This document shows positions 1-64,000 of a stretch of DNA of 64,000 bases, piece by piece. The stretch comes from Girardia tigrina. Its lineage: Eukaryota. The stretch covers positions 16,024 through 80,023 of the forward strand of contig MQRK01225945.1 in assembly GCA_001938485.1 (NCBI GenBank), read 5' to 3'. The notes beneath the pieces were generated by a model that had not been told where the DNA came from, ran no database searches, and saw only the letters and a program-made list of their open reading frames with translations. The position numbers and the translations under genes are program-made. Each line of letters opens with the position of its first letter. Position 1 is the stretch's first letter.

Positions 1-1099
1 GGGGGGGGGGTGTAGGCAGAATGCCCATTTTTACCCTACTGTTGTAGATCAAAAAGTACTGTTTTATTTTAAACATTTAAGCTTCCTTGCTCTTTCAATC
101 CACGCCATTGACATTTGCTGAGATTAAACATTTAATTTCAATGAGAATTTGACGTTGAAGTTCTTGCTTAAGTAAGCCTCAAATCCTCAATTATAAAATT
201 TAGTAAAAATAAAGAGCAATAAAGAAACCATTTCGCGTGGAAAATGAAATTTGGTACAAGTGATGCTCAATTTAGTCATGTCCAGCAAATCTGATGACAA
301 ATTTAAAATTTTATCACTTCGTATTCTTAACTAGAAGAATCTTTTGCTGTTGAAAAATGTTTATTTCATGGTAAAATTATATTTGTAGAAGTACATTTTT
401 TAGTAAAATATGCAGAGGTTGTCTACAATCACCTCAGTTTTGTATAGAAATGTATATCATGAATATGAATAAATTATGTCGACCTGATTCTTTTGATAAT
501 CGGGTCGAATTTCTCACAATAAGAAGTATAATTATCTGTATGTTACTCTGCCTTTGCATCAAACTATAATAAATATTCATATATTTATATTATTAAAGCT
601 AAAATTATATAAAACCAAACCTTCCAAAAGATAGCGAACATTCCAAAATTCATTAACATTCAATATTAATAAATTCAATTATTTTCTTTCAGTAATTATT
701 TTATTTATATTTTGACGAATTATTTGAGTTTTTTCAATAATGTTTAATACAAATAAATAAATGAAAGCAAAATTATTCATTAAAAATCTTAGGACTAAAT
801 ATTAACTTATTGATTTATTTATATTAATATTTATATGTACAATATTTGATTTATGCTACTAATTTTATGATCTGATCTAAAATCTGTTTTATTATTTATT
901 TTTATTTTAATTTTTATTGATGTAAAGTTTTACTTCAATTGTATAATTGAATGATAATTATATTTTATGTATTTTACATTGATATTGAAAAACGACGACC
1001 TAATAAATTTTTGTGCAAATGCATCTCTGATAACAACTTTATCTGTAGTCTGCCCACGAGGCTCAACATCAGTGTTGATACAACTCGTCAAATTGAAAT

Positions 1100-1690
1100 C
1101 CATTGGTATCATAAAACTGTGCTCCAGATTTGTACCTAGTTTCCTGCTGGTGAAATGATGCGAAACAGCTTGGAGTACCGTCAGAATAACTTAAACTTAT
1201 GGTGAAATTTAATCATGGTGAAACTTTCCAGGCTATTTTTATTACGAAAAATGAAACCTCAATCAGTATTTGCCAGAAACAAAATGTCAGTCAGTAGAGT
1301 GATAAATGTCTAGGAAGAAGTCATCTTTGAACATCCTAACGGAGAAAAATAATTTTCTGGGATCATAAAGGTGCTATTCTCATGAATTTCTAAGATAAAA
1401 GCATCACCATCAACACTGCCTATGATAGCCAACTTGAGCCAACCATCAGAAAGAATATACGGAAGCAGAATAACATACCTCTATAGTTTCTCCATAAAAA
1501 TGCACCATTGAATATAGCGGACATTTCTCGGGCCACAATTGAAGGGGCTTGACTATTGCTCGTCGATCATGAGCCATATAGCTGATATTTGGTACTGAGT
1601 GATTTTTACATCTTTAAACACCTTAAGAAGCATGTTTTGTGAGTAATGTTTGATTGTAAAAAAAGGGTGTCAAATTATTTCATCAACTGG
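1100..1690 (+). pseudogene. Decayed mariner transposase remnant
   Basis: Interrupted frames give KLCSRFVP (WVPHEL-like), IFWDHKGAILMNF*DKSITINTAY, LHKNAPLN (LHDNAPAH-like) and HEPYS*YLVLSDFYIFKHLKKH (HPPYSPDLAPSDF-like). Confidence 0.75.
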
Positions 1691-1779
1691 CCCAACCGAA
1701 AACAAACAAATGGGGCTGCAAAATCAGAGGCTCCAACGGAATTCGATCGACCGAGCCCGCCGGAGTGTACAAATTAAAG

Positions 1780-2122
1780 GTATTTATTTGCACCTCCCCG
1801 CGACCCGAATTCTGCCTCCGACTAAAGGGTGCTGCAATCACGCGATTTCTGCGCCCAATCTGTTATCAAAGCTTTTGATTGGCATCCAGTGTAGATCCAA
1901 AGATGATTTGAATGTGGCGTAGAGGATTTCCTCTCCGAACGCCCCCAAGAATTTTTCTAAAAATCGTTTTCTGAGTACATTTTATGATGGCGAGGTGTGT
2001 GGAGGGAAATGGAAATGATGCTCATTTTTGAAAAATGATGCTCACCTATGTTAAGCTTGTGATATAAAAATTTTTGGAATTTATTTTCTCTGTCAGGCCG
2101 GGTACTTATTGAACGCACCCCG
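1780..2122 (+). mobile_element. GC-rich 3' part of a second mariner, with right TIR
   Basis: PPRDPNSASD (PPYSPDLAPSD-like), VEDFLSERPQEFF and ARCVEGNGN C-terminal motifs. It ends in a mariner-type TIR, TACTTATTGAACGCACCCCG, followed by TA. Confidence 0.6.
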
Positions 2123-2822
2123 TATACATATATATTTCTTTTAAAATCTTAAATGTATCATAATGATTTTTATATTTTCTTGAATAAAAAAATTAAATTT
2201 TTAAACTCGTCTTTAAAAAGTATCAAAAATATAATCAAGAATTATCACAATACAAAACAAAAAATTTTTTATTTAAAGTTTAAAAATTGAAAAAGAATAA
2301 TAATTTTTTAAATATAATTTTTATTATATGTTTGAGGATAAAACGAGAAAAAAATTCAGACAATTGAGAACAAAAATGTTATTCATAAATAAAAATATAA
2401 TTACTTTAAAACATTTTTTTCATGAATAAAGCTTTTGTCAATATATGTTTTATACATTATTCAAATGTGAATAAGATATATTTTTCCTCGACAATATTCG
2501 ACAAGGGATCTGAGGCATGACATTTGAATAAAAAGATTGGTTTGTAAAGATAATGTAATAACTGAACCAATTGTTGCATAGACGGCGAAGGAACAATTAT
2601 AATTGCTTTTAGAAATATGTTTTTTTTCAGTTTTAACTGTATTTGAAATATTAAATATAAATAATGAATGTTATTTCAATAAATGAATAATGAAAAGCAT
2701 TGAAAGTATTCTCAAAAATTAATGTTCATCAAAGTCAAATTTGTTTCGATTATTTTGTAAAATATAACTATATGTAGTCTAATATTTTTGTTGTGAAAAG
2801 CAAAAAATGTCTTTTTTAAATA

Positions 2823-3835
2823 TTAGGTTTGGGAAAAAGTAATCCATTATTTTAATCCATTATTTTAATTCATTATTTTAATTCATTATTTATCGATCAA
2901 ACAATTTCAAATTTATGCTCTTTGTCAAGGTAACATTTCGTAGTAATTTCACAAATTTTTTTTGCTTTTTTTATTCAGTTCTGAGTTACAGGGTGTTAAA
3001 AATGGAAGTCAACAAAGAAAAAATTCGGTACATTTTACAGTTTTTATTCGATAAAGGTGAAAATGCAAGTCAAGTGGTTGTTATTGTGAATGGTGTTTAT
3101 GGTGCAAATACTGTAACAGCTAATTACGCGCAATTTTGGTTTCGTCGATTCCGTGGAGGCATTTTTGATGTTAAAATGCACCTCGCACAGACAGGCCTAT
3201 TGTTGAAAATGTCAATAAAATCTCGGCAATGATCGAAGTTGACCGGCATGTTAGTAGAATCGCACAGGAGCTGAAGATCGACCACAAAACGGTTTTAAAC
3301 CATGTGGGCAAAGCAGGATTCAAAAAGAAACATGATGTTGGGTTCCACACAAATTAACACCAAAAAAACACGATGGATTGAATTTCCATCTTCAAAGCCT
3401 TCGCCAAGCGAAATAAAACTGACCCATTTCTTAAACGGATGGTTACTAGGGATGAGAAATGGGTCACATACAACAATATTGTACGAAAAAAATCGTAATC
3501 AAAGCACGGTGAAGCGCCTCAAACGGTCGCCAAACCAGAACTAACGGCCAGGAATGTTCTACTGTGTATTTGGTGGGACGGGAAAGGAATCATTTATTAT
3601 GAGTTGCTTCCGTATGGCCAAACACTAAATTCAGATCTGTACTGTCAACAACTGAATCGTTTGAAGATAGCAATTGATGAGAAAAGACCAGAATTGGTGA
3701 ACAGAAGAGGTGTTGTGTTCCATCACGACAACGCCAGACCATATACGCCTGTAGTGACTCGTCAGAAACTCAGGGAGCCTGGTTGGGAAGTTTTAATGCA
3801 TCCACTATATAGTCTGGCACCAAGCGATTACCAAA
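2823..3835 (+). mobile_element. mariner (mellifera-subfamily-like), frameshifted and 3'-truncated
   Basis: Left TIR TA|TTAGGTTTGGGAAAAAGTAATCCATTATTT. ATG at 3002 gives MEVNKEKIRYILQF; later motifs are MVTRDEKW, IWWDGKGIIYYELLPYGQTLNSDLYCQQL, FHHDNARP and LAPSDY. It breaks off after PSDY with no right TIR. Confidence 0.95.
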
Positions 3836-6120
3836 AACCATTTTAAAATACTGCGCAGTATTTGAAAATATTTTGGATGAAAGTCTTTAGTGAGGTATTA
3901 TTGATCAAATCACTTAATCCATCCATTGATGCTTAAATCAGCCATTCTCCTACTTTTTTGAAAGTATTTAATTAGCTATTATATACGTTGATAATGTAGT
4001 CATCATTTATCTGTTTAATGTAGTATGATTCTTTAATGTTTTGTCTAAAGATAGTGGAAAATAGACCGAAATATTATGCAAAGTGAAGAAAAATTTTAAA
4101 TTTATATAATGTTTAGGTCCAAATGGCATTTTTGATTATTTATAATCTATTTGTATATTATTTTGTATAATAATATAGAAAATATATTGGTACTGTGTGA
4201 AAAATATTTTATAGGCCCTCCTTCCCTAAAAGCTCTTAAAGAGTAATTTCAGAACTAATTAGTCTCAGAAAATTTCAGGAGTCCGAGTAAAGGTCGCATG
4301 GCAGATGCACCTATCTGATTATGGGTCCCGCTTAAATTGAAAAGAATTGTCTAAATGAAGGGATTGCAAGCCTGGACGGCAAACAATCATTATCAAGATT
4401 ATCCTAGAGACCTAGTTTGGCCCAATCTAATTTCCCAGGGATACTACATAAAAATATGTCATAAAAAACTTTGCTAGATTGATTCCTTAAGTATTTTTAT
4501 AAAGTTTTTATGAGTGTTTCACTAATAATTTTCGTCGCAAAAATATTGATGAAACTATGTTTTTTATTTTAGATGTGTTAACTATTAAAAAAAAATTAAT
4601 AAATTAAAAAAATACAGACAACGATATCATACAATCTGCAACTTAAACTAGTGATAAAAAACTGATAAAAAATTAGCAAAATACCGATCGTGATCCTTCA
4701 CTGCTTTCGTAAATTTTAATTAAAATATTTAAATAAATATTAATAACATTTGTAAATTTATTTTCACAAAAAACACATTAAAATCAGAACAGAAGATTCA
4801 AACTAACGCCATTATATATGAATTAATACGGGAATAAATTTAATTGAAAAATTTGTTATGATTAAAAATATTTAATATAAATATAAAGTTTATTTAAGAA
4901 ATACATTTATTTATTTGAATTTTTCTTTTTTATTCATTTATAATAAAAAGTTTTTAATTGAGGTTTAAATTGATGGCATATTAAATGTAGAAAAAATATT
5001 ATTTGTTTAATTAACTGTTGTAATATAATATACTTATTTTATAAAAATAAATTATTAAAATAAAAAATAGAAACAAATAGTAAAAAAATAAAATAAATAA
5101 AAAAATTATTTTTTGCAAAATTTTCTTTTATGTATATATAAAAATTGCAATTTTAAATTTCATAAATGGGAAACTTTTTTCTGATTAGAATTTTTCTTTG
5201 TCATCAACCTTTTGAGATTCGTATCCCGTATTGAACCGGGATCTTTGGAAAGGATTTGGGTCAATGGAATAATAGATTTATCAACACCGTGACTAAAACT
5301 ATTCATCTTTTTTAGTAAAAAGAGTCGATAATATGCATTAGGCGATTATCGTTGCGCCTTTACATTTTTTATATCACAATTATTTGAGAGAAATGACTTA
5401 ATTAAAAATTATTTGTATTTTTTTAATATTTTTTTATTATTTTTTTATGAGTAAGAAAAATATATTATCGAAATTCTAAAGAACAGATAAAAATAAAGAA
5501 TTTTTCTGATGATTTATATTTAAAAATAAATAAGTTTATTAGATTGTTTTATTAATTTGTATAAGTATTTATAATATATTATAAATTCTGCATAAATAAT
5601 TTATATCTTTTATTTCACCATTATTCAGTATTTTGTATGATATATAAAAGAAGTATTGACTAATATAGTTTTATAGTCCTCATTCAAAGATACAAAAAAG
5701 TTTGAAGGATGTTGTGCTAGAAGCCGTATTGGATTCGAAGAGATTAAGAGTATAATATTCAATAATAGATATAAATTCAAAATATTATTTGAATATAATT
5801 TTCTTTTTTTAAACAAATTTCCGAGGAACAATATTTTCTATTCACAAACCTTTAGAAATAAATATAGTGTTATTAAAAGCACTAATTGGATTTATAATAC
5901 ATCTGTTTGTATCACAATTTGAATCGCCACCAGGACAATTCTCCATAAAACGTTGATAAATAGACATCGGTCTTCGTCTCTTAATTGATAATTTTAATTA
6001 TTGCAAAAAATATTTTAGATATATTATTTATGATATATTAATTTAATTTTAAAGTAAGTAATTTAAATTTTAAAATAGAATAAATAATTTGACGTTTTAA
6101 AATATTTAAAATATCAATCT

Positions 6121-6201
6121 TCCATCTGGGTGGGAGAAACACAATCACAAAACAACATACCAAACATCATATAATAAGCACCCTTCAAAATATTCCTCTC
6201 A
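6121..6201 (-). repeat. Two-box dispersed repeat, copy 1 of 7
   Basis: CCATCTGGGTGGGAGAAACACAATC...AATATTCCTCTCA is the reverse complement of the family seen at 32612, 45066, 46840, 47866 and 52765. Confidence 0.75.
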
Positions 6202-6506
6202 AGTGTAATGAAATTTTTTTTAAAATTTTACTAATTTAGTTTCCCAAATTTATAATTTTACAATTTTAAATTACATCGTTCAAAAGTTTTCTTGAGCACA
6301 AAATCCTAACAGAGAATATGCAGAAAAAGTTTGCGAAGAATTTAATAAACAGAACTAATAAATGTCTGACACTGGAATTTTTCTTAAAATTTTTTTCTAC
6401 TATTATTAGTAATTGTATTTATAATTAGAGTAATATTAAAGTAATAATATTAGAGTAATATCACTGTAATACAAAATATAGGACATCATATAAACTGTAA
6501 AAATAA

Positions 6507-6975
6507 CAGGGTGTCACGAAAATCACAAAAATTATAATGTTTCTTTTAATTAAAAGCTTTATTATTCTTTTCAGGAAATATATTTTTTATTATGAAAATA
6601 ATATTTCTCAGTCAATTTTCAGAACAGCAGTCCAAATTGAAACTTTAGGTTTACACGTAGTTCTTGGATGCATGGGTTGCACTACTTTATTAACAATATC
6701 TCAGTAAAGTATCAAAAAAGACTCCTAGCGACCAAAGGTTTTAATACAAGACCAAATTTTCACAATCATCATCCCACAAAAAATTTCTTTAAATATTCCA
6801 TTATGATTTGTGCTGTTTGAGCTGGTACACCGTCCAGATACAAGTGACAGACTCGTTTACTGCCCGCCTTTAGTCTTTCTGGATAAAATAAATTTCTGAG
6901 AATATTCAGATAGCTCATAGCATAGTATTTCCTTTTTAAAATATGGACTTTTCCTTCATGACAGCCAATATCAGG
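6507..6975 (-). mobile_element. Decayed Tc1/rosa-like transposase fragment with one TIR
   Basis: Minus strand LDGVPAQTAQIIMEYLKKFFVG resembles QDGAPAHTA..V.EYL. CAGGGTGTCACGAAA at 6507 is a TIR-like end. Confidence 0.5.
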
Positions 6976-7684
6976 ATTTTTGAAGGAAGAATTTGTAGTT
7001 AATCTTCATTATATGAATTATCTATACTCCACATATCAAGTCTTTACATTTTTATATCAAGTACCTGGCAATTTCATAAGTAAAGAAACTTTTCAAATTA
7101 CATACTGAAAATAGACATTATAATCATTGTACAGTAGTCATCTCGGGCTTTATGATTTACTAAACACAAACTCGCCATAACGTCTGCATTGATAGATAAT
7201 GGATTCAAGTCGATATCTCCTTTGATCGAATCCGCAGAAAAATATGTGTGACATACCCAACTGCCGATCAGGAGGCAAATAGTATTAGTATATACCGTTT
7301 CGGCGCTGATTGATGTCATAAGATTATAAAGCACCAAACATAGGATCAAATTAAAAACCAATACAATTGATTCAATTCGAATTTGGAACCACAAATTATC
7401 GATGTTTCGATCGATCAAAATTATCATAAGGCGAGCTCCGGCAAGATCAATTATAAGCGAGTGCCAAGTGAAACACAAGTTCAATGCCGAGACTCATCGC
7501 AATATAAATAAACCCAAATTTTGATATTAAGCAGAACTGATGATGAATCGATCCGACCTTGATAACCGTGTCAATCAGATTATACTCTTTTGTTTGAGTT
7601 AAAAAAAATTATTTTTTTTGTTGAAAGTCAACGAAAAAATTATTTGAAAAATAATATTATTAATAAAAAAAATTTTTTATAAAA

Positions 7685-8070
7685 ACAACCACGTTTTTCA
7701 AGCGTTACCAATGCACTAAAAAGAGGAAAATAATTTTTTTCTAGACATGTGAGAAATTTTATACCTAACCAAAAACGTGGGGTGGATTTCTGAATTACTG
7801 CTATTAGTAACTGCTATTTCCTCNNNNNNNNNNNNNNNNNNNNNNNNNNNNNNNNNNNNNNNNNNNNNNNNNNNNNNNNNNNNNNNNNNNNNNNNNNNNN
7901 NNNNNNNNNNNNNNNNNNNNNNNNNNNNNNNNNNNNNNNNNNNNNNNNNNNNNNNAAAAAAATTCAGCTCAATTGGATGACTGAAAGTGGTCGAAAAATC
8001 AATCGCAAGATTTGTTCCAGACAAACAGACAAACAGACAAGAAAGCAAGCTAATAAAAACGTGGTAAAAT
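7685..8070 (-). mobile_element. HINE/DINE-1-like non-autonomous element (spans an N gap)
   Basis: Sub-terminal inverted repeat ACCACGTTTTT / AAAAACGTGGT (about 7688 and 8055), a (CAGACAAA)n microsatellite next to one end, a core AAATTCAGCTCAATTGGAT, and T-rich flanks. Confidence 0.5.
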
Positions 8071-10455
8071 AAAATAAAATTTTTGTTGACATTTAATCGA
8101 TTGATCACCAATTGTGATATTAATAATTAATGAGTAATAATTATGAGTACTGAATTGGATAATAATGAAAGTGGCTACTTACAAAAACTAAGAAAAATAA
8201 TAATTGTTCTTCAAATGTGATTAAAAGTTCTTCGAAAACGTTTTAATTTTATGTATTTTTTACATAAGAACGATGCAATTTGTAGATTGGATAAACCCTT
8301 TAAATGTTAGAAATTGATAAAATATAATTATTTTGTAATGTATTTTATGTTAAATGTCTGTGAATATAAATATTCAAATATAATTATCAGATTATTATCG
8401 GAAGATAAATATAATTAATTAAGCAAATAATTTTTTGAAACGAATCCTTCACAAATTAATTAATGAAATATGTTTTCCGTCTTTTGTATTTTGTTCTTCG
8501 GTTAATGAAAATAAATACCAAATTTATTTAAATTAACAGATTCTACAAAATATTATTTTTATTTTTGTTATTAAATATTTTGCATAATTATTCAAATAAT
8601 AATTTTAGTAAAATAATAAATAATATTTCATTTAACAAACACATAAATTAAGATAAATCATACAGATATTTGTTAATTAATTTTATTTAATTAAACTTCA
8701 ATTGTTTGAATAAATTATTAAATATATAAATAAAGATATAAACGAATTTCTTTCGACACTTGATTCAAAACTAAAATTTAAAATTCATTTTTTACTTTTA
8801 AAAAATTTAAGGAAGATAATAAAAGATCAATTACAGAAAAAAATAATTATTTTTTTTGATTTGTATATGTATTAAGTTTTTGAATATGTATTAATTTTAT
8901 TAATAAAGTAAAATTGTATAGAATTAAATTGCAAATGTCTAGAAAAAAATTTGATTATGGCTTATGTTTTTTATTGAGAATTTTTAATTGTTCAAAAAAT
9001 TTTAATACTAAAATATGTTTAGAATATACGTTTCAAAATAAAACTTCTAACAAAAATCCTAATTTGAAAAAAAAAATTATTTAATTATTTTTTACTTTTA
9101 TATTATTTTTAATTAATATAAAAATAATATAATTTTCTTTGTTAATAAATTAATGTTTTCAGATAGAAAAAATTAAAATATTTTTAATTATATTGATTTA
9201 TTGATTAAAAATTTATTTAATTAATTAAATAATTTATTAATTTATTTTTTATTTCTTAATTAATTTATTTTATTTATATTTTTATTTGTATATTTAATTT
9301 ATGTATTTTACTTATTTTTCTTTATTTATAGATTCCTTTATTTATTTATTTATTTATTTATAAAATAATAAAGAAATTTTGTTACAAAAAAATATTCTCA
9401 GAGTTAAACGACTCATTTAATCAAAGAAATTTTATAGAATAAATTTTGTAATATTTTTTGGAGAAGCAAAAAAACTCTGTCAATCACAAAAATGATGAGA
9501 TAATTATTAAAAAACAATATCAAAAAATTGAAAGATAAGTTTCAGAATATTTAATCGATTAAAATCATGTCAATCAGAATTTTTTGTTTTAATGAACGTT
9601 TCAAATACAAACAACACTGATTCGATTTTTCTAATAAATTAACATATTTTGATCGTAAAATGAAAAACAAATTAATGTTTTTAAATTTACACAGAAAAAT
9701 CATCAACCAAGAAAAATACAAAAAATAAATAAATAATTAAAATAAATATTTTCGAAAAAAAATATTATTTTGTTTTAATCTAATCGATATATCGGCACAT
9801 TTATATATTTCCGTGCAACACAGATTTTATCTCTTTTCATTGAAACAAATTTCTAACAGACATAATCAATAGTAATATGGAGAAAATATAAATTTAATTT
9901 TTAAAAATTATTTTTTTATATATTTTTTTAATAAAGAAAAAATTGATTTAGTTCAACGATAACCGATGCCAATAATTCCAAATAATTTTTCGGTTTGTGA
10001 TTAGAAAAAAAACAATTTCTTTTTATTAATTTCTTTTTTTTATATCTGAACGATATTTTTTATTTCGTTTTAATGTGTTTTATATATTCCATAAAACTTT
10101 CGGGTTTCCACCCACCAGAATTATATAAAACACATTTTATTTAAATGTTTACATAAATTTATAAACTAGTACTTTTTTATTAGTTTTATAAAAGAAAATA
10201 TTTTCTTATTTTTATTTTTTATGTTTATTATATTATTATATATTTAAATATTATATAAATGTTTAAATTAATGTTTCTTTACTTTTAAAAAGCTTTTATA
10301 TTTTAGAGGTAAATAAACAAAAAATTATGATAAATCATTATTATAAATATAATTAATGAAACTTTCATTGGTTGCAATTTATTTTAAAAATATTATTATT
10401 TGTTAAGAACATTAATATGATTTCAATATATATTACTGTGACAAATATTATTTAA

Positions 10456-10878
10456 CTAGAAAAAGACCCGTAAAAAAACTAAAACAAACGGGTGAGCTGA
10501 ATTTTCGACTTCAGAAGTTTCTGTTTTAATTTTTTTTAAATCGTTATTATTATAATTTATTATTTATTGTTTCGAATTCTGTGTTGATTTAACAGTCAGT
10601 TAGTTAAATCGGCTCCCGGAGCTTTTCAACAAAGGCGCTGTATAGATATAACCGTCTCGATGCGGACTATGCAGAATTATCTCAACTTTACGTGGTTTTT
10701 TCACTCACTGCTCTTCAACTATTGCGCATTTTATCAGCATATATATGATTATAGTAAAATTTGAGCTTGACCGACTTACCGAATCAGATGATAACGAAAT
10801 TTTGAAAATTTAACCTAAATTGATTTTTAGAAATAAAATAAGTAAATAAGTGATATAAATCGCCATTCATCAAATAAA
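10456..10878 (-). mobile_element. Non-autonomous Helitron-like element, copy A
   Basis: Inverted homolog of 22636-23041. The minus-strand 3' end has hairpin ACCCGT...ACGGGT, then CTTTTTCTAG|T. Confidence 0.65.
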
Positions 10879-12107
10879 TTAGTATTTTCATAAAACTTTT
10901 AATAATAGTATGCATTGAGCGTTACAGACACATATTTAGATAGTAATTATTTAAAAAAGTTTTGTATTAATTTTATTTTTGAAAAATATTTTATTAAGGT
11001 TATCAATAAAGCTTTCATTACTTAATTTTTACAGTTAATTTTTTTTGCATTATTAGTAAAAAGCTTATTTATAAATGAAATGTTGATATTCTTAATTAAT
11101 ACCGAAAATTTGCAATTTATACAAATGGATTCACTCTGGTTCCTCCGTAATTTTTCATTTAAAAGCGTGAACGACAAACAAAAAAAATCAAGCTGATTAT
11201 GTATTCTAATTGAAATATACGACTACATTGGTTTGTTTAGAGAGAGGTGTCTCTAGAAAAGTCTAACAATATCTTTCTTTTGCAAGCATTTTTCTATGTA
11301 CCTCCGAAAATAAGCCCATGACCGTAAGTAAGTAACAAGGATAACACATCTAAGAAAGAATAAAAGTTAATAATAAAATTAACCAAATGTAAAACATAGG
11401 TTAAAGTTAATTCCTCAAAAAATAACGACTTTTCCTGAGAGTTTCAACAATTAATTTGCTTCTACTACAATAAGGGCTACGGATCAAAGTATCATAAAAG
11501 TATATAAAATTCAGATTATATCTGGTTACGACTTAAGTTCTGCTCGAATTTTACCTTTATTTAATAGAACAAATTCAAGGAGTATTTTAAGTTGTCTGAT
11601 TGAGCTGAATTTTACTTCTTTTTCTTAGATGCATTATACTATTCAAATTTATTTTGTTTGTTTATAATTAATTTGTTTTGTATAAGCAATGGTTTAAAAT
11701 TTTAAATTTGCTTGATCAAAACCCTCCGAACATGGAAATACCCTAGAAACATTTGAGTAATGTAATGCTTTAATAGTTTAAAACGAAAACTTAGCAGTCA
11801 AAACGACAAGAAACTTTTTAATCTGTTTATGGAGAGGAATGTGAAAAGGACATAAATTGTAAAAAGATGACTTATGAAATTTAGTTATGAACATTTTGTA
11901 TATTAGAATTGAACTGTTGAGTTTGAGGAGAAGCTTATTAATGCAATTCTTTAAGAAAATCCAACTTCAACAATTGAAGAAAAGCTCACTTCAACCCAAC
12001 AACTGCACATTGTTATCTTCAACAACTTTGAAATTCTTGACTATCTTGTTCGTCTGTTTTAGACTTTCGACGAAAAAATCATTGTTTATCAAAATTTTAA
12101 AAAAATT

Positions 12108-12305
12108 TTTTGTTCTGATTTTAAAGAAAAATTTTAATCAACAGACAACAATTTATCAATATGCACGATTCTGGAATATTTTTAAAATTTTTTTAATTTT
12201 TTAAATTACTAAATGTATAAAAACATTTCAAATACATTCCAGAATCGTGCATATTGATAAATTGTTGTTTGTTGATTAAAATTTTTCTTTAAAATCAGAA
12301 CAAAA
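12108..12305. repeat. Foldback / long inverted repeat
   Basis: About 70-bp near-perfect arms (12108-12177 vs 12236-12305) with a partly self-complementary spacer. Confidence 0.9.
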
Positions 12306-13859
12306 CATTTAAATTGATTCTAAATAGAATCAAAACAGCACAATATTCCACATTTGCATGTAGAAATATGCATAATAATGAGAGAAAATAACAAAATAAT
12401 TTCAAACATTTCTCTCATTAACATACTATCACCTTAAAGAGATACTTTCAATAAAATAATTCAATACTAAAAGTGGTCTCTCAAAACACTACTATTGAAC
12501 GTAGTGATAAGTTTTTTTTAGAGAAAGGTACAGGGGAAAGACCTTAGCCACAGCCGAGAATAAAACATCATGGGTAAAATGGTCTTCTTTCAATCTCGGG
12601 GTGTTACCAAGGAATAACCAAGCTTTGAGGAAAACAAGGATTGCTTTACTTAATAAAAAAGGAAGCATGTTTTATCAGAACAATACAAGATCCCATACAA
12701 CAGGAATCACTAATAATTATTATACTTAATTTATTATTCTTTTTAGGGCTAGGGACCCAAAATATTTGTTGATAATAATTTGTTTTTTTTCTTACAAACG
12801 ATTATTTTACTGAATATATAAAGATCTTGTATAAGTTGTATGAATTATTTAAAACTCAGTTAAATCTATTATACATTTTTTATGTGTGATAAAGAAGAGC
12901 GAAAGACATTGGAGATGCTCATAAAACTATAATAGGAGAAAATATTCTAATATAAATATAAAAAAAGGAACTGATCGATCAAATACTATTTATGTTTCTT
13001 GGACAGATAAATGTTAGAATTAAATATCAATATAAATATAAATTAACTTCACCAATAAATTGATGACAAAATAAGACGAAGAAAATTTAAAAAAACAACA
13101 AGCTTAGAGGACAAAAACGCTACCGCCATTGGCAGGGGAAAAGGAATTTTTTAATGGGATTTATTTATTTAACTTTTTCAGGGAACCAAAAATATATAAA
13201 TGAGGGATAGATTCAATAAAAATATGATTTTTTTCACAATTTGTTCTGCATTTAAATTATTTATCTTCATTTCAGTTCACACGACCCTTCAATCACCACC
13301 ATATAGGTGTGACATTGGTTCACTAAATTAGCTTAAGTTGAAAAATTTTGTTTTGTATAAGCAATGGTTTTAGCAATTCGCTGTTAATTTAGTTTTGAAA
13401 ATAATTTAAAAAATAATATATTAAAAAGATTTTTAAAATCAACGTTTTTTAACTAAAAAGAATAAAATAAAATATTATATACAAGAAGACAACAAGAATA
13501 AATTTGCTCATAACTAAAAACATGAAAAGTATTTCACTGATTTACTTATTCTTATATTCTTATAAAGATTGCAATGTACAATTAGCCACCCAAATGATAT
13601 GTATAAACGTTTACGGTTGATATGATAATCTCGAGATTTTTGAGGGTCTCCGTTGCTACAGCAATATCAGCATCATAAGCTTGTGGCATAATTTTTCAGT
13701 CATTTCAAATATATCAACAGGAACGAGTGTAGTTTGACATTTTAATCCTTGTTGACCAAAGCAAATGTTATATTTGAAATTCAAACCATTTAAAACTTTA
13801 CAGCTATTTTAAAACATTAAACTTAAAATCCAATTAAATTAGTTTTAGATAATAATGAT

Positions 13860-14600
13860 CGAAATATTAGTCAGCCATCTGGGTATAACACATGGAATTG
13901 TATATCAACACAAAATTGATTGAACACATTCTGGTATATATGATGCTTGAAGTAAATCTTCCTCTTTAGGTGTTCCAATACATATTGTACTACTTTATAA
14001 TTTGTGGTCGAGCATTGTTGTTTATAAAAATCCTTTTTATGTTGTTTTCCTCTACAAGTATATGTATTTTATTCAAGGAGTGATAATAGATAACTCCTTT
14101 CTGATTCAACATAATTCAACAAATAATCATTAATGTGTTGTTTTGATGTTGATGTGAATGGTTCGTCTGGATCAACTCAGGAATTTTGCATAAAGAATTA
14201 TCGTAAAAAATTCATTTTTATAACCAGTTACAATTTGGTGCAAAATGGCCATCTTAGGTTTCTTGTGAGAAAAGAATTGCAAATTTTTAACCAATTTTAA
14301 ATTTTGGCTTCAGTTAGTTCATGTTGTACCATTTTCCTTTTTCCGAATCATCTTATTGACTTATTTCTGCTAGATTCAATTATTTTGAGAGTTTTTGTAT
14401 TAAGTTTTCCTTCAATAAGGCTTTCAATTTTCCATTTTTGAATCTTGTTGGTTGACCAGAACCTTATTTTACCAAATCTCACGAAAAATTTCAGCAGATT
14501 TTAACACTTTAAAGCAGGATAGGTGTCATTGTAAAAAAAATTTATTGTGCAATTTACCCATCTCTTGGAAAATCCAAAAGAATAAGCTACTATTACATCT
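13860..14600 (-). pseudogene. Decayed mariner (mauritiana/Mos1-like) transposase
   Basis: Minus strand RSGQPTRF, VQHELTEAK, LHQIVTGYKK*IFYDN, VDPDEPFTSTSK, NQKGVIYY and NNNARP. Confidence 0.75.
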
Positions 14601-16145
14601 AATACTACAAATACTTAAGATTTTGTAAAGGAAAATTATTTATTACACTTTATAAATATGTTTAAATATTTTCGGTTTCATTTTCGTTGATACAAATATA
14701 AAGAATTACAATTTATTTGTAGCACTTTTTATATCGTAATGAAAAAAGGATCTATTGTACTTCGTATGTGCGTACATTTAGGTGGGAATGTGTGCGTTGA
14801 TGGACTCTGTTATGGGACACTACACTTTAATAAAAGCCAACGAACTTTATATTTTTGGATAATTCTCCTTAATGTTGATATACAGGACTAAATATATTTT
14901 GAAAAATATTTTATTTTGCTCGAACTTGGACCAAAATGAGGTTTGTGGGGTAAAAATCTGAGAGTAAAATGGCTATCATGAACACTACATTTGTCCAATT
15001 GTTATGTGGTTTTCTTTATTTAAAACCAGGTCTAAAGTAAGACTTGTATAAAATATCAACATTTCAGAAAACAAGTGATGCACCACCGAAAAAAAACACT
15101 GAGTTTTTCTTCGACCAATCAAATTGCAGTATTTTTAAACTGATCTAAGAAATAGAAAATGTGCAGTATGTCACTCACTCCCGTTAGTACTGATCTATAT
15201 TTTAAGGTATTTCTATTAGTTTATTGTTAATTCCTTGAATGATAGTTATTACCCTATTTATAAAAATTAATAATATATTATAGCCAGCAAAACTGAGTCA
15301 AAATGAAATGTAAATTAAGGAAAAGATAATGATGATAAATAAAATTTATTTATTTTTTTATATCAATCTATTTCTTCTTTATCAAAATAAATATAAAGTA
15401 TTTTATTTTCTAATATCTAATAACTAAATAAATTGTTTATTACTTTTATATTTCAATGAAACTATTAGAAAAAAATAATTTATGAAGAAATTTTTTTGCA
15501 AAAGGAATTAAGAAAATAAAATGACATAAATGATAGTTTAAATGAGTCTTTGTCAAACATTTTTTCCGGAGTTTGAAACAATCTATTTCCTTTGGCAATA
15601 AATATTTAAAATTATTATCATTATTAATATTTAATTGTGTCGGCTTATTTTATTTGTAAAAATAGATTGTATTAAAATTTTAAATAGGAAATATATTTTA
15701 AAATATTATAATCAACTAAACGATGTGTAATAATTGAAAGAAAGGAATTGCATTTCATTATTAATAGTGAAATTATTATTATTTGTAGTAGTATTATTAA
15801 TAACACCAATTTGACTTTTCATATTTTTATTTACACAACAAGGTTGATTATCCTAAAGACAATCTTTGTCGAAGCTTTCGTTCGATTGCATTCTAACTAA
15901 TTGATTAATGACTTCAATCTTATTATTTTTAGCAAACGGAGAAATAAATAATTTATTAAAATATTTACTCAAAACTTATTGGATAAAAATTAAAATAATT
16001 ATTAATTATTTAAAAAATATTAATTAGATTTATTTATCAAAAATTGTAAAAATTAATAAACTTATTTAAAATTTTACAATTATTTTAAATTAGAAATAAA
16101 TTTAAACATTACATATTTTTATACAATAAGAATTAAAATATTATT

Positions 16146-16230
16146 CATCTATTTGCGTAGGAGAGACACAATCCCACATCAACATACACATTCAAACACA
16201 AAATATCAAACATTCAAAATATTCCTCACA
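16146..16230 (-). repeat. Two-box dispersed repeat, copy 2 of 7
   Basis: GTAGGAGAGACACAATCCC...AATATTCCTCACA. The adjacent 16080-16145 also matches the downstream flank of the 46840 copy. Confidence 0.75.
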
Positions 16231-18229
16231 AGTATTATTACTGTAAACGCACAAGTCAACAAAAAGTTAATACAAGTCACCAACCACCACTTTCATATAT
16301 CATATTATTTATATTAAATTGAATATATGTACATATTTATTTATGTATGCTTATTTTTTTATTCCATCTTTTATCCTCAAACAACACCAGAGATGGTAAA
16401 AAAGAACACAAATAAAATTGACAATCAATGATGATAAATAATTAAATTACATCTAATTTTAATAAAATTTACGTTAATGGATATGGACCATGATGAACAA
16501 GCGCGTGAAGGAGAAGTGATTAGAAACACATTCATAAAACAACCTAGAATAAAAGTTCTGCCAAACTGAAGAAATGGAAAATTTGAAATAATAGAGCAGA
16601 GAAAATAATTAATTGAAAAAAACCAAAATGAAAGAAAGCAAAGCAAAAGAAAACAAAATTATATTTAAGTTCCCTCCGCAATAAATAATTATTATAATTA
16701 TAATAATTATAAGAATAGATTAAAAATAATTAATAATAGAAATTATTAATTAAGAAGATTAATTATTTACCGCTCGGAAACTAAATCAAGAATTAAAAGA
16801 AACTTATCGTTATCGGGTCGGACTAAAAATCAATTGAAATTACTTTATGAAGAATATAGTTTATTCAATACAAATATTACCTAAGAAAATCTATCAACTT
16901 TCTTTCTTCCAGAAGCGAATTTTCTACAATAAAAGATCCAAATACTACACTCAACAAATCAAACTTGTCTATAGTTTCAAAAAAAATAACTTCTAACAAA
17001 ATTCCAGAATTACATCCTGAAAGCTTTTTTAATTCATATCTACAGCAAGACTGTTCTTTTTTACCAGTTAATCATTCGTTGTATTGTTTGATATATCCCA
17101 TTATACTCCCGTTTCTGTTTATTAACGATACACTGATAGTTTCCTTTAACCTTCTTTTATCATCCTTCCGCTTATTGTTAGATAATAAAAATTATAAAGT
17201 CAGATTATTTTTATTCATTTGACAATAAAAATCGCTATTACCTATTAATGTATTTAGCAAAAGTTACACGTAAAATAATCGGAAAAATAAATTTTTTTAA
17301 TATTTCTTTTTCATTTGTTTGGTCTTCCCTTCCTATAGAAATTATTTGGTTTGATAGATTTGCTAGTGGGAATACTTTTGGCGCATGTAGTGCCCTACTT
17401 ACTGACACTGCGTGATTGTTTTGTTTGCATGTTTTTTGACCTTTGTGTTGCTTTCGTTTTTGTACAAGACCTTGATCTTCTTTAAGCGGTGGTTGTATAT
17501 AGGCATTCTTGAAAGTGAGGTGTGTTGTGTTCGCGACCATGTTTGTTTNNNNNNNNNNNNNNNNNNNNNNNNNNNNNNNNNNCCATAATCAAACAAAATC
17601 AACCAATTACAATTTTATGATTCTATTATATAAGGCAAATGATTAAAGCAAAGTTATTATTGACATTATGAAAATACTAATTATATTATTTGTTCATTTT
17701 TATCGAAGTAATCACGACAAGGGATTGGAATTGTTGGTAAAATAAAAGACAATTTGATCCCACCATGTACTTTATTTATATATTAAATAAAGATCAAAAA
17801 AGATCAATAATTAAATTGATTAAAAATTTGGATATAATTACTTACCGTATACTAATTTTGGATATTTATCACGACAATGTCATTTTTTTATGGGGAAGAC
17901 AATAATTTACTTTGTCGAACAATCAATTATTTTTATAATATTAATCAAATCTGGAAAACTTTATTCAGGCCAGAAGATATTTATAAAGCTTTTCTTGTTT
18001 TTCTAAATTTTGTCAAATACTGTTTATATCCTTGTGGATATTTATATATCAGAACATGGTCAAGTTTTTATTTTAATTTGTAAGGAATCTAGAAATTATG
18101 ATGGAAACAGAAGTAAATTAGAGGATCCTATTATTGATATCAATCCGAATTCAAAAATTAATTGAAATTTTAGGTTAAGTGATTGATAATTGACAACTTA
18201 CTCTAAATTCTATAACAAAACATAAAAAC

Positions 18230-18770
18230 CGCATGAAAAAGGATTTCCAAACAAAAAGCTTCCGGATAGGATAAAGCAGCTCATCAATTTATGTCCAACA
18301 CAAAAAACACTCATCAAAATAAAGTAGGATGTAGCTAGACTAAAAAGCCAGAAGAAATAGCACCACATTTTGAAGATATGTCATTATATATGTCATTATA
18401 TCATCAGATGAGAGAGAGTTCAATGTCGACTCTATCCTTAACAGATTGAATTGCAGACAAACCCATATGGAAGATCCAAAGGATGTCTTGACAATGTCAG
18501 ACATTCATTCCAGTCAAAGAACCCTGTCTTAATCATGATGTTTGGAGCGGTGTCCTCTGATTGAAAAAAGATACATGGCTTCCTTCAAAAAAAATGAAAA
18601 TGTAACAAAGAAAGTTTATTTGAAGATTCAAATGAGTCGTTTAAAGCTCTAATCGACTTCAACTACACAAAGAAAAACAATATCGTGTTTCATCAGAAAG
18701 AGGTTTTAGCTCACACTCCGAACTTTGTTCAGAATATGTCTGAGAAAAATTTTCAAAATTTTTTGGGAAG
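18230..18770 (+). pseudogene. Decayed maT/DD37D-like transposase
   Basis: SSDEREFNVDSILNRLNCR, QSKNPVLIMMFGAVSSD*KK and IVFHQKEVLAHTPNFVQ...NFW match maT-type motifs (SDEK.F.VD, KHPASVMV.G.V.SDG, FQQDGAPAHT). Confidence 0.7.
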
Positions 18771-20221
18771 AATAGCTTGGGTAGACAAGCCCTTCAGATT
18801 TGAAAGGAGAATTCGTTACTTAATTAAAAGGAAAATTAATTTTAACTCCCGACAGACTGGCATTAAGTAACGTCCATCTCTTTTGACAACTTAAGATACA
18901 TTTGCGAGTAGAACTCTTACATACTTAAGATAAACGGAGGAAAAACGGGCCTAATTTTTTGCATAAAACAAACTTGATTTCAAATGTTTAGAGAATTGTG
19001 GTTCATTATTTAAAAATATTATGTTTTTTTTAAATTGTCGGTCTACTCCAGTTACTTGTTGAAATCGCATCATTTTTTTAAATATTTTTTAAACCCTTCT
19101 CTACCCTACTCGTTCATATCCGCAAAAACAACTTGTACCTCAAACGGCACATGTTTTTTCGCATCAAGTTTTAAAACAGTTTTCTGGTGAACTTGAAATT
19201 TTCTATTATACATGAACAAAACACTCATTACAGACGTTTATAACACTACAAAACTGCCACGGATACAAATTCTAAATATAAGTTCTCAAAAAGTATTTCG
19301 TAGTAATATTTTATATTTGTTAATGAAAAAAAGATAATTTTCATATTTAAACTGTCTTTCTAAAATATTTTTAATAAAATTTATAAATATTTTCACTGTA
19401 TTTTTCTGTTTATTTTAAATATAAATCTTTTTTCTTTTATCTTTTTCGAACGGCGTCATCATAATGCAATACGAAACATAATAAACATGTTTTAGGAAAA
19501 TTAAAATTTCTTCAAATTACTTTTTTCTTTGGAAATTTTTTACAAACTTCTCGTTGGAGAAAATAAATGAACTGAAAAGTTCATTATAAATTTAGAAATC
19601 GTTTTTTTCTTCTTAAAAATTATTTGTTTCAGTAGTAAAATATTCGAAATATAAAATTTGTCCATTTTAATAATTTGCAATTTTTAAAACAAAATCATAA
19701 CGTTATACAAAAGAAATACATAAAAAATATTATGGAAGAAGATAAAACTCTTACAAATAATCGTAAAACGTTTTTTTTGCAAAAATATTTTTGATTCGCT
19801 AGTTTGATAAAATTTTCACATAATCATTTATTGTCATCGAAAATGAGTAAGTGTGCAAAGATTGGAGAAAATTGAGACAAAATTTAAAGTTTAAATATGT
19901 AAAGATATCTTTGGATATACATTGAATGCTCAAAGCTATGGTCGCTGTATAGAGCATCTTTGATTTGTGTTGGATATTGTTGCTATTAACCGGCTACTGG
20001 TGCATCTGCCGTGACTGTGTCGGTAAGATTTGTTGGCACCGCATTTGACATCAGTGGGTTATATTGACCGGTATTGTATTTACACCATGTCGAGTTAGAA
20101 TATTTGATATTTGACACCATGCACATTTTGGTTAAATATCTTATAGTTGTACCTAAAAGTATCATTATCGGCGGGCCAAGATCTTAAACAGCCGACAACA
20201 ATTGCTCCTAATATTACAGTT

Positions 20222-22013
20222 GGTAACGAGACAATTCGACACAATTTTTTTAATTCGACACATTTATCAATTCGACATATTTTTCATTCGACACAGTAAA
20301 AGTTAATTTTTAACATTTTATTCATTGCAAATTAGCTATCCAACGCAAGTATTTCAGTTTCAAAAAATATGTATTTGATATGATAAATATGTAGTTAATA
20401 TAAAAATATCAATTTCATATGAAAACTATCAATTTTTATAGTATTAAAAATAAAATATTTGTTTAATTATTTATATTATGTAGAGTTTTTCAAATTGTTA
20501 AATACGATAGATCTGTTCACTATGGAATTCACTACTACTCAGAGAGGTCATTTGGTTCTAATTTATCTAGGGTTTAAGTACTCTAAATTTCACACTAATA
20601 ATTGAGTCATAATTTGGAGATGCAGGCAGAATCAAAGTACAAGATGTCATGCTTTCCTTAAGACAGCTGACAACCATAATACCATTGTGCGCCTTCCATG
20701 TAATCATTCACATGATTCCTGCCCTCAGAAGATTGTGGCAAACATTGCTCAAAATAAAAACAAGGTTGCCATGAAGGAAGTAGGTGCCACTACCCGAAAT
20801 GTGATTGACCATGCATTTTGAAGCTTGAGCTTGGACATTCTTGGTTATATGCCTAATAAATCATCAATTGTTAGAACCTTGCATAGACAGAAACAGACTG
20901 ATCATATTCCAAATTCAACTGCACCTGACTTTGGAATTCCAGACAAATATCATATACTAGTTTTGAATGATTCCGGGACTAATGATCCTAACAGAGTTTT
21001 GGCATTTGGTGATAGACACCTGTTACTTAAACTTTGCAATTTATGGTGATGGAACATTTGACAAGTCACCTGACATATTTTATCAGCTTTATACTTGGCA
21101 TTCTCAAATAGGCACATCATATCCACCTTACATTTACTTTCTTTTTCAAATAAAAGGCTACAGAAACTTATCACACGTTGTTTCAAATTCTTAAATAACT
21201 ACTGCCGCAGTTGTCACCATATGTTGATTTTGAAAAGGCATGCATGAATGCATCAAAAGTCACATTTCCCGATGTAGATGTTAGAGGTTGCTACTTTCAC
21301 CTCTGTCAAATTCTTATCAGAAAAATCAACACTGTTGGATTAAAGAATGAATATGAAAGCAACATTGACATCAAACTTAGGCTAAAATCACTTTATGCCT
21401 TGGCTTTTGTGTCTGATACTGATGTCAGGAATGTTTTTGATAATCTTGCAGCAACATTCCCTGATGAGGATGGGTAAAATGAAATTCTCACATATTTCTT
21501 ATCAACTTATATTGAGGGTGCTCTTGGTAGAGCTCCTCAGTTTTCAATAAGATTCTGGAACCATTTCGATTCTGCTGGTGAGCAAACACCAAAAACTACA
21601 AATTGTTGCGAAGGTTTCCACAATGCTCTTAATGCCATATTTCAATGCAGTCACCCCAGAATTTTGAACTTGCTTGATGGACTTGGAAGAGATATAGCTT
21701 GTCACAGACTGACTTTGGCAAATGCTCTCTAAGGTAGTTCAGAGGTTGTAAAGAAAAAATATGTATCATTGAGTAAGGCTATTGCAATGGCTGTGCAAGA
21801 TTACAATTTGAATACATCGAATGTTGATAAACTGAAGTACTTGCGTCGGCTAGGTAATTTGCTATCAATAAAATGTTAAAAATTTACTTTTACTGAGTCG
21901 AATGAAAAATGTATCGAATGAAAAATATGTCGAATTAACAAATTTGTCGAATTAAAAAAATTGTGTCGAATTATCTTGTGTCGAATTGTCTTGTGTCGAA
22001 TTTTCATGGAACC
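20222..22013 (+). mobile_element. Mutator-like (MULE) element with disrupted FLYWCH-MULE transposase
   Basis: GGT...ACC termini with TIRs built of repeated TTCGACAC motifs and a 9-bp TSD ATTACAGTT/ATTACAGTC. The transposase starts at ATG 20522: WRC..C..HSH zinc finger, DGTFDKSPDIFYQLYTWH, DFEKAC, GCYFHLCQ, KTTNCCEGFHN. It carries stops and frameshifts. Confidence 0.95.
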
Positions 22014-22635
22014 ATTACAGTCCATCCTTTATGAGCCGCCTTTGCTTTAGTTTGCAGATTTTTATATTTCTTTTTTTTGTTATTGTCTAATGACGACAAT
22101 ATGTTTGCTGTATTTGAATATCTTTTTTTCCATTTTTTTACAAGTCTTTGTTTATTGCGTGTGTGTTGTGACTGTCATTTATTTTTTATGTGTGAATGGG
22201 TATACATGGTTATTTATATTGTCGAATAAGTTGTTTAATTTTTAATTTAAAATTTTGTGGCGTGATTAATTTAGTTATTTAATTATTTTTATTTATTTAA
22301 TCTGTTATAATTTTTATATCTATATTATGATTTTTTATATACTAGAATTGTTAATTAACAATTCAAATACACCATAACAATATGGGGTATTTGAATATTA
22401 AATTAAGAATTCAATAAAAATAAAAAATCAATTTGATAATTAGTTAATTATTACCTTATTATTATTTTTTTCCTGTTGCGAAAATTATTCCATTATTTCA
22501 TGCCTACTGCATTATAATTAATATTAGTTCCGAAAGAATACGAATTGTTGAATATTGTTGACAATCCAACGAGTAGAACATTTATTTGTTTAATGTCTTT
22601 CAGGTATTTGTTTGATGACTGATTTATGATGATTG

Positions 22636-23041
22636 ATTTATTTGATAAATGACGATTTCTATCACTTATTTACTAAATATATTTTTATAAATCAATTTTG
22701 GTTAAATTTGCAAAATTTCTTTATCATCTGATTCACTGTTTGTCGGTCCAGCTCAAATTTTAATATGATCATATATATGCTGATAAAATGCGCAATAGTT
22801 GTAGAACAGTGAGTGAATCCGCGTAAAGTTGAGATAAATCTGCATAATCCGCATCGAGACAGTTCTGTTTGTACAGTACCTTTGCCGAAAGGCTCCGGGA
22901 GCCGATTTTACCGACTGAATGTTACATCAACACAAATTCGAAGCAATAAATTATAAATTATAATAACTACGATTTTAAAAAATTAAACTTTCACAGTCGA
23001 AATTTCAGCTCCACCGTCATGTATGACGTATCTTTTTCTGG
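22636..23041 (+). mobile_element. Non-autonomous Helitron-like element, copy B
   Basis: Homolog of 10456-10878. The 3' end has hairpin CGTCAT-GT-ATGACG, then TATCTTTTTCTGG|T (CTRR). Confidence 0.65.
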
Positions 23042-24048
23042 TTATTATTATTACTATTAATATTAATTCTATTATTATTATATTATTATTAATATTATTA
23101 TAATCAAATAATCTCTTATTGAAAAGTTTTTTTTTAATTTTTTTATAATTTTTGATAAATTTGATGATTATACTTATCTAACAATTATTATCCAGGAAGA
23201 AACCTTCAAAACTGGTTTCCTTGCTTCTGTGTTTATCATTTTCAATATCGCAATAGCGACCATGTTTATTTTTCAATATATCCTTTATCAATAAAAACAA
23301 GCGCTATGAAAAATTTTTTTGCAAAAATTTATATATTACTATTAACATTTGCGGAGCAAATAAATTTTCTAATAATAACCTGAAAATAAATTATTAAAAA
23401 ATTGAAATACTTTATTTTCACTAAATTCAAACATAATTTTTTTTGCAGTGAGTAATTTAATACTTCAATTAATTTAATTTATTTTAGTTATTATTTCTAT
23501 AATTTATAATAAAAAATATAATATAAAAATATATTTTTACAAATTAATATTTTATATTAATTGCAATTATTTATAATTTTCTAACTTAATTTAAAAAAAA
23601 ACAACAAATAATCTGTCGGTGAAAGATTCAAATTCTTCTTGATCCCTTTCATTAATGATCAGAATAAATCTTTGGTCGGAAATTCCCTTATATTTACGAA
23701 ACTTATTCATATTTGGTAGAAAAAATAATGGAATTTCAAAAAAAATTTAATAGTTTAATTACTTTTTAATACTTCCACAAAAATTTCAATTTATTGAAAC
23801 AAAAAATAAACATTTGTTATGAACAAGATTTTAAAATTATGTAAAAATAATTTAAATGGTTACTTAAAATCCAAAAATTCATTTAAATCTCTTTAAACAT
23901 GTTGGATTTTTTATAATTATAATTTAATAAAGTTTTAAAATTTTTCATTACTAATTTTAATACTCTGTTTAAAATTAGTAAATCAATATTTTCTTATATG
24001 TGGTATCGTTCAAAGGTCCATAGACTGGTAGATTAATTAAAATAGTAT

Positions 24049-24570
24049 TTATCTATAAAATGTTTCTGCGAAAGAATTATGGTGATAAGGTTCAGCTACC
24101 ACGTTGCGGTACATAGGCGTTGGAGGAATATCCCGGTCGTAGTGCAAATTCGTAGAAAGTAACTTATTGTCATGGTACGTCATGTGGATGTTAAAACCAT
24201 CAATAGAATGGTTAGCAGAGTTAGTGTACATCGTCCATATTTTATTCAATTATATTTTCGTAATTTATATGCAAAAAATCGTAAAAAAATACTGAAAGTG
24301 CAACTACGGTTTTCACTTGTGTCATTTTGGTAGCGTTTATAATTTCATTTGGAATGAGATCCCCGTTTTGTTAAGAAATTCAAAATATCCCGGTAAATGA
24401 TCATGGGGAACATCGTTGTTTTTCAATTTGTCCACAAAATATTCACTTTCTTCCAATAAACTGTTAGTAACCAACATCAACGCGTTCTCGACGCAACATT
24501 GTTTCAAAAAGTTATACATGACTTTTTCAATTCTAATTTCTTTTCTAGTGGTTAATAAACAAATAATACC
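24049..24570 (-). pseudogene. Intronless orphan ORF fragments (unknown, possibly viral)
   Basis: Two adjacent protein-like minus ORFs. The first can be extended across a one-base frameshift (...GYFEFLNK/NGDLIPNEIINATKMTQVKTVVALSVFFYDFLHINYENIIE*). GC and CpG are higher than in the flanks. Confidence 0.35.
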
Positions 24571-24719
24571 TTACAAATCGGTTATAATCGATAATTACCA
24601 TTTAATTTACATCATCAAAATGCATTTTAGATGATTCTTAGGAATGTTAATATTTTAATTCATACAATATTTATTGATTACAATTCAAAACGAAATCAAT
24701 TTTTAGGATTCCTGTAGCC

Positions 24720-25125
24720 TTCACACTGATATTGCTGACAAAGTTACAAGAAGAAGTCCGTAAGAAAAGGCGAAAGTGCTAAGACCAGACGCTGTTCTTT
24801 CTCCACGACAACGTAGCTATACCAAAATCTATGTTAGTTCAGACTGCTGTGTAACGAAGTGACTTATAGGAGTTGTTTGGTCACAGCTTGAATCTTTTCC
24901 AAGTTATTTCTTTCTATTCTGCTATCTGAAATGGAAATGGTTTGTTAATAAGAGGAAGTGATGATTTTGTGGAAAGCTCACTGACTTGTATAAAAGTGCC
25001 TTTTTCGACCTAGACAGATGTAATCAGTGCTTTGAAAATGATTGGGGCTATTTGAAAAAAGTAACATGTTTCCATGACCTGTATGACATGCCTAATATAA
25101 CATGCATTTTCGATTTCATTGCTCG
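24720..25125 (+). pseudogene. Decayed mariner (irritans-like) 3' remnant
   Basis: LLTKLQEEVRKKRRKC*DQTLFFLHDNVA, plus a degenerate SYFFLF and C-terminal region. Confidence 0.6.
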
Positions 25126-25136
25126 ATTTTTTAAAT

Positions 25137-26217
25137 GGATATTCTACGACATTTAACCATATTTTTTTCAATAAGTTCAATAAAAATAAGTTTCAAAAGT
25201 TTAACAATCTTGAGCTGTTTGAGATAAATTAATCGACTTAAATATGGATCCCACTGGTCGTATTCCCAAGGTCGTACCAAAATATGTTTTCAGCTTTACA
25301 GTATCCATGTGTAGGTTGTTCACTTTTTGTCAGTGAACATATGAAAGACTGTTTCGAATAATCAAGGATAAATGTAAATCGAATAAGATATTGTTGAATT
25401 TTGAGATTGCTACAATCAATGCATTCAAGTATGTCTTTTTAGAAACTGAAGTAAAAGAATGTTTCTATTCTTTGTCACAAGTTCTTTTTCGAAAGGAGAA
25501 TGAATAAGAAATTAAAAGGAATGTGAGTAAAATGATCAAAAGTTTGGTATACTTGTTAAAATGCTTACAACATTGTCTTTTTAAACTGCCACTGAAGTTG
25601 TTGATAGAGTTTTGGAAATCATTGATATATTTCCGAATGTCGAAAAGCCGACAAAGTTGATGAACTACTGCTGTACTTTGAGAACACATATATCCATTGT
25701 AGCCTAATGAAAAATGGAATTAGAATACCTCAATATTTTCAATCAATCCATGGAATTATTTTACCAGCGCTTGTGACGGTATAGCCAGAACGACAAATGA
25801 AGTGAAAGGTTGGCATTATACCCTTCAGTCACTCTTTCCATGCAGTCATCAAATTATTTGGAAGATTTGTCAATGGCTGAAAAAAGAGGTTACCTTGCAG
25901 CATATTTGGTACTTACAATTTTCTGCTGGACAAGTAAATCCGTCTCGCTTTCAATTCTGAGTGCTGTGTGAGCGTCTTGCTGTAACGGAAAGGACTTGTA
26001 ATAGCGTAACTAGAATGAGCTTCCTGCGAGCAGTAGTAATTATTTGCTGTTCAGAATAAAAATTATAAAATAAAATATGATTAGCTTTTCCCAATTAATT
26101 TCTTAATTAATTTTTTTTAATTAATAATGTTAATTTTAATAATTTTTATTAAAGTTATTGAAAAAAATATAATTAACTGTCGTATGGTTAATTGTCTATG
26201 GCTAAATGTAGTACCCC
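25137..26217 (+). mobile_element. Internally deleted MULE element
   Basis: TIR TACGACATTTAACCATATTTTTTTCAATAAG vs its inverse at about 26140-26215. Transposase remnants FQLYSIH, LNFEIATINAFKYVF..KECFYSLSQ and RTTNEVKGWH. No TSD recognised. Confidence 0.85.
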
Positions 26218-26978
26218 ATTACTGAACATATTTTGAATTTTATGAAATCGTGATATCTCTCTCCCAATAACTGTCAAAATTCTTACACAGAATTTTGAAA
26301 TTATCAATATTAACATCTGCTATCTGAAATGGAAATGGTTTGTTAATAAGAGGAAGTGATGATTTTGTGGAAAGCTCACTGACTAGTATAAAAGTGCCTT
26401 TTTCGACCTAGACAGATGTAATCAGTGCTTTGAAAATGATTAGTACCCCACTTTTCAGTTCACTTTTTTACACTTATAATTAAATATTTTCGTCATTATT
26501 TTGATTTGGAAAGATAGTAAATCCAAAATTTTCGCTAAAATTTAAATTAATTAATTGGATAATATTTATTTAGATTGGTAGTATCAATTTTGTAAAATAC
26601 ATTTGGTAAATTTATAACTTAATTTTATTACAAAAATTTCGGCTTTATTCTTGACAATAATTATTTTGAAAAACAAATTATCCTTAATATAATAAATTGA
26701 GATTTAAATGAGGCAAATAACATCAATTATTAAAATGATATTAATTTGTCAAAAATCGCTGTTTAGAAAGTCAACTTCCAGTGCCAAAAACGATCTTTAT
26801 TTCAGATTTATGTTGAATAAAACGAATAATGGTAAAAGAGATTTTTTTATTAATTGCAAAATATAATTTGTAGCTTTATTTATTTAATTGAAAAAATATT
26901 TTAAATTAACAACACAAAATGATTGAATAATTACCAAATAAATATAAAAAAATTACCAAATTTAAATAATACCTTACG

Positions 26979-28415
26979 AAAATACATACCGCATTTGGAA
27001 TACCTTTAAGACCCCTTTTATGGATGATTAGAACGTCTCAATATATGGTAGCGAAATATCTAGATTCACGATTAAAACCTCTATTATCATCTGAATTTTT
27101 GTGTCGTGACAGTTTTGAATTTGTTGATTTCATTTCTACTTATAAAGTACAGAATGAAGGTGAATTTATGATTTCTTTTGACATCTCTAGTTTATTTACA
27201 AATGTTCCTTTGGTTGAAACTTTGAATTTGTGTTGTGATCGATGGAAAAATAATCATTCAGAACATCATATTGTCGACGAGGTTGGGTTTCGAGAGTTAT
27301 TAAGTTTTGCAACATCAAATGTTCATTTTCTTTTTAATAATGAGTGGTATAAGCAAACTGATGGTGTTGCTATGGGTTCACCGTTAGCACCAACGTTAGC
27401 TTCTGTTTTTCTTTCAAAGATTGAAAATAAAATAAAATTGTTTGATGGAAATCAACCTTTAGTATATAAACGATAAGTTAATGATATATTTCTAGTTTTT
27501 AAAAATCAGGCTGATGTACTTCCATTTGTAAATTTTATGAATTCGTTACATTCAAATGTTACTTTTACAGTTGAAAATGAAAGGAATGGAGTCTTATCTT
27601 TTCTGGATCTTTAGGTTGAAAGAAAATCTCTTAGCTATGAGACTGGAATTTATAGGAAGCAAACTGATACATGTTTATATACTTCACCGGACAGTTTTTG
27701 TGAACTTAAGTATAAATTAAACATGATTAAAGGTTTAATTTATCGCTCCTGGTCTTCCACTTTTGTTAAATCTGTAGAAAGTGTTAATAAACTAAGTTTG
27801 TTGTTAAATCAGAATGGTTATTAAAAATCTTTTCTAGAAAAATTAATAAAGGAAACAGTAGATAAAATACTTTTGAAAGATTTTTCGAAAAATCAGAGTT
27901 TGGCTTCTCCTGACGGATCTAAGAAAGAAATCAAAGGATCATTAGATATTAATAATATGTCTAAATATTGTTTAATTGTATCTTATTCGGAAGGATTTAA
28001 AATCTTTAAAAATGATTTGTTAAAAGCAACTAACAATGAATTAAATTTAAAAATTATATCACGATCTCATAAAATTCAAAATATGTTCAGTAATAAATCT
28101 GTTACACTATTAAAACTTTGTTCTGATATTGTTTATGAATATAAATGTAATGGGTGCGATGCCACATACATTGGAGAGACTGCCCGTCATCTCTGTAAAC
28201 GAATTCAAGAACATGGTCGAGAAGAGAGTAAGAGTAATATTGCAGAACATAGGAAAAAATGTAAATGTGATGTTAATATTGATAATTTCAAAATTCTGTG
28301 TGAGCATTTTGACGGTTATTGGGAGAGAGATATCACGATTTCATAAAATTCAAAATATGTTTAGTAATAAATCTACTACACCTTTAATACTTTGTTCTGA
28401 TATTGTTTATGAATA
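26979..28415 (+). mobile_element. Penelope-like retroelement (RT + GIY-YIG), 5'-truncated and inactivated
   Basis: IPLRP, SFDISSLFTNVP, QTDGVAMGSPLAP, YKR*VNDIF (YVDD disrupted), LSFLDL and IYRK. Endonuclease IVYEYKCNGCDATYIGETARHLCKRIQEH. The 3' end carries an internal duplication. Confidence 0.95.
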
Positions 28416-28631
28416 TTCCTTCATGTCAAACTTATCGCAATGTGTTTTATAAAAATATAATTAATAATCCTTCCTTTAAGGTTATTCTAGAAATACAAAA
28501 TTGTAAGATAATACTTAAAAAATCAAAATTATGTATTATGTTTCTTAAATTATTTAAAATTTACAATAAAAAATCAAAACTATATGTTAGGTTTTAGGTT
28601 TTTATTATTGACCATATTAAAATTTAAAGTA

Positions 28632-29003
28632 TCTAGTGTTAGAACAATGTAAGTAGGAGAAGTCGGCAAATTAGATCCGTAACTTCCATAAAAGGATTGG
28701 ATTTAAAAATCTGGTATGATGGGCTTGATTGAAAAGTTGATTGGATGGAGTTTTAGCTTTCTTCGGTAAATGGTAGAATAAATATGATTCTATTTTCGTT
28801 GCTTTTAAAGTTTATTGCTTCTGGAGCTTTTTCCGACTGATTGATGGGCAAATTTATCTAAATGACTTATTTTTCGGAATTTGTCATAGTCGTTACACAA
28901 TTAGTGATCAACCTAGAACAGTCAAGAACTGGAGAGATTATATTGTCTAATAAAAACAAAACATTTTGATAACTGGTAAACGGTTTGACCCAATGTGATT
29001 TCT
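28632..29003 (+). pseudogene. 28S rRNA pseudogene fragment (conserved cores around a variable segment, about D8)
   Basis: AGAACAATGTAAGTAGGAGAAGTCGGCAAATTAGATCCGTAACTTC..AAGGATTGG and TGTCTAATAAAAACAAAACATT...TTGACCCAATGTGATTTCT match the eukaryotic LSU core with several substitutions. It is an isolated fragment. Confidence 0.9.
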
Positions 29004-29905
29004 AGTAAAACAATCCAAAATAAGTTTTTTTTAAAAATAAATTATCGAGTAATATTTGTTTCTTTACTCAAACCCCTTTCTTAATATAAATAAGTATACT
29101 ATAATAATTATATGAATATTTTAAAATTCCTAATTTTAAATTTATATTTTAATTTTTAAGTATATTTAGCAATTTACGTTTTATATTATATATAAATATA
29201 TAGATTTAATATTTATTTAAAAATGTATAAGTAGTACTAAATTCATTCAATATATGTCAAATCTTTGGGTTCTAAGATTAATCTGCAAATGTGTCTCTCG
29301 GCAACTTTATTGAGTGTGTTTAGATGACATAATCAATTAATGATTATATAAGCACTGTTGGCATATTATCGGTTATAATAACGGTTATACCGTCAAAATT
29401 AATTGTCAATAAAAAAGGTGTATGTTTTTAATAAAAAAGTTCATTATTTTTGAAATTATTTGTTTATTCCTAAAAAAGGAAGTATTTTGTTTAAAGCTAT
29501 TAATAACTTATTGAATCGTTTAAAGTTTAAAAGTAAATAATTGTTCAAAATTTTATTTATTGTTATCACAAATACAAAGAAAGAAATTCTGAAGATTGTT
29601 ATAATCTTTATGTCACTTTTTCATGTTTTAGGTCTTTTGATCCTCCAAGGTAAAGTTTTTAAACTCTGATCTGTTTTACTTATAAAAAATTTTCAGTTCT
29701 CATAAACATGATATGTTAGAATGGTTCAGATATGTTACAAGGTCACACCAATAAATCTGTGGATATTATTCGTTTTGTGTGTTAATATAATATACAAAAC
29801 AAAAGGTGTATAAACTTGAAATTTAAGGCGTTAAATAATTTAAATACATCAAGATACTAATATTGTTATTTGATATTTAATAAAAAGGCCTTAATTTTAA
29901 AAATA

Positions 29906-30079
29906 AAAATTGAAGAAAATGTACGAATTTCATTTAAAAAAGGAAATAAATTTCTAAGAAAAAGTATTTTAATTTGAATATCGATTTTAACTTTATTTTA
30001 TTAAAATTTCTTTAATTAGACGTAAATTTTGAGACTAGAATTTTTAAAATTTTTAAAATATTTTTTCTGTAAATTTTAT
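29906..30079 (+). repeat. Direct repeat, copy 1 (copy 2 at 34427-34589)
   Basis: About 170 bp nearly identical: AAAATTGAAGAAAATGTACGAA...CTGTAAATTTTAT. Confidence 0.9.
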
Positions 30080-30554
30080 AAAAATGCAATTTAATACATA
30101 TTATAATTTATACTTTTTCTAAACCACAAAAACAAGAGTTTTTAGTATTAAAGCTGTCGAAAAAAAATAAAAATTAAATTTAAAAATTCAGTAAAAATTA
30201 TTTTATTATTATTTAAAAAGTGCAAATAAAAATACAAAAAATATTAATTCGATTAATTATATAAATTTCGAAAAAATATTCAAATAAGAAGAAAGGAAAA
30301 TATATCGTATAAAAACTTTTTTCGATTTCCTTATCATAATTTATTTGACAAGATCCATCATCCGTAGACTTTTTTATTACATTTGTGATTATTTTTTTGT
30401 TTCTTTTATTTCTAATATTGAATTAGAAATTCAGAATGAACATTCTATCTCATAAATTACTTTTATTAAAATGTTTCTCTTTAATTATTAATTCATTTAA
30501 ATAAAAGAAATTCGATAAAAATAATGATTAAAATTGATTTGAAATGTTTTTGTT

Positions 30555-30623
30555 ATATATATATATATATATANNNNNNNNNNNNNNNNNNNNNNNNNNN
30601 NNNNNNNNNNNNNNNNNNNNNNN

Positions 30624-30675
<52 letters not shown>

Positions 30676-30676
30676 A
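30555..30676. repeat. (TA)n/(TG)n microsatellite containing a gap
   Basis: Direct reading. Confidence 0.95.
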
Positions 30677-31099
30677 TTTTTAATTTAGAATTTCCCCTTT
30701 GATTTAAATAAATAAAAGAAAATATATATAAAAGTTAAAAATATTTGTGAAAAAAGTAATTAATAAAGAATAAAGTATGATACTGATAATCAAAACGTAA
30801 AACAAATATTAATACAAAATATAATTAAAAAAAAATATAATTTCCGTTCTTAAAAAATAATTCCTTTACAATTTCCAAATGTTGACTGAATTCTCTTCAG
30901 TGAAAAATCATTTTTACTTTCAAATTTTTACTTACATTCGATTTTATATTCTTTTTTTGTAGAATAATTTTAATTTTGTATTCTTTTGAAACGCTTTTTT
31001 AATCACTATTTATGTTTCATGTCGTTGAGTTCTGTGAGCATTAATTTAATATTATCGATTGTTAGTTGCCATATCGAATTACACAATTAAGTCGTTTCA

Positions 31100-31510
31100 C
31101 AAAATATATTTGATAACTAAAACAAATCATCAAATTGCAAGAATTATTAACGAAATACTTGGAACTATATTAAAATAAATACATAAATATTGGAGGTTAA
31201 GAAAAAAGTTTTTATTCGCATAAATTCTCATGAGTTTCTTTTTAAAAAGCTGACAAAAATGTATTTAAATTTATTAAACTTTATAAAAAGAGAGGGAAGA
31301 CATGTGGAACATTATAAATAAGATCTTCGTTTCCTAAAATTAACGATCAAAATATAATCTCGACAACTATTAAAAATGTTTGAATGACGAAATGACAAAA
31401 TTTCGCTCGCATAATAATTAACTGCAATATATATTTTCAACAATCAGTTTTCTAGAGATGACGATTAATCCGTCGAAATGAATAAACATAAATGTCTTAT
31501 TTGACTTGTT
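31100..31510 (+). mobile_element. Highly decayed Penelope 3' end with degenerate hammerhead
   Basis: TCGTL*IRSSFPKINDQ resembles the endonuclease C-terminus. It is followed by CTAGAGATGACGATTAATCCGTCGAAAT (31452-31479), homologous to 42228. Confidence 0.55.
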
Positions 31511-32611
31511 AATTTTGATTTCAATCAACTACCGATTTGTCTAAAATTAGTTTACAAGTCAGAAGACTTTAAAAATAAGCTTTTTAAAATTAAGGTAGGT
31601 GGCCGTTCAATAGATATGCAAACTATGTTACCAGGGAGGCTTTGAAGTGATGTTGAACTACCGTCAACGCTATAATTTCACACTATTATTTGACAAACTA
31701 TGTTATTTCACAGGCAAAGTGACAAAACCAAAAACGTCACAGAGCACAGATAAAAAAAGATAAAATTTTTTTAATAGCTTCACTATTTTATAATTTCACA
31801 GTTTTAAAAACATAACTTCCGTCAAAATAGTTTTTACTATTAAAAAAAATGCATGTTTTGAAATAATTCAATTTTAAATTCTGAAAAGTAAATGAGTTTA
31901 TTAATTGTCATTAATTTATTTTTCAATTTAGGGAAACTAATAGCCCAACACTCCAAATATGAAAACTTTTAACAAAAATCTTTGTTCCTCTAAATAATAC
32001 TTCAAAAATTCAACCACAAAATGCGGTTATTATAGCATCATTCAATAAAAAATACAAAACATTTCTTTTATAAAATGGTTCTATGAAAATTACAAGCTTA
32101 ACAAAAATGCTACAAAAATAAACCTTCTTTAATCAATAAGATTTGTGATAAAGGCTTCGGAAAGATCAGAGAAACTATGATAAAAATATATTGGGATAAT
32201 TTACGATAAAGAATCTTGTACCATGAACAAGGATACTTTAAATTATTATGAATGTAATTCAATAATTTACGGGTTGGGTATTTCATAATCAATGACATTT
32301 GAATAATATATTTCAATGGAAACAGAAACTGATGAAGTGAAGAAGAATGAAGTGAAACATTTAGATAAAATTCAGAACCAAATATTAACTGAAAGATCCA
32401 AAAACCTGAAACAAACTTCCATCTTGAGCATTCTTAACCACTGAAAAAATAATGTTCAATAATTTTTTAGTTTTGAAATTTTTTTTATTTAGTAATCCTT
32501 TAATAATTTTTTTTTAAAAATTGTAATAAAAAAATAATGAAAAAAATAATGAAAAAAAGTTCTTCAATGGTTAAAGTCCCGAACAATTGCTGGTCTAATG
32601 TTTGTGCTTAG

Positions 32612-32708
32612 TGTGAGGAATATTTGGTGTGTGGATGTTTTTGTGTAGTTTTTGTATGTTTAAATGTTGCATGTTGATTTGGGATTGTGCCTCTCCTAAC
32701 CAGATGGA
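32612..32708 (+). repeat. Two-box dispersed repeat, copy 3 of 7
   Basis: TGTGAGGAATATTT...GGATTGTGCCTCTCCTAACCAGATGG. Confidence 0.8.
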
Positions 32709-34636
32709 TTGTCAATATTTAATTTTTANNNNNNNNNNNNNNNNNNNNNNNNNNNNNNNNNNNNNNNNNNNNNNNNNNNNNNNNNNNNNNNNNNNNNNNN
32801 NNNNNNNNNNNNNNNNNNNNNNNNNNNNNNNNNNNNNNNNNNNNNNNNNNNNNNNNNNNNNNNNNNNNNNNNNNNNNNNNNNNNNNNNNNNNNAAGTAAA
32901 TATTTTTAAATAAAATATTTTTCTCAAGTTAGTTCAGATTATAATGAGAGATATTGAAAAATTGATTGATGGAATCTAGTGAAAGCCTTACTGTTGATCA
33001 TCATAAAGATGACAAAAATTGTGAATATAATAAATGTTCTGACAAATGTGTGAGTTCTCTTAACACTTAGAATGAATGATGAGAACTTTTGCGGAATTTA
33101 ATGTAAAAAGTGAATTTAAGACTGATACTAAACCAATAAAATACGAGACCATGATGGTGGTGGTTATCAAAACTTTGTAAAATCCCAGAGGAAATTTATT
33201 AAATGTTGATGTCTATTTATGGAGGAAACGCATTCAAGAAAACAATCTTTTTCAAGGAAATCAAGGGTTTCAGTAAATATTGTGAATACTGCAAGAATTA
33301 TGTGAGACCAGGACGACCATGGATCTCCACTTTCGATAAATTTCTCACTGAAAGGAAATGAATGCTTCCTTTTCAAGCTTTTGAGGTATCTTTCACATTC
33401 TGTGCTACCAAACTTTTGTAATTCAATTAATGACATCTGAATCACAACCATACGTACGATCTTTTAAACCAAAGCGCCGGTTCCATCATAAAAAATAATT
33501 TATTAATCTCTTAAATATAAAATATCGATTTATCTCACCATATTAAACGTAGTTAAATCTTTGAAGATGTTGTTGGCATTTCAAGTTAAGAGCATCATCA
33601 TACTATAGCTTGAAACTAAATAGAAATAACCTAAAATATATTATACAAAGGATTTTACATAATGAAGTTACCGACTTTGACTGGTGATTTATTTAGAATT
33701 TATTTACTATTAAATTTATTCAATAATTTTCTAAGTATAATTGTCAAAAAGTTTTCTTCGTTTTAATGTTTTCCAAATATTTTGGAATAATTTTAAATAT
33801 ATTAGAAAATCATGCTGGAAAAATATATAGAGAGACAACGGTTTAAAATGGATCAAAAGAATAACATCTTGAAAATTATAACACAAATAATCAAGTTACA
33901 ACATTCTGAAGGATATAGAGCATTTAGAAAGTCTCACAGTAACCAAAAACGGTTTGTGAATATAGAGTTAATTTGATATGTAAATTTAATTGTTACGGGT
34001 ATCGAAAATCAAATATTGCGAAATATATAACCTTCAATGTACACGTACTTAATGGTTTTTCATAATAATTGTACAAAAATGCACTCAAGAAAATTCGATG
34101 GACCAGATGGAGATAACTCCATCAATCTGAGAGATGCCAAAACCATTTTTTTGCCAAAAAGTGTATTTAGTTCTATGAATAACAGAAACGGAATTGGGAT
34201 TAGTGGGCAAAACTAACATAAGTGGCATAACTTAAATTAAACTTAAAAGTTAAAGAGCTCAAGGAACGCATAATACGAGAAAGAATTTACGTTGATGAAG
34301 GAAATACTATAGTGCTTATCCTAAAATGCAAAAGTCGTGTTTAAGATATTATTGCTTGAACTGCCTCAGTGTGCTATAAAATAGGTAGAACATAAATAAT
34401 TAGAGACACATGAGACGAACGAGATGAAAATTGAAGAAAATGTACGAAGTTCATTTAAAAAGGAAATAAATTTCTAAGAAAAATTATTTTAATTTGAATA
34501 TCGATTTTAACTTTATTTTATTAAAATTTCTTTAATTAGACGTAAATTTTCAGACTAGAATTTTTAAAAAAAATTTCTGTAAATTTTATTCATATATCTT
34601 AATTCATATACCAAAGGATGACTGCAATCAGAATTA

Positions 34637-35957
34637 TTAACATGGCAAGAAAGTTTTTTCCGTTACTCTCCACTTCTAAATAAGAAAGAAAATTGCCATT
34701 CTAATGCTATGTTTTTGTTAATTCATGTTTATAAATATTTTTTGGCAAAAAAATCAATCGATATATATATATATATATTAATTTGTTTCATATGATCACT
34801 TTTCATATTGGATTTAAAAGGTTGTCGGTAAAAATAGAGTTTTCAATATCTAACAGTCGATTCTATGCATACGTTGAGTGGAACGACTGCATCTGAAACC
34901 TATAGAAAGTTGTTCAGTGCCTTCCCTGATGATTTCCCAACGGAACGCACAATAAGAAACTGGTTCTCTGATTTTACCTCAGGCAAGTGGCTATCGTTGG
35001 ACGATCACCCACGAAGTGGACGTCCTTCAGCAACAACAACTGATGATTTGATTGAAAAAGTTAGGAACATAATTGAACAGGATGAAAGAATGTCTTTAAG
35101 ACACATAAGTGAAATGCTTGATGTCAACAAAGAATTAATAAGGACAATCCTCCACGAAAATTTGAACAGGAAAAAGATTTTGAGCATCTGGGTGCCTTAT
35201 CAACTGACTGATGATCACAAATGACAACGTATTGAATCCTCAAGAAATTCTTTGCAACTTGTGCAACAATACTTGATGAAACGATGGATAACAGTTGATG
35301 AAATATGGATATCATTTTCCCCTACATTATGGAGATCCGACTTACGAGTATGGGCAAGTGGAGATGATCCTCGACCACGTGCTGTTCAAAACAAAAAATT
35401 TGGACGAAGAACAATGCTTATTTGGGCATTCACAGCTGATGGTAAGTTTCACATCGAAGTAACCAAATCTGGCGAGGCTATCAATTCTGAAAGATATACA
35501 GATTCATTCAAAATAGTCTTACGAAGTTTAGTAAAGACAAACGACGAGTGAAAATGCGAGAAATTCTTTGGCAGCATGATAATGCTCGACCACATTCATC
35601 CAAGTTTACCACAAAGTTTTTTTCAGAAAAACATGTTGAATTGATTAAACAAGCTCCATATTCGCCTGATTTAAATCAGTGTGAGAAATGACTATTCCAA
35701 TTTTTAAAAGGATCACTAAGAACAGCATCATTTGCAAGTGAGGAAGAGGTCGTACAAGCGGTCAGTGATATTATGAGGAATCTCTCACGAGAAAAACTTT
35801 CAAATGAATTTGATAAACTTTTTACACATGCTGAAAATGTTATTTGTTGTAATGGTGAATATACTGTTGTGTAGAAATATATATTTGTTGTTTTATATTT
35901 GTTTTATTTAGAAATTAGAAATACAGAGGAGTAACGGAAAAAACTTTGCCATATTAA
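34637..35957 (+). mobile_element. Full-length mariner-like element with disrupted transposase
   Basis: TIRs TTAACATGGCAAGAAAGTTTTTTCCGTTACTC / GAGTAACGGAAAAAACTTTGCCATATTAA with TA flanks. Motifs PRSGRP, IWVPYQLT, ITVDEIW, WQHDNARPH and APYSPDLNQCE. In-frame TGA at 35222 and a frameshift near 35510. Confidence 0.95.
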
Positions 35958-36923
35958 TATTAAAAGAATGGATTGCCAATGAAGCATTTGATCAAGGATA
36001 TTGAGGCTATAACTGCTTAAATATCAAAGTAGATATTGGATGAAATGGAAACATTCCTGCTAACAGGCATGAAAGTGAAAGAGACATTTTATTTCCCAAC
36101 CCTAACTTAAATTTATATTATTAAAGTCTGAAACCCTCATTTAAAGCACAACTAATAGGGCATATGTATTAGTCTACTTCCAACAGTGCTAGATCCAACA
36201 GTTACCGACGTCATTCAAACAGTCTCAAATGTCACTCAAACTAAATCAAAATATAAATAAATTATTTTCTTAAATTCTAGACTATTACTATTGAAAATTT
36301 AATTTATATATTATTTATAAAATATAACAGAAAATTATTCAATTAAATAAATTGAAAATATGTGACACATTACAACATTAATTAATATTGTTGAATAATT
36401 GGTTTTTTATTATTTCTAATTATGTTTCTTCGACAATTCTATTTATAAGTTGATAGTAAATAATTTATGTTAAATTATTCATAGTTCCATTTTCTTCACA
36501 TGAATTTTCATATTAAATTATTTATTTAATATTATTTTATATAATTTTCTCACTTGAAATTCATTGGAAATTCTGGAAATTTATTTTTTTGTTTCGGTGA
36601 AAATATTTGAATTTATTTTCACACAGATTTACCGATAAAAAATAAAGTGGAAAGATATATTATTTATTAAATGACAAATTATATTTTTTTTAAAAAAATA
36701 ATGGGGGCGGAAAAATACATTTTTAATGAGAAAATATTTGCAAATCATAATCCACGAATTTTATTATTTTTTAAAATATCTGTTTCTAAAAAAATTTAAT
36801 AAAAAGCAGTAGATAAAATTAATATTTTTATAACAATAATGAATATCAAGAAGAGCGTTGAAATGTTAATAGAAGAAACATGTGGTTGATGGCATTCGGT
36901 TTTTCGATGTTGTTCGGGATTCA

Positions 36924-36964
<41 letters not shown>

Positions 36965-37084
36965 TTATTCTTATCTATATCGAATTCCATACCTATTCTT
37001 GTCGCCATCCCGAATCAATCGAAACAATTGAATCTCAGACAACTTTGATTCGTTTTAGAATATGTAAATAATTGATATGGATAA

Positions 37085-37783
37085 AAATAAACGCTTTATG
37101 ATGCATTTTCGTTGTAAATGTGATTACTTTTTTAATCGAATCATCACTTGTGAGGAAACATTGATCAAATATAATAATTTTAAACGTTCAGTAAGCTAGG
37201 TGGACACGAATGAAGCATTAAAACACAGTACAAATCACTTCATTCATCAAAAGAAGCTCATGGTAAGTGTTTGGTGATCTGCTGCAGGTGTGACTTCAAT
37301 TATGACTTCAAAAAAGCCTGGTTTCTCGATCACAACAGATGTCTACTGCAACCAATTAAAAGATATAATGCTGAAACTCAAAACAAAAACAGCCGCGTTT
37401 GATGAATAGGTCTCTTGAATGACTCTTATCTTGCTAACAACAATGCAAAACCACATACTGCAATGAAGATCTTGACAGTACTACAGGAACTTAATTTGTA
37501 ACTTCTGCATCATCCTCCATTCTCACGAACACCTAATCATAACTGATTAACTTTTCTTCTTCAATTTCAACAACTCTTTGTTAGGAAAAAAATTTAAATT
37601 CTGAAGATGCCATAAAAATGATCTAATGTTTATTCTAATAGCTTCAAGAAACTGCTTCAAATTGCACAAGTGTGTCGAAAATTTGGGTGCATACTTTAAT
37701 GAATGATATAAATATTTGTATTTGTAGATTAGCAATAAACTTTGACTTTATTTATTTACAAATTTCATAGTTGAAGACATGAT
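37085..37783 (+). mobile_element. Decayed cecropia-subfamily mariner, 3' half
   Basis: RIITCEETLIKYNNFKRS, HQKKLMVSVW*SAAGV, DVYCNQL, NNAKPHTA and LHHPPFS. TIR-like end ATTTCATAGTTGAAGACATGATA. Confidence 0.8.
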
Positions 37784-38054
37784 ACATCTTTGTGATTAAT
37801 AATTGTGTTAATTAACTTATAGCTTATCACTTCGCATGATACGCTGTTTTAAATGATCTTCAAAGATACTGTTTTTTATCTGTAAGATGTACTAATTTTG
37901 CAATTTTGTAAAACTTACTCCTTTATCTATAAGAATCAAATAACTAATATTTCAGAACTGTGAAAATTGAATAGTCAGACTGCATATAATTATCGAATGT
38001 CAACTCACTTGAACAAACGATAAATTACCCCTGAATTTATAACTTGAAATATGA

Positions 38055-38495
38055 AACAACTTATTTTTTGAAAACAAATAAACGTCATTTAAAAATATAT
38101 TTTATGATAATATATTTCGACGGTTTAAAAACACAGTCCAAAAAGGGAAAAGAGTAATATTGCTGAGCATAAAAAAAACGTGTAAATGTAATATGAGCAT
38201 AAATGATTTTAAGATTTTGTGCAAGCATTTTAAAAATTATTGGGAGAGTGTCATGTGAAGCATTGTTGATAAGATCATGTGATCCTAAAATCAATGTTTA
38301 AACAGCACTCTCAACTAATTTGTTAAGAATTTTCGATTACACTTACGCAAGTGATTGCATAATCATTCATTTCTTATATAAAATCAATAAAAAGAACATA
38401 ATCAGCGATCTGATGATGACGGTTAAACCGTCGCAATATATTATCATAAGATATATTTTTAAATGGCATTTATTTGTTTATAATAAAAACTTGCC
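38055..38495 (+). mobile_element. Penelope 3' fragment with pLTR and inverted partial pLTR at its 5' end
   Basis: Interrupted frame AEH..TCKCNMSINDFKILCKHFKNYWE..CEALLIRSCDPKINV. 38060-38125 is the reverse complement of 38425-38490. Confidence 0.9.
38405..38445 (+). ncRNA. Minimal type I hammerhead ribozyme motif (GAAA box mutated to GCAA)
   Basis: GAT-CTGATGA-T-GACGG-TTAAA-CCGTC-GCAA-TATATT-ATC. Confidence 0.7.
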
Positions 38496-38778
38496 ATCTT
38501 TTTTCAAGTTTATTTGTACTAACTTATTTTTTATAATTATTTAGAAAATATGTGGTCGTATTAAATTTTTTTCAATTAAAATCTTATTAACGTTTATTTT
38601 TAAAAATTTCAACTATAAACTTATTTCAAAAATATGTTTTAATTATAAAAATTCTTCTGAATAAAATACTGACTTTAAATATTTTAGATGTTTTTAATTT
38701 TCAAATATTCAAAAAAATGCAAATAATTAATAGTTAAAAAATTAATAACAAAACTCATCCATTTAAAAATATATTTTA

Positions 38779-38820
38779 AAACAATATATTTCGACGGATC
38801 TACCGTCATCTTCAGGTCAC
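38779..38820 (-). ncRNA. Minimal type I hammerhead ribozyme motif with intact core
   Basis: Minus strand GAC-CTGAAGA-T-GACGG-TAGAT-CCGTC-GAAA-TATATT-GTT, inside a solo pLTR-like segment (about 38760-38870). Confidence 0.8.
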
Positions 38821-39429
38821 TAATTAATAATCAATTCACCTGTATATAAATACAAAAATGATGATTATCGTTAAAAAATTAATCGTTTTTTTCAGCATTT
38901 CTAATAATTATTATTAAAATCATTTTTGAAGTTCGTCTGTTCATTTTTGATTTTTCTTTTAATTAATTACAGAAAGAATATTATATAAAAATAAAATGAT
39001 CTTATGATATCTAAAACAAATATTTAATTTTTGCCAAAATAGAAATAATTATTATATTGTTTTAGAAATTTGTGAAATTGAAATATAATAATTTAATTAT
39101 TGTATGACAAATTGTTTTTTTTCCATGGATGGATTTTTTTAAAAGACATTTAATTTTATAATATAATTATGTTTTATTTTAAGAAAAATTCATTAGAAAA
39201 TAACAACATTAATTTTTTAAAGAATTTTTACAAATAAATAGCTAAATCGTTAATTGGTTATTTTTGCATTTATTTTATTATTATATTTACTAAATATTAG
39301 GTCTAAAAATTATTTTAATTTTAAAATAAATATTATGTCTTCTGCAAAGAATAAATACATAATAAAAATTAGATAAACTTAAAGTTTCTCGAAAAAATAT
39401 TTATATGTATTATATGTATTAAAATTATA

Positions 39430-39548
39430 CAGGGGCGGCCATAAGTCGCTTTACAATAAGTCGCCATCAACATCTGCAGTTCGTGCAAGTTTGCAGTTGC
39501 ATATACCACGCACAAGTTTACTGGGTAAAGCGACTTATGGCCACCCTG
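39430..39548. mobile_element. Tc1/mariner-type MITE (119 bp)
   Basis: TA|CAGGGGCGGCCATAAGTCGCTTTAC ... GTAAAGCGACTTATGGCCACCCTG|TA. Confidence 0.9.
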
Positions 39549-41339
39549 TATGTTCTTAAACAGGAAACTAAAGTGATCGAAGGGGTTTTTAAGATTTATG
39601 TCTTTAATTTAATATTTAAAATGAGAAAAAAGAGTATAGAAGTACGCATAAAAAGATTTTAATGTTGTATATTTTGAAGTCATGTGATCAGTATTGGTCT
39701 ATTTATATTTTTTAACTGGTTTAATATGTAAAAAGATACTTACGATAAGGATAAGATCTCCAGGAATTTGACCATTGTACCTTTTGTACATATAAAACGG
39801 TTCTTAAGTATATAAATTTAATGTAAAATTCATGTTTCAATTAAGTTAATTTTATCAGAAAATTTAGTCAATAACCTTTTAAATATACTGTACTTAGATT
39901 TATATTATAATTTATTATGTAAATTTGAAATAACAAATTGACCTCCTATCTTATTTTAATAAAAAAATCTTAATCGAATCTCATTTTGATAGATTTTAAT
40001 AATTTAGAATGTCATTTTACGAATATCAGACCGATCCCAATTATTTTTTTCTAAATATTCAATACAAAAAAACCATATTAAATTTTTTTGGACTTTAGCA
40101 GTTGGGTCGAGGGTGCACCTAATTATTTTCAAGACTAAACTTTTTATTTTTTTTCATTTTTGGCTTGGTTTTATAATATTTTTGAGAGTGTCAGTAGGCT
40201 AGTAACCACATATAGATGGATGTTGGCTCCAATTAACTCATCCACCGTTTACCATGTTTTGGTTTTCATCCTGTTGGGTGTTCACACACCCTCGTCACAC
40301 TGGTTGCTCTGGATGAGGGAGCTGGTTTAGTTGCCTACTAGTCTACCATGGAAAATGAAGTGCATGTTTACATTGTATCTATTGCTGGCATGCTTATCGT
40401 GTCAGATCTGAATAGTCAATGGCCCCATAAATTCCTATCGGTCAACCACATAAGTAAAAACGTGGTTGTTGGGTGTCAACTTGGAAAATAGTATGGGATC
40501 CATCCATTGACTATTAAAATTTAATACGAGGCAATAATCGCCAAATACAGTAATACAAGATTGTATAGAGAAAAATCATTATTTTTTAAGTACATAATCG
40601 TAATCAACAATCTTTTGTTCAAATAATAAAGGTATCAATTCAAAATCTTTTAAAACAAATTTTCTAAACGATACTAATGCAACTGACAAACTATCTTTTC
40701 AAAATGGAAATACAGACCAAAAATCTTTCAACAATGTGACAAATTTAATCTTTCGATAATTAGTGACAAATAAATCTTTTTCAACATTTTGTCTTTTTGA
40801 CGAAAATTCAAAATAAAATTTGAATCACAAAAGAGAGAGAGAATTGCCGATCTCAAACCGATAATCATAAATTAAATTGGCTAACAAAAAATAATATTTC
40901 AAAAAATGTTCAATTGAAAAAATCACTCATTTAAATTTCAAAAGCCAAAAAAACATTCAAGAACCGTGAAATTGAAATTGCGATAAATGTAAATCACAAT
41001 CGAGCTAACAACTCGCTCTGATTGGTCAGCCAAACAGATAATCACAGCAATAAATTATCAGAGATTGTCATTCAGATATGGATCATATATGATTTTAGAT
41101 TTTAATTTGAGTTTGAAGGCGGACTATAAATAATTATAATTTTGATATAATTGTGAGAAGTGGTTGCAACGTCTATATCCGAATTCATTTTTTTAAACAC
41201 CAAAATTTTATTATGATTTTCATTTATTATATAATTTTTAATTTTTAAAAATATTTAACAAGCAAATTAATATAAAAATATTTTACCCTTTAAATTAAAA
41301 AATAATAAACTATTCAGGCGAGATAAAAATTAAAATTAA

Positions 41340-41763
41340 CCCCTCATAATAATAAAATATAAAATTTAAATTTTGAACACCTCTCATTTTCACTGATATT
41401 TTTTATTGCTTGAAAAAGTGACAATTTTTACTCCAGTCACGCATACAAAGTTAAAAAAATAACTTTTCCGTGTTAAGTAATTTTTATTTAATTAAACGAT
41501 TTAAATAAATGAGATTCAATTTTCTCTCCTATTGAGTTGATAGGAAAGTTTTTGTGCTTCTTATGAATGCTAATTTATTTTAAAAATTTCAACAAAAGTT
41601 TATGAATTCAGATTTGTGTTTTAAGAACCTTTCGGATTATCTAATTTATTAAAATATCACTTTTATTGCTGAGCTCGCACTCACCAAGGATGTTTGCACA
41701 AAAAGAAATTTTTTATCATAATTTATAATTTGCACTCTTATTTTATTCCACTTCAAGACAGGG
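41340..41763. mobile_element. Possible old piggyBac-type MITE
   Basis: TTAA|CCC ... GGG|TTAA termini with weak AT-rich inverted similarity. Confidence 0.35.
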
Positions 41764-41999
41764 TTAATTACCACAGAATTAACTCGTCCCATAGCTAATG
41801 ATAATACAATCGGCGAAGTCGCACGGCAACCGCGATTTGGTGCTGGCAGGGGTTCCCTGGATCATGGAAAATAGATTTGGGAAGACCATCTTTTTTTGCA
41901 TAAATTGCCTTCTTTTAAGCTTAAATACATTAAACTTTTGTAACACCAGAGAAATAAAATTTATTTTCTCTGTCAGAAAATTAACTTCAGAATTTATTT

Positions 42000-42400
42000 C
42001 AATAGACGAAATAAATCATTTTAAAGTTTTATGTAGCAATTTTAAAAATTATTGGGAAAGAGTCTTACGTGAGTCATTAATAATTAAAGCTGTTAATACA
42101 GCAATTAATGTACAATCAAGTTACTCATCAACTTTATTGAAAGTTTTTGCGTGAAATAGAAATTACACAATTGGTTGCACAATCATCATTTTAAATATAT
42201 TAGCTTCACAGCTACAATCAGAATCGCCTGATGATGACGAATATTCCGTCGAAATATATTGCTCTAATAAGAAAATTGTATTTTAAAATGGCGTCTTCTA
42301 ATTTTTATTGAATTAAATATTCTCATAAAACGATCTCTTAAAATTCCAAATATGTTGAGTAATAAATCTGTTACACCTTTAACACATTGTTCTGAGATTG

Positions 42401-42443
<43 letters not shown>

Positions 42444-42470
42444 GGGTTCGACGCCACATACATTTCGACA
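42000..42470 (+). mobile_element. Penelope 3' end with pLTR, followed by a second GIY-YIG fragment
   Basis: NHFKVLCSNFKNYWERVLRESLIIKAVNTAINVQ..LLKVFA*. 42331-42465 is homologous to 28061-28172. Confidence 0.9.
42224..42265 (+). ncRNA. Minimal type I hammerhead ribozyme motif with intact core
   Basis: GC-CTGATGA-T-GACG-AATATTC-CGTC-GAAA-TATATT-GC, about 70 nt after the endonuclease stop codon. Confidence 0.75.
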
Positions 42471-42770
42471 AATCAATGTTCAATCGACAGTCTCAAATAG
42501 CTTATTGAAAATTTTGATTAGCATGATTTCACGCAATGGATTATACAATCATTATTTTGGCATTTATACAGGTTAATTAAATTATCAATCAGTGATCAGT
42601 CGAAATATTGTTGATCAATCAACATATATTGTCATTTAATATATATTTTTAGTGGATAAATTTTGTTGTAAATAAATAATAAATTTATTTATTACATATA
42701 AATTATTGTATAAAACAATTATTTTGAAATGTGATTATAAGAATTTTAAGATACTTTTTTTTAATTTCAG

Positions 42771-43115
42771 GTTAGTATTTTTGATAGGGACAGCGAAGAT
42801 ATTAACGGAAAAATAAAATGTTATGAACCAGACAATATGAAAAACAAACAAATTGTATCATTTATACCAAATTTAAACAATTACCTCCAATATACAATAA
42901 AACTTATGCTGAAACTGGATAGAGATGTAAAAGGAGGAGATTCACAATATGCGTTATTTATTTGTGAGGATAATGGGATTCCGATGAAGCTGACCGCCAC
43001 TTGTACTGTGACCATTAATGTTCTGGACAGAAACGATAATTATCCTATTTTTTCCGAATTCCCCAAAAATATTTTAGTAAAAGAAAACACTTCACCTCAA
43101 ACAAGTATTTATAAT
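42771..43115 (+). CDS. Protocadherin-like cadherin, internal exon A
   Basis: TTTCAG acceptor and GTAAGT donor, 115 codons. VSIFDRDSEDINGKIKC...LDRD...CEDNGIP..LT...VLDRNDNYPIF..VKENTS contains the cadherin DxD, LDRE and DxNDN motifs. Confidence 0.93.
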
Positions 43116-43815
43116 GTAAGTAGAAACTGATTTTCTAAATATTTGTCTGAGTAAGAAATCGTATTTTAAAAAAGTTATTTTTTAAGTTGAAAAATAATGT
43201 TTCTTTGGATATTTTATTTATTGATGACATTCTTGTTTCAGATACAATATTTTGAATACATTACTGATTTTATTTCAAATTTTAATCTTAATCTATGGAA
43301 GTCATCGAAAAAATGCATTTATGACTGTAAATTAATGTATATGTTTGAATAGAGTTGTGGCCATATGTGCATGGCATATGGAATGTAGTTGCACTCTCAT
43401 CCCATGTCATACTTCATTCTTAAGTACACCAAATAATATATAATGGAAATATAATCATAAAGAATTTGAAAATTTAGGTATAAAATTCAAAAATAATAAT
43501 TATGAACCAAACGGTTTTATTTTAGTTCTATTGGGATACATTTAAGCAGAGCCTATGAAAACCAAAAAAAAACATTTGCATTTAAAAATAAAAACAGAAT
43601 CAATTTTAAGTAGGGCAGGTGTACAAAGTATAACGTTTCCTTCATAAAAAGTACTGGAAACTACGAAAAATAGTTCCAACATGTATTTTGACACAGTCTT
43701 TACTTTTATATTAAGAGTTTCTCTATTAAGTTTATAATTCTACGTTATACTTTGAAAAAAAATTGTTATTTTCATTGGAAACATTTTGCTTCATTAATTT
43801 TCCTGAGACTCTTAA

Positions 43816-44044
43816 CACCAGAATGCTGGAGCGGTGATTTTTGACTACAAGGCACATTTAAACCGAACCTTATTTAAGACAATAAATCCTAATGACTTAA
43901 CTCTTTCAAACTCATTTCAGCATTGCTAATATCTATCGAAATTATGAAGTCTCAAAAAATCAGGTCGATAGAAATTATTGTCTTAAAATGGGCGCGCTTT
44001 AAAATTGCTTTGTGCATAAAAATGGCCGCTCCGGAATTCTAGTG
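43816..44044. mobile_element. piggyBac-type MITE in a cadherin intron
   Basis: TTAA|CACCAGAATGCTGGAGCGG ... CCGCTCCGGAATTCTAGTG|TTAA, with an inner inverted match TAAGACAATAA / TTATTGTCTTA. Confidence 0.88.
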
Positions 44045-44199
44045 TTAACGAATAGATCTTTAAAGGAATCGTTTTTATCTAATGATTAATATTTTATTTA
44101 ATTGTTCTATTAAAAGCTAAAAAAAATATTTTTACTATAAATTGTCCGAAAATTACAAGTTTAAAATAATTGTGATTAATTAATACATTTTGCTTTCAG

Positions 44200-44355
44200 T
44201 TTGAAGCTACTGACAAAGATAAGGATTTCAATGCCAAAATTAAATATAGTATTATGAAGAATACGACAGATGAAGATTGCTGCGTTATCGACGAAGATTC
44301 AGGGAGTTTGTTTTCCTTGAAACCTTTAGACCGAGAAAAAAGAGACCATTATCAG
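44200..44355 (+). CDS. Protocadherin-like cadherin, internal exon B (not in the ORF track)
   Basis: TTTCAG acceptor and GTAAAC donor. FEATDKDKDFNAKIKYSIMKNTTDEDCCVIDEDSGSLFSLKPLDREKRDHYQ joins exons A and C in frame. Confidence 0.93.
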
Positions 44356-45065
44356 GTAAACCATCGATAATTAAATTTATAAATTAATAATTATTATAAT
44401 AAAAATGATGATAATTTTAAACCCTAAACATATATTACATTATTATTATCAAGTATCCAGAAAAAATCTTTAGCTTACAAAACATTTTATTCACGAAACT
44501 TTCAGATATAAATTAATAGAACTATGAATAGTGTAATGTGAGTCTTTCTTCAATTTTTTTATTTTTTTATTACTTGAGATTGTATCGAATTATTATCTAC
44601 CTTTGTTGTGATATTTTTTAGTTTTTTTTATTGTCAGTGTTTTTTTGTATTTTATGATTCGTTTAATAATTTGCAGTTATTGTTTTACTTTATTCATTGG
44701 ATTTGCGAAAATTTCCGTTGTATCTTTAAAAAAATCAAATAGAAACTCAAAAATTCGTTTCTAATAATTAAAAAATCATGACTCAAAAAAGAACATAGTA
44801 ATATGGGATATTTGAATTTTGATTTTAAAAAAATCAATACACAAATTAATATATTATTTATGGTTATGACTTACCTCTTGAAATGTTTATTTTCTTTGGG
44901 TGCGTTTTTTTCGTTGTTTTTTTCTTTGTTTTTTAATTGTATTTGCTAAACGAAAGCTGACTAACTGCAATCGACTCCATACGACTACCCATTTCGAAGC
45001 TTTATTTATCTAAAGACTATAATCTTTTCTGACGATTCCTTCCAAACCGATCGCCAAATCGTAAC

Positions 45066-45310
45066 TGTGGGGGATAATTTGGAATGTTGTAAGTTTGTTG
45101 TTTGTATGCTGTTTAGATTTGTGACTCTCCTACTCAGATGGGATTGATATGTTTATTGATTGATTATTTTATTATTTATTGATTTTAATATTTTCAATAA
45201 ACGATTTTAACTTATTAAATTTAATATATTTTAAAAATTAATGTTTATTTAAAAAATTACGTAATGTCTTTTTATCCAATAAAATTATTAGAAATTAAAA
45301 TTTAATATTA
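45066..45310 (+). repeat. Two-box dispersed repeat, copy 4, with an extended AT-rich tail shared with copy 7 (52765-53058)
   Basis: GAATGTTGTAAGTTTGTTGTTTGTA..CTGTTTAGATTTGTGACTCTC..ACTCAGATGGGATTGATATG and the downstream TTTTATCCAATAAAATTAT occur in both. Confidence 0.85.
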
Positions 45311-45552
45311 AAATTTCCCATTCATTGTTTTTTTAGATATGAATTGATTGATTTTTTTATTGCCAAATATCGACTAAGAAGGTTCATCAAATAATAACTA
45401 TTTTTTGGTTAACCTGGTTGGTTTCACTAAATAGTTAAAATAGCGGATTCGCTTTCTTAAGTGTAGAGAAACGAATTTGTAATTTGTTTACAAAACATTT
45501 TATTCACGAAACTTACAGATATAAATTAATATAACTATGAATAGTATTACAC

Positions 45553-45601
<49 letters not shown>

Positions 45602-46839
45602 ATATATATATATGTATATATATATTGGAACGGAAAATTGACTTGACCGACTATTTTGTTACTTTGGAAAAGATAATGTAAATAAATTAAATTAATAATT
45701 AAACAAGTTTAAGTAAATCAAATATTTTAAGTTAATATAGTGTAACAACTTATTATTTCATTATAATTCACAACATGTATTGTTCATAACAAAATATCAT
45801 CAGGTTGATCATCCTTTGATAGAACAGATTTTTTAACATTCAAAATAAAACGATATATAATTTTCAATCAAGTTTACATATATTGAAAATTTTATAAACA
45901 AAAACAGAACAAATGTAAACAGAACATATTAGCCATAAGAATCAATGCAAGCCGGCAATCGTTGTGAAAAATCTTCAGCAATATGGTTTAATATTTCAAG
46001 TGTAATTTTTTTTGACTTTTCCAAAGATTCAAAGCTTAGATTAGTCATTTGAAAAGTATTTAGCATTCAGACTGAGTAATCCGATGGGCTAAGATCATAT
46101 GAACTGGAAGGTCAATCATCTTTTGAGATGAAATCAGGGAAGTTGTTGATGTATCCTTATTAAAGCAAATCGCAACTATTTTGGAATTTCAGTTTTCTAA
46201 AATAAGCCTTATTTTAATAACAAAGTTTAATACAGTAAATGAAAAAGACAAAAAAAGGATTTCTGGTTACCAAATTACCAACAAATAGATAAAATAGGAA
46301 AACACATAACTGCGTATAATTTAAACGTAAATAAGTTTATTAAAATTAAGATAATTATAAAACAAGAACATAAATTATTTAAAACTGATAAAGGATGTCT
46401 TTCAATAAAAATAAGTTTTTTTGACTATTCCTTTATTAATAGATATATTTTATATTTATAGATATATTATTTTATAATAACATTTTTTTTAATAATTTTA
46501 AGTTTTATATTATATTTATAATACTTATTTTCTCAAAAATACATTATTTTTTAGGCCATTTTTTAAAAAAAAATGAAGAACCTTTTAAATAAAAACATTG
46601 AATGACAGCTGCAAATACGCTAAATTAGCTTTTTAATTCATTGATAAAACATTATTATTATTATTAATTTTTTAAAACATATTAGAAATATAATTATAAA
46701 ATAATAAAATAAATAGGAATTCTAAAAACTAATACTTTGTCAACGATTGAATTATTCAAATTTACAAATAATTTAATCGATTATTTTGTAATTATTTAAG
46801 AAAATATTTTAAAGTTTATTAAAAATTAATAAATAGTAT

Positions 46840-47035
46840 TGTTAGGAATGATTTTATGGTTTGTTTTTAAATGTTGAGTGTTGATTAAGATTGTGTCTCA
46901 CGTACCCAAATGACTGATTAATATTTTAATTCTTATAATCTGAAACAAATTTAATTTAATTTTATCTGTAATGTTAAGATTTATTTTAAATCTTAAAATC
47001 ATTGAAAAATTATGAAAGATTTGATTAAATTTATT
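46840..47035 (+). repeat. Two-box dispersed repeat, copy 5
   Basis: TGTTAGGAATGATTT...GATTGTGTCTCACGTACCCAAATG; its tail matches that of copy 2. Confidence 0.65.
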
Positions 47036-47199
47036 TTAAATCTTAAAATATATAATTAAAATTATTTTTTTTCTTTAAACAATTAAAATTTAATAAAGAT
47101 TGAGAAATTATATTAATTTTTCATTGTGTCATTGAAATACAAATGTGATGCGGCTATTCATTGAACCCTGTACTTTGATAAATATTGAAGGTTACTCAA

Positions 47200-47740
47200 A
47201 AATAAGCACGATAAAACAACAAACAAAATGACGTGAATTACAAAAACTTTTTAAAAAAGCAGAAGTATTATTGATGATATTCAAATCTTTGTAAATGGAG
47301 AAAATTTGTAAAGAAGGGGTATTGTCTATTTGGAAGTACAGCTTGAGGTTATTAAAGTAAACACAGACCAGCTTATAACGACCATAACATCCATTCGTCA
47401 CCAAAATTCTGTGCTTAATTTTTAAAACCTTTTCATCTGATATTTAAAGGGACTTCGCCTTTACCAGAACATATCTCATTATTTGATAGAACAGGTTTTT
47501 TAATATTCAAAATAAAACGATATATAATTTTCAATCAAATTAACATATATTGGAAACTTTATTAACACAAACAGAACAAATACCAAACACCAAGAATTAT
47601 TTTCACAACAAACAAAGCTTCCAGATATTTCACGAACAAATCCAAAACCCCGTTAGGAATTAAGGCCAACATAATTTACCAATTTACATATCACAAGTGC
47701 CAAGCCTTGTACATGGGAGAAACAACCCGTCCTCTCCAAA
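47200..47740 (+). mobile_element. Decayed, internally deleted Penelope-like RT/GIY-YIG fragment
   Basis: IIDDIQIF (YVDD-like) and PRIIFTTNKASRYFTNKSKTPLGIKANIIYQFTYHKCQALYMGETTRPL. Confidence 0.8.
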
Positions 47741-47865
47741 TAGTATTTAGATTGAATTCACTGATTGAATTATTTGGCAAATACTAAACTCAACATTCAA
47801 AATTCCAAATACCAAATTTTAAATATTCTTCACGATTTAAAATCTACAAATTAGTGCAATAAATT

Positions 47866-47967
47866 TGTGAGGAATATTTTAAATTGTTTGAATGTGTAAA
47901 TGTATTGATGATGTATGTTGATTTAAGTATGTTGAATTTAGAATGGTGATTCTCCCACCCAGATGGA
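47866..47967 (+). repeat. Two-box dispersed repeat, copy 6
   Basis: TGTGAGGAATATTTT...GTGATTCTCCCACCCAGATGG. Confidence 0.8.
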
Positions 47968-50900
47968 AATTGGTATTTTTTGTATTTAAAGTGATTGACT
48001 ATTCGAACATAATTAAAATAATCATTTTATAAGTTCATATCTTTAATTTCAGAATTAAAATTAAGTTTAATAATTTTTAGTAAAATTTGAATTAAATGCA
48101 TTTTAAATAATTTGATGACATTTTTATTATTTTAAGATTTATTGAAAAATGGTAAAACTTATTATTTTTTAATTAATATTTTTAGAGGTTAAATATTTTT
48201 AAAAATAATTTAGAAAAATTGTTCGAATAATACAATTAGAAGGATGACAAACGATGAAAGACTTTCTGAGAGTCATAATGACTCTAAATGTGATTGTAAT
48301 AAACATTCAAACGAGACTTGTCTAAATGTTCTTAATAAAATTTTTGAAAAATGTTATACAAGTAGTTATTATTGTTAAATTTCAATAAATATTCTTCCGG
48401 ATTTTAAACAAAAGTATCAATATTTAGATTATTCCAAAAGAATTTGAGTATTTTAAAACGTTTTTTTTCAAAATGGAAATTCACAAAATAAACTGTCATA
48501 TTCTTTAAACCCCTTTGGATGTGTACAAGGTACAAGCTCAAAGAGCGTCCATAAATTTTTGAATTTTATAATTAAAATTTATGACACGAATTTTCAAAAT
48601 TTAAAAAAGTTAAAATCATCTGACTAAAATATAAAACTCAATTTTAAAGATTTTGTAATTAAATTTTTTAAAACGATATAGGAAAATGTTTAATTTAAAA
48701 AAATCTTTTTTTTTGTTTTGTTTTAATTTTGATTGTAAAACTTTTTTATTTCAAATACAATTTTAAAATTTTAAATGTAAAATATTTTTAGAATGTAAAT
48801 TAAAAAATCCCGAATGTAAAATTTAAAATTGCAAATTTTAGAAGTAAATTAAGTATTCATATTTATATCATATTATATTTATGTATAACAGTTTTGTGAA
48901 AAAAATATATTCCTCAAAAGTTTGTTAAAAAAAACATATTTTTTATTGAAATAAAAGTTTTTTTGATGGAAAATCTCGATTTCACTTCAAATCTAGATAT
49001 TGGTTTGGATGACCACAGCAAAACCTTATATTTACTTGAAGTATTTAGAGTGTATAAAAGTGTATATTTATACATTTCATACTTATTTTTAGAAATAAAT
49101 GAAACAATATTAAATTAATGAATATTCATACATACTAGACATTCTGTTTTTTAATTTATCACTAAATTTATAAAATTTATATATAAAAAATATATGAATG
49201 ATTACGTTTTGGTAAATTTCATTTACCAGCGATAACATTATTATAAAATAAACTGGGGAGGCTGCATTTTAATAAAATTTATTTTCCTCTTTGTTCCTTT
49301 ATCTAAAACAGTCTTATCCTCAAAATGTATCTTATGAAGCTAAAGTTAATCCGGCAAAATATTTTAATTGTTTCGTCATATTTAGCCGCTTTAAGCGGAT
49401 CAATGTTTTACAAAGATTTATTATATTTTCATCTTACCGTGTAGATTTGATAAATACATTTATATACCCTGTTCATCTCAATTTACATTAATTAATCACT
49501 TCTTTTTTACTGTTTCTTGTCCGATAAATCCTTTGAGTAACAGAGACGGAGCGACTTCCATTAATTTGAGATTGAAACTTTTGTACTTTTTAACTTTAGG
49601 ATTAAAAATAAGTTTTAAAGTACTAAAATTGAAATAACGCTCTCTTTGTTCGAAAAGCATTTTTCATTCAAAAATCTTCATAAATGTAGAGAAATTTAAC
49701 TTTTTTTAAGGATTAGGTAGTAAGAAAAAAGAGTAATAAAAGTTTGTGGGTATGTAAGTAAAGGGTTCATGACTGAAAGACTCATTACCTGCCATTTCAC
49801 ACAAATTATTGCTGGAATTATATTTAAATGATTTTTTTGAGAAAGCGAATAAGTTTAGATTTATTTTTTTTATGAATTTTAAGATGGAATACATGTAAAT
49901 TGTGCTTGAGAATTGTCAGAAGTTTGTCAGACTGAATTTGAGTAATAAATTTTAGCAATGTAACCTAAATTTTGGTAATAATGATTTAATATAAAAAATT
50001 GAATAAACATTTTTTTGGAAACATTCTAACAACTTTTACTTAAATGAACTTGATTTTTTTGGTAATATTATATTTTAAACTTAAATTATAATTTCTTAAT
50101 TATTAACTTGTTTAAAAGCATTAATTTATTTGGTAAACAGATGTATTGATAGGTTACAAAATATTGATACATTTCTGGAAACAAGTTACTTTAATCTTCT
50201 TCCATATTACATTAGGCAATGAGAATTTAATCTCTGTAAAACTATGTTCAAGCAAAACATATCAAAAATATTATTTTATCAGAAAAATAAAATAAATAAT
50301 GAATAAATCTTGCAAATCATATGGTAAACAATTTTTATTCTTCTTTTTCTTCTTATCATTATTATTACTATTATTGCTATTCTTTTTGTTCTTCTTATTT
50401 TCCTTATGTTTTTTTCTAATTCTTTATTATTATTATTATTTGCACTATTATTATTTTGAGCGACATGTTACTCTTAAAATTTTTGAAATAATTAATTTTT
50501 ATTAAAAATTTCTAAAATAAGAAAATATTTAAAATCAAAAGTTTTCTAAACAATTATAATTAAAAAATATATCTTTAATTAATTTTAAAAAGTTATTTTC
50601 GGAAATACATGAATTTTAATTATAGAGTAAAAACTTAAAATGAAATTAATTGGGAAGTAATGGATTTTTTCAAATAATTGATTTAAAAGACAAGGATAAT
50701 TTTTTGTATTAATTTTAAAAATTATTCTGAAAAATTAAGTAATGAAATTTTTGTTGCCACAAATTTAATTTAAAAAAAACAGATAATTTTAAATTTTAAA
50801 GTTTGAAATTCAGCAAATTAAAGATTTGACAAATAATTTATTCTAAATAGTTTTCGTAAAAAATAAAAATTAAAACTTTTACCATTAATGTATTGTAATA

Positions 50901-51476
50901 ATATTGTTTAAACCTGAATATTGTAAATTATTTTTTGTATTTAAATTTTATATATAATAACGGATTTTAATTAAATTGAGCTTAAACATTTAAATAACTT
51001 TAAAATGATAAATATCTTTTGTTAAGTAATTAAAACATGTAAAAAATGAACGAATAAATTTTTAAAATAATTGTAGGTAATAAAATGCTTTTAAATTGAA
51101 ATATTAATAATAAAATAAAACAATAAAATCTTTTATTAATTAAAACTTTTTCACAAATAAAATAACATTAAACTAATTCTAAAGTAATAAAAAAATCATT
51201 TTTGTTAATTTAGTAAAAATATGACTAAAATAAATTATGTTGATTTTAGTTTAAATTAAATTGTATCAAATAGTGAAATGTTAATTTTCAAAATGAAAAG
51301 AATAAAAAAAATTCAATTTTAAAATAGCTTAAAAGTATTTATATTTCCATATTTTTATATAATAAGAATCTGGTCAAAAAGAAAACAAGGAAAAGATCCT
51401 CGACGAAAAATTGTTTAAAAATTGTTATTTGTGTTTAAATAAAATGTTGCTGTTAGTGAATAATTAATTGTTAATG

Positions 51477-51935
51477 AATAATTAAAATTGTTACAAATAA
51501 CTTTTTGTTATGATAATTTCCTCAGAAAAAACAATATATAAATATAAAAAATATAATTTCAATTTTTAGAATTTTATTTAAGTATTTTTTAATTAGAATT
51601 TAATAAAACAGATGTTTCACGTTTCATGAAATAAAATCAATTAGAATTATAATAAAAATATTTTTTTTGACTTTAATTTTATAATTATTTTAATGTGTCT
51701 CATTAAAAGTTCTAATTATTGAGTAATCAAATAATAAAAATACTTATGGGGGTCTTGATCAAGATGATTTAATTTCATAGAACGTGAAACATCTGTTTTA
51801 TTAAATTCTAATTTCAAAAAAAAAGTACTTAAAAATCATTCTCAAAATTGAAATTATATTTTTTTTTATTTATATATTGTTTTTTTCTGAGGAGATTATC
51901 ATAACAAAAAAGTTATTTGTAACACTTTTAATTAT
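51477..51935. repeat. Large AT-rich foldback
   Basis: About 160-bp arms (TGTTACAAATAACTTTTTGTTATGATAAT...AAACAGATGTTTCACGTT and the inverse) around a central palindrome TTTTAATG..CATTAAAA. Confidence 0.9.
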
Positions 51936-52764
51936 TTCTTCGTATTAACTACAATGCATTTTATTGTAAAAAACAAATATATTTTTAATGAAAAGTTTTT
52001 TATCTTTATAATTGGCAAAGACATATAAAACAAGTAATATTAATAATAATTAGAGAAAAAATAAATCAATAAATTGATAAAAAAATAAAAACAATCTATA
52101 ATTATTTTAATTAAAACTTTTTTTCCTATCTCTCAAAGAAGACAAACAAAACTTGATAAAATAATGAAAATTGATAATATTCTTTGAGCGAATTAATAAA
52201 TATTTTCCGACATGTTTCGTCTTTTGCATTGGGAAATGGCTTCAAACAAATACGGGAGTATAGATTTTTTAAATAAACTTATCGGGTTTTATTGGGGGGA
52301 CGTTTTCTATATCATCTTCAATAAACAAGTAAATATTAAGTCGTCTTTATATTATTATACATTTTTTTCATTTTATTAAACAATATATGATTAATTATTG
52401 AAATATAATGAAATGACTTTATTATAAATACTTTTTAATATGACTAAAATTCAATTAATAATATGCGGTATTTAACACCAAACATACCAATACTTAACAC
52501 ATACCGATTTGTACCACATCCGGTTAAATTACCGGAATTTATGTTTGAATTCGTGAATTGTGAATGTTAGGAAAGAAATAATTAAATAAGATTTATTAAA
52601 ATTAAACAAAAATTGTATATTATCGATTTATATTCCAAAAAAAGAGAATAAGAATGTTTAATTTATTTCTCATCACATTTTTTGCATAAACATGGTGTCT
52701 CCATTGTGCATTTTCCACTAACACTTAATTAATTTCAGAGGCGTCGTGCAATTAATATTATTGC

Positions 52765-53058
52765 TGTAAGGGAAAATTCTGAATGTTGTAAGTTTGTTGT
52801 TTGTACGCTGTTTAGATTTGTGACTCTCTTATTCAGATGGGATTGATATGTTATTGATTAATTATTTAAATATAATGAAATTAATACAATGAGATTATCT
52901 TTTAAATACTAATTAATTAAAGTTTTATAATTATAAATTTTAATAATATTTTTAGTAAACGATTTTAAGTTATTGAATTTAATATATTTTAAAAATTAAT
53001 GTTTATTTAAAAAATTATGTAATGCCTTTTTATCCAATAAAATTATGAGAAATTAAAA
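52765..53058 (+). repeat. Two-box dispersed repeat, copy 7
   Basis: Close relative of 45066-45310, with an extra internal AT-rich segment. Confidence 0.85.
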
Positions 53059-54713
53059 GATAATATTAATCTTGTACCATTAATTAATGTTAATATTTGA
53101 ATATAGACATAAAAATCATATTAATCCAGAATGACGACTCCCGCAGAAATTGATAGTGAAAATGTTTGTGTTGTTAATAAATGTTTATACTCAAGTTGTG
53201 ATGTTGCTAATAATTGCCATTATGGGAGTCGGTTTAATAATGAATGAAATGACTCGCTCTCATTGGCCGACAAATCAGATACAGTTTGACATGCTCGAAT
53301 TGTTTTGTGTCTGGCAAATTTAAAATGAATGATTTGCAAATTGTTGAATTATTTGCAATTTATTGTCGAGTTAATATAGTCGAATTTAGTTGAACTTGAC
53401 AATTTATTAACGATTTTGATTGAAAAAATTGTGTCTCTAATATTTTTGAAACGAAAATTTATTGAGTTATTTTGAAAACAAATATTGTGTTTTTAAGAGA
53501 ATTTTTACGAATTGAAAATATTTTCTAAGTTGACGAATTACGAGTGCATTTTCCAAATTTTTGATATAGTATAATTTATTTTGACAGAAATTTCTTACTT
53601 TGATTCATGAAGAAGTTAAAAAGAGAAAGATATAAATGATGATCATTCTAAATAGTATAAAATAGGACCAGCAAGAAATGCCAAAGCTTAACGTTTCTAC
53701 GACTCCCGTTCAATCTTCTGAACTACCAGCAGCTCGGATGGAACAATTCCTATTGTGAATTGTCCAAAGTGAAAATTTTGTTTACTATTACGTTATAATT
53801 GATAAACAGTGACAATAAAAGATGAATTCGGATATAAATAGATTGATAAAATTAAAAAAAATAATTAAAAATTATAAAATAAATCATTCAAAAATGAAAC
53901 ATATATTCGTTTCCCTTCTTCAAATTTTCCTTATTTCATTTTGGATATTTGAAGAAGAAATCCGACGACAAAGGAATCCTTCCCTCAGATTTTAGAAGTA
54001 ACAGTTTTCTTTTTTGTGTTATCCTTCTTGTATCGAATTTCCATAAATTTTAATTAGTTTTAAAAATATTTTGATTTTAATTAATTAAGTAAAAAGTAAA
54101 ACTATACTCGAAAATTGCGGATTAAGTTTTGTTTTGAACATTGTTTAGCCTCAAAACTTCACATTTCTTTTAAAGTATTAAATAACATTTCATAAATTCT
54201 ATTGAAAAATTGTTTTTGTAAATTATTTTCTTTACCATTGCTTTTTTTTACTTTTTTCAAAAGTAAAAAAAAGCCCGCTGCACCAGTTGAATGGTTTACA
54301 TCTAAACCCCGCAGTTTGGTGCAGCGTAAAATTTAAAATCCAAAACATTGGTTCATCAGGAGTTCGTATGAGACAGATTGGCAACGTTCAATGAATCCAC
54401 CAGATCTTGTACCATCTGCATTCCCCTGTCAAACGGTCAATGCAAAATTTCCTCTAATTATGATTATTGAAATTTCTGGTCAATTAAAGGGTTCTAATTT
54501 TGTAATTAAAAATATTTAAATCATTTTATTTCAAATAAATATTGTATTTGTTCACAATTGTTTTATAAAAATTTTAAAGTTGTGGGAGGGACTTGACCAC
54601 ATCCACAGTAGTTTTGAAAGTTAGTTGCATCTGTTTAAAGTGCTATGACCATGAAATATAATACATAAAGTTTAATTTATTTCATAATATTAAATTTATT
54701 TTTCATTTTTCAG

Positions 54714-55016
54714 TTGATAATAATAGCAACAGATCAGTCGCGTTTCGATTTACAGCTCACTACGTCTATCAATGTGAATATAACCGTTCAAGATGAAAAT
54801 GATGAAATACCCAAACTTTTGAAACCCCATAATTTTTCCATTGCTGAAAACCAACCCTTTATGACTCACATTGGAACTCTTCGAGCTCAAGATAATGATA
54901 TCGGAGTGAACAGTGATGTCAAATTTTCTTTGGTAACAGACACAAATTCAGTTTACTTTATTCTTTCAAAAAATGGTTCCCTTTTTTCCAGACGTAAATT
55001 TGATAGAGAAGAAAAA
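54714..55016 (+). CDS. Protocadherin-like cadherin, internal exon C
   Basis: TTTCAG acceptor and GTAAGT donor, 101 codons. LIIIATD..VQDENDEIP..IAENQP..AQDNDIGVNSDVKFSL..FDREEK. Confidence 0.93.
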
Positions 55017-56494
55017 GTAAGTTTACCGGAACTTGTCTTGACAGTTTAAAGAATATTTTTCGATTATTTTTGCATCATAAATAATTTTTTAAAAAATTCT
55101 AACATAAAATGGTCATATCGAATTTAAGAATATTGAGAGAATTAAATATTAATATTATTTTTTTTTGTATTTGTAAATAATGTGTATTATTTGTAGTGAT
55201 ATCGAAAGATTATCAACAATTAACACTATTTAATATATATAAATATACAGATTAGATACATATAATTTATTTTTAGATTGATATATATATATATATATAT
55301 TATTATAGTGTAATTTTATCACTGAAATTAAATAATGATAATGAAGTGGTGATATTTAATCGTAAGATTTATTAAAAAAGAAATAAACAAAGGAAAATTA
55401 AACTAAAAGTAATTTTTAAAATCACCACACAATAATAATATAATCTCAAATCATGTAACAGTCAGGGATGAAAGAGCATAAATATCATATTTGTCAAACA
55501 ATAATTTATATTATCCAAATCTTAATTGTTTATTGCCACGTAATAATTTTCATTATAAATTTAGTGTATTAAATAATTATGTCTTCATGGCAATATTGAT
55601 TTATTATTTAACATTTAAAATTCGAAATTGGATAATTTCAAATATTAATAATTATTATATAATTATTGGGAGGGAAGGGGTTTGATTCGCACTTGGGGGG
55701 TGATACGGTTTATCATGACGCAGTGCTGATTACCTTGATCCTATGAAAATGGATAAGTGCATATACTCGTTGCATTTAGTGGATGAAATATTGCAATTTA
55801 GAATTCGATAAAATCCAGAAGTATTATTAAGCAATTGAAAAAAATCGCCAAATTCAATGAGTTAATTATTCAAAATGAGACCAAAAATAAAGACATCGAA
55901 AGATTCTTAAACGACAAATTAACAAAATTAAAACACATAAAAATGCCAACTTCAAAAGTGATTTGGCAAAATCCCGAAATCCACACAAGAATCAAACTGA
56001 AAAACGCTCGGCAATTGTACGACTCGTCTGAGCGATCATTGAAAAATCAATTTATCTTATCGTTATTGATTGTTTTTGCAGTTTATTTTAATATTGTCCC
56101 GAAAATCGTCAATATTAATTTGCAATTTTATCAATTATTTTGGAAAACAGTGATAAATTTGATATTTTTATGCTGCTATTTGTATCAGATCAAAAGCAAC
56201 GTTTCTGAATTCCTTAATTTTTTTTAAATAAGTTTTATTGTAATTAAAAACTTTTAATTTTGTGAAAAAATCAATTTGTTTATGAAGATTTGCGAAATTT
56301 CAATATTTGAAAATTATTCTTGTAATATATTTGTTTTAATCGATTAATTTACTAATTAAAATTGGCACAAAGGTTTTTTTTGTAAATGCGAGTCGCCATG
56401 AATTTGTACTTCGGAATTTTAAAAAATTAATAAAATTTGTCGATATCGTAATTTTGTTTTAATATTCTCCGTTTCAAAGTCAACAATATTTAAC

Positions 56495-57049
56495 ATGGAT
56501 CTGACTGATTTACGACGAACGATTAGATTGTGTAAAGAAGGCATAAATTTTGCGGATCAAAATCTCATAAAATTTACCGGTCGTAATTTTGACAAACCGA
56601 TTTCCAATCAATATCTCCGATTTCTCATCAAACATCGAGTGACGACAAACGTACGCGAACCGAGTCCCAATGAAATTAAGAAACCGCGAGGGGTTTCACG
56701 AGACGATTCTCGTCGTAAGGATAATAAAAAATGGGGCTCTAATAATTCTAGCCCGCAACGAAATGATGGTGACCTGAAATGGAGCTCACCTGATTCTAGC
56801 TCTCTTAGGAATGATAATAAATGGGAGCCCGTGTCCATTTCGACAGTGTCGCGGATTGAGATTCGGAGTTTCTCCCCCGGTGAGACTATGAATTTAAGCC
56901 CCCCGCGTACCGCAGATCATCCATCAATGCCACCACGCTACGCCCGCTCTCGCACAACCAGAAGGAAATTTTCTTGTTTCTGCTTTTCTTTTCACTATAA
57001 TGGACTCTTGTTTCACCTTCTGCTTCTCTTCCTCCATATAAATAAATAA
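56495..57049 (+). CDS. Orphan intronless ORF, Arg/Ser/Pro-rich with internal KW-S-x-x-SS-x-x-RND repeats
   Basis: 184-codon open frame in very AT-rich DNA, AACATGG start context and AATAAA at the end. The repeats differ at synonymous positions. Confidence 0.5.
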   Translation: MDLTDLRRTIRLCKEGINFADQNLIKFTGRNFDKPISNQYLRFLIKHRVTTNVREPSPNEIKKPRGVSRDDSRRKDNKKWGSNNSSPQRNDGDLKWSSPDSSSLRNDNKWEPVSISTVSRIEIRSFSPGETMNLSPPRTADHPSMPPRYARSRTTRRKFSCFCFSFHYNGLLFHLLLLFLHINK

Positions 57050-57720
57050 AGTAAAAATCACAAACACTTCATAAAAATGAATAAACAAATATGTATAGCC
57101 ACTGTAAAACGAATATGTATACCACAATACATTTACGGAGATAAATGTATTACTATATAAATAAAATAAATTCTTTTTTGCTGGTCTACAAAAATTATGA
57201 ATGGAATTATTTTGAAACGAGTATTAGAAGAATTTAGATAAGATGATTCAGGATGTTTAATTGATGTCAGTGAATTAGCATAAATAAATAAATCCCTCAT
57301 TCAAATAACTGTGACTATAATTATCCTAGATGTGTTTCTTGGAACATGAGGTAAAAGAAAATCGATTTTCTAGGTGATTGTAGAGAATATAACACTTAAT
57401 CATTCTAAGAGAGTAAAGAGGAAGTATGTTATTGTTTCTACAGAGTACGCGTAAATTGACAAAAACATTAATTTCAGAAAACCTTCTATGTCCGTTCATA
57501 GGTCGAGATCGGCAAAATAATTTTCCATCAAATNNNNNNNNNNNNNNNNNNNNNNNNNNNNNNNNNNNNNNNNNNNNNNNNNNNNNNNNNNNNNNNNNNN
57601 NNNNNNNNNNNNNNNNNNNNNNNNNNNNNNNNNNNNNNNNNNNNNNNNNNNNNNNNNNNNNNNNNNNNNNNNNNNNNNNNNTTACAGTGAAAGTTTTAAA
57701 TATATTTATATATTATATTT

Positions 57721-58047
57721 TTACAGTGGGAACGAATACCGTTCCTCCAAATTAAACGTTTTCCGAAACGTTTTATCATAACAAAACAGCAAATAAAAAT
57801 ATTTCTCCAAAATCGGCATTTTATGCAACAAACAGTTACCTTGTCTTCCGACAAATACATTCATCGAATTCTTTTTAATATCGTAATACGTAAAATTATT
57901 CCGATTCGATTCACACCCTTTTAAGGAACTCAAATGTAATTTTGTCGTTGTTTTCAAATCGACTTGAGTAAAGGAATCGACGGTAAAACTTTCCCAATAT
58001 GCGGATACGTATTCGCCTTGTGAATTATAACCAATAATCCAGTCAGT
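57721..58047 (-). pseudogene. Orphan ORF fragment of about 108 codons
   Basis: The frame extends upstream of the track ORF: TDWIIGYNSQGEYVSAYWESFTVDSFTQVDLKTTTK...FTYYDIKKNSMNVFVGRQGNCLLHKMPILEKYFYLLF. Confidence 0.4.
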
Positions 58048-58367
58048 TTATTAATATCGTTAAATGGATTGATTCGCAGATTTTCTGGTTAATTTAACGC
58101 TTTGTAAATTACCAATTTAAAATGCCAGTGATATATTTTTTATCTTTGTTAAATTGTCAATTGAATAAATTTTAAACACAAATTTAAAAGCCTTTTTTTT
58201 AATGTGAGAAAATATTTATTTTTCCAAACAAAGAATTGTTGTTATTGATTGACATAAAATGGAATTGTGACCTTTACATGCAAAATTTCTTTCATGAAAA
58301 CAAACACACATTAATACGTGACACACCCACATTGACCACGCTAATCATATCACACTCAATACACTAA

Positions 58368-58535
58368 ATTGGTTAATTTCCCATCACCAGAACACAAGAA
58401 TACACACAAATATATTGCGATTGGTTAATTCAAATCAATTTGATTTTTAATCACAATTTCGAATTGATCAACCAAATTCGCTTTCAAACCCAACAGTTTT
58501 ATATAAAAATTGCGCGTAAAAGTCAATTCGAATTA
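58368..58535 (+). promoter_or_regulatory. Possible Pol II promoter
   Basis: Two ATTGGTTAATT (reverse CCAAT) boxes at about 58368 and 58420, TATATAAAA at about 58500, and an Inr-like TCAATT about 25 nt downstream. Confidence 0.3.
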
Positions 58536-59955
58536 ACAAAAAAAAGAACTCAAATTCCAAACACGTACACCATCACGAAACCAAATGAAATTGATGGTTT
58601 AATAACAATTTTATATAAATATATATTTTTTTTATTTGATTTATTTATTTAAATTTCTTATTTATTTTTACTTTTAATTTAAATACTTAATTTAATGATT
58701 TTATTTAATTTTATATTACTCTAATTATTTATTTAAATGGCAAATATTTATTTATTTAATTTATTTCTTTAAAATTTAAAAACTGGCAAAATGTTCGGTC
58801 AATAGAATCAATGTCCGCTTCAAGAGTAAAAAACCGAAATGACGAATATCGGACTGATACTTTCGCAAATTTTACTATTGTTTGTTTTTATTATTATTTT
58901 AGAACCTATTTTTTCTTTTTTATAATGAGTTTTTCAGACAATATAAAACGCATATTGAATAAAATATTATTAAACTGAAATGAACCTTTCTTTACCTCTT
59001 AGTTTGTAGTAAGGTTGCTGGTGTATATAAAGGTTTATAATTTTTGCATAACGAAATTAAAAAAAACAATTTAGATATACAATTGTAGTGATTTTCTTCT
59101 TTAGTATGACTCTTCTTCATTCAGTTTTATATTTTCCTCATCGTGTTAGTGTTATCCTCTTGATAATATTGCTTGCTACACGTTCTTTTCCTTTATTCAG
59201 TCTAGATTTATTTGCAAAATAAAATGCCATTAATAACAAAATTAATTTCAATTGAATGTCCTAAAAAGAAAAAAATGATACAAATCAAGATGCCAAAATA
59301 TTAGAAAATAAATCTAAAGTAACCCTATTTATAGGACATTTATTTTAACAAAATATTGGTAAATGTACAAGGAAATTGATGTTGCAATTTACTTTACTAA
59401 ACGAATATTTCAAGATTAAAAAAGTAAATATAAACTTTTACCAGAAGATATAATGAAGAGGATGAAACCAGACCAAAATTTGTTACACGAGGAGAATAAA
59501 ACATATTTATCGTCAATGAGGTATTAAACATATGTGAATTTCGCCAATCTGACATTGCTACTGGAAACGGTAACTCTGCATCGCAATTTTCCACCACGAT
59601 AATTAATATTTGATCTTAATATTTATTTAAGTCGTATCTTTAAAATCCTTTTCTATTTTTTTAATCTTCTTTGAACCCTTTCAAATATACAGTATAATAA
59701 GAAAATTATTTAGAAAACTCACATTTTGATTATAAATGATCCATCCAATCCCCAGGTAGCCCCATAGACCGGACAGTGGTAACAGTGGTACACATAAGAA
59801 TCAGGAGCTCAGACTCGTTGTGCTGGGTCCATTTTGTAGTTAGATAGTTTGGAGAGTGCATTGAGAATTAATCTTTTTAGATAAAATTCAATAAAGATAA
59901 GGTCGTATTATATATAAATCTAAATAGATGTAACGACTCGACCTGAGCCGTCCCG

Positions 59956-60657
59956 ATGGTAATTATAACTGATATAAAAGTCGGTTTGACAGGTCGCCGG
60001 GTCGACCGTTCCGCTCGTGGGGCGCGCGCGGCACCTCCGACCAGTGCGGACCAAAGTTTCGTAGTGACGATTTTCTTTGGCTCGATTGCCAATGGTGACG
60101 ATCGCTCGGTCTCTTCGGACAAATACAAATTCAATAGAAACTGTTCGTTGCGCAATATCGATTCTTTATCGATCATCTTCGACAACTTCACACAGATTTG
60201 TGGTGGCGAAAATTACCATTTTTTCGCGCAATTAGAATTCATGATTGCTTTATTCGAGCGAGAGACAGATGATTAAGAAATCGAAGAATTGTGTGAAGAC
60301 GCGGACGCGTTTGTCGATCAGATTTCTTTGTGCAAATTCAAACGCAAATTGCGCGATTTTGATATGGTTCCTTCGACGGACAATTTTTGTTTTCGAATGT
60401 ATATTATTTTGTATGCTTGTCGCTTGATTTTTCTGTAAAAAAACGATCGATGACGAGTGGAAAGGGTAAACGAAAAGTTTTTCGGATTTTCATTTTTGAA
60501 AAAGATCTATGGAACTCTGATGGAGCTGATCGATTTGCTGAGATTCTTGAAGGATTTTCGCACATGGGAATTGTCATTTGTGATGACCATTTTAGAATTT
60601 TATTTGATTAATTTTTGAGACAAACGATTTTTGGCATTTTTATTTTTATTAAAATAA
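59956..60657 (+). pseudogene. Decayed orphan gene: one frame of about 230 codons with four in-frame stops
   Basis: The frame continues past the 60276 stop: *EIEELCEDADAFVDQISLCKFKRKLRDFDMVPSTDNFCFRMYIILYACRLIFL*KNDR*RVERVNEKFFGFSFLKKIYGTLMELIDLLRFLKDFRTWELSFVMTILEFYLINF*. Strongly CpG-rich. Confidence 0.45.
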
Positions 60658-61049
60658 GTCAGTAAAACAATATCGTTTTTGTATTGTTTTTTACGTACAT
60701 TATAAAATAATTTTTAACATAAAAAATAACTTTTTGTATTGAAAGAAAAAAAATTTTTACACGATAAAATAAGTATTTTTACAATAAGTATTTTTTAATG
60801 TTTTTGTTGTAAAATGTTGTGGTACACAACAAGTCGTTTTTATTTTCTCAAACACAAAAAACTTCGCTTTTAAAATTATTTTAATCTTCAATTAATTATT
60901 AAAACATTTTCTCAAAGATCTAAAACCAAATGGCTATCAAAAATTGACGATTCCCTTTTACAATGACTTAAATTTAATTCGTTATCAGAAATTACCGTCG
61001 TATTTATCATTCGGTCTCTCTTTGCATTCTCTCTCTTCATACAATTTCG

Positions 61050-61338
61050 AATTTCGATCGCACACATTCACCGACCCTGGCTGTCAGACCCTGGCTGATT
61101 TTGAAAATCAAAGATAATAAAATGTGGCTCGAATAACTCAAGATAATGGGTGTCGAGAAGTTTTTGCTTCTAAAGACAAAACATGGTATCGACGCGGAAT
61201 AGAACAACTTGCAGAACGTTGGGTACAATGTATTGAACATAATGGACTTTATTTCGAATCATAATCTTTATTGTGCGTTGTTTTATGAACATTTTAATTT
61301 TTAATAAAAAGTGCCCCACAACTTATGACTCACCTTAA
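61050..61338 (+). mobile_element. mariner 3' end with right TIR
   Basis: FASKDKTWYRRGIEQLAERWVQCIEHNGLYFES*, then GTGCCCCACAACTTATGACTCACCTTAA|TA. Confidence 0.8.
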
Positions 61339-61343
61339 TATCA

Positions 61344-61667
61344 GAGGCTACCCGTAATATCAACGGTGTATTAGGTGATGGAACTACAAATAAACGTATG
61401 TTACAACGTTGGTTAAAAAAAATTCAAGGAGATGAGACCTTCGAAGATGATGATGGTCGTGGACGGAAACCTGCTATTGAAAATGAAAGTTTTAATCAAA
61501 TTCAAGCACAAAGGTTTGAGAGCTTGCGGAGGAACTAGGTGTCGCGATAGGAACAATTTCAAACCATCTGCGTGACATTGGGAAATCGAAAAAAATGGAT
61601 AAGTGGATTCCATACGAAGTAAATGACAATCAAAAAATGCGTCGTTTTGAGGCATCATCTTCACTTC

Positions 61668-61672
<5 letters not shown>
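61344..61672 (+). pseudogene. cecropia-like mariner N-terminal fragment ending at (TA)n
   Basis: EATRNINGVLGDGTTNKRMLQRW, GRGRKPAIEN and ELAEELGVAIGTISNHLRDIGKSKKMDKWIPYEVNDNQKMRRFEASSSL. Confidence 0.85.
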
Positions 61673-61711
<39 letters not shown>

Positions 61712-62123
61712 TCGATTTGATTTTGAGTCAGTAGAAGGAATATAAATAAATATAATTTGAATATAATAAAAATAAATTTTAATTGCAAACAATAACTGTT
61801 AATATAATGTAATAAATAATTTTTCTGGACGAATAAAAAGAAAAAACTAAAAATAGTTATGTTTATAATTTTATCAATTACCGAAAATATATTATTAGCG
61901 AAAATAAATCATAGAACCAACGATATTTTGTAAAATAAGCAGATAATTTAAAAGTCACTAACAGTTAGTTGTAATGGAATCACAAATTACTTGATATAAA
62001 GTATACAATATATTTAATCGTACTGGATTATTTCGGAGTATAATTATTCCAGAGAGTCAACGCGGTCTTTTTAGTTCTCGATACTTTTTGATACAATGTG
62101 CTCTTGCAAACAGCTTCATAATA

Positions 62124-63569
62124 CAGTGCGTTCAGAAAGTCACTGTGCACTTTTCATTGTCTGGTTTATTTTTAGATAATCAGCGTTGTAGCAGACTTTT
62201 TAAATTCAAATTTCTATGAAATCGAACTATGAAATAGATTCGTGAACAAAAAACATACCTACACACTTTGAACTTGACACTGAGCGTTTTAAATTTTTAA
62301 AAAAAAATATCATTTTGATATTCAATCTAATCATTGACGAAAGTCAATTTATTGCGAAGTTAATTCCAATTGAAAATGGTTTTGTCAATAGAGGAGAGAA
62401 TATTTTTGATTGAACATGTCTTTCGTGCGAATGATGAATACACAGAAGCAGTGAAGGAAAAATTTGCCAAAAAGTTTCCCGCAACAGCAATACCTCATCG
62501 AAATGCAGTNNNNNNNNNNNNNNNNNNNNNNNNNNNNNNNNNNNNNNNNNNNNNNNNNNNNNNNNNNNNNNNNNNNNNNNNNNNNNNNNNNNNNNNNNNN
62601 NNNNNNNNNNNNNNNNNNNNNNNNNNNNNNNNNNNNNNNNNNNNNNNNNNNNNNNNNNNNNNNNNNNNNNNNNNNNNNNNNNNNNNNNNNNGCCGTGAGG
62701 AAAACTTTAAGCTTATATCCATATCGTGTTACTTGTCAACATGAGTTGAAAGACACAGACTTTGAAAAGCGACTCCAGCTTTGTCATTGGTTCAAGGAAA
62801 ATCTGAATGAAGACGACATGCTCGACAAGACATTTTTTCCGATGAAGTGTGGTTTCATTTGTCTGGATATGTGAGTAGCCAAAATTCTCGAGTTTGGTGC
62901 AGTGAAAATCCGCATGAATTTGTTGAGAAGCCTCTGCATTCCGTGAAAGTTGGAGTATGGTGTGTCATGTCCAGGAGGCGTGTAATTGGTCCCATCTTTT
63001 TTACTGAAACCATAACATCAGAAAGGTACTGCAAGGAAATCCTTTCTGCTTTCATCCACCAATTAACTGAAGAAGAACGATCGACTGGCTATTTTCAGCA
63101 GGATGGTGCAACAGCACATACCGCAAACATTTCGCTTCGTTTTTTGAATGAGATCTTCCAGAAGAGAATCATTTCCAAAGGAATTTGGCCGCCAAGATCC
63201 ACAGATCTAAGTGTTTTTGACTTTTACCTGTGGGGAGCAATAAAGCAAAAGGTTTACCGAAACAAACCACAAACTTTGCAAGACCTACGTGATAACATCC
63301 TACACCAAATTGAAGCCATCACCCAAGAGGAAATTCANNNNNNNNNNNNNNNNNNNNNNNNNNNNNNNNNNNNNNNNNNNNNNNNNNNNNNNNNNNNNNN
63401 NNNNNNNNNNNNNNNNNNNNNNNNNNNNNNNNNNNNNNNNNNNNNNNNNNNNGTCATTGTTCTTCACATAAAATTGACTATTCAAAATATTTTGTTATTG
63501 ATTTTTAGAACACAGGATATCGTTCTTGTTTTGAAATTGCAGGTGCACAGTTACTTATTGAACGCACTG
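62124..63569 (+). mobile_element. Full-length rosa/DD41D-like Tc1/mariner transposon (DD38D spacing; two N gaps)
   Basis: TA|CAGTGCGTTCAGAAAGTCACTGTGCAC ... GTGCACAGTTACTTATTGAACGCACTG|TA. Motifs SIEERIFLIE (DUF4817-like HTH), SDEVWFHLSGYVSSQNSRVW, FQQDGATAHT and WPPRSTDLSVFDFYLWG. Confidence 0.95.
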
Positions 63570-64000
63570 TACTATAATAATGGATTTTGTGAAACAAGTG
63601 ACTGATATTTCAGGAGAATATAATCTGTTGAATTGAATCAGTTGATTGAAATAATGAAGTAATGATAAATTGTTTTTCGGTCAATCAAACATCCAGAATA
63701 ATAATTTTCATTCGGTAAAAAATAATGACAATAATAATTTATTCACTGTGAGTAATTAGAATGTAATTATATTTGATTAATATATTAATTATTATTTTAT
63801 TTTCATAATTTGTTTTTTTAAGTAATGTTTTCAGAAGGTTTAATATTTTTAAGTTTTTTTCTAAAATACAGGAATTCTTTCATCTTCATCTGACAATTGT
63901 TTTATTAAATTTGTTGTCAATTTTGTCATATTCTCTGTCCTAAATAAATCGTATATTTTCCAACAACCATTCGACTGTCACTAAATAAACAAAAAACAAG

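What the first reader, a model, noticed from the sequence alone, without database searches (positions are those of the whole stretch)
31452..42265. Family of minimal hammerhead ribozymes at Penelope 3' ends, with conserved stem II and variable loops
Seen: the motif CTGA(T/A)GA-T-GACG(G)-loop-(C)CGTC-GAAA-TATATT occurs at 38410(+, GAAA mutated to GCAA), 38815(-), 42228(+), degenerately at 31452(+) and partially at 38108-38125(-). The stem II pairing is kept while the loop changes (TTAAA, TAGAT, ATATT, TTAAT). Three copies lie just downstream of a GIY-YIG C-terminus. Established: Penelope-like elements carry minimal type I hammerheads in their pLTRs, with a palindromic stem III that is thought to cleave as a dimer. 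Inference: this family has an all-AT palindromic stem III (ATATAT), a predicted AUU cleavage triplet and a very short stem I, which is an unusual variant. The 42228 copy is sense to the cadherin pre-mRNA, about 510 nt upstream of exon A, so it could cut the intron co-transcriptionally.
Basis: partly seen in the sequence, partly recalled or inferred. Interest (0 to 1): 0.8.

Follow-up and report, generated by a model that had tools for sequence, protein, structure and literature searches.

The report
Penelope retrotransposon minimal hammerhead ribozymes
The repeated motif is the known minimal hammerhead ribozyme of Penelope-like retrotransposons, present in over 13,000 copies in this genome; the window's copies are broken relics, and the motif also holds the element's start codon.

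Summary
The motif CTGANGA-T-GACG(G)-loop-(C)CGTC-GAAA sits at 38410(+), 38815(-) and 42228(+). A degenerate copy lies at 31442-31494(+) and a 5'-truncated copy at 38041-38128(-). I add a decayed copy at 29364-29414(+).

Genome-wide there are 13,401 exact matches, against 0 for the reversed control. The motif starts about 70 nt after the stop of an ORF that scores as reverse transcriptase plus GIY-YIG endonuclease, so these are Penelope-like elements (PLEs).

Between subfamilies, helix I (3 bp), helix II and the palindromic helix III change by compensatory substitutions. Every feature matches the metazoan PLE "min-HHR" of Cervera & de la Peña 2014, including the extra base between A9 and G10.1. 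It is therefore a new member of a known kind, not an unusual variant. Rfam's hammerhead models miss it.

New detail: the extra U makes an AUG (A9-U-G10.1) that opens the PLE ORF, with a TATA box 32-38 nt upstream. The predicted cut falls 27 nt into the ORF, as reported for the Anolis Poseidon element PAc.

Genomic 5' ends do not pile up at the cut site. A cut in the cadherin intron is unlikely. The scan's first readers noted the same motif in seven other windows of this genome.

The parts
38400..38452 (+). Hammerhead copy, subfamily A. Helix I 5' strand GAT 38407-38409; core CTGATGA 38410-38416; extra T 38417; helix II 38418-38432; 'GCAA' 38433-38436 with A13 changed to C at 38434; palindrome to 38441; U17 38442; predicted cut 38442|38443; helix I 3' strand ATC 38443-38445. 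The core is mutated, so it is presumed inactive.
   Evidence: 67.8 bits
38773..38825 (-). Hammerhead copy, subfamily B, with an intact core (CUGAAGA...GAAA). Helix I is GAC/GUU. U17 is at 38783, so the predicted cut on the minus strand is 38783|38782. The element is 5'-truncated about 60 nt upstream of the motif and has the short 3' end.
   Evidence: (68.5 bits)
42218..42270 (+). Hammerhead copy, subfamily F, with an intact core. Helix II has 4 bp plus an A.C mismatch. Helix I has only 2 bp (GC/GC). U17 is at 42260, predicted cut 42260|42261. It is on the same strand as the cadherin exon that starts 510 nt downstream.
   Evidence: 57.8 bits
31442..31494 (+). Degenerate hammerhead copy. It has CUAGAGA for CUGANGA and a broken helix III palindrome, and no PLE coding remnant was detected upstream.
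   Evidence: (41.7 bits)
29364..29414 (+).
   Evidence: 19.3 bits, E 0.026
38041..38128 (-). Inverted, 5'-truncated PLE copy. It starts inside loop II of the hammerhead, has the short 3' end, and lies head-to-head with the 38118-38516(+) copy.
   Evidence: same arrangement in L031, L037, L042, L045 and L078
38118..38337 (+). Remnant of the GIY-YIG endonuclease C-terminus (residues 441-514 of the L042 ORF), with internal stops.
   Evidence: E 7e-24
38375..38381 (+). TATATAA box 35 nt upstream of C3. The matching boxes of the other copies are at 42196-42202(+) and 38843-38848(-).
38463..38497 (+). 3' hairpin: arms ATGGCA 38463-38468 and TGCCAT 38492-38497. The long-form end of the element lies near 38516.
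42011..42148 (+). Remnant of the GIY-YIG endonuclease C-terminus upstream of the 42228 hammerhead.
   Evidence: E 2e-9
42547..42673 (+). Further PLE 3' fragment in which the CUGANGA box and helix II are deleted. It follows a (TA)n run at about 42405-42443.
26973..28328 (+). Large PLE fragment covering reverse transcriptase through endonuclease (residues 41-484, 59% identity to the L042 ORF).
   Evidence: RVT_1; E 6e-176
42771..43127 (+). Cadherin-repeat exon (motifs DRDSEDINGK and DRNDNYP), preceded by a splice-acceptor-like ...tttcag. More cadherin exons lie at 44176-44367 and 54669-55046.
32729..32893 (.). Assembly gap. It is not part of any motif copy.

Best explanation
Identity. The motif is the minimal type I hammerhead ribozyme (min-HHR) carried by Penelope-like retrotransposons. 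In this genome the PLEs are short elements whose single ORF encodes reverse transcriptase plus a GIY-YIG endonuclease.

Layout (shown). A compact module follows the stop codon: a TATA box, then about 30 nt later the ribozyme. The base inserted between A9 and G10.1 is always U, so A9-U-G10.1 reads AUG. An ORF runs from that AUG through helix II, the cleavage site and a downstream hairpin into the element's N-terminal coding region. The '3'-end' motif of one unit is therefore the promoter-proximal start of the next unit in a head-to-tail or pseudo-LTR arrangement.

Mechanism (inferred from other PLEs, not shown here). Only helix II is stable. Helix I (2-5 bp) and the 6-nt A/U palindrome of helix III are too weak for a monomer. 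Cleavage after U/C/A17 would therefore need two RNAs paired through the palindrome, or the element's own protein, as reported for the Anolis element PAc. A cut would separate the 5' end and the AUG from the rest of the ORF.

Window copies (shown). All are 5'-truncated or decayed insertions. One has a core mutation (A13C), two have intact cores but no partner and no ORF, and two are degenerate. They are best read as relics with no host function.
For: - Chance is excluded. The window has 3 exact matches against 0.00 expected. The genome has 6,684 + 6,717 matches against 0 for the reversed control.
- PLE link. L042:2530-4074 scores RVT_1 (3e-11) and GIY-YIG (7e-5). The hammerhead starts 70 nt after the stop in L042 and L045, and sits at a matching position in most loci fetched with the endonuclease. 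That endonuclease region gave 35,251 first-look candidates. The divergent G subfamily also has an endonuclease C-terminus upstream.
- Structure. In 34 copies, 90.7% of cells are paired, against 24-59% when partners are slid by 1-3 columns. The covariation score is 0.421 against 0.141 in shuffles (0 of 500 reach it). Helix I pairs change UA/CG/GC, AU/GC/UA and GC/UA. Pair 15.3:16.3 is AU in 20 and UA in 14, which keeps the palindrome.
- Subfamily G has helix II GAUGU/ACAUC, helix I AUUG/CAAU and a GUC triplet. Its encoded peptide is unrelated (MMYVNIEICP against MTVKPSKYI). The RNA fold is kept, not the peptide.
- CUGA lies upstream of the AUG and is the same in every copy fetched.
- ORF start. 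L070 reads 127 open codons from the AUG in the core to a GTAAGT. Frame 0 is open for 24 codons in 34 of 60 distinct copies, against 0 and 9 in the other frames.
- TATA[AT]A is confined to -38..-32 in 39 upstream flanks and is seen in subfamilies A-F.
- Literature. The min-HHR features and dimer model are in PMC4209133. For PAc, the ORF begins at helix II, the cut is 26 bp after the start codon, and cleavage needs protein (PMC11167929). Inverted 5'-truncated copies and a 30-40 bp 'tail' are in PMC8557442.
Against: - No cleavage data.
- Rfam hammerhead models give no hit at gathering score, nor at E<=10 even on 121-1,406 nt inputs.
- Copies are related by descent, so the covariation rests on about 7 subfamily lineages rather than 34 independent sequences. 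Helix II was partly fixed by my search patterns. I picked L059-L061 from a list because they looked informative.
- Sporadic double changes in helix II are paired no more often than chance: 44 of 96 against about 4 of 9 combinations. CpG decay could produce the commonest ones (my tally by eye).
- Copies whose 5' end falls at the predicted cut site are rare: 40 in a 10-nt bin, and only 4 exactly at the site. There is also no pile-up at the start of the motif. Retrotransposed RNA was therefore not mainly cleaved RNA.
- MFE dimer predictions show the helix III duplex in only 1 of 8 cases.
Confidence: 0.85

Rival explanations
1. The conserved block is only the promoter-proximal 5' UTR, start codon and N-terminal coding sequence of the PLE. 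On this reading the hammerhead-like fold is incidental and the RNA never cleaves.
For: The block overlaps an ORF start and lies about 30 nt after a TATA box. Genomic 5' ends show no signature of cleavage. Rfam models do not recognise it. For PAc, cleavage was not needed for insertion in vitro and no RNA-seq ends mapped to the cut site (PMC11167929).
Against: CUGA lies upstream of the AUG, so it is non-coding, yet it is invariant while its neighbours vary. Helix I pairs non-coding bases with codon bases and covaries. Subfamily G keeps the fold with a completely different peptide. The same motif class cleaves as a dimer in Schistosoma (PMC4209133) and with protein in Anolis (PMC11167929).
Confidence: 0.1
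2. The copies belong to non-autonomous retrozymes: short tandem hammerhead repeats that make small circular RNAs. They would then not be autonomous PLE ends.
For: Animal retrozymes are proposed to derive from PLE pseudo-LTRs (bioRxiv 10.64898/2026.07.22.740005; PMC7229834). Many copies in the genome lack any ORF. An earlier first-reader note (s1-681005) describes 'mini-Penelope units' without reverse transcriptase.
Against: Most of the first 29 loci (about 1-3 kb each) hold a single motif. L014 has two on opposite strands, and L019 has two of different subfamilies 1.5 kb apart. None shows a 170-400 nt same-strand repeat. Every subfamily examined has an endonuclease C-terminus upstream. ORF-less copies are explained by 5' truncation: 35,251 candidates for the C-terminal region against 1,844 for the N-terminal region.
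Confidence: 0.04
3. The 42228(+) copy has been co-opted by the host. It would cut the cadherin pre-mRNA intron co-transcriptionally and regulate the gene.
For: It is on the same strand as the cadherin exons, 510 nt upstream of the exon at 42771, and its core is intact.
Against: Helix I has 2 bp and helix II has a mismatch. There is no intact same-strand partner nearby; the neighbour at 42547-42673 has lost its core. Single min-HHRs are inactive in vitro (PMC4209133). It is one of more than 13,000 dispersed copies. No upstream cadherin exon was found in the window.
Confidence: 0.02

Closest known systems
Metazoan PLE minimal hammerheads (min-HHR), Cervera & de la Peña 2014 (PMC4209133)
   Same: The core is CUGANGA...GAAA, with an unpaired base between A9 and G10.1 and a G10.1-C11.1 pair. 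Helix I is short with no loop 1, and helix III is small and palindromic. There are many consensus families per genome with compensatory changes. Thousands of copies are mostly orphaned by 5' truncation. Pairs occur on opposite strands 100-700 bp apart. The motif sits in the pseudo-LTR.
   Different: Helix II has 5 bp, against 7-8 bp in Schistosoma. Helix III is made only of A/U (AUAUAU or AUUAAU; AUAUGU in subfamily G). The 13,401 exact matches exceed the counts that paper gives (about 9,000 in Xenopus tropicalis).
PAc, the Poseidon PLE of Anolis carolinensis, Mob DNA 2024 (PMC11167929)
   Same: The ORF starts at the beginning of helix II, with C3 and G8 upstream of the start codon. The cut site is about 26-27 nt after the start codon. 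Copies have two 3' ends, matching internal initiation of reverse transcription and a 'tail'.
   Different: PAc is a vertebrate element and its cleavage is shown experimentally (protein-assisted). Here nothing is shown biochemically. The look-alike protein clusters are mostly arthropod. This genome shows a TATA box at a fixed distance and a hairpin that holds the short 3' end in its loop.
Drosophila virilis Penelope hammerhead variant (PMC4209133)
   Same: Helix I is very short (2 bp), helix III is small and palindromic, and there is a bulged base before helix II. An intron lies close to the motif.
   Different: D. virilis has a bulge within helix II and about 130 nearly identical copies. Here there is no bulge, and there are many diverged subfamilies.
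Rfam Hammerhead_1 (RF00163) and related hammerhead models
   Same: The catalytic core and the type I topology.
   Different: These copies lack a hairpin helix III and a long helix I with loop contacts. No Rfam hammerhead model scores them.

Membership tests
Metazoan PLE min-HHR | Catalytic core C3 U4 G5 A6 N7 G8 A9 ... G12 A13 A14 | tested here: met
   The core is intact in 38815(-), 42228(+) and the genomic copies shown in the flank table. It is broken in 38410 (A13C) and 31452.
Metazoan PLE min-HHR | One unpaired base between A9 and G10.1, and a G10.1-C11.1 pair | tested here: met
   The unpaired base is U in all 34 aligned copies, and the G-C pair is present in 34 of 34.
Metazoan PLE min-HHR | Helix II maintained by compensatory changes | tested here: met
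   GACGG/CCGUC in the main families against GAUGU/ACAUC in subfamily G. GACCG/CGGUC and GACGA/UCGUC also occur. Sporadic double changes are not informative.
Metazoan PLE min-HHR | A15.1-U16.1 pair, a palindromic 15.2-16.2 or loop 3, and H (not G) at position 17 | tested here: met
   The palindrome is AUAUAU or AUUAAU, and AUAUGU with G.U pairs in subfamily G. Position 17 is U, C or A.
Metazoan PLE min-HHR | Short open helix I that pairs the bases before C3 with the bases after position 17 | tested here: met
   Three pairs covary: UA/CG/GC, AU/GC/UA and GC/UA/AU. The 4th and 5th pairs are mostly unpaired.
Metazoan PLE min-HHR | Location in the pseudo-LTR of an element encoding reverse transcriptase plus GIY-YIG | tested here: met
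Metazoan PLE min-HHR | Site-specific self-cleavage, as a dimer or with protein | not testable with these tools
Genomic 5' ends give no support.
Rfam hammerhead families | Score at or above the gathering threshold of a hammerhead covariance model | tested here: not met
   No hammerhead hit at gathering score or at E<=10. The 2014 study likewise needed a relaxed RNAmotif descriptor to find this motif class.
Penelope-like element (EN+) | A single ORF with reverse transcriptase followed by a C-terminal GIY-YIG endonuclease | tested here: met
   RVT_1 at 3e-11 and GIY-YIG at 7e-5 in L042. An FDKGNG (DKG) motif is present in L082 and L083.
Penelope-like element (EN+) | Partial tandems (pseudo-LTR), an adjacent inverted 5'-truncated copy, and a 30-40 bp tail at one end | tested here: met
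   Head-to-tail tandem in L070, and a direct upstream pseudo-LTR in L078. Inverted pairs in L031, L037, L042, L045 and L078, and in the window at 38041-38516. Short ends at about +45 and long ends at about +80.
Metazoan retrozyme | Short (170-400 nt) head-to-tail repeats, each with a type I hammerhead and no ORF | tested here: not met
   No such arrays in the first 29 loci, which were fetched by the motif pattern alone, or in the window. This is a small sample, not a genome-wide test.

The most novel reading that the evidence does not exclude
The promoter, the ribozyme and the start codon form one fused module of about 60 nt that is shared by EN+ PLEs from lizards to arthropods. On this reading, the 'unexplained' extra base between A9 and G10.1 is conserved because it completes the AUG. 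Conditional cleavage, by dimer or assisted by the PLE protein, cuts 27 nt into the ORF. That would switch a transcript from capped mRNA to an AUG-less, 5'-OH RNA, a ribozyme-based feedback on PLE expression.
Probability: 0.3. Interest if true: 0.6.

Novelty: new member of a known kind. Interest (0 to 1): 0.33.

Why it matters
The finding adds one more genome, probably an arthropod, to the long list of animals whose PLEs carry minimal hammerheads. The copy number is very high.

What could matter beyond cataloguing is the overlap of three signals. A TATA box sits at -35. The hammerhead core has an inserted U that creates the ORF's AUG. The cleavage site lies inside the ORF. This layout was reported for a single lizard element. 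Seeing it kept across at least seven diverged subfamilies here suggests it is ancestral, and it offers a concrete reason for the conserved extra base.

For the host gene the result is reassuringly ordinary: the intronic copy is most likely inert.

Tried and rejected
- Rfam scans at gathering score and at E<=10, on 64 kb, 12 kb, 1.4 kb and 121 nt inputs, gave no hammerhead hit.
- Helix II double changes genome-wide: about 46% are paired, close to chance, and CpG decay confounds the commonest ones. I rejected this as evidence either way. Only subfamily-level changes are used.
- Test for a pile-up of 5' ends at the cut site and at the start of the motif: no hotspot.
- ViennaRNA monomer and homodimer MFE: helix II always forms, and the helix III duplex appears in only 1 of 8 dimers. 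This is uninformative for so weak a helix.
- An alternative register, with a cis hairpin as helix III and the cut moved downstream, was considered by eye. I rejected it because its helix I does not follow the G-to-A change seen in subfamily E, whereas the min-HHR register does.
- Search for an upstream cadherin exon in the window by motif regex and jackhmmer: none found, so intronic status is probable but unproven.
- 'Long open frames' of 572-661 aa in L082 and L083 run through N gaps and do not show intact ORFs.
Only a 53-position model of the motif was made.
Full report
**1. Observation**

An exact pattern finds 38410-38432(+), 38793-38815(-) and 42228-42250(+), against 0.00 expected in 100 dinucleotide shuffles. 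Two of these continue into GAAATATATT. The third, 38410, reads GCAA, which is A13 changed to C.

I built a covariance model from genomic copies and ran it unfiltered over the window. It scores:
- the three copies above at 58-69 bits;
- the degenerate copy at 31442-31494(+) at 41.7 bits;
- an unlisted decayed copy at 29364-29414(+), E 0.026;
- the truncated copy at 38099-38128(-).

The assembly gap at 32729-32893 is 1.2 kb from the nearest copy. Its flanks carry no PLE similarity. Nothing in the finding depends on continuity across it. The ORFs that cross it are read-through artefacts.

**2. Genome-wide picture**

The window's genome is 1.43 Gb in 255,254 contigs, and the window itself is 26% G+C. 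It holds 13,401 exact matches to CTGANGATGACG-N3-14-CGTCGAAA, against 0 for the reversed control.

Flanks of the first loci sort into subfamilies that differ in helix I, N7, loop II and helix III. Relaxed patterns reveal a further abundant subfamily, G, with a different helix II.

**3. Link to Penelope-like elements**

- Upstream ORFs carry the GIY-YIG signature.
- L042:2530-4074 (514 aa) scores RVT_1 and GIY-YIG in Pfam.
- The hammerhead starts 70 nt after its stop, and sits at a matching position in most loci fetched with the endonuclease region.
- That region has 35,251 first-look candidates, against 1,844 for the N-terminal region. Most copies are therefore 5'-truncated.
- Subfamilies B and G also have an endonuclease C-terminus upstream.
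- Protein look-alikes are HTH_animal/RVT_1/GIY-YIG clusters, mostly from arthropods.
- In the window, tblastn places endonuclease remnants before the 38410 and 42228 copies and a large RT-EN fragment at 26973-28328. The 38815(-) copy is truncated inside its 3' UTR.

**4. Is it a hammerhead?**

I aligned 34 distinct copies and counted the three helices of the min-HHR register.
- 90.7% of cells pair, against 24-59% when partners are slid by 1-3 columns.
- The covariation score is 0.421 against 0.141 in shuffles; 0 of 500 shuffles reach it.
- The three inner pairs of helix I change between UA/CG/GC, AU/GC/UA and GC/UA/AU.
- Pair 15.3:16.3 is AU in 20 copies and UA in 14, so the 6-nt palindrome is kept.
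- Position 17 is U, C or A, never G.
- Subfamily G has GAUGU/ACAUC for helix II, AUUG/CAAU for helix I and a GUC triplet.

Caveats:
- The copies fall into about seven lineages, so independent events are few.
- My search patterns fixed part of helix II.
- Three rows (L059-L061) were chosen by eye.
- Sporadic double changes in helix II pair no more often than chance and can arise from CpG decay.
- Rfam's hammerhead models do not score these copies. That is unsurprising for a motif that the 2014 study could only find with a relaxed RNAmotif descriptor.

Every non-imposed feature listed by Cervera & de la Peña (PMC4209133) is present: consensus families with compensatory changes, a base between A9 and G10.1, the G10.1-C11.1 pair, and a palindromic helix III.

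**5. The motif is also the ORF start**

In L070 a head-to-tail junction reads in this order: stop codon, TATATAA, hammerhead, hairpin, then coding sequence. Translation from the AUG inside CUGAUGAUG gives 127 open codons up to a GTAAGT.

The invariant AUG is A9-U-G10.1. Its U is the 'extra' base. Frame 0 stays open for 24 codons in 34 of 60 distinct copies, against 0 and 9 in the other frames. The window copies encode MTVKPSQYII... and MTVDPSKYIV....

TATA[AT]A is confined to -38..-32 from C3 in 39 upstream flanks and occurs in subfamilies A-F.

The predicted cut is 27 nt after the A of the AUG. This matches PAc of Anolis, where the ORF begins at helix II, the cut is 26 bp downstream, and cleavage needs the element's protein (PMC11167929).

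Because subfamily G keeps the fold with an unrelated peptide, coding alone does not explain the conservation.

**6. 3' ends**

Copies end either about 45 nt after GAAA or about 80 nt after it. The short end falls in the loop of a hairpin whose arms differ between subfamilies but stay complementary.

In inverted pairs, the inverted truncated copy has the short end and the main copy the long one. The window unit at 38041-38516 shows this too. This is the 'tail' of PLE insertions (PMC8557442) and fits internal initiation of reverse transcription (PMC11167929).

**7. Does it cleave?**

This is unknown.

As a genomic proxy, I asked whether copies begin at the cut site. Only 40 copies break within the 10 nt before it, spread evenly, with 4 exactly at the site (tally by eye). 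The start of the motif shows no hotspot either. L078, which carries the N-terminal coding region, begins upstream of its TATA box. The RNA that was copied was therefore mostly uncleaved, as found for PAc in vitro.

MFE folding shows that only helix II is stable. This agrees with a conditional ribozyme that depends on a dimer or on protein.

**8. The cadherin claim**

The strand and the distance are right. The exon at 42771 carries DRDSEDINGK and DRNDNYP, and further cadherin exons follow.

I found no upstream cadherin exon in the window. The site is probably intronic, because the exon begins mid-domain after a splice acceptor, but this is unproven.

The copy has a 2-bp helix I, a mismatch in helix II and no intact partner. 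An effect on the host gene is unlikely.

**9. Verdict**

The feature is real, correctly recognised, and belongs to a known class. The claim that it is an unusual variant does not hold. The AUG-in-core and TATA layout is the most interesting detail; it extends to a second, distant lineage an arrangement described for one vertebrate element. Seven first-reader notes on other windows of this genome describe the same motif.

Noticed in passing
L005 and L008 (subfamily C), about 15-55 nt after the cut site; window 38463-38497: The 3' hairpin lies inside the ORF. Between two C-type copies the arms change from UGAUGA/UCAUCA to UGACGA/UCGUCA. Both changes are synonymous (GAT to GAC, TCA to TCG), which points to selection on the RNA stem. 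The short 3' end of copies falls in the loop of this hairpin.
   Followed up: partly
L070:1937-1938 (minus strand); same site in L067, L072, L074, L078, L080: A GTAAGT follows codon 127 of the ORF that starts in the hammerhead, and coding sequence resumes about 80 nt later. This is a candidate retained intron, as known for PLEs.
   Followed up: no
window 42405-42443; also L005, L053, L054: PLE 3' fragments abut (TA)n runs. This fits the (TA)n target preference reported for some PLEs (PMC8557442).
   Followed up: no
window 2915-3232(+) and 34865-35224(+): These ORFs carry the Mos1-type HTH_48 domain, so they are mariner-like transposase fragments. L017 also shows a transposase-like ORF (not scanned against Pfam) upstream of a PLE end.
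   Followed up: no
window 21211-21477(+): A weak match to the MULE transposase domain (E 2e-4, below the curated cut-off).
   Followed up: no
L004, L007, L012, L023, L026 and many places listed: Many short contigs begin or end within about 50 nt of a hammerhead. The assembly seems to break at PLE ends, probably because of the inverted and tandem copies.
   Followed up: no
window 55835-56227(+): An ORF with a weak GPR180/TMEM145 transmembrane match (E 4e-4, below cut-off) lies between cadherin exons. It could be a chance hit or a nested gene fragment.
   Followed up: no
window 28330-28419(+), 42322-42402(+) and 47593-47736(+): Extra short PLE fragments from the stretch just before the GIY-YIG domain (residues about 392-439). 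They suggest further nested or rearranged PLE insertions.
   Followed up: no

Follow-up and report, generated by a model that had tools for sequence, protein, structure and literature searches.

A cadherin intron of Girardia tigrina contains, between 55.7 and 60.7 kb of the window (the whole stretch of 64,000 nucleotides analyzed here), closely spaced, intronless protein-like frames, which raises the question of where these frames come from. All five of them were found at the positions given in a preliminary description of this DNA: the frames 55835-56227 and 56495-57049 of the plus strand are open, the frame 57721-58047 of the minus strand is open and has no ATG, and the plus-strand frames 59363-59602 and 59956-60657 are interrupted by two and four internal stops, respectively. 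The intronic location is supported by the fact that the upstream cadherin exon ends at 55016, while the next cadherin motif found, at contig position ~91,750 (L360:1753), is about 20.7 kb downstream and beyond the window. The excess of CpG was also borne out, with 36.9 CpG per kb (observed/expected ratio of 1.58) in the 55.7-60.7 kb region versus 16.1 per kb (0.99) in positions 1-55,000. This excess is limited to three elements, which have ratios of 1.68, 1.86, and 2.08, as compared to 0.83 and 0.89 in the spacers. The ratio is 1.72 for the coding DNA of the host pinin gene and 1.76 for that of a host ENaC channel gene; since the CpG content of the elements equals the level of host coding DNA, their composition is not foreign, as it had been considered before.

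The data indicate that the region is made up of three adjacent but independent insertions, all of them solo LTRs: E1 and E2 belong to BEL/Pao-type families and E3 to a Ty3/Gypsy family. Their interiors are mosaics of sense host-gene fragments, which were probably captured by RT switching onto co-packaged host RNA. Each of the three insertions is bounded by a 5-bp target-site duplication (TSD), and instead of a single cluster there are three independent repeats, accompanied by further repeats in the spacers (Table 1). The answer was supplied by copies elsewhere in the genome, where relatives of the three LTRs and the host parents of four of the five frames were found.

Table 1. Positions of the cadherin exon, the three LTR elements, and their cargo in the window
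Feature	Position	Strand	Remarks
Cadherin exon upstream of the element-holding intron	54714..55016	+	Pfam Cadherin E=4e-11; AG/GT ends
E1 left target-site duplication GAAGG	55674..55678	+	repeated at 56961-56965
E1 solo LTR, BEL/Pao family, 1282 bp	55679..56960	+	ends match LTRs of full element
E1 left part, putative U3 start	55679..55934	+	common to many copies
Cargo 1, spliced 5′ end (ATG 55943) of unnamed host gene G000:C241485	55925..56202	+	parent comparison
Cargo 2, 5′ UTR and first 65 codons of host pinin gene (G000:C208648)	56443..56689	+	92% identity
Cargo 3, repeat-rich segments from the interior of a host CCCH zinc-finger gene (G000:C177544)	56683..56825	+	86-89%
E1 conserved right part, putative R-U5	56826..56960	+	last 53-90 nt common to most sampled copies
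E2 solo LTR, second BEL/Pao-type family, 1095 bp	57728..58822	-	TSD ACAGT/AGAGT
Cargo 4, internal piece (codons ~270-405) of intact intronless DEG/ENaC channel gene (G000:C17783)	57761..58123	-	79%
E2-family LTR part with the previously noted CCAAT/TATA	58414..58600	.	TATA not conserved
Single-copy frame with two stops in spacer	59363..59602	+	outside the three elements
E3 solo LTR, Ty3/Gypsy family, 926 bp	59906..60831	-	TG...TA ends; TSD GGTCG/AGTCG
Cargo 5, start (ATG ~60590) of unnamed host gene G000:C220713	60076..60593	-	78-81%

BEL/Pao elements are recognized by LTRs with TG...CA ends, a 5-bp TSD, a PBS, a PPT, and the domains DUF1759 gag, RT, Peptidase_A17, integrase, and DUF5641. In the E1 family we found direct-repeat LTRs with TG...CA ends, a 5-bp TSD, a PBS after the 5′ LTR, and a PPT before the 3′ LTR, together with a DUF1759 gag followed by RT, Pao RNase H (Peptidase_A17), integrase, and DUF5641, this domain set being spread over the broken frames of three loci (C21291, C254813, and C227395) with matching gag-pol regions. 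The PBS presumably resembles the complement of initiator-Met tRNA; no tRNA gene was detected by ARAGORN in 30 loci or by Rfam in 2 loci. Different from typical BEL/Pao elements are the LTRs of 0.9-2.4 kb that are conserved only at their ends, the ubiquitin fused ahead of gag, and this putative initiator-Met-like PBS. The left 207 nt of E1, of which the first base is changed from T to G in the window copy, closely match an LTR preceded by a PPT (L125), and sequences matching its right end occur in LTRs that are followed by a PBS and in both LTRs of C254813. A 23-mer from this right end had 227 exact matches, as compared to 0 for the reversed control. Among the 19 E1 units with both ends recognized, 18 had 5-bp duplications (15 perfect and 3 with one mismatch). 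For the majority of the 36 distinct E1 loci drawn from the pattern list, no left end was recognized, and only 1 of the 36 right ends had a PBS, so full elements are rare. One RNA-type contig matches only positions 55859-55934, a part of E1 that may in turn derive from an earlier capture.

The full-length BEL/Pao element C254813 has LTRs of 1856 and 1870 bp with 97.3% identity, the TSD ACACT, a PBS behind a 4-nt spacer, a PPT, RT, Peptidase_A17, and integrase. The same mosaic is present in both of its LTRs, where a frame joins an RRM-like piece (identified by eye), IBR, and NDUFS4. The gag-pol of C227395 is 92-94% identical to that of C254813, but its Cullin-bearing 3′ LTR is common to the two only at the ends, and a third, different LTR interior of 2.4 kb was observed in C226569. 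In this fragmented assembly C254813 was the only element found with paired cargo-bearing LTRs. Direct integration of single LTRs was considered and rejected, as the candidate, C227395, has its own PPT and 3′ LTR.

The relatives of E2 share a PBS-like TGGTG motif after the 3′ end in five of six matches, and at one locus (C236567) the 5′ end of an E2-type LTR is preceded by a BEL integrase C-terminus and a PPT. In 9 of 13 pairings of E2 ends the TSD had at most one mismatch. An E2 element with two LTRs was not found. At the five E2-type loci with the PBS-like motif, there were pieces of Hsp90/ubiquitin or N gaps, or the contig ended, and no BEL pol was detected. The TATA box at ~58500, which had been described as part of a promoter, was absent from all five related LTRs compared. 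A 37-nt difference among E2 copies was rejected as an intron when the copies were compared. For E3, the reference is the full Gypsy element L352, with paired 192-bp LTRs at 96.9% identity, the TSD GTGTT/GTGCT, a PBS, a PPT, and the order RT-RNase H-integrase. The 5′ 78 nt of E3 and of the L352 LTR are alike at 77%, and PBS-bearing E3 copies resemble the L352 internal region over 1.5 kb at 80-82%. In L116/L349, L124, and L321, an E3-type LTR is followed by a PBS and by sequence from the Gypsy gag region; all such copies seen consist of a 5′ LTR, PBS, and gag region, and none has two long cargo-bearing LTRs. A PBS at the opposite end of E3 was rejected, because none of 20 matches had a shared PBS there.

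The majority of copies are single TSD-bounded units, in which the ends are conserved and the middles vary, and the ends of E2 form an imperfect inverted repeat of 10-12 nt, which could also be expected of non-autonomous DNA transposons of Pack-TIR or Pack-MULE type with 5-bp TSDs. These are likewise short TSD-bounded units with conserved ends, which spread host gene fragments and chimeric frames. However, in the portion of the Pack-TIR report considered here, which describes 370 cases from 55 of the 100 animal genomes examined there, they are DNA transposons that have TIRs and copy DNA of the genome, introns included (PMC8277862), while the window units are LTRs of retrotransposons, and their cargo is spliced and sense. 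The same ends occur in our data as direct-repeat LTRs beside PBS, PPT, and gag-pol, they are asymmetric, and no TIRs were found at the window elements. This explanation is very improbable, and for E1 and E3 it is refuted by the full-length LTR elements. A Helitron-like CCAG end and a 3-bp TNA TSD were artefacts of the 5-bp TSD.

The comparison with the rest of the genome showed that the frames are sense pieces of five host genes with intact copies elsewhere, which are the pinin gene, the CCCH zinc-finger gene, the ENaC channel gene, and two unnamed genes. As four of the five frames overlap such pieces, the description of orphan ORFs fails. The plus-strand frame 59956-60657 is an antisense shadow of the minus-strand host frame, which explains why protein searches with it gave no relatives. 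For the remaining frame, in the spacer, no other copy was found and there was no Pfam match with stops read as X; it is possibly a chance frame or an old relic. The parent of the pinin piece matches Pfam Pinin_SDK_memA (E=5e-20) and that of the ENaC piece matches ASC (E=8e-50); the entry for cargo 1 has a weak GPR180-TMEM145 match under the curated cutoff, and the parent of cargo 5 obtained no usable name from Pfam or Atlas. The zinc-finger piece is in frame with the pinin piece, and the ENaC piece has one stop and one frameshift. Private substitutions in the cargo look neutral, with 19 of 56 synonymous in pinin versus 14.8 expected (p=0.13), and 46 of 183 in ENaC versus 41.9 expected (p=0.26). 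Pooled pN/pS values against the parent of 0.46 and 0.35 were rejected as a sign of selection, because they include the parent's branch.

The intronless, CpG-rich frames on both strands could also stem from a decayed endogenous DNA virus, from a Polinton, or from accessory ORFs with a function in a giant retroelement of the Burro kind. Such an origin is now hardly conceivable, because four of five frames have host parents, there are three separate TSD pairs, the masters are normal-sized (~10 kb for BEL/Pao and ~5.7 kb for Gypsy), the cargo shows no sign of selection, and Pfam scans of the window frames and the ORFs of relatives detected no viral hallmark gene (PolB, capsid, or ATPase). The Burro giant Gypsy elements of planarians are also LTR elements with host domains, including ubiquitin-like ones, but as far as the portion of that report considered here goes, their extra domains are located in a 4,900-aa polyprotein or in accessory ORFs of a 25-kb interior (PMC6431247), while here elements of normal size carry non-selected fragments in the LTR. 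Hence, mobile-element cargo in an intron is the part of the preliminary description that stands, while the viral and giant-element parts do not.

The orientation and splicing of the cargo bear on the route of capture. Parent-verified cargo was sense in 6/6 cases, five in the window and a GDP-fucose synthase piece in a related nested unit. When all 123 ORFs of at least 75 aa from 25 E1 loci were scanned with Pfam, host-gene matches were sense in 9 of 10 loci, and the one antisense cargo (L184) adjoins a different LTR-type end facing the opposite way. Five GT-AG introns are precisely absent, two of them in L138 and three in the window, where cargo 1 lacks parental introns of 54 and 80 nt at 56082/3 and 56141/2, and cargo 5 lacks one of 57 nt at 60425/6. 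Both exon junctions of cargo 1 are spanned by a spliced RNA-type contig. In four of the six parent-verified pieces, the first base is at the start codon or a short distance 5′ of it. The starts of the pinin and cargo 1 pieces are 10-16 nt away from the ends of RNA-type contigs, which come from one sample and cannot prove a start. Four RNA-type contig sets of one sample hold transcripts of the parents; no listed RNA-type contig of this sample joins the window mosaic, or the cadherin exon to the mosaic, which says nothing about silence.

The 57-nt intron was compared in 13 distinct E3 copies, of which 10 are without it, two have an inner acceptor, and one (L119) retains it whole. Introns can thus be removed in later cycles, so that a missing intron is no proof of a mature mRNA source, and unspliced RNA or DNA may also have been captured. 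The intron of L119 would indeed fit capture at the DNA level, by gap repair into an LTR with introns lost in later retrotransposition cycles, but it is in frame and could belong to a normal isoform. Together with the strong sense bias, and with the start of pieces near transcript 5′ ends, where the match to the parent stops, this makes a DNA-level route rather unlikely.

If the cargo was captured by RT switching, minus-strand strong-stop DNA, which comprises R-U5 and corresponds to the conserved right end of 50-130 nt, would make the first jump, RT would then hop via microhomology onto host RNAs, often running to their 5′ end, and it would rejoin the RNA of the element immediately 3′ of the PPT, at the conserved left stub. 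The rebuilt LTR would be copied to both element ends, inherited, and re-edited over later cycles, and LTR-LTR recombination would leave a cargo-bearing solo LTR behind. A switch during copying of the putative U3, a label based on PBS/PPT geometry, would place the cargo inside the LTR and not between LTRs. The element would tolerate this cargo as a passenger, since U3 seems to hold no essential promoter. The putative microhomologies at two junctions are short, 6 nt (TAAAAC at the left junction of cargo 1) and ~4 nt. Alternatively, an intronic solo LTR could serve as a terminal exon onto which host 5′ exons are spliced, and the chimeric RNA ending in R could accept the strong-stop DNA. The end of the GDP-fucose synthase cargo coincides precisely with its exon-3 donor, which fits such read-through splicing better than a random hop, and AG precedes one copy of the next piece; moreover, cargo is often a 5′ end and the window LTRs are themselves intronic. 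However, the ends of the pinin and ENaC pieces lie within exons, and no donor was seen at the ends of cargo 1 and cargo 5. As an incidental observation, no LTR was noticed in the introns of the parents. Hence, read-through is unlikely as the explanation, and it may work alongside RT switching rather than replace it.

The elements resemble LTR-mediated retrocopies, which, according to the portions of the reports considered here, are also partial, intronless, often 3′-truncated mRNA pieces, form multi-gene chimeras, involve Pao and Gypsy elements, and undergo further copying rounds (Tan et al. 2016, PMC5131818; PMC5470649). Template switching at microsimilarities was proposed for them, all the Drosophila retrocopies in the portion considered replace part of the internal ORFs between two LTRs, and the word "solo" was found nowhere in the main text as considered here (Tan et al. 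2016, PMC5131818). In contrast, the cargo described here is located within the LTR, is doubled at both ends while gag-pol stays, survives as solo LTRs in hundreds of copies, and differs in almost every lineage. Hundreds of maize LTR retrotransposons with host gene fragments are described in the part of that report considered here, none of them, under the conditions of that study, with fragments of more than one gene (PMC2774510), while E1 holds pieces of several genes. In the passages of the open literature on related systems that were covered here, no description of cargo inside LTRs was found, and an earlier one may exist elsewhere.

These observations shift gene capture from the interior of an LTR element, where it is crippling, into the LTR, so that an element which keeps gag-pol can carry and spread the cargo. 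In E3, a single captured intron occurs in three splice states, a record of repeated passage through RNA, and the families provide a natural system for testing how frequently RT jumps onto cellular RNA during strand transfer. They are also a warning for annotation, because such scraps pass as orphan genes or paralogues. A broader, still tentative proposal, which may well prove wrong, is that template switching onto host RNA is routine in LTR synthesis here, in BEL/Pao and Gypsy elements alike. U3 would then be a hypervariable cassette with which nearly every lineage samples the transcriptome, and solo LTRs would have seeded the genome with thousands of multi-gene chimeras. If this was the case, the chimeras could be raw material for new genes, the host-like LTRs could be decoys against piRNA silencing, and the LTR cargo could yield piRNAs against host genes.

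DNA searches of the G. tigrina genome (an AT-rich animal assembly of 1.43 Gb in 255,254 contigs) showed that matches to the region are many and dispersed, with ~70–92% identity, and that they end at fixed points, which define the borders of three units, E1, E2, and E3. Each of them has its own 5-bp duplication, and thus what the preliminary description had treated as a single cluster consists of three insertions.

Positions of the three inserted units and their flanking duplications
Unit	Position	Strand	5-bp duplication
E1	55679-56960		GAAGG/GAAGG
E2	57728-58822	minus	ACAGT/AGAGT
E3	59906-60831	minus	GGTCG/AGTCG

Target-site duplications (TSDs) were also detected in 18 of 19 E1 relatives with both ends recognized (perfect in 15); the left end was unrecognized in most of the 36 distinct E1 loci sampled from the pattern list. 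Among E2 relatives, 9/13 automatic pairings had at most one TSD mismatch, and a TSD was present in 6/9 inspected E3 copies. The E1 TSDs form a loose palindrome, with a purine at position 1 in 25/35 and a pyrimidine at position 5 in 24/35. Loose palindromic target sites are a trait of retroviral-type integrases. The spacers contain three more small repeat families (56966-57160, 57186-57533, and 59730-59900). Additional mariner-like scraps lie at ~60900-61660, and a Tc1/mariner-like element at 62118-63575 has 33-nt TIRs that are 88% complementary and a DDE-like frame (62811-63338).

The five frames described previously were all found in the sequence, and their placement in a cadherin intron agrees with a cadherin exon that ends at 55016, the next such motif found being ~20.7 kb farther downstream. 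The reported CpG excess is real (2.3-fold per kb over the rest of the window), but it is not foreign, because its level is that of host coding DNA and it is restricted to E1, E2, and E3. The proposed TATA box is not conserved.

The comparison with relatives identified E1 and E2 (BEL/Pao-type) and E3 (Ty3/Gypsy) as solo LTRs. The right-end 23-mer of E1 has 227 exact matches in the genome (control, 0), some of which have an 18-nt primer binding site (PBS) downstream of a 4-nt spacer, and in a genome-wide PBS search (first 30 loci of 509 matches) E1-type ends precede ubiquitin and a DUF1759 gag. Contig C254813 contains a whole element with the TSD ACACT, LTRs 97.3% identical, PBS, reverse transcriptase (RT), Peptidase_A17, integrase, and polypurine tract (PPT); of the 11 candidate contigs retrieved, it alone has paired LTRs, and gaps or contig ends interrupt the majority of them. 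The left 207 nt of E1 in the window closely match a PPT-preceded LTR (L125), while its right end aligns with PBS-followed LTR ends. At the E2 3′ end a PBS-like motif is common to 5/6 matches, and one E2 relative lies directly behind a BEL integrase and PPT; no E2 element with paired LTRs was found. Four E3 copies are followed by a Leu-like PBS, and two of these four have 1.5 kb of internal sequence in common with a full Gypsy element, whose 192-bp LTRs start with the same sequence as E3.

The PBS of the E1-type ends (15-mer, 509 exact matches) is also located behind several other LTR end types (L219-L248), and some frames upstream of those ends are host-like (phosphatase-like, SH3-like, and methyltransferase-like, by eye), which makes it likely that additional cargo families exist beyond those studied. 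In several BEL/Pao-type lineages (L237, L246, L239, L276, and L281) one or two ubiquitin domains lie between the PBS and gag, and E2-type elements have an Hsp90 piece there too. Some LTR ends continue as longer sequences that resemble reverse complements of tRNAs, and 3′ ends of tRNA-like type also occur where there is no LTR (L247, L319, and L230); ARAGORN called no tRNA genes at the 30 loci analyzed, a set without L319.

The cargo, that is, the pieces of host genes, is located within the LTR and turns over rapidly. The two LTRs of C254813 have their mosaic in common, which consists of an RRM-like piece (by eye), IBR, and NDUFS4. The element in C227395 is 92–94% identical to it in gag-pol, but its 3′ LTR is alike at the ends only and contains a Cullin piece, while C226569 has a third, different LTR interior. 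The C227395 element (L262:6302 to L263:4279) is an 8-kb TSD-bounded recombinant that joins a left stub from one LTR subtype directly to gag and has a different 3′ LTR. Among the 36 E1 loci, wide sharing is limited to the last 53–90 nt. A scan of every ORF of ≥75 aa in 25 of these loci (123 ORFs), with transposon matches in 3 loci excluded, demonstrated a sense bias: sense host pieces were found in 9 loci (kinase, TFIIA-gamma, NDUFS4, SAICAR synthetase, PRC1, Ras, and CH), and the one antisense piece, a phosphatase, adjoins another LTR-type end. Nested within an E1 copy is a fourth unit type (L138:1604-3019, G000:C180939) with spliced GDP-fucose synthase exons 1–3, ending at a splice donor; this type has TG/TA...CCTCA ends, a 5-bp TSD, a DEAD-box helicase-like piece, and at least 400 candidate matches.

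Intact host parents were found for the captured frames, which are frequently 5′ pieces; introns of the parents are missing from some of them. Positions 55925-56202 correspond to the 5′ end of the C241485 gene and lack two GT-AG introns of 54 and 80 nt; an RNA-type contig takes the same two junctions. In the 56495 frame, the pinin 5′ end (92%) is joined to pieces from a CCCH zinc-finger gene (86–89%). The parent of 57761-58123, located by a protein search, is an intact intronless DEG/ENaC frame of 687 aa (Pfam ASC, E=8e-50), and one E2 copy has a weak match to Pfam ASC; intronless DEG/ENaC frames in the genome number at least eight, all distinct and 570–706 aa long (L089-L100), with two more loci largely masked. 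The E3 cargo is the start of the C220713 gene on the minus strand, without its 57-nt GT-AG intron, and the plus-strand frame reported there is its antisense. Hence, the supposed orphans are host gene pieces, except 59363-59602, for which no relative was found in this genome or Pfam, and the interpretation as a virus or new genes was rejected in favor of three solo LTRs with pieces likely captured from host RNA.

The cargo showed no sign of function in the stops, frameshifts, and private substitutions of the copies compared. The ENaC cargo has 21 stops and 21 frameshifting indels in 23 copies, while the pinin cargo has 1 stop and no frameshifting indels in 12 copies (1 private stop versus 3.4 expected, a weak hint that the frame is retained); private substitutions are in line with the neutral expectation.

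From established LTR replication we infer that the conserved right end would be R-U5 and the left stub the start of U3 beside the PPT. During U3 copying RT would hop onto a host RNA and then back, and later recombination would leave solo LTRs behind. In 13 copies of E3 the captured intron is retained once, and an inner acceptor is used twice, which counts against a simple mature mRNA origin; judging from these copies, the first capture could have been from pre-mRNA or DNA instead. Three splice states of this intron (kept, inner acceptor, and fully spliced) are fixed in copies L119, L118, and L407, which shows repeated passage through RNA. Some cargo may also have been supplied by read-through splicing into an intronic LTR.

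The closest known system is LTR-mediated retroposition, in which a fragment of mRNA takes the place of internal ORFs and lies between two LTRs (PMC5131818); this replacement, its defining feature, is absent here. Pack-TIRs are similar in appearance but are DNA transposons (PMC8277862), and Burro keeps host domains in its polyprotein (PMC6431247), while the cargo described here is in the LTR. No published mosaics inside LTRs were met in the literature searched, the coverage of which was limited. The components of these units are ordinary, while the site and the scale of the capture are unusual.
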